Virus record (IMG/VR): IMGVR_UViG_3300021121_000001
Coordinates: 32,001-96,000 of that record
Direction: 5' to 3' (one strand)
From: a virus
Lineage: Duplodnaviria > Caudoviricetes
Length of the DNA stretch: 64,000 nucleotides
Shown here: positions 1-64,000 of the stretch, in pieces
Numbering within the stretch: the stretch's first letter is position 1
Layout: each line of letters begins with the position of its first letter
The notes under the pieces: model-generated
Databases searched by the model: none
The model's input: the letters and a program-made list of their open reading frames with translations, nothing else
What the model was told of the DNA's origin: nothing
Made by a program: the position numbers and the translations under genes

Positions 1-798
1 AAAGTAATACATTAATTGATATTCTATTGCTCTTTGAATTACAGGATTGTCAGGAATAAGAGGAAGTCCTGTTTCTGGATCTTCAGGATAGGCATAATAT
101 TTAAGATATATTATTGGTTTTTCCAAAGTTGAATGTAAAAACCTGTTATTTCCTTGTTGGGTTATAGATATTTCATAAATAGATCTTGCAAATAAATTTT
201 TACAGTCTTTTTTACAAACATCTCCTGCTGCTGATTTTTTATTCTTCAGTCTGAGCATTATTGGATTTCTCCATGTGATTGTTCTTCCCTGAGGTATGAC
301 ATATTCTTTTATAGTTACTTTTTCAAGAATATTCTCATTATTGTTATTACAAGGAGTTGACTGGATGATTATACCATTACTTATAACATTTCTAATATCT
401 TGGGCAGGTGTATTGCATTCTCCTCCTATATCACAACTACTTGGTTTTGAAGGTCCTGATGCACATTCTTCTTTTTGTGAAATTATTTCATTTGTAGTTT
501 CACTGTACATAATAAAATTAGACTGCAAAATTGCTTCTGTGGTATCTGGCTGACTATCACAAAGCCAAGCAGAATCAAGAAGATAGAAATTACAAGGAAG
601 AGCAGCTTTATGATTTTCAAGAGTGACAATAGCTTCAACCATTTCATATGCTGCAATACCTAACTTATTGATGATTAACTTAATTTCTGCATAAAATCTT
701 CCTGAATCTAATGTACCATTAGAAGTGTAAGAGGAGAGCTGATCTTCTATCTTTGCTATAATTTGATCACAGGGAACTAAGTTATATTCTGCTGACAT
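1..798 (-). CDS. crAss-like tail ring/tubular protein (3' end beyond window)
   Basis: Hand-translated ORF open from ATG 798 to the window edge (MSAEYNLVPCDQIIAKIEDQL...YLKYYAYPEDPETGLPLIPDNPVIQRAIEYQLMYYF). The YY-x-x-P-x-D-x-x-x-G-x-P-x-IPD motif and the position after the IHF-like gene match crAss tail ring proteins. Confidence 0.7.
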   Translation of the reverse strand, partial: MSAEYNLVPCDQIIAKIEDQLSSYTSNGTLDSGRFYAEIKLIINKLGIAAYEMVEAIVTLENHKAALPCNFYLLDSAWLCDSQPDTTEAILQSNFIMYSETTNEIISQKEECASGPSKPSSCDIGGECNTPAQDIRNVISNGIIIQSTPCNNNNENILEKVTIKEYVIPQGRTITWRNPIMLRLKNKKSAAGDVCKKDCKNLFARSIYEISITQQGNNRFLHSTLEKPIIYLKYYAYPEDPETGLPLIPDNPVIQRAIEYQLMYYF

Positions 799-1412
799 TT
801 TTTCTTTTTTTCTTTTAGTATTTTACGTTCTTCTCTATCTCTTTTTTTGGTTTCTCTAAAATCTGAAAACTGCCATTCGTAATATTCTTTTCCTTCTATT
901 ATCTTCTTAGAAAGTTTTTGTCTAATATCTATAGTGGTTTTTACTTCATATGCCGGAGCTTTATCAAAAGTACAGTTTTTTGAATTGAACCAAATTATTC
1001 TGTACAAATAAAAGAAAGAATGCAAATTTACATGATAGGATTTACCTTCTGCTGTAAATTTTTTATAATACTCCAGAGATTTAGTATATCTTTTGATATA
1101 CATTTCTTTCACCTGATCTGTAAGTTTTGGATTATTCATAATGGATTCAATTCTTTCCTGCTTATCTCCCCTGAGACACTTAGGAAGATATTTTGAAACT
1201 ATTATCACTCCATTATCTTTTATTTTAAATCCATCTGCATTGTTTATTATCCAGTCTCCTAAAAGTTTGTTGTTTATTTTACAAATTTTTATAATATCAC
1301 GATCTGGTAATTGAAATTTTTTAAGTTTCAGTTTTTCTCTGATCCTATTGCAAAGCTCTTTATTAACTATATTTGTTTCTGATTTTTTGTAATATGTTTT
1401 TTTACTGTCCAT
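777..1412 (-). CDS. crAss-like IHF/HU-related DNA-binding protein
   Basis: 211 aa, basic. GFKIKDNGVIIV and HVNLHSFFYLYRIIW segments; conserved crAss position next to tail ring genes. Confidence 0.55.
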   Translation of the reverse strand: MDSKKTYYKKSETNIVNKELCNRIREKLKLKKFQLPDRDIIKICKINNKLLGDWIINNADGFKIKDNGVIIVSKYLPKCLRGDKQERIESIMNNPKLTDQVKEMYIKRYTKSLEYYKKFTAEGKSYHVNLHSFFYLYRIIWFNSKNCTFDKAPAYEVKTTIDIRQKLSKKIIEGKEYYEWQFSDFRETKKRDREERKILKEKKKKCQQNIT

Positions 1413-2160
1413 TTCTTGTATTTTGTAAATCTCTTTGGTTTGTTTTATCTGAAGGACTTGTGTTCATATTAGGATATTGATCCTCTGTAAGGGATACATA
1501 TATCTTGGTAAGTCTATTAAGTAATTCTTTTTTTACATCATTCAAAAGATAAAAAGGAGCTACAATTTCATAATCCAATGGAGATTTACACAAATCTATG
1601 TCTTTACAGTCATAGCAATCTGATGTTCTTTTAAACAACTCCACTTCATGCTTATCTATAAAATATGCCTCCATTCTAACTTGTTCAATAGCCAGATCTA
1701 CATTTTTAGGTATAGGTATATACAAATAACCATCAATAAAAAAATAATAATACTTATTCCTATCCTTATACTGTCTCTTCTGTATACTAACCCATTGCCT
1801 GGGTGTAACAGGATCGAAAGAATAAGAAAAATTAGGAGAAGATACATGTTTGATTATATTTCCAAAACTATAAGTGTAAGTGGCAGGAAGTCTTTTTACA
1901 GATCTCATCATTCTGTCACATATTCTAACATCTACATCAGGACAGGAAATTGTTGGAACTTCTTCTAATTCAATGCCTTGTATTTCAGTCCAGCCTTCAG
2001 CAAGTCTTTGCAATTTCCTTTTTGCATCCTGATCTTTCTTTAAAAAATCTGCTACAATATTTATGGTTTCATAATACACAAATCTTGGAGGAATATAGCT
2101 ATCTGCTGAGATTTGCTTTATCTCTGTTTGTATATCATTAACAAATTGTCTGTAAGTCAT
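1402..2160 (-). CDS. crAss-like tail ring/structural protein
   Basis: ORF track 1402..2220; likely start ATG 2160 (MTYRQFVND). YYYFFIDGYLYIP motif; structural operon context. Confidence 0.55.
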   Translation of the reverse strand: MTYRQFVNDIQTEIKQISADSYIPPRFVYYETINIVADFLKKDQDAKRKLQRLAEGWTEIQGIELEEVPTISCPDVDVRICDRMMRSVKRLPATYTYSFGNIIKHVSSPNFSYSFDPVTPRQWVSIQKRQYKDRNKYYYFFIDGYLYIPIPKNVDLAIEQVRMEAYFIDKHEVELFKRTSDCYDCKDIDLCKSPLDYEIVAPFYLLNDVKKELLNRLTKIYVSLTEDQYPNMNTSPSDKTNQRDLQNTRNGQ

Positions 2161-2244
2161 ACCATTTGAGTATTTGGAAATTAATATATAAAAAAAAGGT
2201 GAAGATTTAAATTTCTTCACCTATTTCAGTTAAATTTATTAAGC

Positions 2245-3594
2245 TTATTTCTTTACAATATAATTAAATTCTGCTATCTGTCCTTCTTCTTTATGGAATA
2301 TAATAGCATTTGCCATTCTCTTAGCTCCATAATAATTGTTTTCATTATGCCATGCATCCATTACAGAAAGAGAATTCAATCTTCTTAAAACAACTCCTCC
2401 CACTTCATTTTCTGTTAAAAACACCTTTTTAGAGGTTTTATGAAGATGTCCAAGATAGATGTATCTGTATAGAGAACTTGAGAAATAGTCTGGTTTTTCC
2501 ACTGCAAATGTCAAAGGAAGACCATCATCTTTACAATCTCCATGAGTAAGCATATAACTTGTTACACCATATTTGTGGTATTTTCTAATATGGGGATCAT
2601 TAACTATTTCTACGTCTTTATCTTTTCTATAAAATGCTTTAAGAGATTCTCCAAGGTAGAAAGAAGTGGCTTTATCGTGATTACCCTGCACTATGAATAA
2701 TTTAACTTTAACTCCTTTAAAAGAAGATAGGTAATCTACAGCTTCTGTAAGAATTTCCAATCCTCTCATGTAAATTTTCTGATACCTTGTATCAACATCA
2801 TTCATAATAGTTCCATTGGCTGTCTGATTGTTGGATCCATTTGTATGAAGAAAATCACCTCCTATATTAAGAATAAATTCCTCTACTGAAAAACATCTTG
2901 TAGCTTGTATTGCAAGATTTTTAAGAGAATTCATAAAAACCTCTTTTGCAATATCTACATTGAAATCTGCTCCAACTTCTTTATCCCATGCTAGTTTTCC
3001 TACATGCAGATCAGACAAGTTCAAGAGGACAGAAGTGGTTTTTGGCTCATTTGAAGTTGGAATTGGAGAAGCCGGAGAGCTTAAAAGTTTAAGTTGATAT
3101 GTATCTATAAATTCCTTAAATAGTTTTTGATAATCAACTGCGTGTTCTGGTTTTATAGAAAGAAGAGAAACAGTTATTGCATATTTACCGGAAAAAGAAG
3201 TTTTATGGTAGATTTGATTAATTCTATACTTCTTTGTATCTATTTTGAAATGTTCTATTATTTCTTGATCTGTAGGAATATCATCTGCTGTAAATGTAAA
3301 TTCTTTTGTTCCCTGTTCTTTATTCTCATTTCCAGAAATATAAGAAAATGCTCCTTTTATAGTGGAATCTATATTATTTTTAATTGTGGTGAAAATACCT
3401 GATTTTTCTTTTCTTTTTCTAAGTTTAGAAAATCTACTTCTAACATATTCAGAATCAAGTGTTTCAATCTGTGCATTTTTAGAAATAATATCTTTTGTTA
3501 CTTCTTGCCAGGAAAACCCAGAGGTTTCTCTTTTTGCTTGTATTTTATCAAAGTTTTCTTTCAGATATGAATCTACAAGTTTTATTTTTTCCAT
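2245..3594 (-). CDS. Calcineurin-like metallophosphoesterase with N-terminal extension
   Basis: All five motifs present: SDLH, GGDFLH, GNHD, THGD, GHLH. Confidence 0.9.
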   Translation of the reverse strand: MEKIKLVDSYLKENFDKIQAKRETSGFSWQEVTKDIISKNAQIETLDSEYVRSRFSKLRKRKEKSGIFTTIKNNIDSTIKGAFSYISGNENKEQGTKEFTFTADDIPTDQEIIEHFKIDTKKYRINQIYHKTSFSGKYAITVSLLSIKPEHAVDYQKLFKEFIDTYQLKLLSSPASPIPTSNEPKTTSVLLNLSDLHVGKLAWDKEVGADFNVDIAKEVFMNSLKNLAIQATRCFSVEEFILNIGGDFLHTNGSNNQTANGTIMNDVDTRYQKIYMRGLEILTEAVDYLSSFKGVKVKLFIVQGNHDKATSFYLGESLKAFYRKDKDVEIVNDPHIRKYHKYGVTSYMLTHGDCKDDGLPLTFAVEKPDYFSSSLYRYIYLGHLHKTSKKVFLTENEVGGVVLRRLNSLSVMDAWHNENNYYGAKRMANAIIFHKEEGQIAEFNYIVKK

Positions 3595-3611
3595 TTTTTA
3601 TGCTTTGTTTA

Positions 3612-3619
3612 CAAATATA
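3612..3619 (-). promoter_or_regulatory. Bacteroidota-type -7 promoter element (TATATTTG) for the metallophosphoesterase gene
   Basis: TAnnTTTG consensus 17 nt upstream of ATG 3594. Confidence 0.55.
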
Positions 3620-3627
3620 GTGTTTTT

Positions 3628-4062
3628 CTAATTGGTATTATTAGAATTTAACAATTTAATTTTATTATTTATAATTTCAAGGATTGCTTCTTTAGAAAAT
3701 GTATTCACCTGTCTGTTCGTAAGTCTAATTGGTTCATACCCTTCTTTTCTCAATCTTTTTGTTCTTAGATTATCTTTCTTTATACCTTGTTTTGTAAAAT
3801 GTCCACTTCCATCAATTTCTATAAAAATTGAATGATCAATTAATAAAAAATCAAGAATATACAATTCCAAGCATTTGACAATGACAGGTTTTTGAAATTC
3901 AAAAGCAAAGCCAAATTCTTTTAAATACTCCAGCACTATTTTTTCTTCAGGGGTGCTTTTCTTTTTTAGTTGTGTTGCATGTGCTTTTCCTACTTTGACA
4001 AGAAAATCATACCTTTCCTGGTTTGTGTATTTTGACTTTTTTTTAACAGATTTTTTTGCCAT
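3628..4062 (-). CDS. DUF559/Vsr-like endonuclease
   Basis: STPEEKIV...FEFQKP...YILDF...IEIDGSGH...KDNLRT...GYEPIRLTN is the typical DUF559 pattern. Confidence 0.85.
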   Translation of the reverse strand: MAKKSVKKKSKYTNQERYDFLVKVGKAHATQLKKKSTPEEKIVLEYLKEFGFAFEFQKPVIVKCLELYILDFLLIDHSIFIEIDGSGHFTKQGIKKDNLRTKRLRKEGYEPIRLTNRQVNTFSKEAILEIINNKIKLLNSNNTN

Positions 4063-4077
4063 AAAATTACTTAATTA

Positions 4078-4085
4078 CAAACTTA
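4078..4085 (-). promoter_or_regulatory. Bacteroidota -7 element (TAAGTTTG) for the DUF559 gene
   Basis: Consensus match 15 nt upstream of ATG 4062. Confidence 0.55.
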
Positions 4086-4176
4086 ATGCTTATATTTGTG
4101 TATTCATAATTCATCAAAGTAGATAATTAAAATAATTATTTTTACTTATAGATTTGGAAATATGATTAATGTTTTG

Positions 4177-4184
4177 TAAGTTTG
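4177..4184 (+). promoter_or_regulatory. Bacteroidota -7 element (TAAGTTTG) with upstream TTTG, driving a putative sRNA
   Basis: TTTG at about 4153, roughly 20 nt upstream of TAAGTTTG; no ORF downstream. Confidence 0.55.
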
Positions 4185-4189
4185 TATTA

Positions 4190-4335
4190 TAGTAATTACT
4201 TGTTTGCCGAAACAAATAGTAACACTAGAAAACTGATATATTCAAATTATTATAAATTTTCTAGTTCTCTCACTGGTTTCGGACTTTGAGGGAACTTTGA
4301 ACCTGCCCCAAGTACATACTACTTGGGGTTTTTTA
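4190..4335 (+). ncRNA. Putative ~145 nt structured small RNA
   Basis: Upstream promoter; stems ACTAGAAAA/TTTTCTAGT and GTTCTCTCA/TGAGGGAAC; CCGAAAC/GTTTCGG complementarity; ends in an intrinsic terminator. Confidence 0.45.
4306..4335 (+). terminator. Intrinsic terminator
   Basis: CCCCAAGTA-catac-TACTTGGGG followed by TTTTTT. Confidence 0.8.
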
Positions 4336-4573
4336 TTCCCCGCCTGGAAGCAGTGTTAATTTTTTGATTAATTACAAAATAGGTTTGAAATAGCACCTTA
4401 AAGGTTACTCCTGTATATAGCCTAAAGCTTTTGAAATTTTTCCAAATGAATAAACGCCACCACTTTAGATCTCTATGAACAGTATGTCCAAATTTGTCTC
4501 AAAAGAGGTAGACTCTCTAAAATAAAAATTTCCTGGGGTGGCGATTTCTTCAATTTTTTGATGGAGGTAAAAC

Positions 4574-4613
4574 TATAAAACCCCCTAATTAATAAAAATC
4601 AGGAGGTTTTATA
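4574..4613 (-). terminator. Hairpin terminator after the basic peptide genes
   Basis: TATAAAACCCCCT...AGGAGGTTTTATA inverted repeat. Confidence 0.55.
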
Positions 4614-4629
4614 AGTTCTTGAGAATAGA

Positions 4630-4944
4630 TTAGCTATTCGCTCCTTTCTTTTTTCCTTGTACAGCACCATATGCTCTTATTCCTCCCACTCTTTTTGCAG
4701 GAGTTCCTGTAGCACCACCAGTCTTATACTTTTTCATTGCTTTCTTTTTGCCACCAAACTTAGCCATCATTTGAGCTGTTTGAGATCCTTCAGGACCTGG
4801 AGGAGGACCTTGTTGAGCCATTGGAGGCATAGGAGGAGCCATTGGAGGAGCCATTGGAGCTTTCCTAGCAGGAGCAGATTTCTTCATCATCTTTTTAGGA
4901 GCTGATTTTTTTGCTGCTGATTTTTTCATCATTTTCTTTTTCAT
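4630..4944 (-). CDS. Lys/Ala/Met/Pro-rich basic (histone H1-like) protein
   Basis: MKKKMMKKSAAKKSAPKK repeats, PMAP repeats and two K..GG motifs; start coupled to the upstream peptide by an ATGA overlap. Confidence 0.75.
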   Translation of the reverse strand: MKKKMMKKSAAKKSAPKKMMKKSAPARKAPMAPPMAPPMPPMAQQGPPPGPEGSQTAQMMAKFGGKKKAMKKYKTGGATGTPAKRVGGIRAYGAVQGKKKGANS

Positions 4945-5081
4945 TTCTTTGTTTTTTTCTTTGTTACTAATTTTTTTGTTTTACTTGTTGACGTTTCTTT
5001 AGATGCAAATTTTTCACCGAGCTTAAAAGCTTTCTTTGCTTTTGCAGCAGGTGTGAGTCTTTTTTTTATTACTTTTTTCAT
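4941..5081 (-). CDS. 46 aa Lys-rich basic peptide (not in ORF track)
   Basis: Hand-translated MKKVIKKRLTPAAKAKKAFKLGEKFASKETSTSKTKKLVTKKKTKK; its TGA overlaps ATG 4944. Confidence 0.7.
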   Translation of the reverse strand: MKKVIKKRLTPAAKAKKAFKLGEKFASKETSTSKTKKLVTKKKTKK

Positions 5082-5117
5082 TTTGAATAATTAAATATAA
5101 GGAATTTTTTAAAAATT

Positions 5118-5153
5118 AAAAAAATCCCCTGATGTATTTCTACATTCAGGGGA
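5118..5153 (-). terminator. Intrinsic terminator
   Basis: TCCCCTGA-TGTA...TACA-TTCAGGGGA hairpin with a T-run on the minus strand. Confidence 0.75.
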
Positions 5154-5188
5154 CAAACCAAATATAGAGAGAAAAGAACAATATTTTG

Positions 5189-5491
5189 TTACTTCTTGAT
5201 AATTGGAGATTGTACTTCTGTTACCAAATCAGATAACTTAGAAGAGTCAAGATCACTAACCGGAATAGTGAATGAAGAGCCTACATCTGCTGTTTTGTAA
5301 ATAGCATTTCCGCCTTCATCTATTGTAATAATAAAGAAGTTTTCCTGAGCCACGTTTGTGGGTCTCTTAGATTTTACGTCATCTATTACAGTCTGTAATT
5401 TAGTTAGTGAAGTATTCTGCTTGCTTGCTCTTTTATCAGGGGTGTTTGCTATTGTCAAATCCCATGAAGTGATTATTATTTTGAATGCCAT
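5189..5491 (-). CDS. Hypothetical protein (possible fibre chaperone)
   Basis: 100 aa ORF directly after the spike gene. Confidence 0.65.
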   Translation of the reverse strand: MAFKIIITSWDLTIANTPDKRASKQNTSLTKLQTVIDDVKSKRPTNVAQENFFIITIDEGGNAIYKTADVGSSFTIPVSDLDSSKLSDLVTEVQSPIIKK

Positions 5492-5501
5492 TTTTTTTAT
5501 T

Positions 5502-7886
5502 TTAAACTGTTATTTGTGTTGGAAAAGTAAATGCTCCAGAACTAAGGAGGGCTAAGTAATGCTGCCCAAATACTTCATCGTACATAGATTTGGTCGGTGT
5601 AGTCGTTTGCATATCAGCACTTGGATTAATTGTAAATGAAATTACCTCATCTATAAAGTTGTGGGATTGTATCTCTGCTGTTATATCGCAGTTTTGCACA
5701 CTACCTACGATGTCAATACAAGGCTGACCGCTATTATTGAAGAATTTGTTACCTGTGCTGTTTGTAATGTCGGTGAGGGTGTTGTTTGCTATGATATTAT
5801 ATTGGTTGTTTGCAATATTGCCAACCATAACATTACTATCTATCAAATTGCAATTGTTTTGGTTAATACCTCTAGCTACTTGATTTTCACTGATTGAATT
5901 TCCAACATTACTTGCAATATTACCAGCGGTTATTGTGTTGCTCAGTATGTACGTGCAATTATTATGAACGATTTGACCAGATATGTTGTTGTCATTTAAC
6001 AGATAAAAACTGTTGTTGCCTTGTATTTTTTCTGAAACTGTATTCCCAGAAAGTTGAACCCCTACATTTTCCGTTATATCTCCTGCAATATTATTATCTA
6101 ATCTCCCTACGATATTACTGCTTATAGAACCGCATGTATTTCCTAATATTGTTATGCCCGAATTGCCCCTTATTACTCCTGCATTGGAATTTGAACTTAT
6201 AACATAAACATTATTTTCAAATATACTGTTTGTATTAGAATTGGAGTTTATAATTATTCCAATATTGTTAGTTATAAAACCAGCATTAGTATTATTGGTT
6301 ATCTCATCAACTTGATTTTCGTTTATCTCTCCCGTATTTGAATTTGTATCAATTACTACTCCAAAATTATTAGTTATATTTCCAACGTTCGTGTTATTGG
6401 TTATATTGACAACATTGTTAGAGCCAATATCGCCACTATTCGTATTGTTTTGAATAATCGAGCCGACATTATTTAAAATACCTCCACTATTTGAGTTGTT
6501 TTCAATCAGATTACCAATAGTATTGTTTATAATATCTCCACCGCTAGTGTTATAGTTTATGTTATTGGCAATATTGTTTTGGATATTCCCAGAAATCATG
6601 TTTGAGTTTATGCTATTAGATATATTCCCGCTTAATTTAGCACAAGTGTTGTCTGATATTGTATCAGTAATATTACCTAGAATTTGGCTACAAACATTGT
6701 TTGTTATAAATGCAAATCCCTGATTGCCAATTATATTAATAGGGTCGCCATTATTATTATTACCCAATAAAAGTGAGCCAGAATTATATTGCAATTGGTT
6801 TATTGTGTTTTGATAACAAACAGAAATAATATTACCCGTTATAATCCCTATGTTTGTATCAATAATATTATTATTTTGAAAAGTACCAATATTATTATTC
6901 TGAAATGCACCTTGACCTAAATTAACAAAATTTAGTCCAGATACATTTATTTGATTATTCGTATTTGAATCACAAATTACCGTGTCATAAGCTATGGAAT
7001 TATAATTAGACTCGCCTAATTCCCCAGCCCCCTCAGTATATTCAGAATATGTAGAGCCATATGCAATATTTACCTGTAAACCTATACAGCCATTTCCAAC
7101 ATTAATTACAAAGTTGTCCAACCAATATGGTGAGCCATTCAAAAATTGATTTGCCGCCAATGGGCTTTTTATATATACGTTCTGTAAACCTCCAGTGTTC
7201 CAAAAGCAACCTATCTCAATATGACTTGCTCCAGATACAGGTTGAACAGACCAATAATTACCATTACCAACGGATGTCTCCCATCTCCAAAAAACTACAT
7301 TCCTCCAATCATAATCCCTAGCAACTTGATTCAAAGTGTCTTCTCTATAAGTTATTACACCTTTTCCTCCATTACTGGAATTTAATCCATCATAAAAACC
7401 ATCCATGACATCTGGTACATAATGTATAATATCCTGAGGGTAAGAAAGAGATTCTGCCATAGGAGATATGCTGGAAGGACTTGTAACTGTAACCAAAAGC
7501 TGCTCCGGTGTTCCGGCGTGAGGGATTTCTCCACCTATTCCTCCAGGACCTGTACCACTAAATTGTATATAGTGTACAGTTTGATAATCTGTAATAAGTA
7601 TTTTAGATCCTGGAATAAGAGTTCCTGAATTAAGTTTTGTAAGAAATTCTGAATACAGCATTTCAAAAACAGGAAAAGCTGGATTGGTCCATGTTCCTGT
7701 TTGATTTAGATATAAACTTGGATTTCCCTGGGGAGAGATTCCAAGACATTTCATTACTGTTTTGCAAAATGTACCATCGCAATTTGCACAATCATATAAA
7801 AGTCTATAAAGTTTTTCTCCATAATATCTACCAAAAGTAGCGTATATGGAAGACCTCTTCATTGGGTCTACATTTAATTCTGCCAT
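5502..7886 (-). CDS. Asn-rich beta-solenoid tail spike/fibre protein
   Basis: 794 aa. N-terminal fibre-like domain (LIPGSKILITDYQT), then a long I-x-x-N repeat region. Confidence 0.65.
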   Translation of the reverse strand: MAELNVDPMKRSSIYATFGRYYGEKLYRLLYDCANCDGTFCKTVMKCLGISPQGNPSLYLNQTGTWTNPAFPVFEMLYSEFLTKLNSGTLIPGSKILITDYQTVHYIQFSGTGPGGIGGEIPHAGTPEQLLVTVTSPSSISPMAESLSYPQDIIHYVPDVMDGFYDGLNSSNGGKGVITYREDTLNQVARDYDWRNVVFWRWETSVGNGNYWSVQPVSGASHIEIGCFWNTGGLQNVYIKSPLAANQFLNGSPYWLDNFVINVGNGCIGLQVNIAYGSTYSEYTEGAGELGESNYNSIAYDTVICDSNTNNQINVSGLNFVNLGQGAFQNNNIGTFQNNNIIDTNIGIITGNIISVCYQNTINQLQYNSGSLLLGNNNNGDPINIIGNQGFAFITNNVCSQILGNITDTISDNTCAKLSGNISNSINSNMISGNIQNNIANNINYNTSGGDIINNTIGNLIENNSNSGGILNNVGSIIQNNTNSGDIGSNNVVNITNNTNVGNITNNFGVVIDTNSNTGEINENQVDEITNNTNAGFITNNIGIIINSNSNTNSIFENNVYVISSNSNAGVIRGNSGITILGNTCGSISSNIVGRLDNNIAGDITENVGVQLSGNTVSEKIQGNNSFYLLNDNNISGQIVHNNCTYILSNTITAGNIASNVGNSISENQVARGINQNNCNLIDSNVMVGNIANNQYNIIANNTLTDITNSTGNKFFNNSGQPCIDIVGSVQNCDITAEIQSHNFIDEVISFTINPSADMQTTTPTKSMYDEVFGQHYLALLSSGAFTFPTQITV

Positions 7887-8143
7887 TATTGTTCTGTTTT
7901 TTGTTCTTGTTTCTTTGGTGTAAATTTGTCTGCAACTGTAGCTCCTGTCAGAGCTGCTACAAGTAATAAAAATCCATTAAACACATCAACTGCATATCTG
8001 TTTATTTCTTTAGCAATAAAAAAATCAGAAGTGACAATATAAGCACCAAGTATAACAGCAATGACAAAAGAAGAAAGCATTGTTAGAGATTTCCTGCTCC
8101 ACTTACCATCCGGGGATTTTAATGTATCATCAATTATTTTCAT
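7886..8143 (-). CDS. Putative holin (2 TM segments)
   Basis: Two hydrophobic helices, charged C-terminus, located in the lysis cassette. Confidence 0.6.
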   Translation of the reverse strand: MKIIDDTLKSPDGKWSRKSLTMLSSFVIAVILGAYIVTSDFFIAKEINRYAVDVFNGFLLLVAALTGATVADKFTPKKQEQKTEQ

Positions 8144-8424
8144 GACTTTTTATATTTATCATATTTCTGACTTGTTCCTGTATCAGGAAGAATTGCTTCA
8201 GCTCCTATAAAATTGTATGTAGTTTTTTTGTCAAATGGTTTATTTTGAAGATTTAAAATGTAGTCATGTTTGCCCACCATTATTTTTAAATTTTCAACAT
8301 CTTTCATAGTGTCTTTAAAGTCTTTGTGCATATCCATTACTAAGTAGGAAACTATGCCAAATAATATTGTATTAATGTAATCTTTTAATACTAATTTCGC
8401 CATCGGGTTTTGGTTTATTATCAT
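8140..8424 (-). CDS. Small membrane protein (holin/antiholin-like)
   Basis: One TM segment (ILFGIVSYLVM) plus coiled coil, between endolysin and holin. Confidence 0.5.
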   Translation of the reverse strand: MIINQNPMAKLVLKDYINTILFGIVSYLVMDMHKDFKDTMKDVENLKIMVGKHDYILNLQNKPFDKKTTYNFIGAEAILPDTGTSQKYDKYKKS

Positions 8425-8867
8425 TTAGTGAAATATAAATTTGCTTCTGCTTGTCGCCTTCGTACCAATCCAGGAAGCTGTTTACTTCCTGCATATATCC
8501 ATTTTTGAAATTCCTGTAATATACTTGGATCATTTGGATTGATATTTACTTTTTTCAAAAGGGTGCTTCCGGATAATGCAAGTGCTCCTAAATTATAAGT
8601 GAAAGAAACCAATGCATCAAACTGATGTTGGTTTATTTGACTTTTAACCAAAGAAGTTACACTTGTTTCAAATTTTGGCAAAGTTAATAAAAAAAGATCA
8701 TCTGCTCCTTTTTGACTTATCACATCTCCTATTTTAACTTTTGTTCCATCTGCATATCTTGTAGATCCCCAGCCTATTGTTGCTACATTTACAGAATCTA
8801 AATAAGCTTCCAATCTGCAAGATTCAAAAGATTTAATAAGATTTATTCCCTCCTGGCTGGTTTTCAT
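8421..8867 (-). CDS. Endolysin, GH24 phage lysozyme
   Basis: E-x8-D-x5-T triad (FESCRLEAYLDSVNVATIGWG), FDALVSFTYNLG, GLVRRRQAE. Confidence 0.95.
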   Translation of the reverse strand: MKTSQEGINLIKSFESCRLEAYLDSVNVATIGWGSTRYADGTKVKIGDVISQKGADDLFLLTLPKFETSVTSLVKSQINQHQFDALVSFTYNLGALALSGSTLLKKVNINPNDPSILQEFQKWIYAGSKQLPGLVRRRQAEANLYFTK

Positions 8868-8873
8868 ACTTTT

Positions 8874-9608
8874 TTATTTTAAATAGTGAACAATAAGTCC
8901 TGTTAAAATAGCCCCTACAGGTATTCCAATACCAAGTCCTATAAACAATGTCTTTGTCTGTTTAGATATTTTTGGTTTTACAACTATATTTTTTACATCT
9001 TCTGTCTCCACTTTTGGATTGGAAAAATGTATTTTAACCACTGGTTCTGTTTTAAACAGAGACTTTTTCTGGTCTGCAATTGTAATAGTTGTAGTGTTAG
9101 GAATTTTTAAATGATTTATAATCAGTCCCTCTGTTGTTATAGTTTCATCTATTTGAAATGTGCTGTCAATTTTAACAAAATTAGCAGGAAGAGGAAGTGC
9201 TTCAAAAGAATCCAATACACCATGAAGAGAATCTATCACTCTTATAAGATGTTCTGAATTTGAAAATTTGATTGTATCATGTACAATTTTAATTTCTGTT
9301 ACGACTTTTACATAAGACTGAAGATGTGTTGTTCCTGTTTGTTTCTGAATATCCTTAACAGTTTTATTGTCTTTATCTGCCAAAAGTTGAGTTTGTGTAA
9401 TTTCTTTTGTAGAATCTTTTAAAGTTTTTGTTGTAAAGATCATAGAATCCAGAAAGGTTTTATCAACCAATTGACTTTGAAGAGATTTTATATCTCTGGA
9501 TTTTTCACATGATTTTGTACCAAATAAAATTAAAAGGAGCAAAAGTATTATTATTATAGAACCTAAAAAGTAGTCTTTGAAAGTTTCCAGTGATTGAAAT
9601 AGTGTCAT
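8874..9608 (-). CDS. Putative spanin (membrane anchors at both termini)
   Basis: N-terminal hydrophobic stretch followed by KSC, plus a C-terminal TM segment; adjacent to the endolysin. Confidence 0.5.
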   Translation of the reverse strand: MTLFQSLETFKDYFLGSIIIILLLLLILFGTKSCEKSRDIKSLQSQLVDKTFLDSMIFTTKTLKDSTKEITQTQLLADKDNKTVKDIQKQTGTTHLQSYVKVVTEIKIVHDTIKFSNSEHLIRVIDSLHGVLDSFEALPLPANFVKIDSTFQIDETITTEGLIINHLKIPNTTTITIADQKKSLFKTEPVVKIHFSNPKVETEDVKNIVVKPKISKQTKTLFIGLGIGIPVGAILTGLIVHYLK

Positions 9609-9640
9609 ATTTTATAATTTTTAAATTTTTAAAACTCTGA

Positions 9641-9664
9641 CCTCCTCCATATTTCAGGAGGAGG
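9641..9664 (-). terminator. Terminator hairpin
   Basis: CCTCCTCC-atatttca-GGAGGAGG. Confidence 0.65.
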
Positions 9665-9708
9665 CTATGAGAAAGGAGCTAAACCAAAAAAAGCTGCTTT
9701 TTTGTATC

Positions 9709-11283
9709 TTATATTACTTGATATGTAAATGAAAAATAAAATGAATTAACTGCTGTATTTGTTGCGCTGTATTTAAGAAGCACTCTGTTATTTCCAGGAT
9801 CTGCTACAATAGCTGCACATTCTCTTGATACTGCTGGCATCACTGCTGTTCCTCCACATTGATAATCTAAAGTAAAAGCAGAAGAAACTGGGATTGTTAT
9901 TCCAAGAACAGTGTCTGCATTTGCAACAGGATCAATATCAATTTGACCTGAAACTGTAACAACTGCTCCAACTCTCATCCACTGACAAGTATATGTAGTT
10001 GAAGCACTTACATTTGTTATATTTGACGAAACAGGAAGATATACTCCAGAACTAATTATAGTTCCAAAACTTAAATTCTTACTTCCATCTGTTTGCAATG
10101 TTGCACCTGCTGCCCCATCTGCACTTGGAAGAGTAAAACTATTTCCTCTGAATTTAAAAGCTGTCACATCATTAGGAAGAGCAAATTGATAATCTGCTGT
10201 TGCTTCTGCACCAGAACCTAATGCTATTCTATGTATTGCAGTCCCACCACCAGAAGAAGAAGGATTTGCACCATGCCCTACATACGTATTATCGCTTCCT
10301 GAGGTATTATATATGCCTGCTGAAACACCTATTGCTGTATTTTTATATCCTGTATTTGTATTAAATAAACTTTGAAAACCAATACATGTATTATCCATAC
10401 CTGTACTCAATGCAGTTAAAGCACTTGCCCCTATTCCTGTATTTAAAGTAGCAGAAGGAACAGAATCAAAAGAATTCAATCCAAAACTTGTATTAAAATT
10501 AGAAAGATTTATTCTACCAGCTACAGTGTTATTAGTTTTAAAAACAAGATCAGAAGCATCTGTAGTTCCTACAAAATTAGTTCCAGGAGTAGTTCCTGAG
10601 TTTCCTGTAAGAGACCAACTTGTCAAAGCTGTCAAAGAAGAAAGAGGAACATCTGAAGGAGTTGTTGTACCTCCTGATATATTTGCTTTTACAGTGTGAT
10701 CAGCCATTGTAGCCAAAGAAGCATTTGCCACTGTATTTGCAGAAAGTTTAGCTCCATTTATACCTGTAGCAAGTTCTGTATCTGTTACAGATCCTGCAAT
10801 AAGTTTTGCAGAACCATCTATTGAATTAGTAGCTATTTTAGCATTTGTAAGAGAAAGGTTTATTCCCTTAAGACCAAGATCAATAGACCCATTTGGGATA
10901 TTTGCAGAAACATCTATTGTTCCTAAATTTGAAGAACTGATTATATCAGAATCAGCAAAATCCATATGAAGTTCTACATCCCAAGAAGATCCATTCCATG
11001 TAGCTTCAGCATCCCAGTTTTTAACAAGCTGTGCCTGGGTTATGTTAGTTCCAAAAAGTGTAAATGTTTTAGAGTTTGTAGTGATGTCCAGAGTAGCCCT
11101 GTAAACAAATTTATAACTTGTTCCTACAGAAGGAGTTCCTGTTGGAACAATTCCATAATTACCAATAGCTATTGCAGTACCTTGAAAGTAGTATAAGCCA
11201 TAAAGACTTGTAGTGTCAAGTGAAGGAATTTCAGTTCCTGTACCATTAAAAGTGATTACAAGTGTTAATTGATTGAGTGGCAT
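9709..11283 (-). CDS. Tail fibre protein
   Basis: WSLTGNSGT...NFVGTTD..DLVFKTNN segment, NTxIG repeats, TLPSADG, and C-terminal WMRVGAVVTVSG fibre motif. Confidence 0.8.
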   Translation of the reverse strand: MPLNQLTLVITFNGTGTEIPSLDTTSLYGLYYFQGTAIAIGNYGIVPTGTPSVGTSYKFVYRATLDITTNSKTFTLFGTNITQAQLVKNWDAEATWNGSSWDVELHMDFADSDIISSSNLGTIDVSANIPNGSIDLGLKGINLSLTNAKIATNSIDGSAKLIAGSVTDTELATGINGAKLSANTVANASLATMADHTVKANISGGTTTPSDVPLSSLTALTSWSLTGNSGTTPGTNFVGTTDASDLVFKTNNTVAGRINLSNFNTSFGLNSFDSVPSATLNTGIGASALTALSTGMDNTCIGFQSLFNTNTGYKNTAIGVSAGIYNTSGSDNTYVGHGANPSSSGGGTAIHRIALGSGAEATADYQFALPNDVTAFKFRGNSFTLPSADGAAGATLQTDGSKNLSFGTIISSGVYLPVSSNITNVSASTTYTCQWMRVGAVVTVSGQIDIDPVANADTVLGITIPVSSAFTLDYQCGGTAVMPAVSRECAAIVADPGNNRVLLKYSATNTAVNSFYFSFTYQVI

Positions 11284-11286
11284 CTT

Positions 11287-12216
11287 CTATATTTTTCTTT
11301 CTAATTTGATTATTAATTGATCAAGAATAACAGAATCACCATGTGGATCAATAGCTATTCTTACATCATTTGTATTTATAGTTACAGGAGTTGTATATTG
11401 ATAAATCTCAGAAAGATTTGAAACTATACTTTCTCCATATTTAGGAGCACCTGGCTTTGAAAGAAGTGTATCTATTTTTGCATAGTTTTTAAGTTGCAAA
11501 GTACTTGTAGCATCTGCCACAACTGTTGAAATTATTTCAAAATCAGTAATAGAAAAAATATTACAAACTGCCTGACTTCCTCCAATGCTTGTAAATTGAT
11601 TATAAGCAGTGCCATCAGTAATTCTTATTTCCTGTATGTTGCACATAGAAAGATTTCTTCTTATTGTGCCTTTAAATGTAATAATGTCCCCCGCTTTTAG
11701 ACTGTAGCTTGTAAGATCAAGAGATTGGAAATAACCTGTTGTCACTGTAGGAGAATTGAATATATTCAAAAGCACTCCTGATTTTTGACTGTTTGTAACA
11801 GGACTTGCAGCATATTCAATATTGATTGTTCTTCCACAGCTTGTTACAGAACCTGTTGTAACTGTTAGACTGCTTGAAGTTATATCTTTTACAGTTGTTC
11901 CAAGGCAAGTTTCTATTGCAGAAATATCATTTTGTATATTGCTTATTTCTGTAGTTATTGCAGGATCTAAACCTATTACATTACTTGTAACAGTTATTTG
12001 TCCAGATGCTCCTGTATAAACTATACCTGAAGGAGGAGCAATATTACAAATGGCATTATTTATATTTGCCAGAATTGTATCATATGGATCTCCTTTAGTT
12101 GCAGAAATACATGGAAGAGGCAATCCCTGATAAAATACACAATTCCCTTTTATTTGTTGAGGGCATCCACAAAGGTCTTGACATTCACAAGGTTGAGGGC
12201 AATTATTTTGACACAT
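11287..12216 (-). CDS. Cys-rich fibre/virion protein
   Basis: N-terminal C-x8-CVFYxG-x2-LxC module shared with the next two genes. Confidence 0.65.
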   Translation of the reverse strand: MCQNNCPQPCECQDLCGCPQQIKGNCVFYQGLPLPCISATKGDPYDTILANINNAICNIAPPSGIVYTGASGQITVTSNVIGLDPAITTEISNIQNDISAIETCLGTTVKDITSSSLTVTTGSVTSCGRTINIEYAASPVTNSQKSGVLLNIFNSPTVTTGYFQSLDLTSYSLKAGDIITFKGTIRRNLSMCNIQEIRITDGTAYNQFTSIGGSQAVCNIFSITDFEIISTVVADATSTLQLKNYAKIDTLLSKPGAPKYGESIVSNLSEIYQYTTPVTINTNDVRIAIDPHGDSVILDQLIIKLERKI

Positions 12217-12225
12217 TTTAAAAAA

Positions 12226-13038
12226 TTAATTTGTTTCTATTGAAAATCCATCTAATGACAACCACCAATCATCCTGCAAAGATCCTGTATCTTGGGTCAT
12301 TACATAAAGCCAATCTGAAGAAAGAGAAATGCTTCCATCAGACTTAAATATGAATGTCACCCAATATACACGTTGCATTCCTCCACTTAATGTGTACATT
12401 CCTATTGGAACAAGTCTTGTAAATTGAGGTTTGAAAGAAGTTGACACCAATGTATTACTAACAAGCATTACAGGTATTTGAACATCTCCTGTTAAAAGTC
12501 CGGCAGGTACTTTTACAATTCCTCTAAACCATATTTTTCTAATTACGGCTCCACAATATTCAACTGCATATTGAGGATTTTGTCCAACTCCAAGACTTGT
12601 TGAAGTATCTCCGCTTACAATATGCATTGCTCCAGGAACTTGAAAAGCCTCTTGAAGAACAAGGTCATGCCATTGCAGAAGAGAGCAGCTTGAAGAAGAA
12701 GCATCAAGTCTGAGGGTTTTACAATTTCCATTTGTAACAACAGTTTTTGTAATTCCTGTTCCTACAACTATTTTATCATTTAAATATCCGCAGCAAGCAT
12801 CTCCTGAATCTATTCTTGTTCCAAGTTTAGAATCTATTTTACCAAGACTTACTGAAATAGTGTCTCCATAATTTACTCCTGAACATGTCAGATTAGACCC
12901 TGAATAGAATACACAATTAGAAGGCAATATATCTGTACAGGTTACTTCTGGAGGACATGGGCCATTGCATTTAGTAGCACCAATTAAACTTGGAGTTTGA
13001 CTAACTATACTTTGTTGACATTCGGGGCAATTAGACAT
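12226..13038 (-). CDS. Cys-rich fibre/virion protein
   Basis: Shared CVFYxG module, GYLNDKIVVG repeat and a C-terminal fibre-tip-like domain. Confidence 0.65.
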   Translation of the reverse strand: MSNCPECQQSIVSQTPSLIGATKCNGPCPPEVTCTDILPSNCVFYSGSNLTCSGVNYGDTISVSLGKIDSKLGTRIDSGDACCGYLNDKIVVGTGITKTVVTNGNCKTLRLDASSSSCSLLQWHDLVLQEAFQVPGAMHIVSGDTSTSLGVGQNPQYAVEYCGAVIRKIWFRGIVKVPAGLLTGDVQIPVMLVSNTLVSTSFKPQFTRLVPIGMYTLSGGMQRVYWVTFIFKSDGSISLSSDWLYVMTQDTGSLQDDWWLSLDGFSIETN

Positions 13039-13048
13039 TTTTTAATTA

Positions 13049-13711
13049 TTAGCAGTTAGGTAAACAATATGTTTTAGCTGTTATAGTGGCTATATTTTGT
13101 TGCAAAGTCAAATTAGCAGCTAACAAACTTGAAACCTGTGTAGCTAGAAAATCAACCTGACTTTGCAAAGAATTTATTTGAGATTGAGCTGTACTTGCCA
13201 AAGTTGTTGCATTGTCAGCAGCAGTTCTAGCAGCACATACACATGAAACTAATGTATTTATAATAGATTTTAGGTCATATTGTTGTGGACCTGTTCCACA
13301 ATTAGTAGCGCAGCAGCAAAGATTAACATCTGTATAAATAGGATTTATATTCTGGATAGATTGTATAATTCCATCTATTTGAGATTGCTGACCACAGGTG
13401 AGTCCACCAAGATATGAAAATAATCCTTTTATTGTTTTATCATCATAATATTTCCAGCCTTGTGTAATACCTGAAGCACATGGGGCAGGAAAGACAAAAC
13501 TTGTAACGTCCAAAGATGTATCTATACTGCATATTTCACCAAATAGGTTTGCTACAACATCAGTGATGCTGCTATCTCTGCAAATTTGAAAATTTGGATC
13601 AGAGGGGCATGTTAAAGTATCTCCTTTATAAAAAACACAATTCGAACTTACAGGAGGGTTACATCTTGAATATGTAGTTGAACTATTATCACAACCTGGG
13701 CAATTACTCAT
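13049..13711 (-). CDS. Cys-rich fibre/virion protein with coiled coil
   Basis: Shared CVFYxG module; 17 Cys in 220 aa; C-terminal heptad repeats. Confidence 0.65.
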   Translation of the reverse strand: MSNCPGCDNSSTTYSRCNPPVSSNCVFYKGDTLTCPSDPNFQICRDSSITDVVANLFGEICSIDTSLDVTSFVFPAPCASGITQGWKYYDDKTIKGLFSYLGGLTCGQQSQIDGIIQSIQNINPIYTDVNLCCCATNCGTGPQQYDLKSIINTLVSCVCAARTAADNATTLASTAQSQINSLQSQVDFLATQVSSLLAANLTLQQNIATITAKTYCLPNC

Positions 13712-13712
13712 C

Positions 13713-13973
13713 TTAACACTGGTTTAATTTATTTTTAATTAAAGTTACAACATCCTCTATTTTAATATCATCATAGCAACTGTGACATTTTAGAATTTTT
13801 TCAAGGATGTTATGAATATCTAAAAGGTCTGTATAATCAGAAGCTTTACTTTTTATACCAAGATTATAAACACTGTTTTTGTAATCCCTTGTAGAAACAA
13901 GAGCTATTTTATTGTCAACTTCTTTAAGAAGTCCACATATAAATTTTTCATTATAATTAATATCTGTGTTCAT
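13713..13973 (-). CDS. Hypothetical virion protein
   Basis: ORF track 13713..13988; likely start MNTDI. Confidence 0.6.
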   Translation of the reverse strand: MNTDINYNEKFICGLLKEVDNKIALVSTRDYKNSVYNLGIKSKASDYTDLLDIHNILEKILKCHSCYDDIKIEDVVTLIKNKLNQC

Positions 13974-14511
13974 GGCAATCGCACTCAATTAACAAATCAA
14001 GAATTTTGTCAGCAGCTTTATAAAGTTTGCCTGCCTCCTTCACATTACAAGAAGCAGCATTTACTTTAACGCCATAGATATACACTCTTGCTCTTTCAAG
14101 TTTTTCTAATTTTTCAGGAGAAAAACAAGCTTCACAAGGCTGTACATTAAGTTTCAAAAAAGCTTTGTCATATTTGCACTCCAGCAGGCAGGTTCTATAC
14201 CAGGTTTTCTCAAACCAGTATTGCTCTTCAGGACATATACTTATTTTAGCAGTGTATAGTCCATCAGGAAGAGTTGTAAGTAGATCAAGATCAAGAACAT
14301 TTGTAATACCAAGAGTATTACTATTTAGAATTGTAACAGCATTTTTGTAGAAATTTAGCTGTACAGGAGTGTTATCAAAAGGAGTGATCACTTGCAAACT
14401 TGCATTTGCAACAGTTTGACTTGAACTGTAAAACGAAGTGTCATATAGTCCTAATGTTTTACAGTTATTTGTGTCAAGTATATCAAAAGATAATTTAGTA
14501 CTTTGAATCAT
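13957..14511 (-). CDS. Putative tail hub/structural protein
   Basis: LPDGLY motif, Cys-rich C-terminus, structural operon context. Confidence 0.55.
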   Translation of the reverse strand: MIQSTKLSFDILDTNNCKTLGLYDTSFYSSSQTVANASLQVITPFDNTPVQLNFYKNAVTILNSNTLGITNVLDLDLLTTLPDGLYTAKISICPEEQYWFEKTWYRTCLLECKYDKAFLKLNVQPCEACFSPEKLEKLERARVYIYGVKVNAASCNVKEAGKLYKAADKILDLLIECDCHEHRY

Positions 14512-14621
14512 TTCTTTTTTCTCTCTATTACAATTTTAAATCTTTTTGTTCTGCATTTAGGACATTTTCCTCCTATGCACTCACACCCACAACCCACGAC
14601 ATGACCACATGAACATCTCAT
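14508..14621 (-). CDS. 37 aa Cys-rich peptide (not in ORF track)
   Basis: MRCSCGHVVGCGCECIGGKCPKCRTKRFKIVIERKKK; its TGA overlaps ATG 14511. Confidence 0.7.
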   Translation of the reverse strand: MRCSCGHVVGCGCECIGGKCPKCRTKRFKIVIERKKK

Positions 14622-14658
14622 AACTAATTGATTTTATTTGGTTTATAAATATCATAAA

Positions 14659-15078
14659 TTAACAACTTGGAAACAATACCGGTAGAGGTATAGATACCAA
14701 AGTCACACCTATTGTCTGAGAACTATTTGTTGGTAGAAATAATTCTAAAGTTACATCATATGTACCATCTCCAAAAAAACTAGGAACATGAAAAGTCATT
14801 TCATTTGAATCATTCCAAGTTACAGTGGTGAGAACAACATTAAAAGGTGCTCCAAAATTCCAATATAAACTTACCTGACCTTCTCCAAGAAGGTTAACAG
14901 CATGATCCAAAGTAACTGTCATTATATAATCTCCATCTCCACAAACAGCAGTTATATTCTTTACATTCAAAGTGCAACATGGAGAAAGTATTTCTGAAAT
15001 TGCTTTATAAATAGTTTTATTAACCAGATTTTTTATGAATGCAAGAATGCTTTGTTTTTTAGGTGTTGTAATTGTCAT
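14659..15078 (-). CDS. Putative head fibre/decoration protein
   Basis: N-terminus paralogous to 15093..15539 (SILAFxKNxVxKxxYKxIxxxLxPCC); beta-rich C-terminus. Confidence 0.5.
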   Translation of the reverse strand: MTITTPKKQSILAFIKNLVNKTIYKAISEILSPCCTLNVKNITAVCGDGDYIMTVTLDHAVNLLGEGQVSLYWNFGAPFNVVLTTVTWNDSNEMTFHVPSFFGDGTYDVTLELFLPTNSSQTIGVTLVSIPLPVLFPSC

Positions 15079-15092
15079 GATTTTTTTAATTT

Positions 15093-15539
15093 TTAGTCAC
15101 AGTTTGGAACAGTCAAAACATGAGCGATACTTCTATGAACTACATCTAAATCTAAAGGAAGCAAAGTTACAACTACAGACATAGTGAAGGGATTTGGTCT
15201 GCTTCCACCATCAAAAGAGGATTGAAGATTTCCATTCCAATGCCCACTGGCATCTAAAGTTATAGTTTTTATAACACCTCCTGTAGGGTAATCAACAGAT
15301 GTTAAAAACAACTCCACTGTTCTTCCTGCAAAAGTTACATCTGTTATTGTAACATTATTAAAAATTATTCCAAAAACATCCCCTGTAAAACCACATGAAA
15401 ATGTGTCAAATATCACTGTTGTCTTACAACAAGGATTCAAAAGAACCTCTATATCTTTATAAACTTTTTTAGAAACAATATTTTTTACAAAAGCAAGAAT
15501 AGAATTCTTAATATTTGACTTTGAAGAAATAAATGCCAT
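15093..15539 (-). CDS. Putative head fibre/decoration protein
   Basis: Same paralogous N-terminal module as 14659..15078. Confidence 0.5.
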   Translation of the reverse strand: MAFISSKSNIKNSILAFVKNIVSKKVYKDIEVLLNPCCKTTVIFDTFSCGFTGDVFGIIFNNVTITDVTFAGRTVELFLTSVDYPTGGVIKTITLDASGHWNGNLQSSFDGGSRPNPFTMSVVVTLLPLDLDVVHRSIAHVLTVPNCD

Positions 15540-15570
15540 TTTATTTAATGTATTTAATTTAATTAAAATA

Positions 15571-15611
15571 AAAAAGGAGGTGAGGTTTTAAGTACCCTCA
15601 ACCTCCTTTTT
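15571..15611 (-). terminator. Intrinsic terminator (potentially bidirectional)
   Basis: AAAAAGGAGGTGAGG...CCTCAACCTCCTTTTT. Confidence 0.8.
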
Positions 15612-15633
15612 GGGTTAATATTTAGTAAGAATA

Positions 15634-17589
15634 TTATATTACTTCAAGAGCAAGTGGAGAATTTGCTGCTACAAAAGCAGAGATTGTTGATTCATATTCT
15701 GAACCTGAACCCACTGGGAAGAATACACTCAATTCAAATACTTGTTTTTGACTTGTTCCAAAACCACTTACAGCAGAAGCTTCAGCAGGGAATGTTTCAA
15801 ATTCAAGGATGTATTGGTCATAGATACCATCCAGATCAATTCCAAGTTCATAATCAAATGCATCTCTTTCTGCTGCATTCTTTCTCCAAGGCTGGTTGAA
15901 TTGGAAGTTAGAATCAATTACTTGATCAGCAACTACACGACCTTTACCTTTTGGATATTTAACATTCTTGATCAGAGTATGAGGAACATCAGTTTCACAA
16001 AGAACTGAGTAGTCATTAGGATCAGGATTTCTTGTAGACAGAGTGATGAACAAAGGTTCAAATTCATAAGCCACTTGTTTCAAGAAACATTCTTTAGCTT
16101 TTCTTTGCTCATATACAGATTCAAAACGAATACCTGTTACACAACCTGTTCCATAATTCAAACCTGGAACTTCCGTCCAAACCAAACCATTAAAAGGAGC
16201 TGGAGCTTCAAAATGCCATTCTACCTGTGCACATTTTTCAAAATCTTTATTTGTAGATTCTACAGTGAGAGAGTATTGAGAAACACAAGTGTCTGCATTT
16301 GTAGTTACAAGACTAACACCCATTCCATAAACAGCTTGAAGAGCTGAGAGAGTATTACCTGTGCAGTCATTAAGAATGCTTATTACAAATTGTTTTTCAG
16401 CAGCAGTACCTTCTTTGCAAGAATGGAAAGTATAAGTTAGAGGAGAGTTTGCAGTACATACAGATTGGTCAGTTGCAATTTGTACAACAGAGTCTGCAAG
16501 AAGAGCAGTTACAGCAGTTCCGGCAGCAACAACTATTTTAATATTTGCTGTAGAACCATTATAAGAAAGGAATTCTTGAGCAGTTGCAGAATATGCAGCA
16601 CCTACTGTAGCAGCATAAGTAGCTCTTGCGCCAGAGGTAGTGAAGTTTTCTGTACCAGCAAGAGGTCTTGCTACAACCCAAATATCTGTTGCAGGCTGTG
16701 AAGTGTATCCAGAAGGACAACCTGAAGGACAAGTATCACATGTAACCAGAACTGGATTTGGATTTATAACTACAGGAGCAGGAGTTACACTAAGAATAGC
16801 ACCTGCAAATACTGTTTCATATGTAGAGAAAATACCTTCTCTTTTTACACGTTTGATTATTTGACCTGGATTAGAAGCTTCTACAGCAGCTTGAGCTACA
16901 CCAAGAGCAGCAAGATCACCAGCATCAGGAATTGTTATTGTCCATACACTATAAGTAGTTGTAGGCAAACCTGATGGAGTGTCACAATGTACAAGCTTAG
17001 TAGCTTTTACATAATCTGTGATTAGTTGACCACCAATGAGTTTTCTTGTACTGAAAGCATCAAGAACTGCATCTGCTACAATGTTTTGATCAAAATAGTC
17101 ACCACAGGTATCTACGCAATCAGATACACAAGGAAGTTGAACAGTGAATTGTTCAGTCCATGTTGCATAGTGAGTTTTAGGAGAATCTCCCAAAAGGTTT
17201 GCTATTGGAGCACCTGAGAGAGTAACCCAGTATGTAAATGATTTACCTTGTTTAACAGTGAGACCTTTTGTAGTGTCTACACCATCATAACCAAGAGTTA
17301 CAACCATTCCAGAACCTTCTTGTCCAGATACTTTCTTCCAAGACTTTACAGCTCCACCTTGGATTACACTTGATTTAAAAGTGTGGTTGCTTTTTGCAAC
17401 ACCATGTGGGTATATTACATCAGGAGTACCTTGAGCAACAAGGATTGATTTAGCAGTGAGACCACTTGTAGCTTGATATGTTTTACCATCAAATACACCA
17501 ATCTGACCAATTCCCAAATCTACAGTTGTTCCAGATGATGGGAGGTCTGATGTACTGGCTGCAAATACGTAACGATAACTATTTACCAT
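15634..17589 (-). CDS. crAss-like auxiliary capsid/structural protein
   Basis: 651 aa; GQIGVFD N-terminal motif; position after MCP and ring genes; followed by a strong terminator. Confidence 0.6.
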   Translation of the reverse strand: MVNSYRYVFAASTSDLPSSGTTVDLGIGQIGVFDGKTYQATSGLTAKSILVAQGTPDVIYPHGVAKSNHTFKSSVIQGGAVKSWKKVSGQEGSGMVVTLGYDGVDTTKGLTVKQGKSFTYWVTLSGAPIANLLGDSPKTHYATWTEQFTVQLPCVSDCVDTCGDYFDQNIVADAVLDAFSTRKLIGGQLITDYVKATKLVHCDTPSGLPTTTYSVWTITIPDAGDLAALGVAQAAVEASNPGQIIKRVKREGIFSTYETVFAGAILSVTPAPVVINPNPVLVTCDTCPSGCPSGYTSQPATDIWVVARPLAGTENFTTSGARATYAATVGAAYSATAQEFLSYNGSTANIKIVVAAGTAVTALLADSVVQIATDQSVCTANSPLTYTFHSCKEGTAAEKQFVISILNDCTGNTLSALQAVYGMGVSLVTTNADTCVSQYSLTVESTNKDFEKCAQVEWHFEAPAPFNGLVWTEVPGLNYGTGCVTGIRFESVYEQRKAKECFLKQVAYEFEPLFITLSTRNPDPNDYSVLCETDVPHTLIKNVKYPKGKGRVVADQVIDSNFQFNQPWRKNAAERDAFDYELGIDLDGIYDQYILEFETFPAEASAVSGFGTSQKQVFELSVFFPVGSGSEYESTISAFVAANSPLALEVI

Positions 17590-17619
17590 TTTTTGTTTAT
17601 TTTAAAATTTTTGTTTAAT

Positions 17620-18285
17620 TTATTCTTGTGAGTTAGTTCTATCTTTAGCAATGTTAAGATTATTTGGATCTTGGAAGTCTCTCATGAACTCTTCTGCTGC
17701 CAAGTTTATAATCTGATCAACATATTGTTCTGAAATTTCTATTCCTATATTAGTGGAAGGAGAACCATCCAAATGTGTATAGCCTTCTATATCTATATTA
17801 GGAATAACTTTGTAGTATTCAATTGTTAAATTATTAACAACAAAGTCATCTCTATACACTCTTATATATCCTCCTTGAAGAGAGCAAAAGCTCCATTCAA
17901 AATCAAAATCAGGTTTATAATTTAAATTGAATCTCAGAGTGTTCTTGTCGTGATTTTTTACTTCCCTTAAAAAGATTGTTTTTCTACAAGATTCTCTTTG
18001 GGCTTCACAATTTGCAAGAATCAATTCATAAAAATCAAAGGGTATTTCAAATTCTGTATATCCATCAATGTTTATACCATTTGTTAGATTTACAGTTTTA
18101 ACTATCTCCCAGATTGAATCTATTAGAATAGAATCTTTATCTTTGAGATGGCTTTCAACCCACCTGTTTTTTACTTCATTAAATATAAGAACAAACCTAT
18201 CCTTGTCAATGGCAATATTCCCCTGACTGTTTCCTTTATTTACTTTTAAAAGAAACTTTATGTATATAAGTTCTGGAGATACCAT
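17620..18285 (-). CDS. crAss-like ring (head-tail connector) protein
   Basis: IEYYKVIP...EISEQYVDQIINLAAE motif; conserved synteny. Confidence 0.6.
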   Translation of the reverse strand: MVSPELIYIKFLLKVNKGNSQGNIAIDKDRFVLIFNEVKNRWVESHLKDKDSILIDSIWEIVKTVNLTNGINIDGYTEFEIPFDFYELILANCEAQRESCRKTIFLREVKNHDKNTLRFNLNYKPDFDFEWSFCSLQGGYIRVYRDDFVVNNLTIEYYKVIPNIDIEGYTHLDGSPSTNIGIEISEQYVDQIINLAAEEFMRDFQDPNNLNIAKDRTNSQE

Positions 18286-18291
18286 TTAACA

Positions 18292-19263
18292 TTAACCTAT
18301 TGCGTTGTGTTTTTTCTTTCTGTTTTCAACTTCACTTCTCAACTCACCAAGCTCAATTTCCATTCCTGCTGCCAGGAGATACAATATGCTATCTTGTTTA
18401 GTCTTTTTGTAATTCACATGACCTCTATGATAGTATCCATCTGAGCTAACCCTGATCACTCCCATATTTATTCCTTGTTGGAACATATTGTGTATTGCCA
18501 ATGTAGCATTGTCAAGTTCACAAGCCTCAAGGAATTCTGTCATAGTTTTACCTGTCTTGTCATTAAAGATTGCTTCCTGCATCCTCATTTCAAGTACTTC
18601 ACTATCAACTTTTTGTTTGCTAACAAGACCAAGTTTGAAGGCAACTTCCCAAGCTCTTTGTTTGTTTTTACTTTCGTCAAACAATTTAGACATTTCAATA
18701 TTAGCCTTGCGACTTTTCTGAATTTTAGATTTGTTAAATTCAGTAGTTTCTTCAGAGGTTGTAAGATAGAATTTAGAATTTCTATACTCCGGTTTACTAA
18801 TGTCAGCTTTACTTTTAGGGAAATTTGGATTGTTCATTATAAGAGCTAAAGAAATAGCATCTCTATAATTCTCAGCAGGACGAAGTTCATTGCCATGACC
18901 ATTCACCCTTATTTTCATATCTGCACCAACTTCTATTTCCACCATGCAGATTTCACTCAGCCATGCTTCAGATGTAGGTTTCAGATAATCAGGAACTCCT
19001 ATAAGAGATTCAAGTTCCTTTCTTTTTTCAATTATTCTTTCTTGAGCTTCTTTTTTCTTTTCAGAAGGAAGTCTTAGAACGTCAGGAGCATTTTCATCAA
19101 ATCCTGTCCTGTCATATTTTTTAAGTCTATCATTCCAAGAAGCAGAGATAGCTTGAGTGATACCTGGAAATGTACCTAGCCCTTTTCTTGCTAGTTCTTC
19201 ACTATCTCTGCTTGGAATTGCTTCTATGCGATAGACTTTTGAGAAATCTATAAAATCTGTCAT
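18292..19263 (-). CDS. crAss-like conserved protein downstream of MCP
   Basis: 323 aa; RTGFDE motif; synteny. Confidence 0.6.
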   Translation of the reverse strand: MTDFIDFSKVYRIEAIPSRDSEELARKGLGTFPGITQAISASWNDRLKKYDRTGFDENAPDVLRLPSEKKKEAQERIIEKRKELESLIGVPDYLKPTSEAWLSEICMVEIEVGADMKIRVNGHGNELRPAENYRDAISLALIMNNPNFPKSKADISKPEYRNSKFYLTTSEETTEFNKSKIQKSRKANIEMSKLFDESKNKQRAWEVAFKLGLVSKQKVDSEVLEMRMQEAIFNDKTGKTMTEFLEACELDNATLAIHNMFQQGINMGVIRVSSDGYYHRGHVNYKKTKQDSILYLLAAGMEIELGELRSEVENRKKKHNAIG

Positions 19264-19304
19264 TTTTATTTGGTTTATTTGGTTTATTGTTCTTTGGAGG
19301 CAGA

Positions 19305-20966
19305 TTACTGCAATTGCAGCAATACTGACCTACCTGGGTCTCTCAGCCATATACTAGACTGTTCTTCAAGGAAAGCTGTATATCCATCAAACAAAGATGA
19401 AGCAACAGAACCTTTACCGGCAGCAAGAGGATATGGACTAGTTCTACCATTGATATAAGTGTATTTGACACCTGGCATACCTTGGTTTTTAACCAGATAG
19501 ATATTTGCTTTGTTATCAAAACCTGTAGCAAATTCTACACCTTTAGAAGGCTCATATGCATTGGTAGAAGTAGTTTCTGTAACATCCATGATCATGGAAG
19601 TGTAAGAGAACTTAGGCAAACCACCAATTCTTTCCTCATCCATTGTTCTGTTAAATTCAGAATCAAGAGCAGGGTTGTGTTCAAATGAAAGATGACCAAA
19701 ACCTGAAAGGAATACTTTGTTAAATCTGTAACCTGCTTCCAGATTGTAAGCATCTGAACCTTTTATAATACCCAAAGATGAGTTATCAAGTACAGTACCT
19801 ATTGCATTGCTTATTGCAACACCTGCTTCAGTACAGATTCTTGTAAGTTCAATCATTGCACCTCTACCACACTGGAAATGAAGGTGACGATCAACATCAG
19901 CTATATCAGGACGATTTTTAAATATTTGAGAGAATACACCTTTGATTATATCAAGAGAGTATTTAGGGATTGTAAGCCAGTTACCATTTTTCATTTGCTG
20001 ATACAGACCTTGAGCAACTACTTTATAGTTATTTCTTTGATCTTGCAGAACACCACCCTGACCATACATCAGTTGTCTTTCAGTATCAAGCATGAGTTGT
20101 TTGTAAAGCAACACTTCAATCATTGGTACAAATGATACAGGTTTGCTTTTATCAACTTTACCTTGACCATTATTATAACCAATTGCCACCATGAATTCTG
20201 GACTCTTAGGATCAAGATAAGGAGCAACACTTGCAGCAAACTGATTTGGATTACCCATACCAGAAATATTATCAAGTTTCAGACGTTGAGCAGAACCATG
20301 AACTGTCATCTTAACAGCTCTCTTGCTACCAATTTTATGGAGGAGTTTGATAAAGCCTGCTGACTGGTTAATACCTGGAGCTTCTTCATCATATTTACCA
20401 ATAGTGGAACCTACACTAAACAATTGAGTGCCTGGTTTCAGCCATTTCTTGTCTACATATTCATTTCTGTCATTTGTAACAAGTTTCAACTTGTAAACAA
20501 AACCATCTGCAATTCTTTGCTCAACAGAAATAACTACAAAATTTTGACCATCACGAAGATCAGCAGTGATAAGCTGATTGAGACCAAAAATAGGATCAAG
20601 ATTACCATCACCAATTAGGAGTTCAAATACTTGACCATCAATACCTGGTTTTGAATTGTCACCAGTGAGATCTTCTCTGATGGTTGGCATTTCCAAAGTA
20701 TAAGGTACATCAAATGTGAATTCGCCATCATCACCATTTACATAAAGGGTGTTTTTAGCAAGTTCTGTCATTTTCAACAGGGGAGTGTTAACCAGTTGAA
20801 ACTGATTAAAAAGAGTGAGGATACCCAAGTGTTGTCTGTTAACACCTTCTCCACCTGCAAGCAAGTTCATTAGCTTATTTTCATCAGCAAAGTTACCTGC
20901 CATCCTATAGTCCATTTTTTCAAGGACTATGTTATTACCAAAATTTTTAAATGTTCCTAATGCCAT
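19305..20966 (-). CDS. Major capsid protein
   Basis: 553 aa following portal and scaffold; ERQLMYG, GLYQQM, FEHNPALD and IWLRDP segments resemble crAss MCPs. Confidence 0.85.
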   Translation of the reverse strand: MALGTFKNFGNNIVLEKMDYRMAGNFADENKLMNLLAGGEGVNRQHLGILTLFNQFQLVNTPLLKMTELAKNTLYVNGDDGEFTFDVPYTLEMPTIREDLTGDNSKPGIDGQVFELLIGDGNLDPIFGLNQLITADLRDGQNFVVISVEQRIADGFVYKLKLVTNDRNEYVDKKWLKPGTQLFSVGSTIGKYDEEAPGINQSAGFIKLLHKIGSKRAVKMTVHGSAQRLKLDNISGMGNPNQFAASVAPYLDPKSPEFMVAIGYNNGQGKVDKSKPVSFVPMIEVLLYKQLMLDTERQLMYGQGGVLQDQRNNYKVVAQGLYQQMKNGNWLTIPKYSLDIIKGVFSQIFKNRPDIADVDRHLHFQCGRGAMIELTRICTEAGVAISNAIGTVLDNSSLGIIKGSDAYNLEAGYRFNKVFLSGFGHLSFEHNPALDSEFNRTMDEERIGGLPKFSYTSMIMDVTETTSTNAYEPSKGVEFATGFDNKANIYLVKNQGMPGVKYTYINGRTSPYPLAAGKGSVASSLFDGYTAFLEEQSSIWLRDPGRSVLLQLQ

Positions 20967-20986
20967 TTTGTATTATTATTTATGCT

Positions 20987-22132
20987 TTATTTAAATTTAA
21001 ATCCTTGAGGAGCACCTGTTTGTTTACGCTTTTCAGGTTCTTTGGATACTACTCCAGAAAGAGGATTACCGCCTTCTTTTAGAAAATTAAATTGCTTTTT
21101 TGTAGCTTCTGCTTCTGCAATCTTTTTATCTTCGTAAGCATCCATGTTCTTGATGAACTTCAGGAACTTCTGATATTTTTTAGGATCTTGGTTGATTTCA
21201 TTCATCCTCACCATGAATTCAGAATATTTATTTCCTTGATTGTCTTGAAATTTATAATCGTATATAAATTTATCAAGTTCTTTTTTTTCTCTTTCAGCAA
21301 GATTGGGATCTTTATAAATATTTTCCCTAACTGCTTTATTAAAAGCCTCTGCTCTTATTTTTCTATCTTGAGCAATTGCTTCTTGCTCTTTTATCATCTC
21401 TTCTCTTTCAGATTCTATAGCTGAAACCAATTTTGATTTACAGTCTTCAGCTTCTTCTTTAAAATCAGAATCACCGGAATCTTTAAGTCTTTCTATATGT
21501 CTTTTGATCTTTGCATCGCTCCAATCAATAGATTTGTAATATTCTTTTATGGCTCTTTCCTGACCATATTCATCAGAAGTATCAAGAGAGGAAACTTCTA
21601 ATTGTTGTGTATAATTACCAACAAAATCATCTACTGTACCTCCTGCTTTTAGAAAATCTACAAGTTGATTTGCAGTATCTGGAAATTGTGATCTTTCTTC
21701 AAAAATAATTTCTTTTGCTGAATTTTCTGCTTGTGCCTTCCAAAGAGCTTGAAATGTCTCTTCAGAATAGTCTATGTCCTCCCTTCCTTCAAAATCTTTC
21801 CAAACTTCTGTCTCTACAAGAAAATCTGCAAAAGCCTTATAGTCAACCTTATCAGCACTTAGCTTTTCAGGTTCTTCTTCTTTTTCTTTTTCAGATTTTT
21901 TATTGTTTTTATTAAAAAAACCAAGAGGGTCATGAGCATCATCTTTATCATCCTCTTCTTCAGTTTCTTCAATAACTACATCTTTAGGTTTTTCACCTTC
22001 ATCTGTAGCTACTGGTTTAGCTTTTTCTTTATCTTCTGAATTGGGCTGAATTGCTCCAGGGAATTGTTCAGGGTTAATTTGAATACCCTCATCTTCTCCG
22101 AAGTAGAAGGGTTCTACGTTAACTTTTGACAT
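20987..22132 (-). CDS. Acidic scaffold-like protein
   Basis: Highly acidic and helical; lies between portal and MCP. Confidence 0.65.
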   Translation of the reverse strand: MSKVNVEPFYFGEDEGIQINPEQFPGAIQPNSEDKEKAKPVATDEGEKPKDVVIEETEEEDDKDDAHDPLGFFNKNNKKSEKEKEEEPEKLSADKVDYKAFADFLVETEVWKDFEGREDIDYSEETFQALWKAQAENSAKEIIFEERSQFPDTANQLVDFLKAGGTVDDFVGNYTQQLEVSSLDTSDEYGQERAIKEYYKSIDWSDAKIKRHIERLKDSGDSDFKEEAEDCKSKLVSAIESEREEMIKEQEAIAQDRKIRAEAFNKAVRENIYKDPNLAEREKKELDKFIYDYKFQDNQGNKYSEFMVRMNEINQDPKKYQKFLKFIKNMDAYEDKKIAEAEATKKQFNFLKEGGNPLSGVVSKEPEKRKQTGAPQGFKFK

Positions 22133-22241
22133 ATACTATATTTGGTTTGTAATACAATTATACAAAAAATTATACAATTTAACAAATAGAGTGTATTAAA
22201 TAATGTACACCCTATGTTTAGCTTTATTGAATAATTTCTGT

Positions 22242-25085
22242 TTATTTTTTAAGATTTGGTTTAATTTTTATTTTTTGTTTTTCAAGCTGAATTTTCTTAT
22301 CTGCAAGTTTTTCATCTCTTTTTGCTTTTTCAGCAGAAAGCTTTTCTTGAGACTTATTCTGAGCCTGGATCTGTTCAAGTTTTTTATTTTCAATAGCCAG
22401 CTTATTCTTCATTTCTTTTTCTTTCAGTGCGGCATCCTGTTTCTTAAGCTCATGTTCTGCCTGGAATTTATTCTTTTCAAGTTCATGCTTTCTATGATTA
22501 TTCAATTGATCTGCAAGAAGGGACTGCTGTGCAATTGCTGCCCTTGAATTCATATCTTCTTTTTTAATATCAATTTCTGTTTGTTTTATAAGTTGACCTG
22601 TAGTGTTTTCATCAGGATTGTAAGACCCTTCAGCAGCAATTCCTTTAAGTTTTTCCAGATTGAGTTTGTTATCTCTGTCAAGTTGGTTTTGTTCAGCCTG
22701 AAATTGTCTTTGCTTATCAGCTTCCTGTGCAGCAGCCTGCGTTTGCTGTTGTTGCATTTGCTGCTGCTGTTGCTGCTCTTCTTGTTTTTGTTTTTGCTGT
22801 TGTTTTTCCTGATCTTCCAATTTCTTCTGTATATCTATAAGGCTATCAAGTCTTATTGTTTCTATCAGTTTAGACATAGGCATCATAGACTGGTTATTTT
22901 TAAGAAGCAATTGCTCCACCATTTCTTTCCTTCTAACCTGTTCAGCAGAATTAGTTAAATACACTCCAAAATTTCTTAGGAGTAAATCATCAGATGCTAT
23001 TTTGATAAATGCCTGTCCAAGATCTGAAGTTGTATATTGTTTTACAATATCTCCCTTTCCTTTTGATTCTACATATTGGGAAAGTTCCAAAAGCATTTGA
23101 AGTTTCCTTCTTCTGTAATTTGAAAACTGTTCAAAATATATTTCTGTAATAGCATATGAGTTGTTTATAGCTGCTTGAGTTGTCCCAACTTCAGCAGACT
23201 GCATTACATTTCCTTGTCTTTGTGGAGATATTCCAAGCTGCATAAACCCTTGTTGTTCAACAAGCATTGCAAGATTTATAAGTCTTTGTATCCTGTCAGA
23301 TTCATCCATATCCATCACCTTCAAACCATATTGCATGGATTGAGATTGGGCAGAAGTAGAATCATCTACAACAGCAAGACCAAGATTACTTGCAATTGTC
23401 ATAAATTTCTCCTGTGCTTCCTCTCCTCCCCAATCTTTAATATTAGGAAGAAGAGAGGCACCCATAATAAAAAACTTACCATTGTTCTTTTGAGCAACAT
23501 GATATGCCTGATTATAGAAAGCATTTACAAGTACTTGATATGGCTTAAGGAGATCCACTACAGATTGACTTCTTCCATTTCTATTATTGAAAATACTTCC
23601 TATAACGGGAAGTTTACAATCAAATATGAATCTTGGGTCATTTCCCCTGAATTGAAATTCCATAGGGCGAATATCTATATAGATGGCATTCCTATCTTCA
23701 GAAGTTTGCATCTTTTGATAGTTGACATTTATCTTTATCCCTTGCCAAACTTCTGTTATCCAAGTCCAAGTAATTGTATTTGGTTCATCTGCATCTTTAA
23801 AAGATTCCTTTAAGACTTCAACACCAAATATCTTTGGATCAAAGAATTCATCAACTATTTTAGTTATAATTTCCCCAGTTTCAGGATTTTGCAAATTCAC
23901 TTTTCCAATCTTTCTTTGGGATTTCCAATAAGCTTGAGTAACTTGTACAATGTCTGCCTGAGTGAATATATAATTTGTTCCATCTGTTCCAGGATAAAAC
24001 CCAAACTGAGGAATACCATAAGGAGATGCAGATATATTGCTTTCTCCTACAGCCTGTCCAACCCCTGTAACCAATGTATCATATTCCCTGTAGTCACCAA
24101 AAGGATATAAAGTTGCATTGAATGCTTCTTTATATACTGAACCCTGAGATTCTCCTTTTTGATATTCTGGGTAGAGGGCTTCTATTTGATCCCTTGTCAT
24201 TCTCCATCCAAAATAATCTAAAATTTCTGTTTTAGACATATATAAGATCCTTCCACAATATGCAAGATCTTCTACATTTTTATTTTGCGTATTATATTGG
24301 TAGAATACAGTGAGAGGATTCCAGGTTTCAATAGCATACCCGGAATTGGTTAAATAAACATGTGAGAATGATCTATCCACCACACACATGTCATAAAATT
24401 CATTTATGTCTTGTTCTTTTACTCTAAATCTTTCCAGGTCATCAGAAAGAGTGGCTTGTCCCCAATGTTCAGCAGCACTTCTGAAATCATATGTAAGGTA
24501 TTTTTCTATTGATTGAGGTGTCAGTTCCTGATACTTTTCCTCTATTGCTTTTTTATAATCAGCTTCTTCCTGCTGATCTTTAAAATCATGTTTATTAACA
24601 TCAATGCCTTGACTGGCAAGTTTTTTTGTAATTTCCTGATTTATATTTTCTTTAAGATATGACCATACAAGGTCAGATTTAATTCTTAGTTTCTCATTTG
24701 ATGTTTCTGTATCTTTTGCAACAACTCTTACAAGATCAGGTCTTTTTATGAATTCTCCTACGAGAAGTTTTACAGCTTTTGTTGTTACATCGTAATGTTT
24801 CAGGAAAGAGGGGAGTTTCATTTCCTGATATATCATAGTGGAAAGATCATATGCGTCAAAACTATCAATATAGTCTTCCACATTGAATCTTCCTTGCATT
24901 ATTTCATAATTCTTTCTTAGTTCTATATTGTTATAAAATGAATATCTTCCTACAGATTCAAGAGCATCCATGCTGTCTTTCATCCATTTGGTATATCCAT
25001 TTTTATCTTTTTCCTTTTTAAATTTAACGTCATAACTAACTTGCTGGGAAGGAAGAGAGCTATTTACCGGGCGATTATATAACAT
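22242..25085 (-). CDS. Portal protein
   Basis: 947 aa; LVGEFIKRP, EVWQGIKI, LLKPYQ and GISPQRQG motifs; Q-rich coiled-coil C-terminus; follows TerL. Confidence 0.9.
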   Translation of the reverse strand: MLYNRPVNSSLPSQQVSYDVKFKKEKDKNGYTKWMKDSMDALESVGRYSFYNNIELRKNYEIMQGRFNVEDYIDSFDAYDLSTMIYQEMKLPSFLKHYDVTTKAVKLLVGEFIKRPDLVRVVAKDTETSNEKLRIKSDLVWSYLKENINQEITKKLASQGIDVNKHDFKDQQEEADYKKAIEEKYQELTPQSIEKYLTYDFRSAAEHWGQATLSDDLERFRVKEQDINEFYDMCVVDRSFSHVYLTNSGYAIETWNPLTVFYQYNTQNKNVEDLAYCGRILYMSKTEILDYFGWRMTRDQIEALYPEYQKGESQGSVYKEAFNATLYPFGDYREYDTLVTGVGQAVGESNISASPYGIPQFGFYPGTDGTNYIFTQADIVQVTQAYWKSQRKIGKVNLQNPETGEIITKIVDEFFDPKIFGVEVLKESFKDADEPNTITWTWITEVWQGIKINVNYQKMQTSEDRNAIYIDIRPMEFQFRGNDPRFIFDCKLPVIGSIFNNRNGRSQSVVDLLKPYQVLVNAFYNQAYHVAQKNNGKFFIMGASLLPNIKDWGGEEAQEKFMTIASNLGLAVVDDSTSAQSQSMQYGLKVMDMDESDRIQRLINLAMLVEQQGFMQLGISPQRQGNVMQSAEVGTTQAAINNSYAITEIYFEQFSNYRRRKLQMLLELSQYVESKGKGDIVKQYTTSDLGQAFIKIASDDLLLRNFGVYLTNSAEQVRRKEMVEQLLLKNNQSMMPMSKLIETIRLDSLIDIQKKLEDQEKQQQKQKQEEQQQQQQMQQQQTQAAAQEADKQRQFQAEQNQLDRDNKLNLEKLKGIAAEGSYNPDENTTGQLIKQTEIDIKKEDMNSRAAIAQQSLLADQLNNHRKHELEKNKFQAEHELKKQDAALKEKEMKNKLAIENKKLEQIQAQNKSQEKLSAEKAKRDEKLADKKIQLEKQKIKIKPNLKK

Positions 25086-25179
25086 GTCTTTATTATATTT
25101 ACTTTATATAACTCTATTTTAATCAAAAAAAAGTAATAAATAAAACTTATAATTGATTTCAGTTAAAACTATTATAAAT

Positions 25180-27240
25180 TTATTTTCTCATCCATCTTGG
25201 AAGTTTGTTGGTTTTATCTTGAAAATCAAAAACATTTGTTTTCTTTTCCAAGTTTCCAAAAGGAGTTTTGAATATTTTTCTTGCTTCTCTTTGAATATTT
25301 GTATTGTTTGTAGGAATAGAATTAGCAAGAGGATATTTTATATCATAGTATTTGGCAAGTGTAATAGCACATCCAAATGATATTATCGAGTCATAGTTTC
25401 CATTATGCACCCCTTTTCCGGATATTTTTCCTTTATAATTTTTCATTTCTTCCAATAGCATGGGATCTTTTATTCTGCTAACCCCTAATGTTATTTCTTC
25501 TTCTCCATCTTCTGTAACACTTATAAGTTCCTCATTGGAATATTCCACCATTGCATCCATATAATGTCTTTGATTAGTTGTAGTTGCAGGAAGTCCTTTC
25601 TTACCCTTAAAGGAGGATTTTTTACTTATTTCTGTCACCATATCAAAAGAGTTTGCAAGGAAAAATCCTTTTCTTTTCATGAAGAAATATTGAAAGATGG
25701 AATTTTCAGAAGCCTCTGGAAGAACTCCTTCTGTTGCTCCATAGTATTCTGCAACAAGTAAAGCAAGTTCATGGGCTTCAGAAAGTTCTTTTGGTCTTCC
25801 TCTATATGATGCAACAATGCAATTCTTGTATTGATCCAAAGGAGAAATCATTCTTTTAAACACTGTAATTGTAAAAAGGGAAACAACGCTATCATTAGAA
25901 TCATTATTGTTAATTGGGTCAATACCAATACAATAAGTAAATTTAGGAGCTTCCTGTATAGGGTGTTCAAAAATAAGAACGGGAGCATCTTTATTATCTT
26001 GGGGTTTTACTGGAAATTTGGATATTGGTTTTTTATCTGAAAATTTCCATGCAACTTTTCCATTTATATCTCTATAAAAATCCACATAGGTAGGTTCATA
26101 ATAATTTTTTATCCATTCTTGTTGTTGTTTAATAGCATCTAAAGGAAATTTATTATTTGATTCTGTCAAGAATAGCTCAAATCTATTCTTTGGATGATAC
26201 ATTGTTAATTTAAGAAGATTGGTGGTGTCATTTGAATTAGAAGCCACAAGTCTTTCAGCATCAATCATTTTTTCTGCTCTTTCTAAATTTGTAACCTTGA
26301 TATTTATTTTAGAAAGGTTTTCACATTCAGGTTTATCCAAATAGACAGAAAGAGGAACATCATCTTTTGGAAAATCATGTGCAAAATGTCCTGAAATAAA
26401 AACAGATGTCTTCTTTTCAGGTTCATCGGGAACATTCACAGCAAGAAAATTATAAGAATCTGGATCTTCAAATACTGTTCTGGCATCATTGGCTTTATTC
26501 ATATCTCCTGATGTTCCAAATGCAAGAGGAGAACATCTCCATCCATAAGGAGTGGCAAAACCTGGAATAGCTCCTGAAAAAGCAGCAAGCCAATCCCCCT
26601 TTCCTATCTCATCTATCACCATAGAGAATGGAGAAAGACCTGCAAGTGCTTCTGTATTCTTACCTCCATCTAAGTTTCTTATAGGAATAGAACTCCAGGG
26701 AATTCTTTCTCCTGATAATGTTTTTTTACCAAATGTAACCTGCTTTGTCCATTTGTCTTCAATTCTACCATGTTTAAAAGCATGGGGTAGTCCTCCCAAA
26801 GCTTCTTCACACAAATCTGTTATAACTTTAATATCTGGCTCATTAAGTCCTGCTATTACATTCTGAGTACCCTTGTAGAATGTTGCCCTGTGTGTTATAT
26901 AAGAAGCTTCATATACAGATTTAGCCAAACGCCTTGATCCTAATATACAAAGTCCTTTTTTTTCCTGTTCTGCTTTTCTAATATAGGAATCTATAAGCCA
27001 TTCATTATCTCTTAAATAAGGGTTGGCAAGTTTTCTAATCACTCTCCCATCCTCAAGAATGTCAAGCTGACATTTAAAAAAATTAAGATGGTAGTAGAGA
27101 AACCCTGAAATATATACACCATCTATATAAAGTCCATTTTTACATTTGTCCCTTTCAAGTTTCCAAAAAGCAGAAAACTCCTGAGAGTTAACGTCAGGAG
27201 TGTACTTTTGGTTTAGAATAAGTTCAGTTGAATTAATCAT
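25180..27240 (-). CDS. terL: Terminase large subunit
   Basis: Walker A-like GSRRLAKS, Walker B VIDEIGK, FGTSGD, nuclease motif YCIGIDP...NYD. Confidence 0.9.
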   Translation of the reverse strand: MINSTELILNQKYTPDVNSQEFSAFWKLERDKCKNGLYIDGVYISGFLYYHLNFFKCQLDILEDGRVIRKLANPYLRDNEWLIDSYIRKAEQEKKGLCILGSRRLAKSVYEASYITHRATFYKGTQNVIAGLNEPDIKVITDLCEEALGGLPHAFKHGRIEDKWTKQVTFGKKTLSGERIPWSSIPIRNLDGGKNTEALAGLSPFSMVIDEIGKGDWLAAFSGAIPGFATPYGWRCSPLAFGTSGDMNKANDARTVFEDPDSYNFLAVNVPDEPEKKTSVFISGHFAHDFPKDDVPLSVYLDKPECENLSKINIKVTNLERAEKMIDAERLVASNSNDTTNLLKLTMYHPKNRFELFLTESNNKFPLDAIKQQQEWIKNYYEPTYVDFYRDINGKVAWKFSDKKPISKFPVKPQDNKDAPVLIFEHPIQEAPKFTYCIGIDPINNNDSNDSVVSLFTITVFKRMISPLDQYKNCIVASYRGRPKELSEAHELALLVAEYYGATEGVLPEASENSIFQYFFMKRKGFFLANSFDMVTEISKKSSFKGKKGLPATTTNQRHYMDAMVEYSNEELISVTEDGEEEITLGVSRIKDPMLLEEMKNYKGKISGKGVHNGNYDSIISFGCAITLAKYYDIKYPLANSIPTNNTNIQREARKIFKTPFGNLEKKTNVFDFQDKTNKLPRWMRK

Positions 27241-27547
27241 CTAATATATTTTTATTATCAAAGCCTTTTCTCATATCTTCCTTTTTAGCTTCTTGTTCCC
27301 TCAATTGTGAAATGGCAGTTATTATTTCTGTATAGTCCTTTAAAGCTTTACCAAGATCAGCTCTTTGCTGTTCCACTGTAGCAGCTATCATGTGAACCAC
27401 TCCTCCTTTTGCAGTTTGTTTTAGAAAATCCCTGTCTTTAAGTTTATCAAGGGGTCTTTTATCTATATACTCTTTCAATTCCTGAGATCTTTGTTCAAGC
27501 CATTCAAGTTCAAAATCTATATATGTATTCTTTTTTGTTTTACTCAT
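27233..27547 (-). CDS. Conserved helical protein upstream of TerL (possible small terminase)
   Basis: Overlaps the terL start; coiled coil. Confidence 0.45.
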   Translation of the reverse strand: MSKTKKNTYIDFELEWLEQRSQELKEYIDKRPLDKLKDRDFLKQTAKGGVVHMIAATVEQQRADLGKALKDYTEIITAISQLREQEAKKEDMRKGFDNKNILDD

Positions 27548-27879
27548 TTTTTCAAATCTATATAGTCATAGTAAATCTTTTTAAAATCTGTAAAAGACAC
27601 CAACAGAATAAAATCATACTCATTAGGAAATGCTATAAAAGTTCCCTCTATAAAATTATCTTCCTGATATATTTCCACTTTATTAGGCATAAAATAAAGA
27701 GGCTCACCAAGAGATTTTAGATTCATAACCACTTTCATTGGTTCCCCATAAACTTTTTCATCTATCTGAATACCAAGTTTTTCTGTAAGACTTTCTTCTG
27801 AATTTGGAGAATTTTTAATCGCATAAACGTAACATTCTATTACATTTGCTTCTTTTATAAACTTATGACTGTATTGCAT
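27544..27879 (-). CDS. Hypothetical protein
   Basis: ORF overlapping its neighbours in the operon. Confidence 0.7.
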   Translation of the reverse strand: MQYSHKFIKEANVIECYVYAIKNSPNSEESLTEKLGIQIDEKVYGEPMKVVMNLKSLGEPLYFMPNKVEIYQEDNFIEGTFIAFPNEYDFILLVSFTDFKKIYYDYIDLKK

Positions 27880-28213
27880 CTTTTTTGTAGTTATTTATAA
27901 ATTCTTTAATTTTTTTAATTTCATCACTGTCTGTAACGGAACTTGGTTTTTGAACTTCTTTCACAAGGGAATAATAAGTGTTTATTTCTGAAGGAAGTTC
28001 ATCTAAAGATCCTGAAGCAACTTCCAGAAATATGTCTATTGTGTTAAACAGGGATATGTTCAACTCCTGAAGTTTTATAACTTTTAGTCCTAAATTTATT
28101 TTATTAGCTCTATCTACATTGTCAGAACCAGGCAGCGTACTATTTAATTCTTTCTCTGAGGCTACGATCTGAGTGTAAATAGAGCTAATCTTTTCTATTA
28201 ATTTAGTCTTCAT
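27863..28213 (-). CDS. Hypothetical protein
   Basis: ORF in operon; likely start MKTKL. Confidence 0.65.
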   Translation of the reverse strand: MKTKLIEKISSIYTQIVASEKELNSTLPGSDNVDRANKINLGLKVIKLQELNISLFNTIDIFLEVASGSLDELPSEINTYYSLVKEVQKPSSVTDSDEIKKIKEFINNYKKDAIQS

Positions 28214-28421
28214 CTTCAAGTCCATTTTCAATTTTATAAATCTCTTTTTCCACTACACCAAGAAGCTCATTATCCTTCCATCTGAAGGGATGTACTTCAT
28301 GTCCTATTGGGGAAACCAGATAGCTGAGTATTGCAGCTACAGATTCTTTCTGATTCAGCTCTATAAGAAAAGCTAATTTCTGTACAAGGATTGCCCTTTT
28401 TTGATATTCTTCTTTTTTCAT
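28203..28421 (-). CDS. Hypothetical protein
   Basis: ATGA-coupled ORF. Confidence 0.65.
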   Translation of the reverse strand: MKKEEYQKRAILVQKLAFLIELNQKESVAAILSYLVSPIGHEVHPFRWKDNELLGVVEKEIYKIENGLEDED

Positions 28422-28792
28422 TTTTTAGATTTCCATTTTAGTTCCTGAGGGTTTTCAGGGTTTGATATATTCCAGCTTTCCATTCCACAATCAGAAGAAA
28501 GGGAAGCAGTTTTCTTTTCTATGGGACATGAACAAATGGAACAATGAAAATCATCCCTATCTGTTTTATAATTTTGTTTATAAAGATCAAAATATTCTTT
28601 TGATGTCTGTGCATTTTTTGAATTGAATGGACAGGTTTCACAAATACCCCTCCTGGTAATTATTTCCTGCATTTCCTCTTCCATTAGATTCTCATAATGG
28701 AGTTTTATGGAATTAACCCACCCTTCTATTACTTTGTCTGCGTTTGCTATTCCTTTTGGAATAAGTTTCAAGTATTCTAAATATTTGCTCAT
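28418..28792 (-). CDS. Zn-finger protein
   Basis: CETC...CSICSC...C...KW motif. Confidence 0.7.
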   Translation of the reverse strand: MSKYLEYLKLIPKGIANADKVIEGWVNSIKLHYENLMEEEMQEIITRRGICETCPFNSKNAQTSKEYFDLYKQNYKTDRDDFHCSICSCPIEKKTASLSSDCGMESWNISNPENPQELKWKSKK

Positions 28793-29229
28793 AGTATTGC
28801 TTTATCTCCGTATTTTTTAATTTTCTTTTGTTTCCAGATCTCATTATTGTAATTCACTTGTTTTTTTATCTCATCAACTTGCTTCCAAAGAATCCTGAAT
28901 TTTTTAAGATAGTGTTGATGTATACTATATGCCCTAGTATCCGGAATAAGATAGGTGTCCTTATATTTTATCCTAAACCCTCTTATTTTATTAACCATTT
29001 TCCTTAAAAAGGATTTAGATTTTCCATACCTAAGACTGTATGTTCCAAGACCTGGGGCATATATATGTGGACTTGTAGAATTTACTAATTGTCTCTTCCA
29101 TTCTTTCCAATATTCATCTGTAATAACAAATAAAATATCCATAGGGTCTATTTTGTCAATGGATTCCTTAACAGGATTATCAGGATGTTCAAATATCTGA
29201 CTGTTCAATATAGCTTGATTACCTCTCAT
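28789..29229 (-). CDS. HU/IHF-like basic protein (putative)
   Basis: IYAPGLGTYSLR resembles the HU/IHF GFGTF motif. Confidence 0.45.
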   Translation of the reverse strand: MRGNQAILNSQIFEHPDNPVKESIDKIDPMDILFVITDEYWKEWKRQLVNSTSPHIYAPGLGTYSLRYGKSKSFLRKMVNKIRGFRIKYKDTYLIPDTRAYSIHQHYLKKFRILWKQVDEIKKQVNYNNEIWKQKKIKKYGDKAIL

Positions 29230-29579
29230 TTTTTTATAAGTATTTCTATTTTAATTATATCAAGATCATCTACAGAAATATTAAAATCTGAAGCAAGCTC
29301 CTCTCCAAAATTATTTTTGGTTATGATCCCATACTTCCTGAAAGAATGCACAAGGTTAGCAACAGAACTTTTGTTCTTGAGCAGCTTAGTTGTAATCAGT
29401 CCTTCCCTTGAAACTTTAGAATATCCATTAACTACAAAATATGTAAGGGCATGGAGTTCTGTTTCAGACAAAGACAAATTCTTTGTAATAACTATAACCT
29501 TGACAAGCAGCTTTGCCATGTCAAAGGTGTTCTTTGTATTTATGTCGTCAATCTTTATCTTGATTCCCTTCATCTTCAT
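29226..29579 (-). CDS. Winged-helix DNA-binding protein (putative)
   Basis: LSETELHAL...SSVANLVHSFRKYGIITK. Confidence 0.5.
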   Translation of the reverse strand: MKMKGIKIKIDDINTKNTFDMAKLLVKVIVITKNLSLSETELHALTYFVVNGYSKVSREGLITTKLLKNKSSVANLVHSFRKYGIITKNNFGEELASDFNISVDDLDIIKIEILIKK

Positions 29580-29736
29580 TATAATTAAAATCTTCTTCCC
29601 AAATAAAAATCACTTCAGGAAAGAGGTTTTTTACCTCTTCCTGGTAAGGCTGTAAATCATAATCATTTACAATAACAGAATTTGTTTCCTCGTCAAAAGG
29701 AATATTCTTACTTATCAGATATTCTTTAAATGTCAT
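29548..29736 (-). CDS. Hypothetical protein
   Basis: ATGA-coupled start MTFKEY. Confidence 0.55.
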   Translation of the reverse strand: MTFKEYLISKNIPFDEETNSVIVNDYDLQPYQEEVKNLFPEVIFIWEEDFNYNEDEGNQDKD

Positions 29737-29936
29737 AGTTTTTTTATTTCTTCTAATATAATTTCCCAATTGTCTATATTCTGGAATGGTGTATCCATAT
29801 CATAAGAAGCATAAAGTCTTCCAAGCATATATGCTTTTTTAGAAACATCATCCTTAAACCAATCAATCATTGGTTCGTTGTTCTTTTGATCAACAAATCC
29901 TTTTACATATAAAGACTGCAAAATATTATTTTCCAT
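29733..29936 (-). CDS. Hypothetical protein
   Basis: Small ORF after phoH. Confidence 0.55.
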   Translation of the reverse strand: MENNILQSLYVKGFVDQKNNEPMIDWFKDDVSKKAYMLGRLYASYDMDTPFQNIDNWEIILEEIKKL

Positions 29937-31644
29937 ACTCATAATCAAGTATTTTACCCACCAGATCTGACCTGTGGTTCTCTTTTAACTTCACCCATTT
30001 AATTTCTTCAAATTTCTTTGACAATTCTATTGCATAGGAAAGCCCTGTAAAATGTTCTTTTGTATCCTGTTGTTCATTATCCCCATTAATAACTATCTTT
30101 CCTGTTTTGCCAAGTCTTGTAAGAATAGCCAGCATTTCTGCTTTTGTAAGGTTCTGAGCCTCCTCCACTATAAGTATATCCTCTATTGTCTTACCTCTGA
30201 TGAACTGTACAGGAAGTGCATCTATATGTTTCTTATCCACCAGCTCATCTATCTTAACCTTATCATAGCACTTGTAGAGATTCTCTATCAAGGCTTCCAT
30301 ATAAGGATTGAATTTATCATCCAGTCCACCAGGTAAGTAGCCTAGTGTTCTGCCTACCTCAATAGCTGACCTTGTAACCATTATCTTGTCACACATCTTC
30401 TTATTAAGAAAGTCCAAAGCAGTGACAGCACCCACGAGAGATTTGCCGGAATTGTGTGTAACTGTAAAATCTTCCAACAAAAACAAATGATCTCCGTCTA
30501 ACTCAAATCCAAAATATTCGTCAACTATGTCTTTTTCCACCTTTATACCTGTATGACTTCTATTCTTAAAATTTGAACCTATTTCATTCTTTTTCCTTTC
30601 TATTTTTAAAGGTAAAAGGTCTGTAGGAGTTATAGAAATTCTATAAACATTGCAAGAATAAACAGAACCATCTTTTCTTTTCATCGTGGCTGTTTTTGGT
30701 CTTATATTTGTTTTATACCCAAGGGATCTGGAAATAAAAACAATACCTTCTGACAATTCTTTTGATTTTAGAGTGAGTTCATAATATTTTCCACGTTTTA
30801 CATAATGTCCATCACTATCCAATAGACCTGAAAGTAAGGCTATTCTATTCTTCTTAGAATTATAAATATATTTTTCGGGAATGTATTTATTTTTCAGTTT
30901 AGATACATTTGTTATATTATAGAGTTTTTTAAACTCCTCATTGGAATTAAATTCTTTTTCGGGAATAACATATTTAAAATTGCCGCGATTAACAGCCCCT
31001 AAAGACTCTAAATAGACAATAATTTCCGGATCTGCTGCTGTTATTGTTTTTAAAGAGTCTGTACTGCCATCTCCCAACCAAAGTCCAAAATAGTAAGGAT
31101 CTATAATTAAAGGTTGCTGTTCAAATTCAATACAACCTGAAATATACCCTTTTAATTGTTTTTCTACAAGAGATGTGCCTTTTAATTTAAGGTAATCTTT
31201 GATTGAAATATTATATACCACCTCTTGTTTTTCATGTATAGGGTTTTGTGAAAGATCTAGTTTTCTTTTATTATTTTCTGTTATTTTTGGATATTTAGCC
31301 GGAATAACTCTTTTTAAAGATAGTATATGAGATTCATTTACTCTATAATCAATTCCTTTATTTTGCTTAACCCAGTACATTTGTTCAACACCTCTTTTAA
31401 GGTTTAGTACACTTCTAGGAGTGCTATCCACCCCCATTAATTGATCCCCAACTAAAATATTCTGAACCTCCTTAAAAGTACCATCGTACATAAGAACTTT
31501 AGTGCCTTTACTAAGACATCCTGCCCTTCCTGTAATGATAACTATCTGATTCTCTATAATAAGCCTTTTGGCTTCTTTCTGTTCCTCATTAAGTGTAATA
31601 AGATACTTGATCTCATTCTTTCTTTCTCTGTTTGGCTCTTTCAT
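29926..31644 (-). CDS. phoH: PhoH-like ATPase containing an intein
   Basis: Walker A GRAG|SGKS interrupted by the intein; GYLPG, FIRGKT, EEAQN, LTRLG, GDNEQQD and HRS motifs; likely start ATG 31644. Confidence 0.95.
   Translation of the reverse strand: MKEPNRERKNEIKYLITLNEEQKEAKRLIIENQIVIITGRAGCLSKGTKVLMYDGTFKEVQNILVGDQLMGVDSTPRSVLNLKRGVEQMYWVKQNKGIDYRVNESHILSLKRVIPAKYPKITENNKRKLDLSQNPIHEKQEVVYNISIKDYLKLKGTSLVEKQLKGYISGCIEFEQQPLIIDPYYFGLWLGDGSTDSLKTITAADPEIIVYLESLGAVNRGNFKYVIPEKEFNSNEEFKKLYNITNVSKLKNKYIPEKYIYNSKKNRIALLSGLLDSDGHYVKRGKYYELTLKSKELSEGIVFISRSLGYKTNIRPKTATMKRKDGSVYSCNVYRISITPTDLLPLKIERKKNEIGSNFKNRSHTGIKVEKDIVDEYFGFELDGDHLFLLEDFTVTHNSGKSLVGAVTALDFLNKKMCDKIMVTRSAIEVGRTLGYLPGGLDDKFNPYMEALIENLYKCYDKVKIDELVDKKHIDALPVQFIRGKTIEDILIVEEAQNLTKAEMLAILTRLGKTGKIVINGDNEQQDTKEHFTGLSYAIELSKKFEEIKWVKLKENHRSDLVGKILDYEYGK
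30451..31518 (-). mobile_element. Intein (356 aa) with LAGLIDADG homing endonuclease
   Basis: Starts CLSKGTKVLM; block B VNESHIL; LAGLIDADG motifs GLWLGDG and GLLDSDG; ends VTHN followed by Ser. Confidence 0.95.
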
Positions 31645-32158
31645 AATTACAAATATGTACAATAAATTCGACACTTCCAAATATATGTTAAACATTTTAA
31701 CATATTTGTTAAAACATAGCCCCTTCTAATTAATTTCTAATTTAATATCCCCCTCCCTGTTTATTATTCTCAATTTAATAAATTCAATTTTTAAATATTT
31801 TTTGTGTGTTTTAATATGTTAAGCCCGTTATTTGAGACACCCCATATAGATTTTGAAAGTGGTGTTATGCCCCCACATGGAAGCAAGAAGGAGAAAACAA
31901 CAAACAGCCAGATCTGACACCTGTTGTCTTAATGTTGATAGATATAGCATTTAAACCTACAAGCCTAGCCTTGTGTTACTTTTTGGGTTTAGATTTAGGG
32001 ATGTTAAATACAAACAGCCAAATCAAAACAGGACATGTAGTCTTATTTTAGATTTGGTATAGCATTTAATTTCTATATAGCAAATTTCTGACACCTTTAG
32101 TCCTAATTAAGATATTTATAACTAAAACCTTACGGTGTATAGGCAACCGACTGATAAT

Positions 32159-32587
32159 ATGGCTACTCAATCTCTCATCGCTCTTAGTATTACAAAGAGC
32201 AAAAACCCAAGTATTTTTATGGTGAATACTGCAAAGGGTGCTTTTACTGTTCGCAAACCATATTTGGACAAAAGGGGAATAATTGTTCAAGACATCTACA
32301 AATTCCCTGAACCAACTGTCGTTATTGTGGAAACCCACAAAGGCGATGTAAAAGACGAGAAAGGCAATATCATTACAAAAGGTGATTACATCTTCGGGTA
32401 TGATGCTAATGGCAAACCTGCTCAAGCTCCTACAGACAGTTCTGTTCTGAATGAGAACGGAGAGCCAAGGTATCTCAAGGGAAGCACTCCTACCTGGGAA
32501 TCTGATGGCTCCACTGTCAGAAGTTTTGTCTCTTTCCAAGAATTTAAGGCACAGCTTGAGCTTGAAAAGCTCATGGCTACAGCCTAA
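32159..32587 (+). CDS. Hypothetical protein, first gene of the plus-strand arm
   Basis: ORF track 32135..32587; likely ATG 32159 (MATQSL); followed by a hairpin at 32597-32635. Confidence 0.75.
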   Translation: MATQSLIALSITKSKNPSIFMVNTAKGAFTVRKPYLDKRGIIVQDIYKFPEPTVVIVETHKGDVKDEKGNIITKGDYIFGYDANGKPAQAPTDSSVLNENGEPRYLKGSTPTWESDGSTVRSFVSFQEFKAQLELEKLMATA

Positions 32588-32639
32588 TTCCTAAGACATT
32601 GTCACGTAATTCCTGAACAACAGGGGGTGACAATGCTTT

Positions 32640-33030
32640 CTTAATGATCAATAGTTTGATCAAAACTAAGACTTTTTGTATAAAGTATTAGTCGTTAAGA
32701 CTTTCCTTTTAGTTCAGGGATGGACTATTAGGAGCTATAGGACTTATTAGATGAGATAAATAGTACTGGTAATACTATGAAACAGTCTAATAGAATGAAT
32801 AGAAGTTGGTCGTCTATATCAAATGGTTCAAAGACCAAAATAAGAATAGTACAATAATCGAACAAAACTATTCTTATAAAAGATACAGAGTTGGGTTTCC
32901 AGACTATACTCTTCGATAAATTATTACTATTAAAAAATGAGGATATAGTAATGGTTCTATTGCTTGAACAAGATAGCAATCTGATAGACCAGCGGTCTCA
33001 GGAGATGAAACTTCTCCTAACTTTTTATTT
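32640..33030 (+). ncRNA. Putative ~400 nt multi-hairpin RNA
   Basis: At least 7 tandem stems, including ATAAGAATAGT/ACTATTCTTAT; ends in an AGGAGA/TCTCCT hairpin plus T-run. Strand is inferred. Confidence 0.45.
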
Positions 33031-33052
33031 AACCATTTAAAATCAATAAATT

Positions 33053-33256
33053 ATGCAAGAAACATTTTTAAGAGAAGAAGTTAGAAAAATAATTTGTGCT
33101 ACAATAATGACTATGCCTAGGGTAGGTAAAGGCATTATTAAAGGAGATAACCTAGGTGATAGAGCAGCCAATGTTCTTGATGCTTGGGATTCTACTAAAG
33201 GTAGCACAGATCAATTTACGATAGTGGCAACAAATAATGCTATCAAAAAAGTCTAA
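33053..33256 (+). CDS. Hypothetical protein
   Basis: 67 aa with an A-rich leader; terminator AGTTTAGCC/GGCTAAACT at 33260-33299. Confidence 0.6.
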   Translation: MQETFLREEVRKIICATIMTMPRVGKGIIKGDNLGDRAANVLDAWDSTKGSTDQFTIVATNNAIKKV

Positions 33257-33339
33257 TTTAGTTTAGCCGGAGATAGTATCAAAGGCTAAACTTCTTTTAT
33301 TTTTTCATAATTGATTGATTTTCAATATTATGAATGTAT

Positions 33340-33377
33340 TTTTATGTCACAAATATTTGTATAATTGTGACATAAAA
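33340..33377. repeat. 13-bp perfect inverted repeat flanked by IHF-consensus sites
   Basis: TTTTATGTCACAA / TTGTGACATAAAA. Confidence 0.75.
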
Positions 33378-33683
33378 GTATTATTTCTTTTTCATAACTT
33401 GTTGATTTTAAATATTATACAGGTATCTTGAACTCCAGTCAAGAAAAGGTTATCTTTTCTTAAGACTAGAACTATACAGTGCACTCCAGCTCTATAGCAT
33501 AATTGTCACACCACTATAGATTTAACTTCGCTTTTATTTTGAAGTCTCTAAGCACCTTGAAGTGATCTCCTATCTTAAAGGCAAAATATGTCCATTATAA
33601 AGGTGATTTAATCCTTCTTCTCTCTGGATATTATTCCAAGTTGATGAGGTAATTATAAGAATTTATTCTTAACTTAGGGACAT

Positions 33684-33800
33684 AAAAAAAGCCTGAAGAT
33701 TTACCAACAGGCTCTAATTTGTCCTGCTGCTAAGGAAATCCTTAATTCTATTTAGATTTTCATCTAAATATATTAACAGTAGCAACAGACAAAATTTATA
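33684..33800 (-). ncRNA. Putative ~115 nt hairpin small RNA
   Basis: TATCTTTG -7 box at 33814-33807, a long irregular hairpin, then an AGCCTG/CAGGCT terminator with T7. Confidence 0.5.
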
Positions 33801-33941
33801 TCAATACAAAGATAATCAATTTATCTGTAACCACCTAAGGATTTAATTAGATAATTACTCTGTTAATATAAATAACATTTTTGACATTTCCAAATATAAT
33901 CGGTAAATAGCCTTTATTTATCGGTGAATTGATTCTATTAT

Positions 33942-33992
33942 AGAAAAAGTAGTGTTTTTTCCATACAAATACCAGAAAAAGTAGTGTTTTTT
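33942..33992 (+). repeat. 19-bp direct repeat, two copies
   Basis: AGAAAAAGTAGTGTTTTTT at 33942 and 33974. Confidence 0.8.
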
Positions 33993-34616
33993 CACTACTC
34001 ATCAAATCTCCCAAGACCTTTAGCAGCATTAAGTTTGAGGCACATTTCCTTTGATTTCCTTCTTATTATTATTTCAGAAGAGTTGAACAATTAAAATGTC
34101 TGACACCTATAGTCTTAATATTGGTATGTTAAGCTAATGTTAAGAGTTTTATGTTTTTATAAAAAATAAAAATAAGAAACCCCCTTACATATACTTCATT
34201 TTTGTAATACCAACATTGATTATCAATAAGTTATGATTTTTATAAACGCTTTATTTTTTAGTTTGCAATGTTAACTAAATCTTAAGAGGAAATATCTCCT
34301 CAAATGACGTTGGAAATTTTTTAACTCAAAAAAACACTTAAAATATTGATTGTCAATGCTTTAAGTCAAATTCTTCTTCAATAGAATTATTTTTCTGTAC
34401 TTTGGTACGAAATATGAAAAATAAATGAAGTTAGTTTGTTGAAGAAATTGTGTCGTTTGCTTAAACATTATGTTAAAATTGTGTTAAAATGAGGCTATTG
34501 CTAGAAAACAAAAAGGCTTTTAAAAGAAAAAAAACAAAAGAAAATATCAATTATTCTCAATATTGAAAAAAATACATTAATATATACAATTTATAACTTT
34601 AAAAACAACTAAACAA

Positions 34617-34847
34617 ATGAAAAAAACTTACGCCTTTTCTATTTCCTATTATGAGGAAAGAGATACCTTTATTGTAAAGGGAGAAAATCAACAACTTGCT
34701 TTTGAGACTCTGAAAAAGTCTAAATACAAAGATACCGATGTAAAAGATAACAATGTAAATGTATTTGCAGGAATAACTGTAGAAAATACAGATATATCTG
34801 ATTGGAATATTACAGATATAACAGACCAAGAATGCATTGGTTTCTAA
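34617..34847 (+). CDS. Hypothetical protein
   Basis: A-rich leader; terminator-like hairpin downstream. Confidence 0.7.
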   Translation: MKKTYAFSISYYEERDTFIVKGENQQLAFETLKKSKYKDTDVKDNNVNVFAGITVENTDISDWNITDITDQECIGF

Positions 34848-34914
34848 ATGGTTTACTGGAGATAGAAATGTCTCTGGTAAACCTATTTTTTAACTTTTTA
34901 AACCATAAACAAAA

Positions 34915-35115
34915 ATGAAAAATCTACTAACCTTTCTTGTCTTCTTCTTTACCTTTATGTTCTTTTTCTTTCTGATATCATCTGTAGGCGCACTTTGGTT
35001 TCCTTATGCAGATGTTATAACAGATCCTTCGTGGTTTGCTATCTACTGTACAGTGTTTGGATGGTGGATGGCAGGAATTGTAGCAGACGAGTTCTACGAA
35101 AATCTTCCGGAGTGA
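34915..35115 (+). CDS. Small membrane protein (2 TM)
   Basis: Two hydrophobic segments. Confidence 0.65.
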   Translation: MKNLLTFLVFFFTFMFFFFLISSVGALWFPYADVITDPSWFAIYCTVFGWWMAGIVADEFYENLPE

Positions 35116-35219
35116 TAATAAGGAATCATTAGGTTAGGTTGTTAGAATTACAACATTTAAAACTACTTCCTACGGAATACCGCATTAGTAACCTTTTGAT
35201 TCCCTTTTAAAACAAAAAA

Positions 35220-35375
35220 ATGAAAAAATTTGAATATTTATCAAAAATCTGGACCTATACTGAATTTTCAAATCAAGCAGATAGACTAGGTGATTTAGGA
35301 TGGGAGTTAATTACCGTATTACATAGAAGCAATATTGATTATTTTACTTATTATTTTAAAAAAGAAAAACAATGA
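35220..35375 (+). CDS. DUF4177-like small protein (not in ORF track)
   Basis: MKKFEY...LGDLGWELITV...YYFKKE pattern. Confidence 0.65.
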   Translation: MKKFEYLSKIWTYTEFSNQADRLGDLGWELITVLHRSNIDYFTYYFKKEKQ

Positions 35376-35620
35376 AAATATTTCAATTTATTCTGTATCC
35401 TCTTATATTCATATGGGGATTTTGGGGAGGGTACATTGCAAGAAATCAAGAAATAGAAAATCTAAAACACCAAATAGATACATTTCCGGAATCTTATGAT
35501 TACCAAATAGAAACAAATCTAAAAGGATACACTATTTATGAAGGTAGTAGACCTGTCTCATTTGTAAAATGGAATCAATCTCAAACTTTTGACAGCATCA
35601 TCATAAAAGACAATCTTTAA
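35372..35620 (+). CDS. Hypothetical membrane-anchored protein
   Basis: N-terminal TM segment. Confidence 0.65.
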   Translation: MKIFQFILYPLIFIWGFWGGYIARNQEIENLKHQIDTFPESYDYQIETNLKGYTIYEGSRPVSFVKWNQSQTFDSIIIKDNL

Positions 35621-35639
35621 TTAACTTAAAAACAAAGCA

Positions 35640-35795
35640 ATGGAAAGAAAAACATTCCTCTTTTATGAGAAGAATGGTAGTGGCACTCTCACAATATCAG
35701 CAATGGACTTTGATGATGCCATACTTCAGCTTAACGAAATGGTAACATACCCAATAGAGTGGAGATGTGATAATGATGAAGGGGAAGACGAATAA
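35640..35795 (+). CDS. Small acidic hypothetical protein (not in ORF track)
   Basis: MERKTFLFYEKNGSGTLTISAMDFDDA...GEDE, 51 aa. Confidence 0.55.
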   Translation: MERKTFLFYEKNGSGTLTISAMDFDDAILQLNEMVTYPIEWRCDNDEGEDE

Positions 35796-36143
35796 ATATT
35801 CCCTCTGCAATTTTATTATGAAACATTTCCCTCTTTTATTCGTATAACAAATAAAAAACAAAGCAATGTATCAAATATATGTAAACCAAACAAAAGTATT
35901 TGAATCTGATAACTATCTTAAATATCTTAATACACTTGAGATGTTAAGTAAATCTAGTTGGAGAGATTCAATTATTTAAAATTACAAAACAATGAAAAGA
36001 AAACAAGAACTTGAAATTCTAATATCTGCTGTTAGTGAAAAACTAGGAGATGAATTAGTAAACTTTCATAAAAAGTTTCTACAGAAGAAGGCGCATTTCC
36101 ACAAATTGGTTATCAGAGTATAAACCTATAAAAACCATAGAAG

Positions 36144-36449
36144 ATGAAAGAAAAGAAAGAAAAGTCTGGAACAAGTGTTACTTATTTTAAAAATGGAATA
36201 GTTCTTAGAAAAAAGAACAAAAGATTTGAAATATACGAACTTCCTGATCATTTTCAAGGTCGTGCTATTGAACTAAGAGCTTTTACTACAATAGATCCTA
36301 AAGATGCTGAACAGTATCGTAAACAAGGAGCTCATGTTTTTAGAGATAGAGTAGCAGTTACAAGGCTTACTCTTACAGAGGAAACCTTCTACGAAGTTTG
36401 TCACTCAAGTCTGGAGTTTCTTAAAATGAAACGAACAGGCGAAATATAA
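36144..36449 (+). CDS. Hypothetical protein
   Basis: ORF track. Confidence 0.7.
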   Translation: MKEKKEKSGTSVTYFKNGIVLRKKNKRFEIYELPDHFQGRAIELRAFTTIDPKDAEQYRKQGAHVFRDRVAVTRLTLTEETFYEVCHSSLEFLKMKRTGEI

Positions 36450-36614
36450 TCTTAAGAGCACCGGATACTCACCTTTTTGATTAATGTTTGTGCCATTGTT
36501 ATCCTTCTTTGCCTTACAATAGTTTCGGCAATAAATGGAGATATTTTGGTAGATTATTGATTTTCTATTTATGAATGTTAACATTTTTATATTATCTAAA
36601 ACTCTTTCTGAAAA

Positions 36615-36941
36615 ATGAAAAAACAAGACAGAATTGCCATGTATAAAATGGCTTTGAGAGACTACACAATATGTAAGTATCTGCCTTTTCTGAAAAGTTT
36701 CTACAGAACTGAAGACGGTCTTTGCCATTATTTTATTAAGCTTTCTATAGACTGGCAATTACCTGAACTTAAAGAAGCTTATTATGAAATTTATAAACAC
36801 TGGCCTTATGCATGGTGGTTTAAGATAGGCGAAATCAAACCAAGGATAGAGATCCTTAAAAAAGCTATTGAACTGGCTGAAAACAAAACAGAAAAAGAGG
36901 AGGCTATACTTCTGGAAAAATGTGCTATTTATTTACAATAA
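36615..36941 (+). CDS. Hypothetical protein, paralog of 41466..41822
   Basis: Shared YKxAL, G(L/F)CxYF, LPEL and W(F/Y)K...RI motifs. Confidence 0.7.
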   Translation: MKKQDRIAMYKMALRDYTICKYLPFLKSFYRTEDGLCHYFIKLSIDWQLPELKEAYYEIYKHWPYAWWFKIGEIKPRIEILKKAIELAENKTEKEEAILLEKCAIYLQ

Positions 36942-36982
36942 AAACAATTAATTCATATTTTTTTAACAAAAACCAATAAAAA

Positions 36983-37588
36983 ATGCTACCAGCAATTAAA
37001 CAAGAAGACCTTCTAAATGAAGGCATTGAGATCAAAGTTACGCAAAATGACGTAATAGACATGATTGTATCTGAACAGATACAGAAAATACTTTCAGAAT
37101 TGGAAACACTTAATCTGAAGTCAGAAGAACTTATTAAAAAACATAACAATTCAAAAGTTCTAAAAGTAAAAGCACCTAAAGGTGCAATTGAAATTAAATG
37201 TTATCAAACAAAAAGTGAATGTAGTAATTATTCTATTTTTTCAATTCAAACAACTGAAAGAAATTCAGGAAAGATTGATATTTCCAGAGATTCAACTAGA
37301 CTTTATTCTTCTGTGGAGCAAAATAACAGATATGAAATAACTATTGACGGAGTTTTGTTTGAGGGAAGAGTTTCTAAAACTGTTTCAACTAATTTAAGTG
37401 AAAAATTTATATCTGAGGTTGAAGAACATAATAAAAATGTACAATCTTTTCTCGATAGATTTCCTAAAGGAATAGATGAAAAAGCTGTAACAAAATTAAT
37501 AAAAGCTCAATTTACAAAACAAATTGTAAAAAGTACTTCTAAAGATTTTAGAGGTCAGCTTGCTCAAAGTTTTGGTATTTCAATTTAA
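36983..37588 (+). CDS. Hypothetical protein
   Basis: 201 aa ORF. Confidence 0.75.
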   Translation: MLPAIKQEDLLNEGIEIKVTQNDVIDMIVSEQIQKILSELETLNLKSEELIKKHNNSKVLKVKAPKGAIEIKCYQTKSECSNYSIFSIQTTERNSGKIDISRDSTRLYSSVEQNNRYEITIDGVLFEGRVSKTVSTNLSEKFISEVEEHNKNVQSFLDRFPKGIDEKAVTKLIKAQFTKQIVKSTSKDFRGQLAQSFGISI

Positions 37589-37598
37589 AATCAATAAT

Positions 37599-37847
37599 AT
37601 GAACGCTGTACAACAAGCCATCAAAGAAGGCAGATTGCAATTTTTTGCAAACGGGAGTTATAGATATACTCCAACTCAAGAATATCTAAACAAATTTAAA
37701 AGAGAAAAAGCAAAAGCTGTTTCTTATTTACAGGGTTTGAAAGATGCTGTAGACAAGCTTGATCGCCTTGACAAAGCTTTTCAGATCGCCAAAGAAAGAG
37801 GAAAAAGGGTTTCCCATGTTTCCTTTAACAGGATACATCTTGTTTAG
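37599..37847 (+). CDS. Hypothetical protein
   Basis: Likely start MNAVQQ. Confidence 0.65.
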   Translation: MNAVQQAIKEGRLQFFANGSYRYTPTQEYLNKFKREKAKAVSYLQGLKDAVDKLDRLDKAFQIAKERGKRVSHVSFNRIHLV

Positions 37848-37942
37848 CAGGGTGAGAAACTGCGAATAGTTTTTCTTACAGTTTACTTGAGATTAGACTA
37901 ACAAAATCTCTAAATTTTTTTAACAATTTTAACAATTTTAAC

Positions 37943-38308
37943 ATGCAAACAATTGAATTTAAAAGACTGTTCAAAGCAGCAAATCTGAAAAACTTTTCTG
38001 TACTTCGCGTAAACACAAATGGTTATCCATTTGTCACTGTTATGAATGCAAATAACAGGGCAACAAATCTTTATTTCTCTAAAAATGCTTCAGGACTTGT
38101 TCTTGATACATTTGGAGAAGGTAAATCTGTAAAAAACTATCTGCAAAGTGCTTCTGTTGTAAAAACAGAAAATGAAGCAGGAGAAATGCGTTACAAGATC
38201 ACCAGCCAGGGAGAATATGAGACTTTTGAAGATGTAGAAACAGAAATAGATTTTGATTTGGCTCTTTTTGCAAAAGAGTTTGAATCTCAAACTGTAACAA
38301 CAGCTTAA
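37943..38308 (+). CDS. Hypothetical protein
   Basis: 121 aa with an acidic tail; followed by a strong terminator. Confidence 0.75.
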   Translation: MQTIEFKRLFKAANLKNFSVLRVNTNGYPFVTVMNANNRATNLYFSKNASGLVLDTFGEGKSVKNYLQSASVVKTENEAGEMRYKITSQGEYETFEDVETEIDFDLALFAKEFESQTVTTA

Positions 38309-38320
38309 TTTTTTTAACTT

Positions 38321-38359
38321 AAAGCCCTGTAAGATTTAACAATTTTACAGGGCTTTTTT
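38321..38359 (+). terminator. Intrinsic terminator
   Basis: AAAGCCCTGTAA...TTACAGGGCTTTTTT. Confidence 0.8.
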
Positions 38360-38373
38360 AATTATATTGCATC

Positions 38374-38571
38374 ATGAAAAGTCCAATGCAGGAATTGATT
38401 GAGATGTATGAAATAGATGAATCAGATCAGGAATATTTTCTTGAACTTGAAAAACAAGCTATTATAGATGCTGTAAATAAAAGTGAAAAGATCAAATATA
38501 TAACAATATTTGAAAGTGATAATTATCAAACACCGGGAGAGATTTATTATAACCAAACATATTCTTCATGA
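38374..38571 (+). CDS. Hypothetical protein, paralog of 45763..45981
   Basis: QEL...EKxxIxxA...YYxxTY shared motif. Confidence 0.65.
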   Translation: MKSPMQELIEMYEIDESDQEYFLELEKQAIIDAVNKSEKIKYITIFESDNYQTPGEIYYNQTYSS

Positions 38572-38879
38572 TAAAAGCAATTTGTATAGATGATTCTGAC
38601 AAACCCAAAGAAATACCACAAAGCAAATGGCTTAAAAAAGATTCAGAATACACTATTATTAAAGTGACAGTTCATTCTAATCAGAAAAACATTCAAGGAT
38701 GTGAACTATCAGAAATATCTTTAGATGAATCATGCCTTCCTTACGAATACTACAAACTATCAAGATTTGCTATAGCTTTGGATGATATGCAGAAATTAAT
38801 AGAATTGGCAAAACTATCATCAGAATTATCAGATGAACAGATAGAAAAACTTCTTGAGAAGGAACTTTTATTGAATTAA
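38568..38879 (+). CDS. Hypothetical protein
   Basis: MIKAICIDD; ATGA-coupled. Confidence 0.7.
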   Translation: MIKAICIDDSDKPKEIPQSKWLKKDSEYTIIKVTVHSNQKNIQGCELSEISLDESCLPYEYYKLSRFAIALDDMQKLIELAKLSSELSDEQIEKLLEKELLLN

Positions 38880-39028
38880 AAATTTAAAAGCCTCATTTAC
38901 TGAAAAGTAGTGTTGTTCAAAATATTAAATCAATTAAAAATTAAAAATTAACTGAGGGGTTATTTCTAGGTTTGGTAGAATTGCATCAGGTAGTCTGGTG
39001 AGGCTTTATTTTAAAAAAAATTAATACA

Positions 39029-40543
39029 ATGGAAAAAGAATTTAAAAAAGGAGATATGGTACTTATTCTCCAAAAATCCATATTTGGAGGAGAAGATCTT
39101 ACAGGCTATGTGTGTGAGGTTTATAGAAGCACTGCTAGAACACATTCAACACTTGAGATAAAAGTAGAAGGTTTGCCTGGAGTAAATGCTATATCTTACG
39201 CTTTTGCAGAATCTGAAGTAAGGCTTCTTAAAAGTAAAGAAGAAATTCAGGAAGCCCTTCTTAAAAAAGCTAGAGAGCTTTATCCTATAGGAACTGTGTA
39301 TGAATCAGTACAGGGATTTAAACATACAATTAACACTATGGATTGGAAGCCAAGTCCTGTAGGTAAAGTATATGGACCTGACGGTCAAGGCTCTCTTTAC
39401 TTAGATGGAAAATGGGCTAAAATTATAGAGAAAGTAGACTATTCTTCAAAGCAAGAACTTCTTGAAAAAGCTAAACGGGACTATACTATTGGAGTGAGAT
39501 TCAAAAGTTTAGAAAGTGAAGGACTAATAAGAGAAGTTACGCCTTACTCAGGTCATACAGGATGTACATGGTATGTTGGTTCTGATGGAGTAGTGAGATC
39601 TGATAATGGTATTGGGGATGGCAAAGGTTGTTCTAATCCTGCTATTTATAAACCTAATAAAGGTTGGGCAGAAATAGTCTACACTCCTGAAAAATCTCAA
39701 GGATCGCCTAAAACTATTTGGGATGAATCTATAGTAGGTAAGAAACTAAGAGCTATAGTAAACTGTCCTGCTAATACAAATCATAAAAAAGGTGATATAA
39801 CCGTAATGAAAAGACTGGATGGAAATACTTTTACTGATGAAAAGTGGGGTTTTGCATATGCTGCAAAGGATATGTCACGCTATTTTGAATTAGTAGAAGA
39901 ATCTGTTCAAAAATACAAAGTAGGAGATAAGGTAAAAATAATTCATAAAGATGGCTTTCCTGCTCATTGTTTTAAAATAGGAGATGTAGTTAAAATAGTT
40001 ACAATAGGTGATGAAAAAAACAATTTCATTTTAAGAGGAGTTGATTGTAGTCAATTTGTACCTATGAGTGACATGGAACCTTTTTGTGAAACTGTAGAAA
40101 CAGAAAAACCAAATAAAGAAGCTTTTGAAAACTGTAAAATATGGATAGGCGATAGTGAAGAGCTCTCTAGGAAAGTTCAGGAAAAACTTTTTGAGCTAGG
40201 TTTTGTCTGGGCAACAGACACAAAATCTAAATACTATCATGTTAATACTTCAAATGGAGTGTGTTTTCTTACTAGCGATAAAAAAATAACATGGGGAGAT
40301 ATAGATTCTTTTCAAAAAAAGAATCATAAACAAGTATCTTTAGAAGATCTTGGTATATATGATCAAACATCTTGTGTAGCTCCGGAAACTTCAGTGGTGC
40401 CTATTTCAAAACCTGTTAAAAAGACAGTACAAACAGATGTAAGAGTAAGTTCTTACACAACTGTAGTACTAGACCTTCCAAAAACTCAACCAAAGAAAAT
40501 AAAACAAGTAGTTCTTTTAAACAACAAAACAGTAACAATTTAA
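39029..40543 (+). CDS. Multi-module repeat protein (KOW/SH3-like modules)
   Basis: FKKGD/YKVGD/FKIGD repeats and two LLxKAxxxYxIG...WAxI modules. Confidence 0.7.
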   Translation: MEKEFKKGDMVLILQKSIFGGEDLTGYVCEVYRSTARTHSTLEIKVEGLPGVNAISYAFAESEVRLLKSKEEIQEALLKKARELYPIGTVYESVQGFKHTINTMDWKPSPVGKVYGPDGQGSLYLDGKWAKIIEKVDYSSKQELLEKAKRDYTIGVRFKSLESEGLIREVTPYSGHTGCTWYVGSDGVVRSDNGIGDGKGCSNPAIYKPNKGWAEIVYTPEKSQGSPKTIWDESIVGKKLRAIVNCPANTNHKKGDITVMKRLDGNTFTDEKWGFAYAAKDMSRYFELVEESVQKYKVGDKVKIIHKDGFPAHCFKIGDVVKIVTIGDEKNNFILRGVDCSQFVPMSDMEPFCETVETEKPNKEAFENCKIWIGDSEELSRKVQEKLFELGFVWATDTKSKYYHVNTSNGVCFLTSDKKITWGDIDSFQKKNHKQVSLEDLGIYDQTSCVAPETSVVPISKPVKKTVQTDVRVSSYTTVVLDLPKTQPKKIKQVVLLNNKTVTI

Positions 40544-40566
40544 AAACAAACAAAAATTCAAAAAAA

Positions 40567-40971
40567 ATGGCAAAAACACCAACCAACAAGTCTGTAGAGA
40601 AAGCAATCACTAAAACCTCTTACAGAGATCTGATCACTATGAGTGATAGCCAAGTTCAAGCAGAACAAGTAGATTTCTCAGTAGAAAGAGCTGAGAACAG
40701 TATTGAAAAAGCTATACTGGATGTAAAAGGCCAGTATATAGACAAGATGTCTGCTGTAAAATCAGCAGAATTGAAAGTGTCTGATGCTCTTAAAGCTGTA
40801 GAAAAAGCTAAAAGAGCTGTGCCTTTGGATCCTAATGCCCTTATCAGAACTTTCCAAGCTGCTAAACAAGCTGACCTGGATCTTGAAGCAGCTCAGGAAG
40901 ATGCTTCAAATGTGCTTGCAGTTCTGGATTTTCTTCAGGTAACTCAGGAAGAACTTTTTCCTAACGCATAA
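40567..40971 (+). CDS. Coiled-coil protein
   Basis: Ala/Lys-rich and helical; terminator at 40990-41021. Confidence 0.75.
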   Translation: MAKTPTNKSVEKAITKTSYRDLITMSDSQVQAEQVDFSVERAENSIEKAILDVKGQYIDKMSAVKSAELKVSDALKAVEKAKRAVPLDPNALIRTFQAAKQADLDLEAAQEDASNVLAVLDFLQVTQEELFPNA

Positions 40972-41034
40972 TTAATTCACTACTTGTTTCCCTCCTGTAC
41001 TAACCTTACAGGAGGGTTTTTAAATCTTAAACAC

Positions 41035-41304
41035 ATGAAATACATAGTAATACCAATTTCAAAATTTATATACAGACTATTTCTTACAATTCTCTATACA
41101 TCTTATCTAGTCATTGTAGCAATTGTGAGCATTCTATGGACTTTAGATACAGAAGTTCTGTATGATTTTCATGTAGAATTGAGTGAAACAATTATACATG
41201 AATATAGTTTGTATGCAGAACGAAGACATTACAAAAACTATTTGTGCGCTATTTGGAGAATAGGAAAGTATACAATTGGTAAAAGCCCTAATATTTATGA
41301 TTGA
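41035..41304 (+). CDS. Hypothetical membrane protein
   Basis: Likely start MKYIV; one TM segment. Confidence 0.6.
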   Translation: MKYIVIPISKFIYRLFLTILYTSYLVIVAIVSILWTLDTEVLYDFHVELSETIIHEYSLYAERRHYKNYLCAIWRIGKYTIGKSPNIYD

Positions 41305-41506
41305 ACCTGAAGAAATTATAACCTTTGAAGAACTACATCACCGATTAGCTAAAAGATCCTTAACTAAGTATAAGGGCAATATAACTCACGCCTCTAAAGC
41401 TATGGGAGTTTCAAGAAGATGTATGAAAAGATGGATGAATAGTTTCAAAATAGACATTAAAGAATATGAAAATAAACACCGTAAAACAAAGACTAAAGCT
41501 GTATAA
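41297..41506 (+). CDS. Stand-alone Fis-family HTH protein
   Basis: SLTKYKGNITHASKAMGVSRRCMKRWM matches the Fis/HTH_8 pattern. Confidence 0.75.
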   Translation: MIEPEEIITFEELHHRLAKRSLTKYKGNITHASKAMGVSRRCMKRWMNSFKIDIKEYENKHRKTKTKAV

Positions 41507-41822
41507 AAAAGCTTTAAAGGATTTTGAAAAAGAGTTATCTGGAATAAATGACATGAAAGATACTTTAGATCGTAACGACTCCGGATTTTGCACATATTTT
41601 TATATTAACGAAAGTATAGTTGATATTAGCACTCTTCCTGAATTGTACAAGCAAAAACCAAAAAAAGGATATAAAAGCATATATAAAATTATTGAAAGGG
41701 GTAAAATAAAAACTCTTTTCCATAGAAGTTATTGGTATAAACCAACAAATATCAAAATAAGAATAAGAGATCTAAAAAGAGCAGTAGCTAATTGTGAACA
41801 AAAAATAAACCCAAAACAATGA
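41466..41822 (+). CDS. Hypothetical protein, paralog of 36615..36941
   Basis: Shared motifs with 36615..36941. Confidence 0.7.
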   Translation: MKINTVKQRLKLYKKALKDFEKELSGINDMKDTLDRNDSGFCTYFYINESIVDISTLPELYKQKPKKGYKSIYKIIERGKIKTLFHRSYWYKPTNIKIRIRDLKRAVANCEQKINPKQ

Positions 41823-42385
41823 TAAAAGACCTGATAAAACTGCCTGTACAGGTAGTATGTTTAGAAACTGGCTATGCTGTACATGACGAAGATTTAAAGA
41901 TGTGGATTGCAGTAGGTGATAAAGACCTAGCCGAAGCCCTCTGCACCCTAATCAACGCTCACAATGCTGATGTGGGCAAACTGGCGGAGGAGTATGCCTA
42001 TAAAATGTACCCTAAAGTAGATGACCATGCCAATGTAAGAATGAGGCAAGCGTTAAGAGAATCGCTCATAGATGCCGTCCTCTACGGATCAACCCTAAAT
42101 AGTGGGGCTAATGATACTCAACCTGCTCCCCTCCGTCCTCTCAGAGAACTGGCAGAAGATAAAGAAATGTGCGAGGAAATTGCGAGGTTGTGCAATCCAG
42201 AGAAAAAAGAAGTATTTGCAGTGTCAAGTGGTAATAAATTTGTCAAACTTGTAATGGAAGATTACGATTTGATAGTTTATGAAAACGGTCAACTGGAATA
42301 TGCCGATGATTTCGGAAATCAAACACCTGATAACACATTTGCCATCTGCGCTCTTATTTCATCAAAATATAAAATTGGAGAATGA
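41819..42385 (+). CDS. Hypothetical protein
   Basis: ATGA-coupled; CpG-normal composition. Confidence 0.7.
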   Translation: MIKDLIKLPVQVVCLETGYAVHDEDLKMWIAVGDKDLAEALCTLINAHNADVGKLAEEYAYKMYPKVDDHANVRMRQALRESLIDAVLYGSTLNSGANDTQPAPLRPLRELAEDKEMCEEIARLCNPEKKEVFAVSSGNKFVKLVMEDYDLIVYENGQLEYADDFGNQTPDNTFAICALISSKYKIGE

Positions 42386-42648
42386 AAGTATATCAAACTG
42401 ATGCTGGATTAGGTTATATGCAATTAGCATTTCTAGTCTGTTTAGAAAAAAGCGAAAATGGATATAACTACTTATGTATAGATACTCAGCTTATAGGTGA
42501 AGATGACAATATGTATCAAATAGGTAACATCGTAAAAGACTTAGAGGGTATTTATGTTCAAGAAACTAATTATGACATAACTCAAAGCCCACTGTATAAT
42601 ACTTATCTATTCAAATTCTTTTTAGAAAATTATAAACTTAACCAATGA
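42382..42648 (+). CDS. Hypothetical protein
   Basis: ATGA-coupled. Confidence 0.65.
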   Translation: MKVYQTDAGLGYMQLAFLVCLEKSENGYNYLCIDTQLIGEDDNMYQIGNIVKDLEGIYVQETNYDITQSPLYNTYLFKFFLENYKLNQ

Positions 42649-43016
42649 GAGTAACCAAAGAAATAGCCGAAGCCTTGAAAGATATAGGGTATGATGTGAC
42701 GTGTGATGGATTCTATTACCGTGACCACACCATAGGAGCGTTTGAAAGCCAGGAATCGCAAAACTTTAATGCGTCCCTAAATAAAATCTCCGCCCCCACA
42801 GTCTACGAAGCAATTGAATTTACTGATAGTAAGGGGGTGTATGTAGAGGTTTATACAGAAACATACGATGACGCCACAGAAATTGCAGGTTTTAAATACA
42901 GCATCTATGCTCCAACAAGATCTGGCGGTAGTATGACACTTTACCCCACCCGTCTCGCCGCCTACACAGCAGGTCTGCCGATAGCAATTAATCATATAAA
43001 AAATAAGAAAGGATGA
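42645..43016 (+). CDS. Hypothetical protein, paralog of 47742..48158
   Basis: VxxxxAxxLxDxG(Y/F)...ISAP motif. Confidence 0.7.
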   Translation: MRVTKEIAEALKDIGYDVTCDGFYYRDHTIGAFESQESQNFNASLNKISAPTVYEAIEFTDSKGVYVEVYTETYDDATEIAGFKYSIYAPTRSGGSMTLYPTRLAAYTAGLPIAINHIKNKKG

Positions 43017-43369
43017 CTAACGAAGAACTAGAATCAGCGATTAAAACCGTAATGGTGTTTGATGGATGGGAACTGAAATCCGCTAATGGGGTATCTTACT
43101 ATGAGAATAGTGAAGGTTTATTAATTTTTGAATACGAAATATTGGCAAAGTATCCCATTCACGAAGATTGGCGTTTGCTCCATCCTGTATGGGAGAAGTT
43201 TAGGGATATGTTAGATGAAATTATGAAAATGGACTTATCTGTTTGGTTGGAGTATTATAAGCATAGAGCAACGGTTAGCACACAAATTTCATTTGGCACC
43301 CCTCTCGAAGACTTCACTGCCCTACACTCTGCAATAGTATGGTTTAACTCTATAAATAAGGAGGGATGA
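43013..43369 (+). CDS. Hypothetical protein
   Basis: HEDWRLLHPVWEK motif; coupled to neighbours. Confidence 0.7.
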   Translation: MTNEELESAIKTVMVFDGWELKSANGVSYYENSEGLLIFEYEILAKYPIHEDWRLLHPVWEKFRDMLDEIMKMDLSVWLEYYKHRATVSTQISFGTPLEDFTALHSAIVWFNSINKEG

Positions 43370-43584
43370 AAGATAAAGAGCAAAAAGACGTAAGGTTAGT
43401 AACGTGCAATTATTGCGGATTGGTAAATAGTTGTGGTGAACCAAAACCATCTGAAAAACTAGGCAGTAACCGAAAAGATAGATGGCGCACAATATCAATA
43501 GTGAGTTATGCTGATTATCAAGATAAAATTGAAAAAGGTATGTGTTTTAACCTAAATCACAGAAAAGAAAATCCACACGATTAA
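43366..43584 (+). CDS. Hypothetical protein (CxxC)
   Basis: Coupled small ORF. Confidence 0.55.
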   Translation: MKDKEQKDVRLVTCNYCGLVNSCGEPKPSEKLGSNRKDRWRTISIVSYADYQDKIEKGMCFNLNHRKENPHD

Positions 43585-43782
43585 CTAACAAACCCGCGCA
43601 GGCAACGGTAAATCCTGTATGAAAGATGAACAAAAAGCTAATTCAAAGAATCGAAGAAATATTTACAGCAAAGCTACAAGCTAAAACTGGGTGGGGTAAA
43701 AATGAAATATTGATACTCTATAAAGAATCTGTTAATGAGGCTTGCCTTGAAATGATTAACTAACTTCTAAAACCACCAAACC

Positions 43783-44217
43783 ATGACCGACATCAAACAA
43801 TACCTGCCTTATTGTGTAGGCAGGAGAGCTTCCTTTAGGGATATAGAAACCAATTCAGCGACAGATGCAATTTTAACTTATGATGCATTATCTATATACG
43901 CAGAGGATAAAGATTACACCATCATCCCCCACATGCGAAAGCTAAGTAGTTTGACGGAGGAGGAGGCGAAAGAATTGCTGAAACGCGATAAAGACCATAT
44001 TGAAGGTAATAATTACGGATGGATGGCTATCAAACCTGATAGAGTAACGTGTACAGTAAAATCCCAAAAATATGATTCATTTACAGCGAGAGTATATTTC
44101 AATTCTATGAACGGCGACCAATTCCACTACCTCACCACAATCGGCATAGCATGGTGGGCTACTGATGATATGTGGGAGAGTGGGGCTTTGATTGAAATTA
44201 ACCAGGAGCAAAAATAA
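43783..44217 (+). CDS. Hypothetical protein
   Basis: YLPY...PHMRKLSSLTEEE motif. Confidence 0.7.
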   Translation: MTDIKQYLPYCVGRRASFRDIETNSATDAILTYDALSIYAEDKDYTIIPHMRKLSSLTEEEAKELLKRDKDHIEGNNYGWMAIKPDRVTCTVKSQKYDSFTARVYFNSMNGDQFHYLTTIGIAWWATDDMWESGALIEINQEQK

Positions 44218-44221
44218 AAAT

Positions 44222-44464
44222 ATGAAAAAACTAATATTAATAGCTATAACAGGAATATTGTTAAGTTCCTGTAAATTAACTCCATCAGTAATTTGTGGAA
44301 GGTCTTATCCTATAATTGTTAGAAAAGAACTTGAAAATAATAACTATGGTAAGTTTTTCTATAAAATAGAAAGTTATAGTCCTGCTAGATCAACTTGTAC
44401 TATAGAATTTTATTCAGATTCTGATTTCAATGTAGGCGATACTTTAAAAATAAACAAATTTTAA
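44222..44464 (+). CDS. Putative lipoprotein
   Basis: MKKLILIAITGILLSSC lipobox. Confidence 0.7.
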   Translation: MKKLILIAITGILLSSCKLTPSVICGRSYPIIVRKELENNNYGKFFYKIESYSPARSTCTIEFYSDSDFNVGDTLKINKF

Positions 44465-44467
44465 AAC

Positions 44468-44728
44468 ATGATAATCAGTATAATAATTATGTACCTTTTA
44501 GGGGTATTTTTTGCTTATTTAGCCGCAGGTTACGCTAATGACCTTAATGGAATACCTTACATTTCTTTTGGAGATTGTACAGCAAGCTATTTGAGTTTTA
44601 TTGGCATTTTATTGCACATTCAAACAGAGTACGGTATGGGAAAAAATAAAAAACAAACATATCCGAGCCTAAAAAGATTTTTAAAAATTTTCAAACAAAC
44701 AAAAAGCAATGAAAGACAATCAAATTAA
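44468..44728 (+). CDS. Small membrane protein
   Basis: Hydrophobic N-terminus. Confidence 0.6.
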   Translation: MIISIIIMYLLGVFFAYLAAGYANDLNGIPYISFGDCTASYLSFIGILLHIQTEYGMGKNKKQTYPSLKRFLKIFKQTKSNERQSN

Positions 44729-44913
44729 AAGCACAATCACTGGTTTTAACCAGGATGGAACAAAAAGAGTGATTAGAGTGTGGGGAAATTATAACTACTC
44801 TCAGGGAGTAAAACTCATGCAAGATCTTGAAAAACACAACTATAAATCAGCATTAGTATCATGATAGTGGTGGAAAATATAGAAATGGATCAGGAACATA
44901 ATATAAATTAATT

Positions 44914-45432
44914 ATGAATAGTAGATGTTGTAACTCAAAAATACAAAAAGACTATCTGGGAAATAAAAGGTGCAGCTATTGTATGTTAATAGCTGCACCA
45001 AAATGGAACTTTAGAATATTGTATATATTTATATTTGGTATGATACTTATGGGATTTTCTGTTAAAGGTATAAAACCAAAAGATATTCCTAAATATAATA
45101 TTTGCAGAGACAGTTGTGATGTAGAACTTGAAGATAGTTGTATTCTTAAAGAACTAATTTCAGATAGTTGTATATTTCCGGAAATTGCATTAAAACAAAT
45201 ACACAAAGAAAGTAATTGGTATAAAAGCCAATTAACTAAAGAAAACAAGAATTTATTAGGTTTGAAATGTTCATGTCTTTATACAAAAGGATTTAAAAAT
45301 GGACATAGTGAATATTCTTCTTACAAAAATTGTATAAAATGTTACACAATATTTTTTAATTCTTATTGGAATAAATATTTTAAAAATTACGCCGAAGATC
45401 CAAATTATCAAAAAAATATAACTAAAATGTAA
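44914..45432 (+). CDS. Membrane-anchored GH73/glucosaminidase-like cell wall hydrolase
   Basis: QIHKESNW...NKNLLGLK...YAEDPNY motifs; TM segment near the N-terminus. Confidence 0.65.
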   Translation: MNSRCCNSKIQKDYLGNKRCSYCMLIAAPKWNFRILYIFIFGMILMGFSVKGIKPKDIPKYNICRDSCDVELEDSCILKELISDSCIFPEIALKQIHKESNWYKSQLTKENKNLLGLKCSCLYTKGFKNGHSEYSSYKNCIKCYTIFFNSYWNKYFKNYAEDPNYQKNITKM

Positions 45433-45438
45433 AAAATT

Positions 45439-45684
45439 ATGAAAAATAAGAGTATTTTGTGGACAATCAAATATTTAGGACTTGGAGCAGTGAATAATAT
45501 AAAATATTGTAGTTTGTTTCCAAGAAATAAGAAAAGAAAAGAAGGCATAATAGCTTATAAAACAACAAGAACAATAAAAGTTAATACTTATTTCCCTGAA
45601 AATTGGCTAAATTCTGATGAAGCAACACGCTTAAAGCAAATTGGAGAAAATTTAATTGAAAACAAAATAACATGCAAAAGCTGA
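45439..45684 (+). CDS. Hypothetical protein
   Basis: ORF track. Confidence 0.55.
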   Translation: MKNKSILWTIKYLGLGAVNNIKYCSLFPRNKKRKEGIIAYKTTRTIKVNTYFPENWLNSDEATRLKQIGENLIENKITCKS

Positions 45685-45762
45685 AATGGAAATAATAGGC
45701 GTAATTTTAGGAATAACGATTATAGTTGTAATAGACATAATTGTACAAAACATTAAAAGAAA

Positions 45763-45981
45763 ATGAAAACAGCATTACAAGAACTATTGGATTGGATGAA
45801 CTCCCAAATGTTCATAAAACCAAAAGATTTATATAGTAAAGTAAAAGAACTACTCCCAAAAGAAAAAGAGCAAATTGAAATAGCTTTTGAAGAAGGAATG
45901 TATAATGCAGCAATAGTCAATTTTGGTTTTGGAGATGAATATTACATTAAAACATACGAAACAGATGAAGAAATACTTTAA
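45763..45981 (+). CDS. Hypothetical protein, paralog of 38374..38571
   Basis: Shared motif with 38374..38571. Confidence 0.65.
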   Translation: MKTALQELLDWMNSQMFIKPKDLYSKVKELLPKEKEQIEIAFEEGMYNAAIVNFGFGDEYYIKTYETDEEIL

Positions 45982-46201
45982 GCCTGAGGGGGATAGACTA
46001 CAACTAACCTACGATACATTCTATGACAATAGTTTGGAATGTGCTAGTTTTTATTTAGGACCGGGTATATATTACAGCTTTCCTAAGGATAAAAGATCTT
46101 CTAGCTGTATATGCCTTACTTTGAATCTTATATTAATTAACATAGAGCTTTGGATAATACTAAGGCGAGAAAACTATAACAATGAGACAAAAAGACTTTG
46201 A
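45965..46201 (+). CDS. Hypothetical protein
   Basis: Likely start MKKYFK. Confidence 0.5.
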   Translation: MKKYFKPEGDRLQLTYDTFYDNSLECASFYLGPGIYYSFPKDKRSSSCICLTLNLILINIELWIILRRENYNNETKRL

Positions 46202-46577
46202 TGAAATAGCTAGAATGGTTGATATGGTTAGAAATAAAGAAGCAAACTTATCTTCTTTTGAAGATGGCTTGTTATTTATACTTGCTGAAACAGACTCAGC
46301 TTGGGATAAATTTACAAAGTTACTAAACATAAGATACCGTATGCTCCAAAAACTATTGAAGGAATCAAACTTTCAATTATCAAGATCAGAAGTATTTGTG
46401 ACGAATCCTAAATATCAGAAACCAAAAGATAAGACTTTTGTTCAATCAGAAATACATAAGCATTTTATTGATAATTGGGGGAAGATGGGCGTTGGTCACT
46501 GTTTTAAGAATAAAGAACAAGTTGAGCAGGAACTTAAAAATTTAATCATTAAAAAAATAAAGAATGAAACTACCTAA
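46182..46577 (+). CDS. Hypothetical protein
   Basis: ORF track. Confidence 0.65.
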   Translation: MRQKDFDEIARMVDMVRNKEANLSSFEDGLLFILAETDSAWDKFTKLLNIRYRMLQKLLKESNFQLSRSEVFVTNPKYQKPKDKTFVQSEIHKHFIDNWGKMGVGHCFKNKEQVEQELKNLIIKKIKNETT

Positions 46578-47739
46578 ATACTTTGCAATTAAATGTCCTA
46601 CAGATTATGAAACAAACGTACTATGGACTAGATTCTTAAAATGGCTTAATAAGTATGGGCATAAAAATGGTATGAGAAGTGAATGGGATGGTGATTCTGT
46701 AGGTTGTTATTATGGTACAGAAAATACAACTCAAGGTACTAATGTGTGGAGCAGAATATCTCAATTTGAAGAAGGTACTGTAGAAATAACTCTTGAACAG
46801 TGGGATGAAATTGTAAATGGATTTAAACTGCCTGAAAAATGGTATTGTGTTATTACAAAAGAGAATCAAGAAATTTTGGAAAATTGGAGAAAATCGGTTT
46901 GTTCTGGAGATCATAAAAAAAATGTAATTTTTTCTAAATATTGTGTTCTTTCTTCTCATTGGAATGATAACTCTTATTACTGGACTGGAGAACTTAAGCA
47001 TTTAGAATCAAAAGGATACCAAGAAATAACAACAGAACAGTTTATCAAACACGTTTTAAAACAAAAAGAAATGAAAGACACAATTTTGAAAGAGGGGGAT
47101 ATTGTTGAATTGTTAGATATAAAATATACGGTACGAAAACCTGAAGAACAATGGTATCTGAAGAATTCTTTTCCTTTAGATAATAGTGATGAAATTTTTA
47201 TCAGGCTTGGTTTAAATAAACAAGTTCTTCAAAGAAAAACTTTAGGGTATTCTGGAGTAGGGGCTTTTCCAGAATGTGAAACTGCTGAAGATTTAACAAA
47301 ATTTGTAACTGCTATCCAACAAGAAATACTTAAACAAGAAAAACAAAAAGAAATGAAAAACAGAACAATATCAGCAGCAAATGCTCAAAGAATAATCAAT
47401 ATCGCTTGTGAAAATTGGAAACAGAAACTAGCTGCAAATTGGGGTTTTAATATAGCCCTGTCAAAAGATATAGAGATTTTAGAAGATTTTTATCAAGAAA
47501 TGAGAAAAGCTTGTACAGATTCTCAAAATGTTCTATTTGATGATATATTTGGAAAAGATGTAGAAGTATACCCTGATGGAACTCCTTGTTTGGTTAGAAC
47601 ATCTAATGCCGATACTTGGACTTTAAGATATGCTAATGGTAAAGGAGAGTTCTATAACGTGGGTAGAAAATCTGGGACTTCCTCTACGTGGGTATACCAC
47701 ATGAAACTAGATATTAATAACCTTCCTGTAAATCAATAA
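46564..47739 (+). CDS. Multi-module hypothetical protein
   Basis: Two KLPxx(Y/W)...EITxEQ modules and repeated LKQ.KEMK linkers. Confidence 0.7.
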   Translation: MKLPKYFAIKCPTDYETNVLWTRFLKWLNKYGHKNGMRSEWDGDSVGCYYGTENTTQGTNVWSRISQFEEGTVEITLEQWDEIVNGFKLPEKWYCVITKENQEILENWRKSVCSGDHKKNVIFSKYCVLSSHWNDNSYYWTGELKHLESKGYQEITTEQFIKHVLKQKEMKDTILKEGDIVELLDIKYTVRKPEEQWYLKNSFPLDNSDEIFIRLGLNKQVLQRKTLGYSGVGAFPECETAEDLTKFVTAIQQEILKQEKQKEMKNRTISAANAQRIINIACENWKQKLAANWGFNIALSKDIEILEDFYQEMRKACTDSQNVLFDDIFGKDVEVYPDGTPCLVRTSNADTWTLRYANGKGEFYNVGRKSGTSSTWVYHMKLDINNLPVNQ

Positions 47740-47741
47740 TT

Positions 47742-48158
47742 ATGACAGAACTATTTGTACCATACAAAGAAGCAAAAGATTTAAGAGACTTAGGCTTTAA
47801 TGAAGAGTGTTTAACTACTTACTTAAATGGTGAGTTAGAAACTAAAGAAATGTTTTTCTTTACACATACCTTTAGAAGTCACGAAACTCAAGAGTTTATA
47901 TCGGCTCCACTATATTCACAGGCTTTTAAATGGTTTAGAGAGAAACATAACGCCCACTATGCAATAAGTAGATACCCACAAGGAGCTATCGAAGCTTCTA
48001 ATAAAAATGGTGGGAATTTAAAAAAATATGGTTGGTATATATGTAAAGATGAATTAAATCCGTCTATACCTAAAGACGGCAGTGGTCAATGTGATACCTA
48101 TGAAGAAGCTGAATTAACTTGCCTGAAAAAATTAATTGAAATAACAAAACAAAAATAA
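47742..48158 (+). CDS. Hypothetical protein, paralog of 42645..43016
   Basis: FVPYKEAKDLRDLGF, APLYSQAFKWFRE, TYEEAELTCLKKLIE. Confidence 0.75.
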   Translation: MTELFVPYKEAKDLRDLGFNEECLTTYLNGELETKEMFFFTHTFRSHETQEFISAPLYSQAFKWFREKHNAHYAISRYPQGAIEASNKNGGNLKKYGWYICKDELNPSIPKDGSGQCDTYEEAELTCLKKLIEITKQK

Positions 48159-48159
48159 A

Positions 48160-49257
48160 ATGAAAAGAAAATTAGCAACAATAAGAAAGATCAGCAATTT
48201 AACACCAATTGAAGGTGCAGATAAAATCGAATTAGCACACATAGATGGTTGGAAAGTTGTAGTAGCAAAAGACGTAAACCATAAAATAGGTGACTTAGTT
48301 GTTTATTGCGAAATAGATTCTTTCCTACCAATTGAACCTGAGTTTGAGTTTCTGCGTAAAAGTAGCTACAAGAAATTAGTTGATGGTACTGAAGGATTTC
48401 GTTTGAAGACAATAAGACTGAGAGGTCAGATATCACAAGGACTTATTATTCCGTTAACAGATGCTAGCTCTTTATACATACGCAAAAAAGATCCTTTAAT
48501 TGACTCTGAAGAATGGGTTGAAGGTGTAGATGTTACTGAATATTTGGGGATTGTAAAATACGAACCACCGATACCATCTGAATTAGCCGGTAAAGTTAAA
48601 GGATTATTTCCTTCATTTTTACAAAAAACTGATGAAGAACGAGTGCAAAATTTAGCAAACAAATATCCAGAATGGGTAAAGTCTAATACTACATTTTATG
48701 CAACAGAAAAATTAGATGGATCATCTGCAACATTTTATGTAAGAAATGGTGAGTTTGGTGTATGCTCTAGAAATTTAGAACTTAAAGATTCGGGAGAATT
48801 TGTTCCGGGAATGGTTACTTGCGAAGATGGTATCGAAAGACCTAAACAAGAAAATACTTTCTGGAAAGTTGCTCGTGAGATGCAATTGAAAGACAAATTG
48901 TTAGCAACTAATCGCAACATTTGTTTACAAGGAGAATTAATTGGCGAAGGCATACAAGGTAATCCTTATAAGATTAAAGGACACACTGTAAAATTTTACA
49001 ATGTATTTGATATTGATACACAGAAAATATTATATTTTGATGATTTTGTTACTTTTATCACATCTCTCGGCTTAGATACTGTTCCAATACTAACACCGTT
49101 TATTCTTCCAAATACAATAGAAGAAATACTGAAATTAGCAGATGGTAAATCTTTCCTGAATCCAAACACTGACAGAGAAGGATTAGTAGTTAGATCAATT
49201 GATACTAGTATTAGCTTCAAAGCAATTAGTAACATCTTTTTATCTAATGAAAAATAA
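48160..49257 (+). CDS. RNA ligase, DRB0094 family
   Basis: N-terminal PIEGADKIE OB-like domain; EKLDGSS, QGELIG, REGLV and FKAIS motifs. Confidence 0.92.
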   Translation: MKRKLATIRKISNLTPIEGADKIELAHIDGWKVVVAKDVNHKIGDLVVYCEIDSFLPIEPEFEFLRKSSYKKLVDGTEGFRLKTIRLRGQISQGLIIPLTDASSLYIRKKDPLIDSEEWVEGVDVTEYLGIVKYEPPIPSELAGKVKGLFPSFLQKTDEERVQNLANKYPEWVKSNTTFYATEKLDGSSATFYVRNGEFGVCSRNLELKDSGEFVPGMVTCEDGIERPKQENTFWKVAREMQLKDKLLATNRNICLQGELIGEGIQGNPYKIKGHTVKFYNVFDIDTQKILYFDDFVTFITSLGLDTVPILTPFILPNTIEEILKLADGKSFLNPNTDREGLVVRSIDTSISFKAISNIFLSNEK

Positions 49258-49302
49258 TTTGTTAAAACCTTTTGAATACTGAAAAAAAGTTATAATTACA
49301 AT

Positions 49303-49755
49303 ATGGAAAGAAAATTAGTTTACAATGCTATAAGAACGCCTGATGGGAAGGTTCTTGAAAGCTGGAGCAGACATGATTACAATGTCTATCAAGATGCTAA
49401 TGGAAAAGAGTACATGATAGACGGAGGACTGTCATATCATAGAAGATCTAACAATGGTGATGAGGTAGACCTATGTGTCTATTCAGACGAGCCTTTTGAA
49501 AAAGTAAGGCAGTTTGCCTCAAGAGCCGGTTATGGTAAGCCTAATTCTAAAGACTATGGTGTTTTTAAAATAACTACCTATCAAAACATGTCTGATGAAT
49601 ACGTAGCTAATGCCATAAGATTTTTAAAAGATCTTGAGCAGGATATGAATGCATTACATCCTAAGGGAGGCTCTTCAGTAGCTATAGAAATAGGCCTGCT
49701 TGAAAAAGAAGTTGAGTACAGAAAAGAACATAACATTATAATCAAAGAAAATTAA
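49303..49755 (+). CDS. Conserved phage hypothetical protein
   Basis: NAIRTPDGKVLESWSRHDY...MIDGGLSY. Confidence 0.75.
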   Translation: MERKLVYNAIRTPDGKVLESWSRHDYNVYQDANGKEYMIDGGLSYHRRSNNGDEVDLCVYSDEPFEKVRQFASRAGYGKPNSKDYGVFKITTYQNMSDEYVANAIRFLKDLEQDMNALHPKGGSSVAIEIGLLEKEVEYRKEHNIIIKEN

Positions 49756-49885
49756 AAAACAATGGAAGAATTACTGGAAGAGATCAGAGAAAATTCTGAA
49801 TGGCTTGAAACCTCTGAAGGAGATGAAGTGGAGTGTATCTCTATTGAGAATCTAAAAGCAATACTTGAAAAATATACAATAATAC

Positions 49886-50938
49886 ATGAACTTTAGAGAA
49901 GAAATACAGGAAGAAGCAATACAAGTTGCTTTGAAAAATAATTATGGGGCTATTCAAATTCCTATGAGGGGAGGTAAAACTCTTGTAGGGCTAAGAATAA
50001 TTGAAAATTTTAAAAAAGTTCTTGTCAGCTATCCTAATAAATCCATTTTTAACAGTTGGAAAGAAGATTCAGATAAATTTGACATTAGTATTGATCATGT
50101 AGACTTCACCACTCATGTTAGTTTAAGTAAAAAAGACTTAAAATCATATGACTGTGTAATGTTGGATGAAATACATGCAGTTTCAGTGGCAAATTGGGAA
50201 TTTATTTCTGAAAATATTCCTGTAAGAATGTATGGTCTTTCAGGCACTATGCCTGATAAAGGAGAAAAGCTGGATTATATGAATACATATTGTCCAATTA
50301 TTTACAAAAAAACTTTAGATGATACAACAGGTAAAACTAATAAAGATTATAAGATAACTGTACATCTTCTTGAGCCAAGTTCTGAAAAGAATATTGCTCT
50401 TAAATCTGGAAAGTTTTGGAGTGAAAAAGCCAAGATTAGGTTTTTTGAAAATAAATACAACCTTACAAGAAACTTTAATGAAATGTTGTTTTTAATAAGA
50501 GCTATTCAGGATAGTGTTACAAAGTTAGAATATATGAAAAAACTGTCTAATAAAATAGACAGAGGATTGTTTTTTGTAGAAACTTCTAAGCAATGTGATT
50601 TAATGGGATTTCCCAGTTATCACAGTAAGGAATCTAAATCAGAACAAAATCTAATAGATTTCAAAACTGAAAAGATTAACAAACTGGTGACAATAAATCA
50701 GCTTCAGGCAGGCGTTACAATACATAATCTGAATGATGTTGTTATTCTTCATTGTTATAGTTCTAATAATAAAGCAGCACAGAAACTTGCAAGAGCATTA
50801 AATTATGCAGAAGACCAAATAGCAAATATTCATATTATTTGTCTGAAAGGAACAAGAGATGAACAATGGACAAGATCAGGACTAAAAGATTTTGACCCAA
50901 AGAAAATAGAATTTATTGAAATTAAAACTCAAAAATGA
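49886..50938 (+). CDS. Superfamily 2 helicase
   Basis: PMRGGKT, DEIH, LSGT, QLQAGVTI and QKLARAL motifs. Confidence 0.85.
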   Translation: MNFREEIQEEAIQVALKNNYGAIQIPMRGGKTLVGLRIIENFKKVLVSYPNKSIFNSWKEDSDKFDISIDHVDFTTHVSLSKKDLKSYDCVMLDEIHAVSVANWEFISENIPVRMYGLSGTMPDKGEKLDYMNTYCPIIYKKTLDDTTGKTNKDYKITVHLLEPSSEKNIALKSGKFWSEKAKIRFFENKYNLTRNFNEMLFLIRAIQDSVTKLEYMKKLSNKIDRGLFFVETSKQCDLMGFPSYHSKESKSEQNLIDFKTEKINKLVTINQLQAGVTIHNLNDVVILHCYSSNNKAAQKLARALNYAEDQIANIHIICLKGTRDEQWTRSGLKDFDPKKIEFIEIKTQK

Positions 50939-51186
50939 CATTGCAAATAACAAAAGAGCTATTAAGAAGAATAAAAAAAGAAAGCCTAACTCTTACAAGT
51001 TGGGCTTTTTTAATATCTTTGCACACCCAAAATGAAATTTTTGATCTTGATGATATTTCAGATTATGCATTTATTGCACAACAACTTGGGGTGCTGGGTT
51101 TTATAACGCTAAATGGGGAGGATACAGATGATTTATATTGTCTTACAGAGAAAGGAAAAGAATTAATAAAAGAATTAAACAATTAA
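50935..51186 (+). CDS. Small winged-helix-like protein
   Basis: LGFIT...YCLTEKGKELI. Confidence 0.55.
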   Translation: MTLQITKELLRRIKKESLTLTSWAFLISLHTQNEIFDLDDISDYAFIAQQLGVLGFITLNGEDTDDLYCLTEKGKELIKELNN

Positions 51187-51220
51187 ATATGGGATTATAC
51201 TCCCGGTAAAATAAATTTAT

Positions 51221-53215
51221 ATGAAAATAGATAAAACTAATTTAAAAATAGCTATTGGCGATATAGAAACTCTATATTGCTGTTCTATGTTTGGATTTTA
51301 TGATTTTGAAAATGATAAATGGCATATTTTTGAAATAAGTGAATTTAAGAATGACCTGTATGCATTTGTTAAATTCTATAATAGAGCAAACTGGGACAGA
51401 ATAGTTTGGTTCAATGGAATAGATTTTGACACACAGGTCATTCAATTTGTCCTTAACAACTATCAAAAATGGTTTGATAACAGTCCTCTTGAAATATGCA
51501 AATTTATATATGATGCTGCTCAGAAAGTCATAGATGATAAAAATTATGGTATTTTTAATCAGTTTAGACAAGACTCAATTGAAATAAAACCTATAGATGT
51601 CTACACTATTTTAGGACTTGATAATGAAATGAGAAGAAGCTCATTAAAGAAATGTGCCTTTCAATTAGATGAAGAAGTTGAGGAAATGCCAATACACCAT
51701 AGTGTTAAATCTTTAACTCTGAAAGAATTGGAAGAAGTGAAGGAATATATGAAAAATGATATTCTTGTAACTTTACAACTTTTTAATATAGTTATTGGAA
51801 ATACTTCTCATCCTCTTTACAAAGGAAACAACCAATTAGAATTAAGAAATGATATTCAGGAGGAATTTGGAATTGATTGCTTAAATTATTCAGATATTAA
51901 AATAGGTGATGAACTTCTTAAATCCAATTATGCAAAAGCAATAAAGAAAGAAGTTAAAGATCTTCCCAAAAAGGGAACTTTCAGAAAAGAAATAAAATTA
52001 AAATTCTGCATCCCTAAATATGCTGAATTTAAAACTGAACAACTCCAAAAACTTCTAAAGGACACAAAAGAAAAAGTATTAAAACAACAGGAGAGCCATG
52101 AATCTAAATTTACATTTAGAGGTACATCATACACTATTGGACTTGGTGGTGCTCATAGTGATAATACTAATGAGATTTGGAGTTCTGATGAAGAATATCA
52201 ATTGGTTGATTTGGATGTTGGATCTCTATATCCGGCTATTATTGTAAACAACAATTATTATCCATACCATCTTGGTAAAGAATTATTAGGAGTTTATAAG
52301 CAATTATATGAAAAGAGAATAGAGCTTAAACCTTTAGCCAAAAAAGACAAAAGAATAGCAGGTATTGTAAATGCATATAAATTGTCACTTAATTCGTCCT
52401 ACGGAAAAATGGGTTCTATGGATAGTTGGATGTTTGATAAACAAGTTCAGATTAGTGTATGTTTAACTGGACAATTCTCTCTTTTGATGCTTGTAGAAGC
52501 TATGGAACTTGAAGGCATACATGTATTTAGTTTGAATACTGATGGCATCACTCTTAAATTACATAAAGATAAAAAGGAAGTATTTGAAAAGATATGTAAA
52601 GAATGGGAACAAAAAACACAATTTGTACTTGAAAGGGTTGATTATTCTAAAATAATATATTCCACTGTAAATGATTATATTGCTATAACAAATGAAGGAA
52701 AAGTTAAAACTAAAGGTGATTTCATTTCTGATTTTGAATTATGGAAAAATAAATCAAATAGAGTTGTAGCATTGGCTCTTCAGGAATATTTTACAAAAGG
52801 TACAGATCCAAAAGAATTTATTACAAATCATAAAAATATTTTTGATTATTGTATAATGTCAAGAGCAACAGGGGAACTTCATCTTGAACTTCAGGATGAA
52901 GGCGGAAATATCATTAAACTTAAAAAACTTGTAAGATATTATTTATCTAAAAATTCAAACTGGCAATTATTTAAAAGAGGAACAGGATCAACAGGAAAAC
53001 CAATGAATGTAAACCAGGCTGCTCCTAATGAACTTGGAACTCTTTATGTTCAATATTATAATAAACATGAAGAAAAGCCTTTTGAAGAATATAATGTTGA
53101 TGTAAATCAATATATTTATAAGGCATATAAACTTATTGCAAAAATTGAAAAGAATAAAAAAGATAAGAATTTCATTGCAAGTTTGAATAATTGTAAACAA
53201 ATCTCATTATTTTAA
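51221..53215 (+). CDS. polB: Family B DNA polymerase
   Basis: Exonuclease motifs DIE, FNGIDFD and YMKND; polymerase motifs DVGSLYP, KLSLNSSYGK and NTDG. Confidence 0.92.
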   Translation: MKIDKTNLKIAIGDIETLYCCSMFGFYDFENDKWHIFEISEFKNDLYAFVKFYNRANWDRIVWFNGIDFDTQVIQFVLNNYQKWFDNSPLEICKFIYDAAQKVIDDKNYGIFNQFRQDSIEIKPIDVYTILGLDNEMRRSSLKKCAFQLDEEVEEMPIHHSVKSLTLKELEEVKEYMKNDILVTLQLFNIVIGNTSHPLYKGNNQLELRNDIQEEFGIDCLNYSDIKIGDELLKSNYAKAIKKEVKDLPKKGTFRKEIKLKFCIPKYAEFKTEQLQKLLKDTKEKVLKQQESHESKFTFRGTSYTIGLGGAHSDNTNEIWSSDEEYQLVDLDVGSLYPAIIVNNNYYPYHLGKELLGVYKQLYEKRIELKPLAKKDKRIAGIVNAYKLSLNSSYGKMGSMDSWMFDKQVQISVCLTGQFSLLMLVEAMELEGIHVFSLNTDGITLKLHKDKKEVFEKICKEWEQKTQFVLERVDYSKIIYSTVNDYIAITNEGKVKTKGDFISDFELWKNKSNRVVALALQEYFTKGTDPKEFITNHKNIFDYCIMSRATGELHLELQDEGGNIIKLKKLVRYYLSKNSNWQLFKRGTGSTGKPMNVNQAAPNELGTLYVQYYNKHEEKPFEEYNVDVNQYIYKAYKLIAKIEKNKKDKNFIASLNNCKQISLF

Positions 53216-53223
53216 AAAACAAA

Positions 53224-53481
53224 ATGGAAAAAAAACAGCTTTATCTTGTAGGAACGCTTACAAAAGAAAAACAAATAGATGCAAATGATGCAATATATGT
53301 TCATAATGATGAGGAAATAGAAAAAATATTTCAATCAGGAAGTTATGAAGAAGAAGAGAACTATTTTAGAATTCCTTTAAATTTGGAAGAACTGGAAGAA
53401 ATATTTGTCAAAAGACAAATTGAATTTAAAAAAGTAAAGCATGGAACTGATACTAACACCAAAAATAATAGAAAGCATTAG
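53224..53481 (+). CDS. Hypothetical protein
   Basis: ORF track. Confidence 0.65.
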   Translation: MEKKQLYLVGTLTKEKQIDANDAIYVHNDEEIEKIFQSGSYEEEENYFRIPLNLEELEEIFVKRQIEFKKVKHGTDTNTKNNRKH

Positions 53482-53995
53482 TATTCCAATTGATCAGTTT
53501 ATATATCTTTGGCTTAGAAGTATAGAAGTAACTCCAAACTTTAGTTGCAATGTTCCTCTTATAATAGAAGGGTATTTATATCCTTCAGGGAACATTGCTC
53601 CTAAAGGAATGAGTTTTATACAAAATGTTTTAGGAAACGTGTATCATAAAGTAGACAATTATGAACAACTTCATAAAGAATTACAGGATAGATTGTTTGT
53701 TTTAACAGGAAAAAAGCAAGTTAAAGCAAATGGAAGCTATACATTCTTATGCAATTCTATAGATCTTAAGTCTAGGCTTACAAGGGTTATAACAAAATAT
53801 AAACTGGCAGATTGGGAAAAAGTTAAGAAACTTCTACTTTCTCATGTTGAAAAAGCACACAACCAGAAATTTGATAAAGTTATGCTTATTCAATATTATA
53901 TAGAAAAGAATGGAAATTCTAACTTAGCTTCTGATTATGAGAGTTTTACAGAAGAAAAAACAACAACATTTAAATCAAATCAAAAATTTGTATAA
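53441..53995 (+). CDS. Hypothetical replication protein (upstream of helicase)
   Basis: Coupled to the DnaB-like gene. Confidence 0.6.
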   Translation: MELILTPKIIESISIPIDQFIYLWLRSIEVTPNFSCNVPLIIEGYLYPSGNIAPKGMSFIQNVLGNVYHKVDNYEQLHKELQDRLFVLTGKKQVKANGSYTFLCNSIDLKSRLTRVITKYKLADWEKVKKLLLSHVEKAHNQKFDKVMLIQYYIEKNGNSNLASDYESFTEEKTTTFKSNQKFV

Positions 53996-54912
53996 TGGCA
54001 ATTAAAAGTATAGCTGACGTAGTTAGAGAAACTGAAAAATACATTGATGATAGGAGAAAAGGAGTTATAAAATCCTATAAGACAGGATATTCTAAGTTTG
54101 ACAATGCAAATCTTGATGGTTGGGAATGGGGATCAGCTATAACTATAGGAGCCAGACCTAGTGTTGGTAAAACTGTATTCACCTCATGTTTGTTAAGAAA
54201 TAGCTTTGATTATAATGATTTTAAAGACATTGTAATATTAGAATTCAACTGGGAAATGGCAAGTAGGGTGTTATTGCTAAGAGAATTAAGTGCAGACACA
54301 AAGAATAGCTATAAGGATGTTATATCAGCAGGAAATATAAAAGTTACCGATGAAGCATTTAAGTATTATTCTGAAGTGCTTAAGAAATATGCAAATCTTC
54401 CTATTTATTATGAAGAAGAACCTAAAACAGCTAAAGAATTTGCAGCAGTTGTTAGAAAATTCAGAGACAAACATAAAGATAAGAAGATATTGGTAAGAAC
54501 TGATCACACTATTCTTGGCAGAAAATCTGCTTCTGAGGGAAATCAAACAGAGATGCTTTACAATCTATTCTTTGAAGGAAATATAATCAAGAAAGAATCT
54601 GATATTATATTTATTTGGCTTACACAGCTACAAAGGGATTTTGAAACAAGACAAGAGGATGGAACAGATAAAGCATTTCCAAGACAATCTGATGTTTTTG
54701 GTTCTGATGCTGCTGCAATGTATTCAGAATCAATAATACTTCTAAATAAACCCTCGCGGTATGGAATATCTTATTATGGGAATAGGGGAAGTGGTATAGT
54801 TGTAGAACAGAATGATCTTTTTGCTCACATGGTAAAAAACAGAAACGGGGAAGGAGATATGATCCTTAAATACAAGACACAATTTGAAACAATGAGTATA
54901 ACAGAATGTTAA
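53995..54912 (+). CDS. dnaB: DnaB-like (SF4) helicase ATPase domain
   Basis: GARPSVGKT, FNWEM, LTQLQR, PRQSDVFGSD and KNRNG motifs. Confidence 0.88.
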   Translation: MAIKSIADVVRETEKYIDDRRKGVIKSYKTGYSKFDNANLDGWEWGSAITIGARPSVGKTVFTSCLLRNSFDYNDFKDIVILEFNWEMASRVLLLRELSADTKNSYKDVISAGNIKVTDEAFKYYSEVLKKYANLPIYYEEEPKTAKEFAAVVRKFRDKHKDKKILVRTDHTILGRKSASEGNQTEMLYNLFFEGNIIKKESDIIFIWLTQLQRDFETRQEDGTDKAFPRQSDVFGSDAAAMYSESIILLNKPSRYGISYYGNRGSGIVVEQNDLFAHMVKNRNGEGDMILKYKTQFETMSITEC

Positions 54913-54916
54913 AATT

Positions 54917-55327
54917 ATGACACAACAGGAAATTATAGAAAATTTAAAAACAAAATTTGGGGTAGAGACAAAGAATGCCTATCCTAAAAAAACATATTTG
55001 AGAGATGGATTTCCATTCATAGGTGTGTTTTCAAGTGAACTAAAGGAAGATTTTTATTTTTATGTAGAATATAGAAATGAATATTATAAACTTCCCTACA
55101 GAGAAAATTATAAAGAATACTACATTCCTGAAATATTTGATGGAAAAACAAAATATCAAATAGATATGAGTGATTGTATTCTTCTTAAAGAACCAGAGGA
55201 ATATAGAGAACTTGAAGATGCTTCTTTTATGGGAGAAACAACATTAAGAGATGTTGCCTCAATCATCTTGAACAAGCCTGTTTCCAACAAGACTTGGCTT
55301 AATGAGATAATAAATTTAAAACAATAA
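54917..55327 (+). CDS. Conserved crAss-like hypothetical protein
   Basis: C-terminus TLRDVASIILNKPVSNKTWLNEII. Confidence 0.7.
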   Translation: MTQQEIIENLKTKFGVETKNAYPKKTYLRDGFPFIGVFSSELKEDFYFYVEYRNEYYKLPYRENYKEYYIPEIFDGKTKYQIDMSDCILLKEPEEYRELEDASFMGETTLRDVASIILNKPVSNKTWLNEIINLKQ

Positions 55328-55354
55328 TTGCTTTAAATTTAGTAAGATATTGCG

Positions 55355-55362
55355 TATATTTG
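55355..55362 (+). promoter_or_regulatory. Bacteroidota -7 element (TATATTTG)
   Basis: Consensus match with upstream TTG; 23 nt before ATG 55386. Confidence 0.6.
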
Positions 55363-55385
55363 CAATTAAATAAAAAATAAAATAA

Positions 55386-56198
55386 ATGCAACAAGAAGAA
55401 TTTAAACTGCCGGATGATGTACAAATTGCTACACAAAATAATCCAAGAGACCTTGTAGTAATTTCAATTCCTAAAATGGGAAAAGGTACAATTCTTGGAA
55501 GTTTTACAGAAAATCATAATGCTATTGTATTTGATTTGGAAAAAGGAGGGTATGAATATATAAATGCAAGAAAAATAAGCACATATATAAGTCAGGACAC
55601 AACACTTACAGAAGCTTATGATAATTATGTGAAATACAGAAATCTCCTTCTTCAAACCAAAGGAAAGTATGAATATCTCATAATAGATGGACTTTCAGAT
55701 CTCGACTCTCTATCTATGATTGGTGGAACATATCTTTTCATGGATAGTGTTATGGGTAAGACCTTTAACAGAAAAGATGGAAAGAAGTTAAAATATGGAG
55801 AACCTGGATTTATATTTGTTACAGAATATCTTAAAGATGGAGGAGGATATAAATGGACAAGAGATTGGTTTTTGAATCAAATAGAAATATTCAGACAAAT
55901 ATCTCCATATAGGATTTATGCAGCACATATTTCAGACAAACTTCTAAGAGATAATGGAAAAGAAGAAGTTGCAGGAAGTGAAATATCTCTTACAGGAAAG
56001 CTTAAAACTATTTTTGCTTCTAAAGTGACAGCTTTGGCTAAACTTGTAGCTGAAGAAAATAAGAGATATTTGAATTTTCAAGTTTTAAACGACTCAATTA
56101 TTGCTGGCAGTCGTAACCCAAGGCTGTTTGGTAAGATATTAATATCTGATAAAATAGATAATAAAATAGTCACCTATTGGGAAAAAATATATGAGTAA
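55386..56198 (+). CDS. AAA/Sak4-like ATPase
   Basis: SIPKMGKG P-loop, DLEKGG, LIIDG and AAH motifs. Confidence 0.8.
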   Translation: MQQEEFKLPDDVQIATQNNPRDLVVISIPKMGKGTILGSFTENHNAIVFDLEKGGYEYINARKISTYISQDTTLTEAYDNYVKYRNLLLQTKGKYEYLIIDGLSDLDSLSMIGGTYLFMDSVMGKTFNRKDGKKLKYGEPGFIFVTEYLKDGGGYKWTRDWFLNQIEIFRQISPYRIYAAHISDKLLRDNGKEEVAGSEISLTGKLKTIFASKVTALAKLVAEENKRYLNFQVLNDSIIAGSRNPRLFGKILISDKIDNKIVTYWEKIYE

Positions 56199-56234
56199 TT
56201 TAGAGATTTAGATAGTTTTTATTATATTTATAAC

Positions 56235-56903
56235 ATGAAGTCAGGAATATACAGTATAACATGTCTTATTAATAATAAAAAATATATAGGTTATGCAACA
56301 AATCTTCAGAAAAGAAAAGGAAATCATTTTGATGATTTAAGAGATAATAAGCATAGGAATAATCACTTACAAAATGCTTATAACCTATATAAAAAAGAAA
56401 ACTTCTTGTTTGAAATAGTTGAATACTGTAGAGTAGCTGATTTATGTATTTTAGAACATTATTGGGCACATTTTTATGATGTTTGGGATAGGGATAAAGG
56501 GTATAATATTGATAAAACTAACCCTGATGGGAAAGCCAAAAGATCAGAAGAAACTTGTAAAAAGATAGGAGATGCTCATAGAGGAAAATTTGTCACAGAT
56601 GAAACAAAGGAGAAAATTTCTAAAAGTAAAAAAGGACAAACTCATACAAAGGAAGCTAAAGATAAAATTGGAATAGGCGCAAAAGGTAGGGTATTTTCTA
56701 AAGAATCTCTAGAAAGAAGAGCAAATACTAGATCTATACCTATTATTCAATTATCTAAGAATGAAGAATTTATTAAAGAATGGAAGTCTGCTAAAGAAGC
56801 TAGTGAGTGTTTAGATATAAATCATAGAAATATATCTAGCACTTGTAGAAAAGAAAGAAAAACAGCAGGAAAATTTATTTGGAAATTTATAATTAAAAAT
56901 TAA
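56235..56903 (+). CDS. Free-standing GIY-YIG homing endonuclease with NUMOD3/NUMOD1 repeats
   Basis: GIYSI...KKYIG, GYN, SEETCKKI/DETKEKIS repeats, IKEWKSAKEAS. Confidence 0.92.
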   Translation: MKSGIYSITCLINNKKYIGYATNLQKRKGNHFDDLRDNKHRNNHLQNAYNLYKKENFLFEIVEYCRVADLCILEHYWAHFYDVWDRDKGYNIDKTNPDGKAKRSEETCKKIGDAHRGKFVTDETKEKISKSKKGQTHTKEAKDKIGIGAKGRVFSKESLERRANTRSIPIIQLSKNEEFIKEWKSAKEASECLDINHRNISSTCRKERKTAGKFIWKFIIKN

Positions 56904-56909
56904 ACAAAA

Positions 56910-57851
56910 ATGAAAGTAAATCAAAATCAGGGAAGTATTGAGAATATTAAATATGTAGGAGTTTCTGTTGTAACTCCATTGGTATTCAATCCTAACAGAG
57001 AAGAATTGGATAAAGTGCTTGGAGTTGAGAGAGCAGATGATTATGTACCTAAAGATGAATTTGTATATGTCAAAGAAAATGTAGAATTGAAACAAAAAGA
57101 CAAAGAAGGCAATGAACTGGATAGTATTTTTTGTGATCAACTCAACATCACTGTTTGGGTGAAAGAAGAAAAAACAAAAAAAGCTTTTCCTATAAATTTT
57201 ACTATTTATAATGCTGAAGATGTTTCTTCTACAGGAAAGTACAAATTTGTCAATCAGCATGGTAAAAGTATTTATTGTGACAGCGCAGAAAATCTAAGCG
57301 AATATTTCACTCACACTCCAGGAAAAATAAAACAACCTCTTGAATATAGAAAAGCATTTAAAGGAGAGGCTAATTTCCTTGAATTTCTTGCATCTTGGAC
57401 AAATATAAATCCTTTTGACAATCAGAGTTCTTTGTTTGTAGAGGACACAAAAAAGTTTTGGGCAGGGAATATGAAAGAGCTTAACTCTATTCTTGTTGAC
57501 TTTTCTACAAATTCTGTAATGGTTAATTTTAATGTAAAAGTTAAGGAAGTTTCAGATGACCAAGGGAATACAGAAATAAAAGAATATAACAGAATAGCTA
57601 CAAAAGCATTTTGTTCAGGTGGAATGATGAAATATTTCAGGCAATATGCTAAGAATAATTTTAAGGATTTGAATGGAAAAGCTAAAATAAGTGGTGTAAG
57701 TATGTATAATTTGAATAAATTTGTAGAAGATATTTATGGAGACTATGGTGTAAAAGATCATACATTCAAAGGAGAACTTATAGAATATGATCCTAATGCA
57801 AATCCTGTTAATACTGATTCTGCAATAGTTCATGATGATAGTTCTTATTAA
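56910..57851 (+). CDS. crAss-like single-stranded DNA-binding protein (putative)
   Basis: YVG...NPNREEL, SSTGKYKFVNQHG, RKAFKGE; acidic tail; synteny between AAA ATPase and primase. Confidence 0.6.
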   Translation: MKVNQNQGSIENIKYVGVSVVTPLVFNPNREELDKVLGVERADDYVPKDEFVYVKENVELKQKDKEGNELDSIFCDQLNITVWVKEEKTKKAFPINFTIYNAEDVSSTGKYKFVNQHGKSIYCDSAENLSEYFTHTPGKIKQPLEYRKAFKGEANFLEFLASWTNINPFDNQSSLFVEDTKKFWAGNMKELNSILVDFSTNSVMVNFNVKVKEVSDDQGNTEIKEYNRIATKAFCSGGMMKYFRQYAKNNFKDLNGKAKISGVSMYNLNKFVEDIYGDYGVKDHTFKGELIEYDPNANPVNTDSAIVHDDSSY

Positions 57852-57870
57852 ATAAATTAACAAAAAATAT

Positions 57871-57906
57871 AAAGCCCCATAACAAATAAATTATGGGGCT
57901 TTTTTT
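57871..57906 (+). terminator. Intrinsic terminator
   Basis: AAAGCCCCATAA...TTATGGGGCTTTTTT. Confidence 0.8.
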
Positions 57907-57916
57907 ATTAATTGAT

Positions 57917-58888
57917 ATGAAAATAGCTAAAAGAATTGATTTAAAAGAACTTATAGATACATATCTTTCTGACTTGGAAATATTTAACAGGTATATTGGA
58001 AATGTACAAATAGGAAATCCATTCTGTTCTCTACTTAGAACAGATAAAAATCCTTCATGTAACTTATATATATCTAAAAGCGGGACAGTGAGATATAAAG
58101 ATCACAGTACAGGAGATAATCTTACAGCTATTAGTTATGTTCAGACTTTATTCAATTTGAGTTACCCAGATGCACTAAGAAAAATAGCTGCTGATTTTAA
58201 TTTAAATGACCAGGAGTTTACAGCAAAGCCTATATTCAATTCAAAAAAACCTGAAATTGTAAAACAAAAAGTGGAAATAAAAATAGTTCCAAAGAAGTTT
58301 ACAGAAGCAGATTTAGAATATTGGTCTAGCTTTGGTATTAGTTATGAAACATTAAAACTTTTTAATGTTTATTCTGTAGATAAGCTGTGGATAAAAAAGC
58401 AACCAATGATCATCAAAAGAGATGAATTATGTTTTGCTTATTATTTTCCACAGTCCAATCATTTGAAAATTTATTTTCCATTAAGAAAAAAAGGAAACAA
58501 ATGGTATAGCAATACAGATAATATCTGTGATGTTCAGGGATACTATCAAATGAACATAAAAGATACCAAACCAAGTATAATACTTACAAGTTCTTTAAAG
58601 GAAGTTATGCTGCTATGGGAATATGGTATTAAAAGTATGGCAATTCATGGGGAACTTGCTAATTATGATGTTGATTTTATAAGGCATATTAAAAAATATT
58701 GCACTGAAATAAGATCTCTTTATGATTGGGATGAATCTGGATTTAAAGCAGGAAACAATCTTAAAAATCTTCATGGTATTGAAATGATAACAAAACCTGA
58801 TGATTTACAATGTAAGGATATTTCTGATTGTTTTAGACAAAACAAAGAAACAGCAATTGAATTTTTAAAAAGTATAAAACATGAATAA
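57917..58888 (+). CDS. dnaG: DNA primase (crAss-like DnaG family)
   Basis: N-terminal SLLRTDKNPSC...YKDH domain; TOPRIM TSSLKE and YDWDESG; KDISD. Confidence 0.85.
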   Translation: MKIAKRIDLKELIDTYLSDLEIFNRYIGNVQIGNPFCSLLRTDKNPSCNLYISKSGTVRYKDHSTGDNLTAISYVQTLFNLSYPDALRKIAADFNLNDQEFTAKPIFNSKKPEIVKQKVEIKIVPKKFTEADLEYWSSFGISYETLKLFNVYSVDKLWIKKQPMIIKRDELCFAYYFPQSNHLKIYFPLRKKGNKWYSNTDNICDVQGYYQMNIKDTKPSIILTSSLKEVMLLWEYGIKSMAIHGELANYDVDFIRHIKKYCTEIRSLYDWDESGFKAGNNLKNLHGIEMITKPDDLQCKDISDCFRQNKETAIEFLKSIKHE

Positions 58889-59606
58889 ACTAAACTGGAA
58901 TGCATTTAAAGACCTTATAGATGTTTCCTGGCACAAAGATCTGCAACCATTTATAGAAAGTAAAGAATGCTATGACATCTATCAGCATCTTAAAAGTTTG
59001 CCAAGAAATGAGGCAATACCAAAAAGTGAATTATTATGGAGACCTTTCCAAGAATGTAAGAAAGAAGACCTTAAAGTAGTTTTTATGGGATTGAGTCCAT
59101 ATCATACAAGATTCAATAACAGAGATTTTGCTGATGGCTTGGCTTTTAGTACACAACTTGATAAAACTCCCCCAAGTCTGGAACTATTATGGAATGCTGT
59201 AGAAGATGATTTAAAAAATAAAACACATAGAGAAAAAGATCTTAAGTTTTGGGCAAATCAAGGAGTTCTTTTGCTTAATGCAGGAATGTCAACTTCTTAC
59301 CAAAAAGCAGGAAACCATGTTGATTTATGGCTGCCATTTCACAAATATATGTATGAGAATGTATATTCTAAACACAATGGATTGATTTTTATATATTTTG
59401 GGAAAGAAGCACAAAAACTAAACAAATTAGAATCTCCTTTTATTCATTACAGTAAGAATGTAGAACATCCGGCAGCAGCAGCAAGACAAAATAGAGAATT
59501 TGCTCATGAAAATTTATTTTCCTGGGCGAATATGATTTTAAAATCAAATAATGGAATAGAATATCAGATACAATGGATACCTGATTCTGAAGATCTTCCT
59601 TTTTAA
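58881..59606 (+). CDS. ung: Family 1 uracil-DNA glycosylase homolog with variant active site
   Basis: KVVFMGLSPYH, GLAFS, PPSL, WANQGVLLLN and HP motifs. Confidence 0.88.
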   Translation: MNKLNWNAFKDLIDVSWHKDLQPFIESKECYDIYQHLKSLPRNEAIPKSELLWRPFQECKKEDLKVVFMGLSPYHTRFNNRDFADGLAFSTQLDKTPPSLELLWNAVEDDLKNKTHREKDLKFWANQGVLLLNAGMSTSYQKAGNHVDLWLPFHKYMYENVYSKHNGLIFIYFGKEAQKLNKLESPFIHYSKNVEHPAAAARQNREFAHENLFSWANMILKSNNGIEYQIQWIPDSEDLPF

Positions 59607-59616
59607 ATTAACAATT

Positions 59617-59784
59617 ATGACAACAAAAGCACAAGTGCTTGTAGAATTAACAATAGAACACAATCCTGAAGCAGATATAAGTGTGATATTATCAGAAATG
59701 AATTATGATTTTGAATACAAAATAGATTCTGATGGAATTTTTGCAGAGATTACAGATACTAAAATTTTAGAAACAGATTACTAA
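59617..59784 (+). CDS. Small acidic hypothetical protein (not in ORF track)
   Basis: MTTKAQVLVELTIEH...ETDY, 55 aa. Confidence 0.55.
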   Translation: MTTKAQVLVELTIEHNPEADISVILSEMNYDFEYKIDSDGIFAEITDTKILETDY

Positions 59785-59785
59785 T

Positions 59786-59983
59786 ATGGAAATAAATATA
59801 GTGGAATTAGCAAGTGAAACATCTTTTTCATATGTTCAAAATCTTGCAGAGCAATTAAAAGAAGAACATTCTATAGAAGATAATGGAGAATTCTATTTTA
59901 CTGAGAGGTATCAAGAAATATTTAACGATGTCTATGATGTAATTTACAATTATATTGAAGAACAAGGATTTAAACAAAACTAA
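59786..59983 (+). CDS. Hypothetical protein
   Basis: ORF track. Confidence 0.65.
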   Translation: MEINIVELASETSFSYVQNLAEQLKEEHSIEDNGEFYFTERYQEIFNDVYDVIYNYIEEQGFKQN

Positions 59984-60201
59984 TGGAAGGAATAGAAAAA
60001 AGTTACGAGCTATTATCAAGAATAAAATGCTTAAATCATTTTCATGAAATTAAATCATGGGTAAATGAGCAAATAGACTTGTTAGATAATACAGGAAAAA
60101 CAGAATGGGAATATTGTGCCATTAAATCAAGATATGACACATTGAAAGAATTTGAAAATATTATTAACGATAAAATAAAAGAAATAAAACCAAATGAATA
60201 G
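59983..60201 (+). CDS. Hypothetical protein
   Basis: ORF track. Confidence 0.6.
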   Translation: MEGIEKSYELLSRIKCLNHFHEIKSWVNEQIDLLDNTGKTEWEYCAIKSRYDTLKEFENIINDKIKEIKPNE

Positions 60202-61236
60202 TTACCAAACAACAAAAAGCTTATTGCTTTCAACAGCAATGCCGGAACAAACAAGAACATATAAACCTGTATCTCATTCACAATTGATTGATCTTACACT
60301 AAATAGCATAGAAAAAGCAGGATTTAAACTTGACAAAGAACTCTACTCTGCCACTTCTGATGGATCTAAAGCTAATGGCAGATACACAATCAGTAATGTT
60401 TCAGATAGTGAAATGCAGCTTCAAATAGGCTGGCAGAATAGTGTAGATAAGAGTCTTTCTCTTAAATTTGCAATTGGTTGTCAAATCTTCATAAACTAAC
60501 ATGTGAAGAATAAATCTCTTTAATTGACTGGAAACCCCTTAGAGCTTTGTACACTCCTACAAACAGTAATGATTTGTGTATAGTAAAAGAGACAAAGATT
60601 GGGCAATCAGCAGCCAAGTGTCCTAAAATTAGGACAAAGGTTCAACGACTATCCCTTATGGGAGTACACTTAAGTGAGTGGAAACAGGAGAATGCATTAA
60701 GCATGTGATATAGTCTGAACATATTAGAGATAATATGAGTAATTATTTACAAAATACAAATAATTACCTGTAATAATAACGAAATTACAGAAACATAATG
60801 ATGTCAAAATGGGGTTGTTCATGGAGATATGGGCAATTTCAAAAAGAAACATATGGGAGAAATACAGGAATTTACTCCAACTGCAATTACAGAATATATA
60901 AAACAAGCAGGAGAAACATTTGAAAAAATCCAAAAAGAAAGAGATGCGCTTAAGAAAGTGGAAATAAGTCCAAAAGTAAGAGCAGAGCTTCTTGGAAGAA
61001 TGTATTTTGAGCAGGAATTACTAAGAGCAGATCAAATAGGAATTATTAAGAAAGAAATAATTTCTCCTTCGCATGATTATAATTGCAATGGATCTGCATG
61101 GGAATTGTATAACTATTGTAATTTTGCATTAAAAGATTCACACCCGGCAAGTTACTTTAAGCAGCATACAGAATTGCATAGATTTTTTGTAAATGAATCA
61201 GGACTGCTTGTAGATGCAGAAATGGAGTTGGTATAA
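60194..61236 (+). CDS. DUF932-family protein, spliced: join(60194..60492,60801..61236), 244 aa
   Basis: Splicing restores NSVDKSLSLKFAIGCQIF-I-CQNG, the NS.D...C.NG signature; C-terminal SAWELYN. Confidence 0.85.
60493..60800 (+). ncRNA. Group I intron (IA2-like, 308 nt, no ORF)
   Basis: P element AATTGACTGGAAAC, Q element AATCAGCAGC, R element TTCAACGACTA, S element GATATAGTCT. P1 pairs exon TCTTCAT with IGS GTGAAGA (U.G at the splice site); terminal G at 60800; P7.1 and P7.2 hairpins present. Confidence 0.92.
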
Positions 61237-61347
61237 ATTTACTATTTTATTTATTTTTATATACCCTTTCAGGTATAAAAATACTATTTTTTACAAAAAT
61301 AATACCGAGAGGGTATAATTTTATTTCAGAATCAAATTTTAAACATG

Positions 61348-61380
61348 TCCCCTATAACATATTTGTTATAGGGGATTTTT
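61348..61380 (+). terminator. Intrinsic terminator
   Basis: TCCCCTATAACA-tatt-TGTTATAGGGGA followed by TTTTT. Confidence 0.75.
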
Positions 61381-61391
61381 AATTAAATAAT

Positions 61392-61649
61392 ATGTGGTAT
61401 TTAGATGTAAAACAAACAATATGGGAAAGAATTGCAATAAATTCTGAAGATGATTATTCTAAAATTGTAGAAATGCTGAAAGAAGGAAAAAGCATTGAAA
61501 ATATTTATAATGAATATAATATGGATGAATGTGAAAGTGAAATTCTTTATGATACAGCTACAGAAATGGATATAAATGAAAATGATGAAAATAGCACCAT
61601 AGAATTATTAGATGAAAACATGCAAACTGTCTGGAAAAATGGAAAATGA
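61392..61649 (+). CDS. Acidic hypothetical protein
   Basis: ORF track. Confidence 0.65.
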   Translation: MWYLDVKQTIWERIAINSEDDYSKIVEMLKEGKSIENIYNEYNMDECESEILYDTATEMDINENDENSTIELLDENMQTVWKNGK

Positions 61650-61842
61650 AAAAGCTTTAGAAATACTTCTAAAAATATGTGAAGAATCTCCAAAAACTGT
61701 AATAGATCATAATTGGGAGGATTATTTAAAAGATACGGAAACATTGGAAGCTATTTTAACAATAGCAAAACTTCCAAATTATAGAAAAGTGTTAAAATTC
61801 TATGAAGGATACACTATTGAAGAACTAATAAACAAAAAATAA
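61639..61842 (+). CDS. Hypothetical protein
   Basis: Likely start MENEK. Confidence 0.6.
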   Translation: MENEKALEILLKICEESPKTVIDHNWEDYLKDTETLEAILTIAKLPNYRKVLKFYEGYTIEELINKK

Positions 61843-64000
61843 TGGAACAAATAGGTGTAAAAAGTGACATTTCAAAATTACAACAATTATTGGGAAGTAA
61901 ACTGTATTCAGATAAATACAGTTTTATTCAAGAGCAAATGCAAAATTCCACAGATGCAATGAGAAAATGTGGAAAAGGTGATGAACCTTTTCATGTAGGA
62001 ATTAAAAAAGATACTGGCGTATTTACATTTTTTATTAGAGATTTTGGCTGTAGCTTTGAAAGCATTGATGATTTTAAAAGACTCATTGGTACATTGCTGG
62101 AATCAAGTAAATCTCAACAAAAAGATGCAAGTGAAGGTCAGGAACTTGGCAAATATGGGATAGGCAGTATTGCCTGTGCAGCCTATAATAAAGAATGGAA
62201 TTATAAAGTTTATAAGAATGGGAAAGGTTTTGATGCAAATTTGAAAGAAATTGATGGAAAAGGATTGTTTCTTGGATGTTCTGATTATTATGAAACTGAA
62301 GAAGTGGATGGTGTTTATTTTGAAGTTGAAATAAATACAGAAATTAATGAATTTTATGATAAGCTCATCCAGAAAGCAAAATATTTTCAAAATATAAAAT
62401 TTGTATGGGATAGTGATACTTTGGCATATTTTAAAAGTAAATATTTCGATGTTTCAAGCATTATTGACATTAACCAAAGATTCAAAATAGTGAGATCTGA
62501 AGATTTTCAGTACAGTACTTTGAATGAGCTTAATGAAATGCATATTTGTTTGGATCAATACAGCTATTTTATAAATTGGACAGAAGCAGGAATAAATAGA
62601 ATAAAATTACCAATAGCTCTTAGATTTAGTTTAAATGAATTTGAAACCAATCCTACAAGAGAGGTTATAACAATTGATGAGAGCTATAAAGAAAAGATCA
62701 GAAACAAGGTAAAAAAAGTAGCTAAATATTTTCTGGATAAATACAATGAAGAAAATCCAGTATTTGAAGCAGAAAATCTTAAAATATATGAGCAAGAATT
62801 AATAAGAAGAGATGATAAATCCATCAAGATTGCGAATAAAGTAATAGATATTGAAGAGTTCTGTAAAACATATACACATGGATCATTTAATCTCCCCACT
62901 TTTAAAAATATAACTCCTAAAACATTAGATGATTTTCATAGATTTATGAATTTTTACGGAAGAAGAGTGTATAATGTATCTTATAAAATAAGAAGAGGAA
63001 CATTATTAAGAAATACAAGTCTTACATGGAATGAAAGAAGTACATTTATTCTTACAAATAGAAGATTGAAAAGATTTGAACAGGACTATTTAAAAACAAA
63101 AAATGATACATTTTATATAATTGAAAAAAGTAAAAATGACATAGTTTTAAAACATGACGGAATTAATCCTTCTATACAAACGCATTTTAATATTGAAGAA
63201 AGGGATATAAATTCAGAGCATGAAAAGATGTTTGAAGATTTCAAACTTCTAAAAGAAGAACATGATAAAAATGTGTTTCTTAAAATAGAAGATATTATCC
63301 CAAAAGATTATGAAAACACCCTTCCTAAAAAAGAAAAAAAGAAAAAGGAAAAGGTGGAGAAATCAGAAGAAGAAATATTTTTGAAATACCCAAGAAGACC
63401 TGAAAGATCCTGTTCATGGTTTGCTGTATGGCAAGATGCTCCTGTAAAAATGAAAAATTTGAGCAGGCTTCCAAAACTTCATATTTATGGAACAGAATCT
63501 AAAAGAAAAGATTTAGAATCACTTTATGTAAAATTTCAAAAAAAGGATACAAATTTACAAATAATAATGGTTAGCGAAAAAACAGAAAAAATGCTTAAAC
63601 AGGAAAACAATCATAATTTCATTCACATAGATGATTTGAAAAACAATTTTGGAGTTATTTCAAAATATGCAACAATGGGTTATATAAAGAGCCAAGTATC
63701 AGATATTGAAAATATTTTGAAGCATCATGAAATAATAAAAACCTATATATCAAAACAAATAGGTGATGACATGAATGAACTGGATGTTTTGCTTAAAAAA
63801 TATGATCCAGATGATATTTTTTATGGATTTGAAAAAACTATAATTAAAGAGATTGTAGATTTTTACAACAACAATCCAAAACTTTATGATCAGAATATTT
63901 TAGATAAAGCAAATAAAGTTTTAAGAGTGGCATCTAAATTGGACTTTGTGACTCTTTTTGCACATGATATAAAAACACAAAGTTCAAGAAAGGATATTGC
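61842..64000 (+). CDS. rIIA: rIIA-like protein with N-terminal GHKL ATPase (truncated by window end)
   Basis: Hand translation gives LYSDKYSFIQEQMQNSTDA, IRDFG, GKYGIGS and later NPTRE; the reading frame appears open to the window edge. Confidence 0.8.
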   Translation, partial: MEQIGVKSDISKLQQLLGSKLYSDKYSFIQEQMQNSTDAMRKCGKGDEPFHVGIKKDTGVFTFFIRDFGCSFESIDDFKRLIGTLLESSKSQQKDASEGQELGKYGIGSIACAAYNKEWNYKVYKNGKGFDANLKEIDGKGLFLGCSDYYETEEVDGVYFEVEINTEINEFYDKLIQKAKYFQNIKFVWDSDTLAYFKSKYFDVSSIIDINQRFKIVRSEDFQYSTLNELNEMHICLDQYSYFINWTEAGINRIKLPIALRFSLNEFETNPTREVITIDESYKEKIRNKVKKVAKYFLDKYNEENPVFEAENLKIYEQELIRRDDKSIKIANKVIDIEEFCKTYTHGSFNLPTFKNITPKTLDDFHRFMNFYGRRVYNVSYKIRRGTLLRNTSLTWNERSTFILTNRRLKRFEQDYLKTKNDTFYIIEKSKNDIVLKHDGINPSIQTHFNIEERDINSEHEKMFEDFKLLKEEHDKNVFLKIEDIIPKDYENTLPKKEKKKKEKVEKSEEEIFLKYPRRPERSCSWFAVWQDAPVKMKNLSRLPKLHIYGTESKRKDLESLYVKFQKKDTNLQIIMVSEKTEKMLKQENNHNFIHIDDLKNNFGVISKYATMGYIKSQVSDIENILKHHEIIKTYISKQIGDDMNELDVLLKKYDPDDIFYGFEKTIIKEIVDFYNNNPKLYDQNILDKANKVLRVASKLDFVTLFAHDIKTQSSRKDI

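Follow-up and report, generated by a model that had tools for sequence, protein, structure and literature searches.

The 3'UTR that closes a tail/lysis message of a freshwater crAss-like phage carries a short G/U-rich tract that is the exact reverse complement of the start region of a head-assembly gene, and six related phages keep the same mirror relation while the letters change. The tract was located at 5167..5153 on the minus strand and is complementary to minus-strand 22150..22136, which ends 3 nt before the ATG at 22132 of a scaffold-like gene. The favored interpretation, inferred from sequence alone, is that the tract is an anti-leader seed embedded in a 3'UTR that lowers translation of the scaffold-like and related genes by RNA pairing, with a probability of about 0.55. 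The 15-nt match taken alone is not significant, and its significance comes only from the relatives.

The 64,000-nt stretch of DNA analyzed, designated the window, comprises bases 32001-96000 of a 115,327-bp single contig that closes on itself with a 100-nt overlap. The G+C content is about 0.31. The first 32 kb of the window are transcribed on the minus strand and encode a portal (PHROG 6547), a 381-aa acidic protein (20987..22132), a capsid protein, tail and lysis genes and an exonuclease. The 381-aa gene lies between the portal and capsid genes, and "scaffold" is a positional label only, since Pfam and PHROGs gave no family for it. Relatives carry the Pfam Crass_capsid and CrAss_Ring domains, so this is a crAss-like phage. 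The sequence comes from freshwater metagenomes, and no RNA run was listed for this phage among the public runs. Start regions lack Shine-Dalgarno motifs and are A-rich, and the promoter-like element upstream of the 381-aa gene (22155..22186), consisting of TTTG (22183-22186), a 20-nt spacer and TATAATTG (22155-22162), fits Bacteroidota. A Bacteroidota host is therefore likely but not proven. The closest cultured relative by capsid protein (33% identity), Leptolyngbya phage Lbo-JY46 (PP438436.1), infects a cyanobacterium. That phage also has A/C-rich leaders and a G/U-rich tract just before a late terminator (33670-33722), but only an 8-nt exact complement, so the layout may extend beyond this clade.

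The 3'UTR of the 100-aa gene, whose stop codon is at 5189-5191, runs from 5188 to 5153 on the minus strand, and the tract occupies its last 15 nt, between the stop codon and an intrinsic terminator (5118..5153). The terminator consists of a hairpin at 5125-5153 (RNAfold, -16.9 kcal/mol) followed directly by seven T at 5118-5124. The 15-mer occurs nowhere else in the window. The remainder of the 3'UTR (5168..5188) is C/U-rich and contains a 12-mer complementary to 14528..14517. Thus, both complementarities described in the original prediction, the 15-nt match to the scaffold leader and the 12-nt match to the leader of the 14511 gene, are correct.

Whether such matches exceed chance was examined first in this genome. 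The window holds 33 15-mer inverted-repeat pairs, compared to 18.9 +/- 6.6 in dinucleotide shuffles. When every 3'UTR (63) was compared with every start region (134) of the 115-kb genome, a best match of 15 nt or more appeared in 28% of the trials with shuffled UTRs, while matches of 12 nt or more numbered 12, with 7.4 expected. Neither the 15-mer nor the 12-mer exceeds chance in isolation, so that the shuffled-control test named in advance failed for this genome alone. The 12-nt pairing, which also lies inside a small Cys-rich ORF, was not seen in relatives and was treated as chance.

The tract is not unique. The 10-mer AAACCAAATA occurs ten times in the genome, six of them in the 10.8% that is intergenic. 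Four of these are in the sense orientation next to start codons, one at the 381-aa gene, two in tandem before the 323-aa gene that follows the capsid gene, and one before a 37-codon Cys-rich ORF. The leader of the 323-aa gene (19264..19304, minus strand) has two tandem AAACCAAAUA tags (19267-19285) and constitutes a second target class. The same tag is found at 14635..14644 (minus strand) in front of the Cys-rich ORF (14508-14621, ATG at 14621), an unannotated frame with CxC, CxC and CxxC motifs, the stop of which overlaps the ATG of the 184-aa gene. Several relatives carry the tag in unannotated DNA at a similar offset downstream of the scaffold-like gene. The capsid gene lacks the AAACCAA-type tag. 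The reverse orientation in a transcript occurs in intergenic DNA only at the tract. The shorter TTGGTT/TTTGGT motif occurs in late-strand non-ORF DNA of this phage at exactly two places, the tract and the 3'UTR of the 524-aa fibre gene, where the motif forms the G/U-rich loop (9679-9692) of a small hairpin, SL1 (9672..9700, minus strand), which shares the core UUUGGUUU with the tract. SL1 is followed directly by an intrinsic terminator (9631..9671, -19.2 kcal/mol plus a T-run). The tract itself has no flanking stem of its own.

The 381-aa protein has 64 homologues, few of which lie on long contigs. Using exact-protein look-ups and walking along contigs, both leaders and late terminators were assembled for five relatives, here named by their contigs, L002+L004 (71% identity), L021+L023 (67%), L003+L020 (65%), L022+L024 (58%) and L006+L008 (42%). 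A sixth relative, L119, was picked blind through a homologue of the 651-aa protein and confirmed the prediction. The contig of another relative, L005, ends before its own mid-operon terminator. IMG/VR held only two relatives, megablast against phage records found nothing, and a pattern scan for the hairpin-terminator junction returned 88 hits, by rough estimate about the chance level, none of which was a true copy. Among 40 of the 830 differences between contigs of four freshwater runs and 5000-22300, none fell at either arm, a sample too small to be informative.

Upstream of the 381-aa gene, the relatives conserve the same promoter-like layout, TTTG-N20-TAnn(A/T)TTG, followed by a short A/C-rich leader whose exact sequence differs between genomes. 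The tail genes next to the terminators are not homologous between genomes, yet every genome has a G/U-rich tract just upstream of a late terminator. In the late-strand non-ORF DNA of this phage and of the relatives that carry the motif, TTGGTT/TTTGGT occurs almost only just upstream of terminators, the sites being 5153-5167 and 9679-9692 in the window, 12636 and 18519 in L004, 12555 in L023, 12321 in L024, 17377 in L020, two sites in the L006/L008 record and 17561 in L119. The mid-operon hairpin type appears in all of the genomes. The end-of-operon linear type, to which the tract belongs, was present in only 3 of the 5 genomes where that terminator was seen, namely in this window, in L004 and in L008, but not in L023 or L024. 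The hairpin is kept in the six relatives with stems that differ in sequence but retain pairing through compensatory substitutions, as judged from single-sequence folds, and the adjacent terminator stem also shows compensatory changes. RNAalifold on a MAFFT alignment recovered only the terminator, because a bulge misaligns the first hairpin. Gene calls in the tail region of L020 (13400-20762) are fragmented into many small ORFs and a fibre-like N-terminus is cut by a stop, which may indicate stop-codon recoding or assembly errors.

Co-conservation in the relatives was clear. Against composition-matched shuffles, the tract of each relative matched its own 381-aa or post-capsid leader with P <= 0.005, whereas the capsid-gene leader, used as a negative control, gave P between 0.05 and 1. 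In the window, the tract pairs over 15 nt with the scaffold-like leader and over 10 nt with both tags of the post-capsid leader, and in relatives the post-capsid leader is often the best complement of the G/U tracts. Unbiased scans of each roughly 30-kb block placed 7 of 9 top complements in start-codon leaders, which make up about 5% of the sequence. The variants are mirrored, in that the genome whose leaders read AAACCAACA has tracts with UGUUGGUUU, the one with AAACCAAUAAA has UUUAUUGGUUU, and the one with ACCAAAUCAAA has UUUGAUUUGGU. In a 7 x 7 table of longest exact complements, the cognate values (15, 14, 13, 11, 11, 13 and 13 nt) were the row maximum in all seven rows, with an off-diagonal mean of 9.05, and the identity assignment was the single best of 5040 permutations. 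When the tracts were reversed, which keeps composition and repeat structure, the effect disappeared (1794 of 5040). Both partners are of low complexity, and this control also showed that two relatives have reverse-symmetric seeds whose match lengths are uninformative by themselves. Under independent drift of tracts and leaders the diagonal would have no advantage, and it is therefore very likely that tracts and leader tags co-evolve.

The most economical explanation is RNA-RNA pairing. In this view, the tract and the SL1 loop are two anti-leader seeds kept in the 3'UTRs of the tail/lysis messages immediately upstream of intrinsic terminators, and both are the complement of the A/C-rich tag, which sits within about 25 nt of the start codons of the scaffold-like gene, the gene after the capsid gene and a few other late genes. 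The seed would be exposed as part of the full message or, more likely, as a stable terminator-protected 3' fragment, and would pair with the unstructured leaders, hindering 30S loading, so that accumulating tail/lysis transcripts turn down head-assembly proteins. The 381-aa leader is predicted to be 85-93% unpaired, and the 15-bp duplex, about -18 kcal/mol, covers -18 to -4, inside the 30S footprint, so repression is the expected sign. A strong, perfectly bidirectional terminator at 15576..15606, an equivalent of which sits at the corresponding position after the roughly 650-aa gene in relatives, and the terminator at 9631-9671 separate the head-gene unit from the tract, which points to action in trans or a need for read-through. 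The tract is predicted to be free in a short 3' fragment but paired with upstream coding sequence in longer RNA, which would fit activation by processing, although this prediction is weak. No promoter-like element lies upstream of the tract. What the analysis establishes directly is limited to the sequences, their positions, the terminators and conservation with co-variation, while it is by inference that the RNAs are expressed and meet, that a small RNA is released and accumulates, and that the effect on the targets is repression.

Some results weigh against this model. A scan of the whole genome by duplex energy did not single out the scaffold leader (-19 kcal/mol). The best partner of the 3'UTR was a sense copy of the tag at 111897-111911 of the full contig (outside the window, equivalent to 79897-79911), at -27 kcal/mol, and some coding sites also scored better than the leader. 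This third copy is 14 of 15 identical to the scaffold-like leader, with a matching flank, and forms the last codons of a 94-aa ORF just before the bidirectional terminator that closes the late block. It could be a decoy or a relic of duplication. A test for G.U over A.C tolerance did not separate RNA-level from DNA-level constraint. The message that ends in the tract encodes a tail-fibre-like cassette of 794 aa and 100 aa (5189..7886, minus strand) that is absent from the crAss-like relatives and not homologous to their genes at this position. The 100-aa protein is 80% identical to one beside an 855-aa protein in unrelated phage contigs that carry DnaB, T4_Y16D and ProQ_C-like genes, where no UTR follows it. 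This points to horizontal exchange of a receptor-binding module, and the tract at this terminator may therefore be evolutionarily young. Directly after the terminator are two very Lys-rich small proteins (46 and 104 aa; 4630-5081, minus strand), while in L004 a 43-aa Lys-rich ORF precedes the corresponding terminator, and beyond them is a 567-nt gene-free gap (4063-4629) with a plus-strand terminator at 4306-4328.

The original prediction, that a terminator-protected 3'UTR segment at the end of the spike/lysis operon may feed back on capsid assembly genes about 17 kb away, is thus supported in part. The general idea of a terminator-proximal segment of the tail/lysis genes antisense to head-gene start regions gains real support from the relatives, while the second pairing with the 14511 leader does not, the element proved to have a better-conserved hairpin copy and a sense copy at the far end of the late block, and the scaffold and Bacteroidota assignments require the qualifications given above.

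Of the alternatives, all unlikely on present evidence, one accepts the pairing but assigns it a different outcome, either 5'-3' pairing within read-through late messages, or between messages, that protects the 5' end and stabilizes or activates the target, or modulation of termination at the adjacent hairpin in the manner of nut/put elements. The tag begins at the inferred +1 of the scaffold message, at about 22150, so the duplex would cap the 5' end, the tracts always abut terminators, and the sense copy upstream of the last late terminator pairs best with the tract. However, with two strong terminators between leader and tract a single message needs read-through, the tag of the post-capsid gene is internal to a polycistronic message, next to the ATG and not at a 5' end, and pairing upstream of a hairpin is not expected to change its formation.

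A second alternative is that the tag and its inverted copies are binding sites of a phage-encoded DNA-binding protein, or short repeats homogenized by gene conversion, so that co-variation arises without RNA pairing. Concerted change of all copies in a genome is what a protein-site model predicts, the G.U versus A.C comparison did not favor RNA, and a sense copy lies beside a terminator. On the other hand, orientation is strictly tied to function in seven genomes, the tag being in sense next to start codons, with or without a promoter nearby, and in antisense only in 3'UTRs just before terminators. Moreover, the antisense copy is displayed in the loop of a hairpin whose stem co-varies, which is an RNA feature, and the capsid-gene leader lacks the tag. 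The remaining possibility, that a T/G-rich 3'UTR meets an A/C-rich leader by coincidence, that only the SL1 hairpin, if anything, is functional and that the tract arrived with or beside the exchanged cassette, is allowed by the genome-wide chance level, the roughly 19 15-mer inverted pairs expected per window, the recent exchange of the upstream cassette and the absence of the tract from L023 and L024, but is opposed by the restriction of the motif almost entirely to sites before terminators, by the core shared between the tract and the cognate hairpin loop in all three genomes that have both, by a shuffle P below 0.0005 against the pre-specified leader and by the finding that the other 10-nt hits of the tract are also leaders.

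Two other readings were rejected. The TATATTTG box inside the tract resembles part of a Bacteroidota sigma-A type promoter (TTTG at -33, a 19-21 nt spacer and TAnnTTTG at -7), but there is no TTTG at the right distance, the start would fall in the terminator stem and the box is absent from the tracts of relatives. An antisense ORF was excluded because only 16-21 codon frames exist on the opposite strand. No tRNA was found in the window, and no Rfam family matched at gathering thresholds.

The closest precedents are 3'UTR-derived autoregulatory sRNAs, with which the tract shares its position between a stop codon and an intrinsic terminator on the transcribed strand and a seed complementary to the initiation region of its putative target that co-varies in relatives. 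In OppZ and CarZ of Vibrio cholerae (PMC7398697), the seed lies in the 3'UTR of an operon, is protected by its intrinsic terminator and pairs with a translation initiation region in the same gene cluster to repress it, linking the output of late cistrons to the translation of earlier ones. RNase E processing, Hfq binding and repression were demonstrated experimentally there, whereas in the phage the putative targets lie in another transcription unit, several leaders share one tag and there are two seeds per genome. GibS and FopS of Bacteroides thetaiotaomicron (PMC11697453), from the likely host phylum, have a single-stranded seed plus a terminator, act on SD-less translation initiation regions and include one 3'UTR-derived member, but they are host-encoded multicopy sRNAs with their own promoters that bind RbpB, and have no sequence relation to the tract, Rfam, where the FopS consensus was deposited, giving no match. 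In icaR of Staphylococcus aureus and hbs of Bacillus subtilis, a 3'UTR motif is complementary to the ribosome-loading region at the 5' end, but these pairings act within a single short message, while here 17 kb and two terminators separate the partners. Full-text searches found no description of such elements in crAss-like phages.

A more far-reaching reading, which remains doubtful, is that the crAss-like phages of this clade run a post-transcriptional morphogenesis circuit in which the shared A/C-rich tag acts as the translation-start signal of the head-assembly genes, the G/U seeds in the 3'UTRs of the tail-fibre and lysis messages titrate it in trans, so that tail/lysis expression throttles head-protein synthesis, and the sense copy at the end of the late block is a decoy that buffers the seeds. 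If the pairing works as proposed, it would supply a naturally co-varying seed/tag pair amenable to simple reporters in Flavobacterium or Bacteroides, and would concern hosts that start translation without Shine-Dalgarno pairing, where A-rich open leaders are the main signal (PMC6847099, PMC7797042). It would be an RNA-based link between the tail/lysis and head modules of a lytic phage, in a phage group whose gene regulation is largely unknown, and would show that 3'UTR-embedded regulators, known from bacterial operons, are also used by virulent phages.
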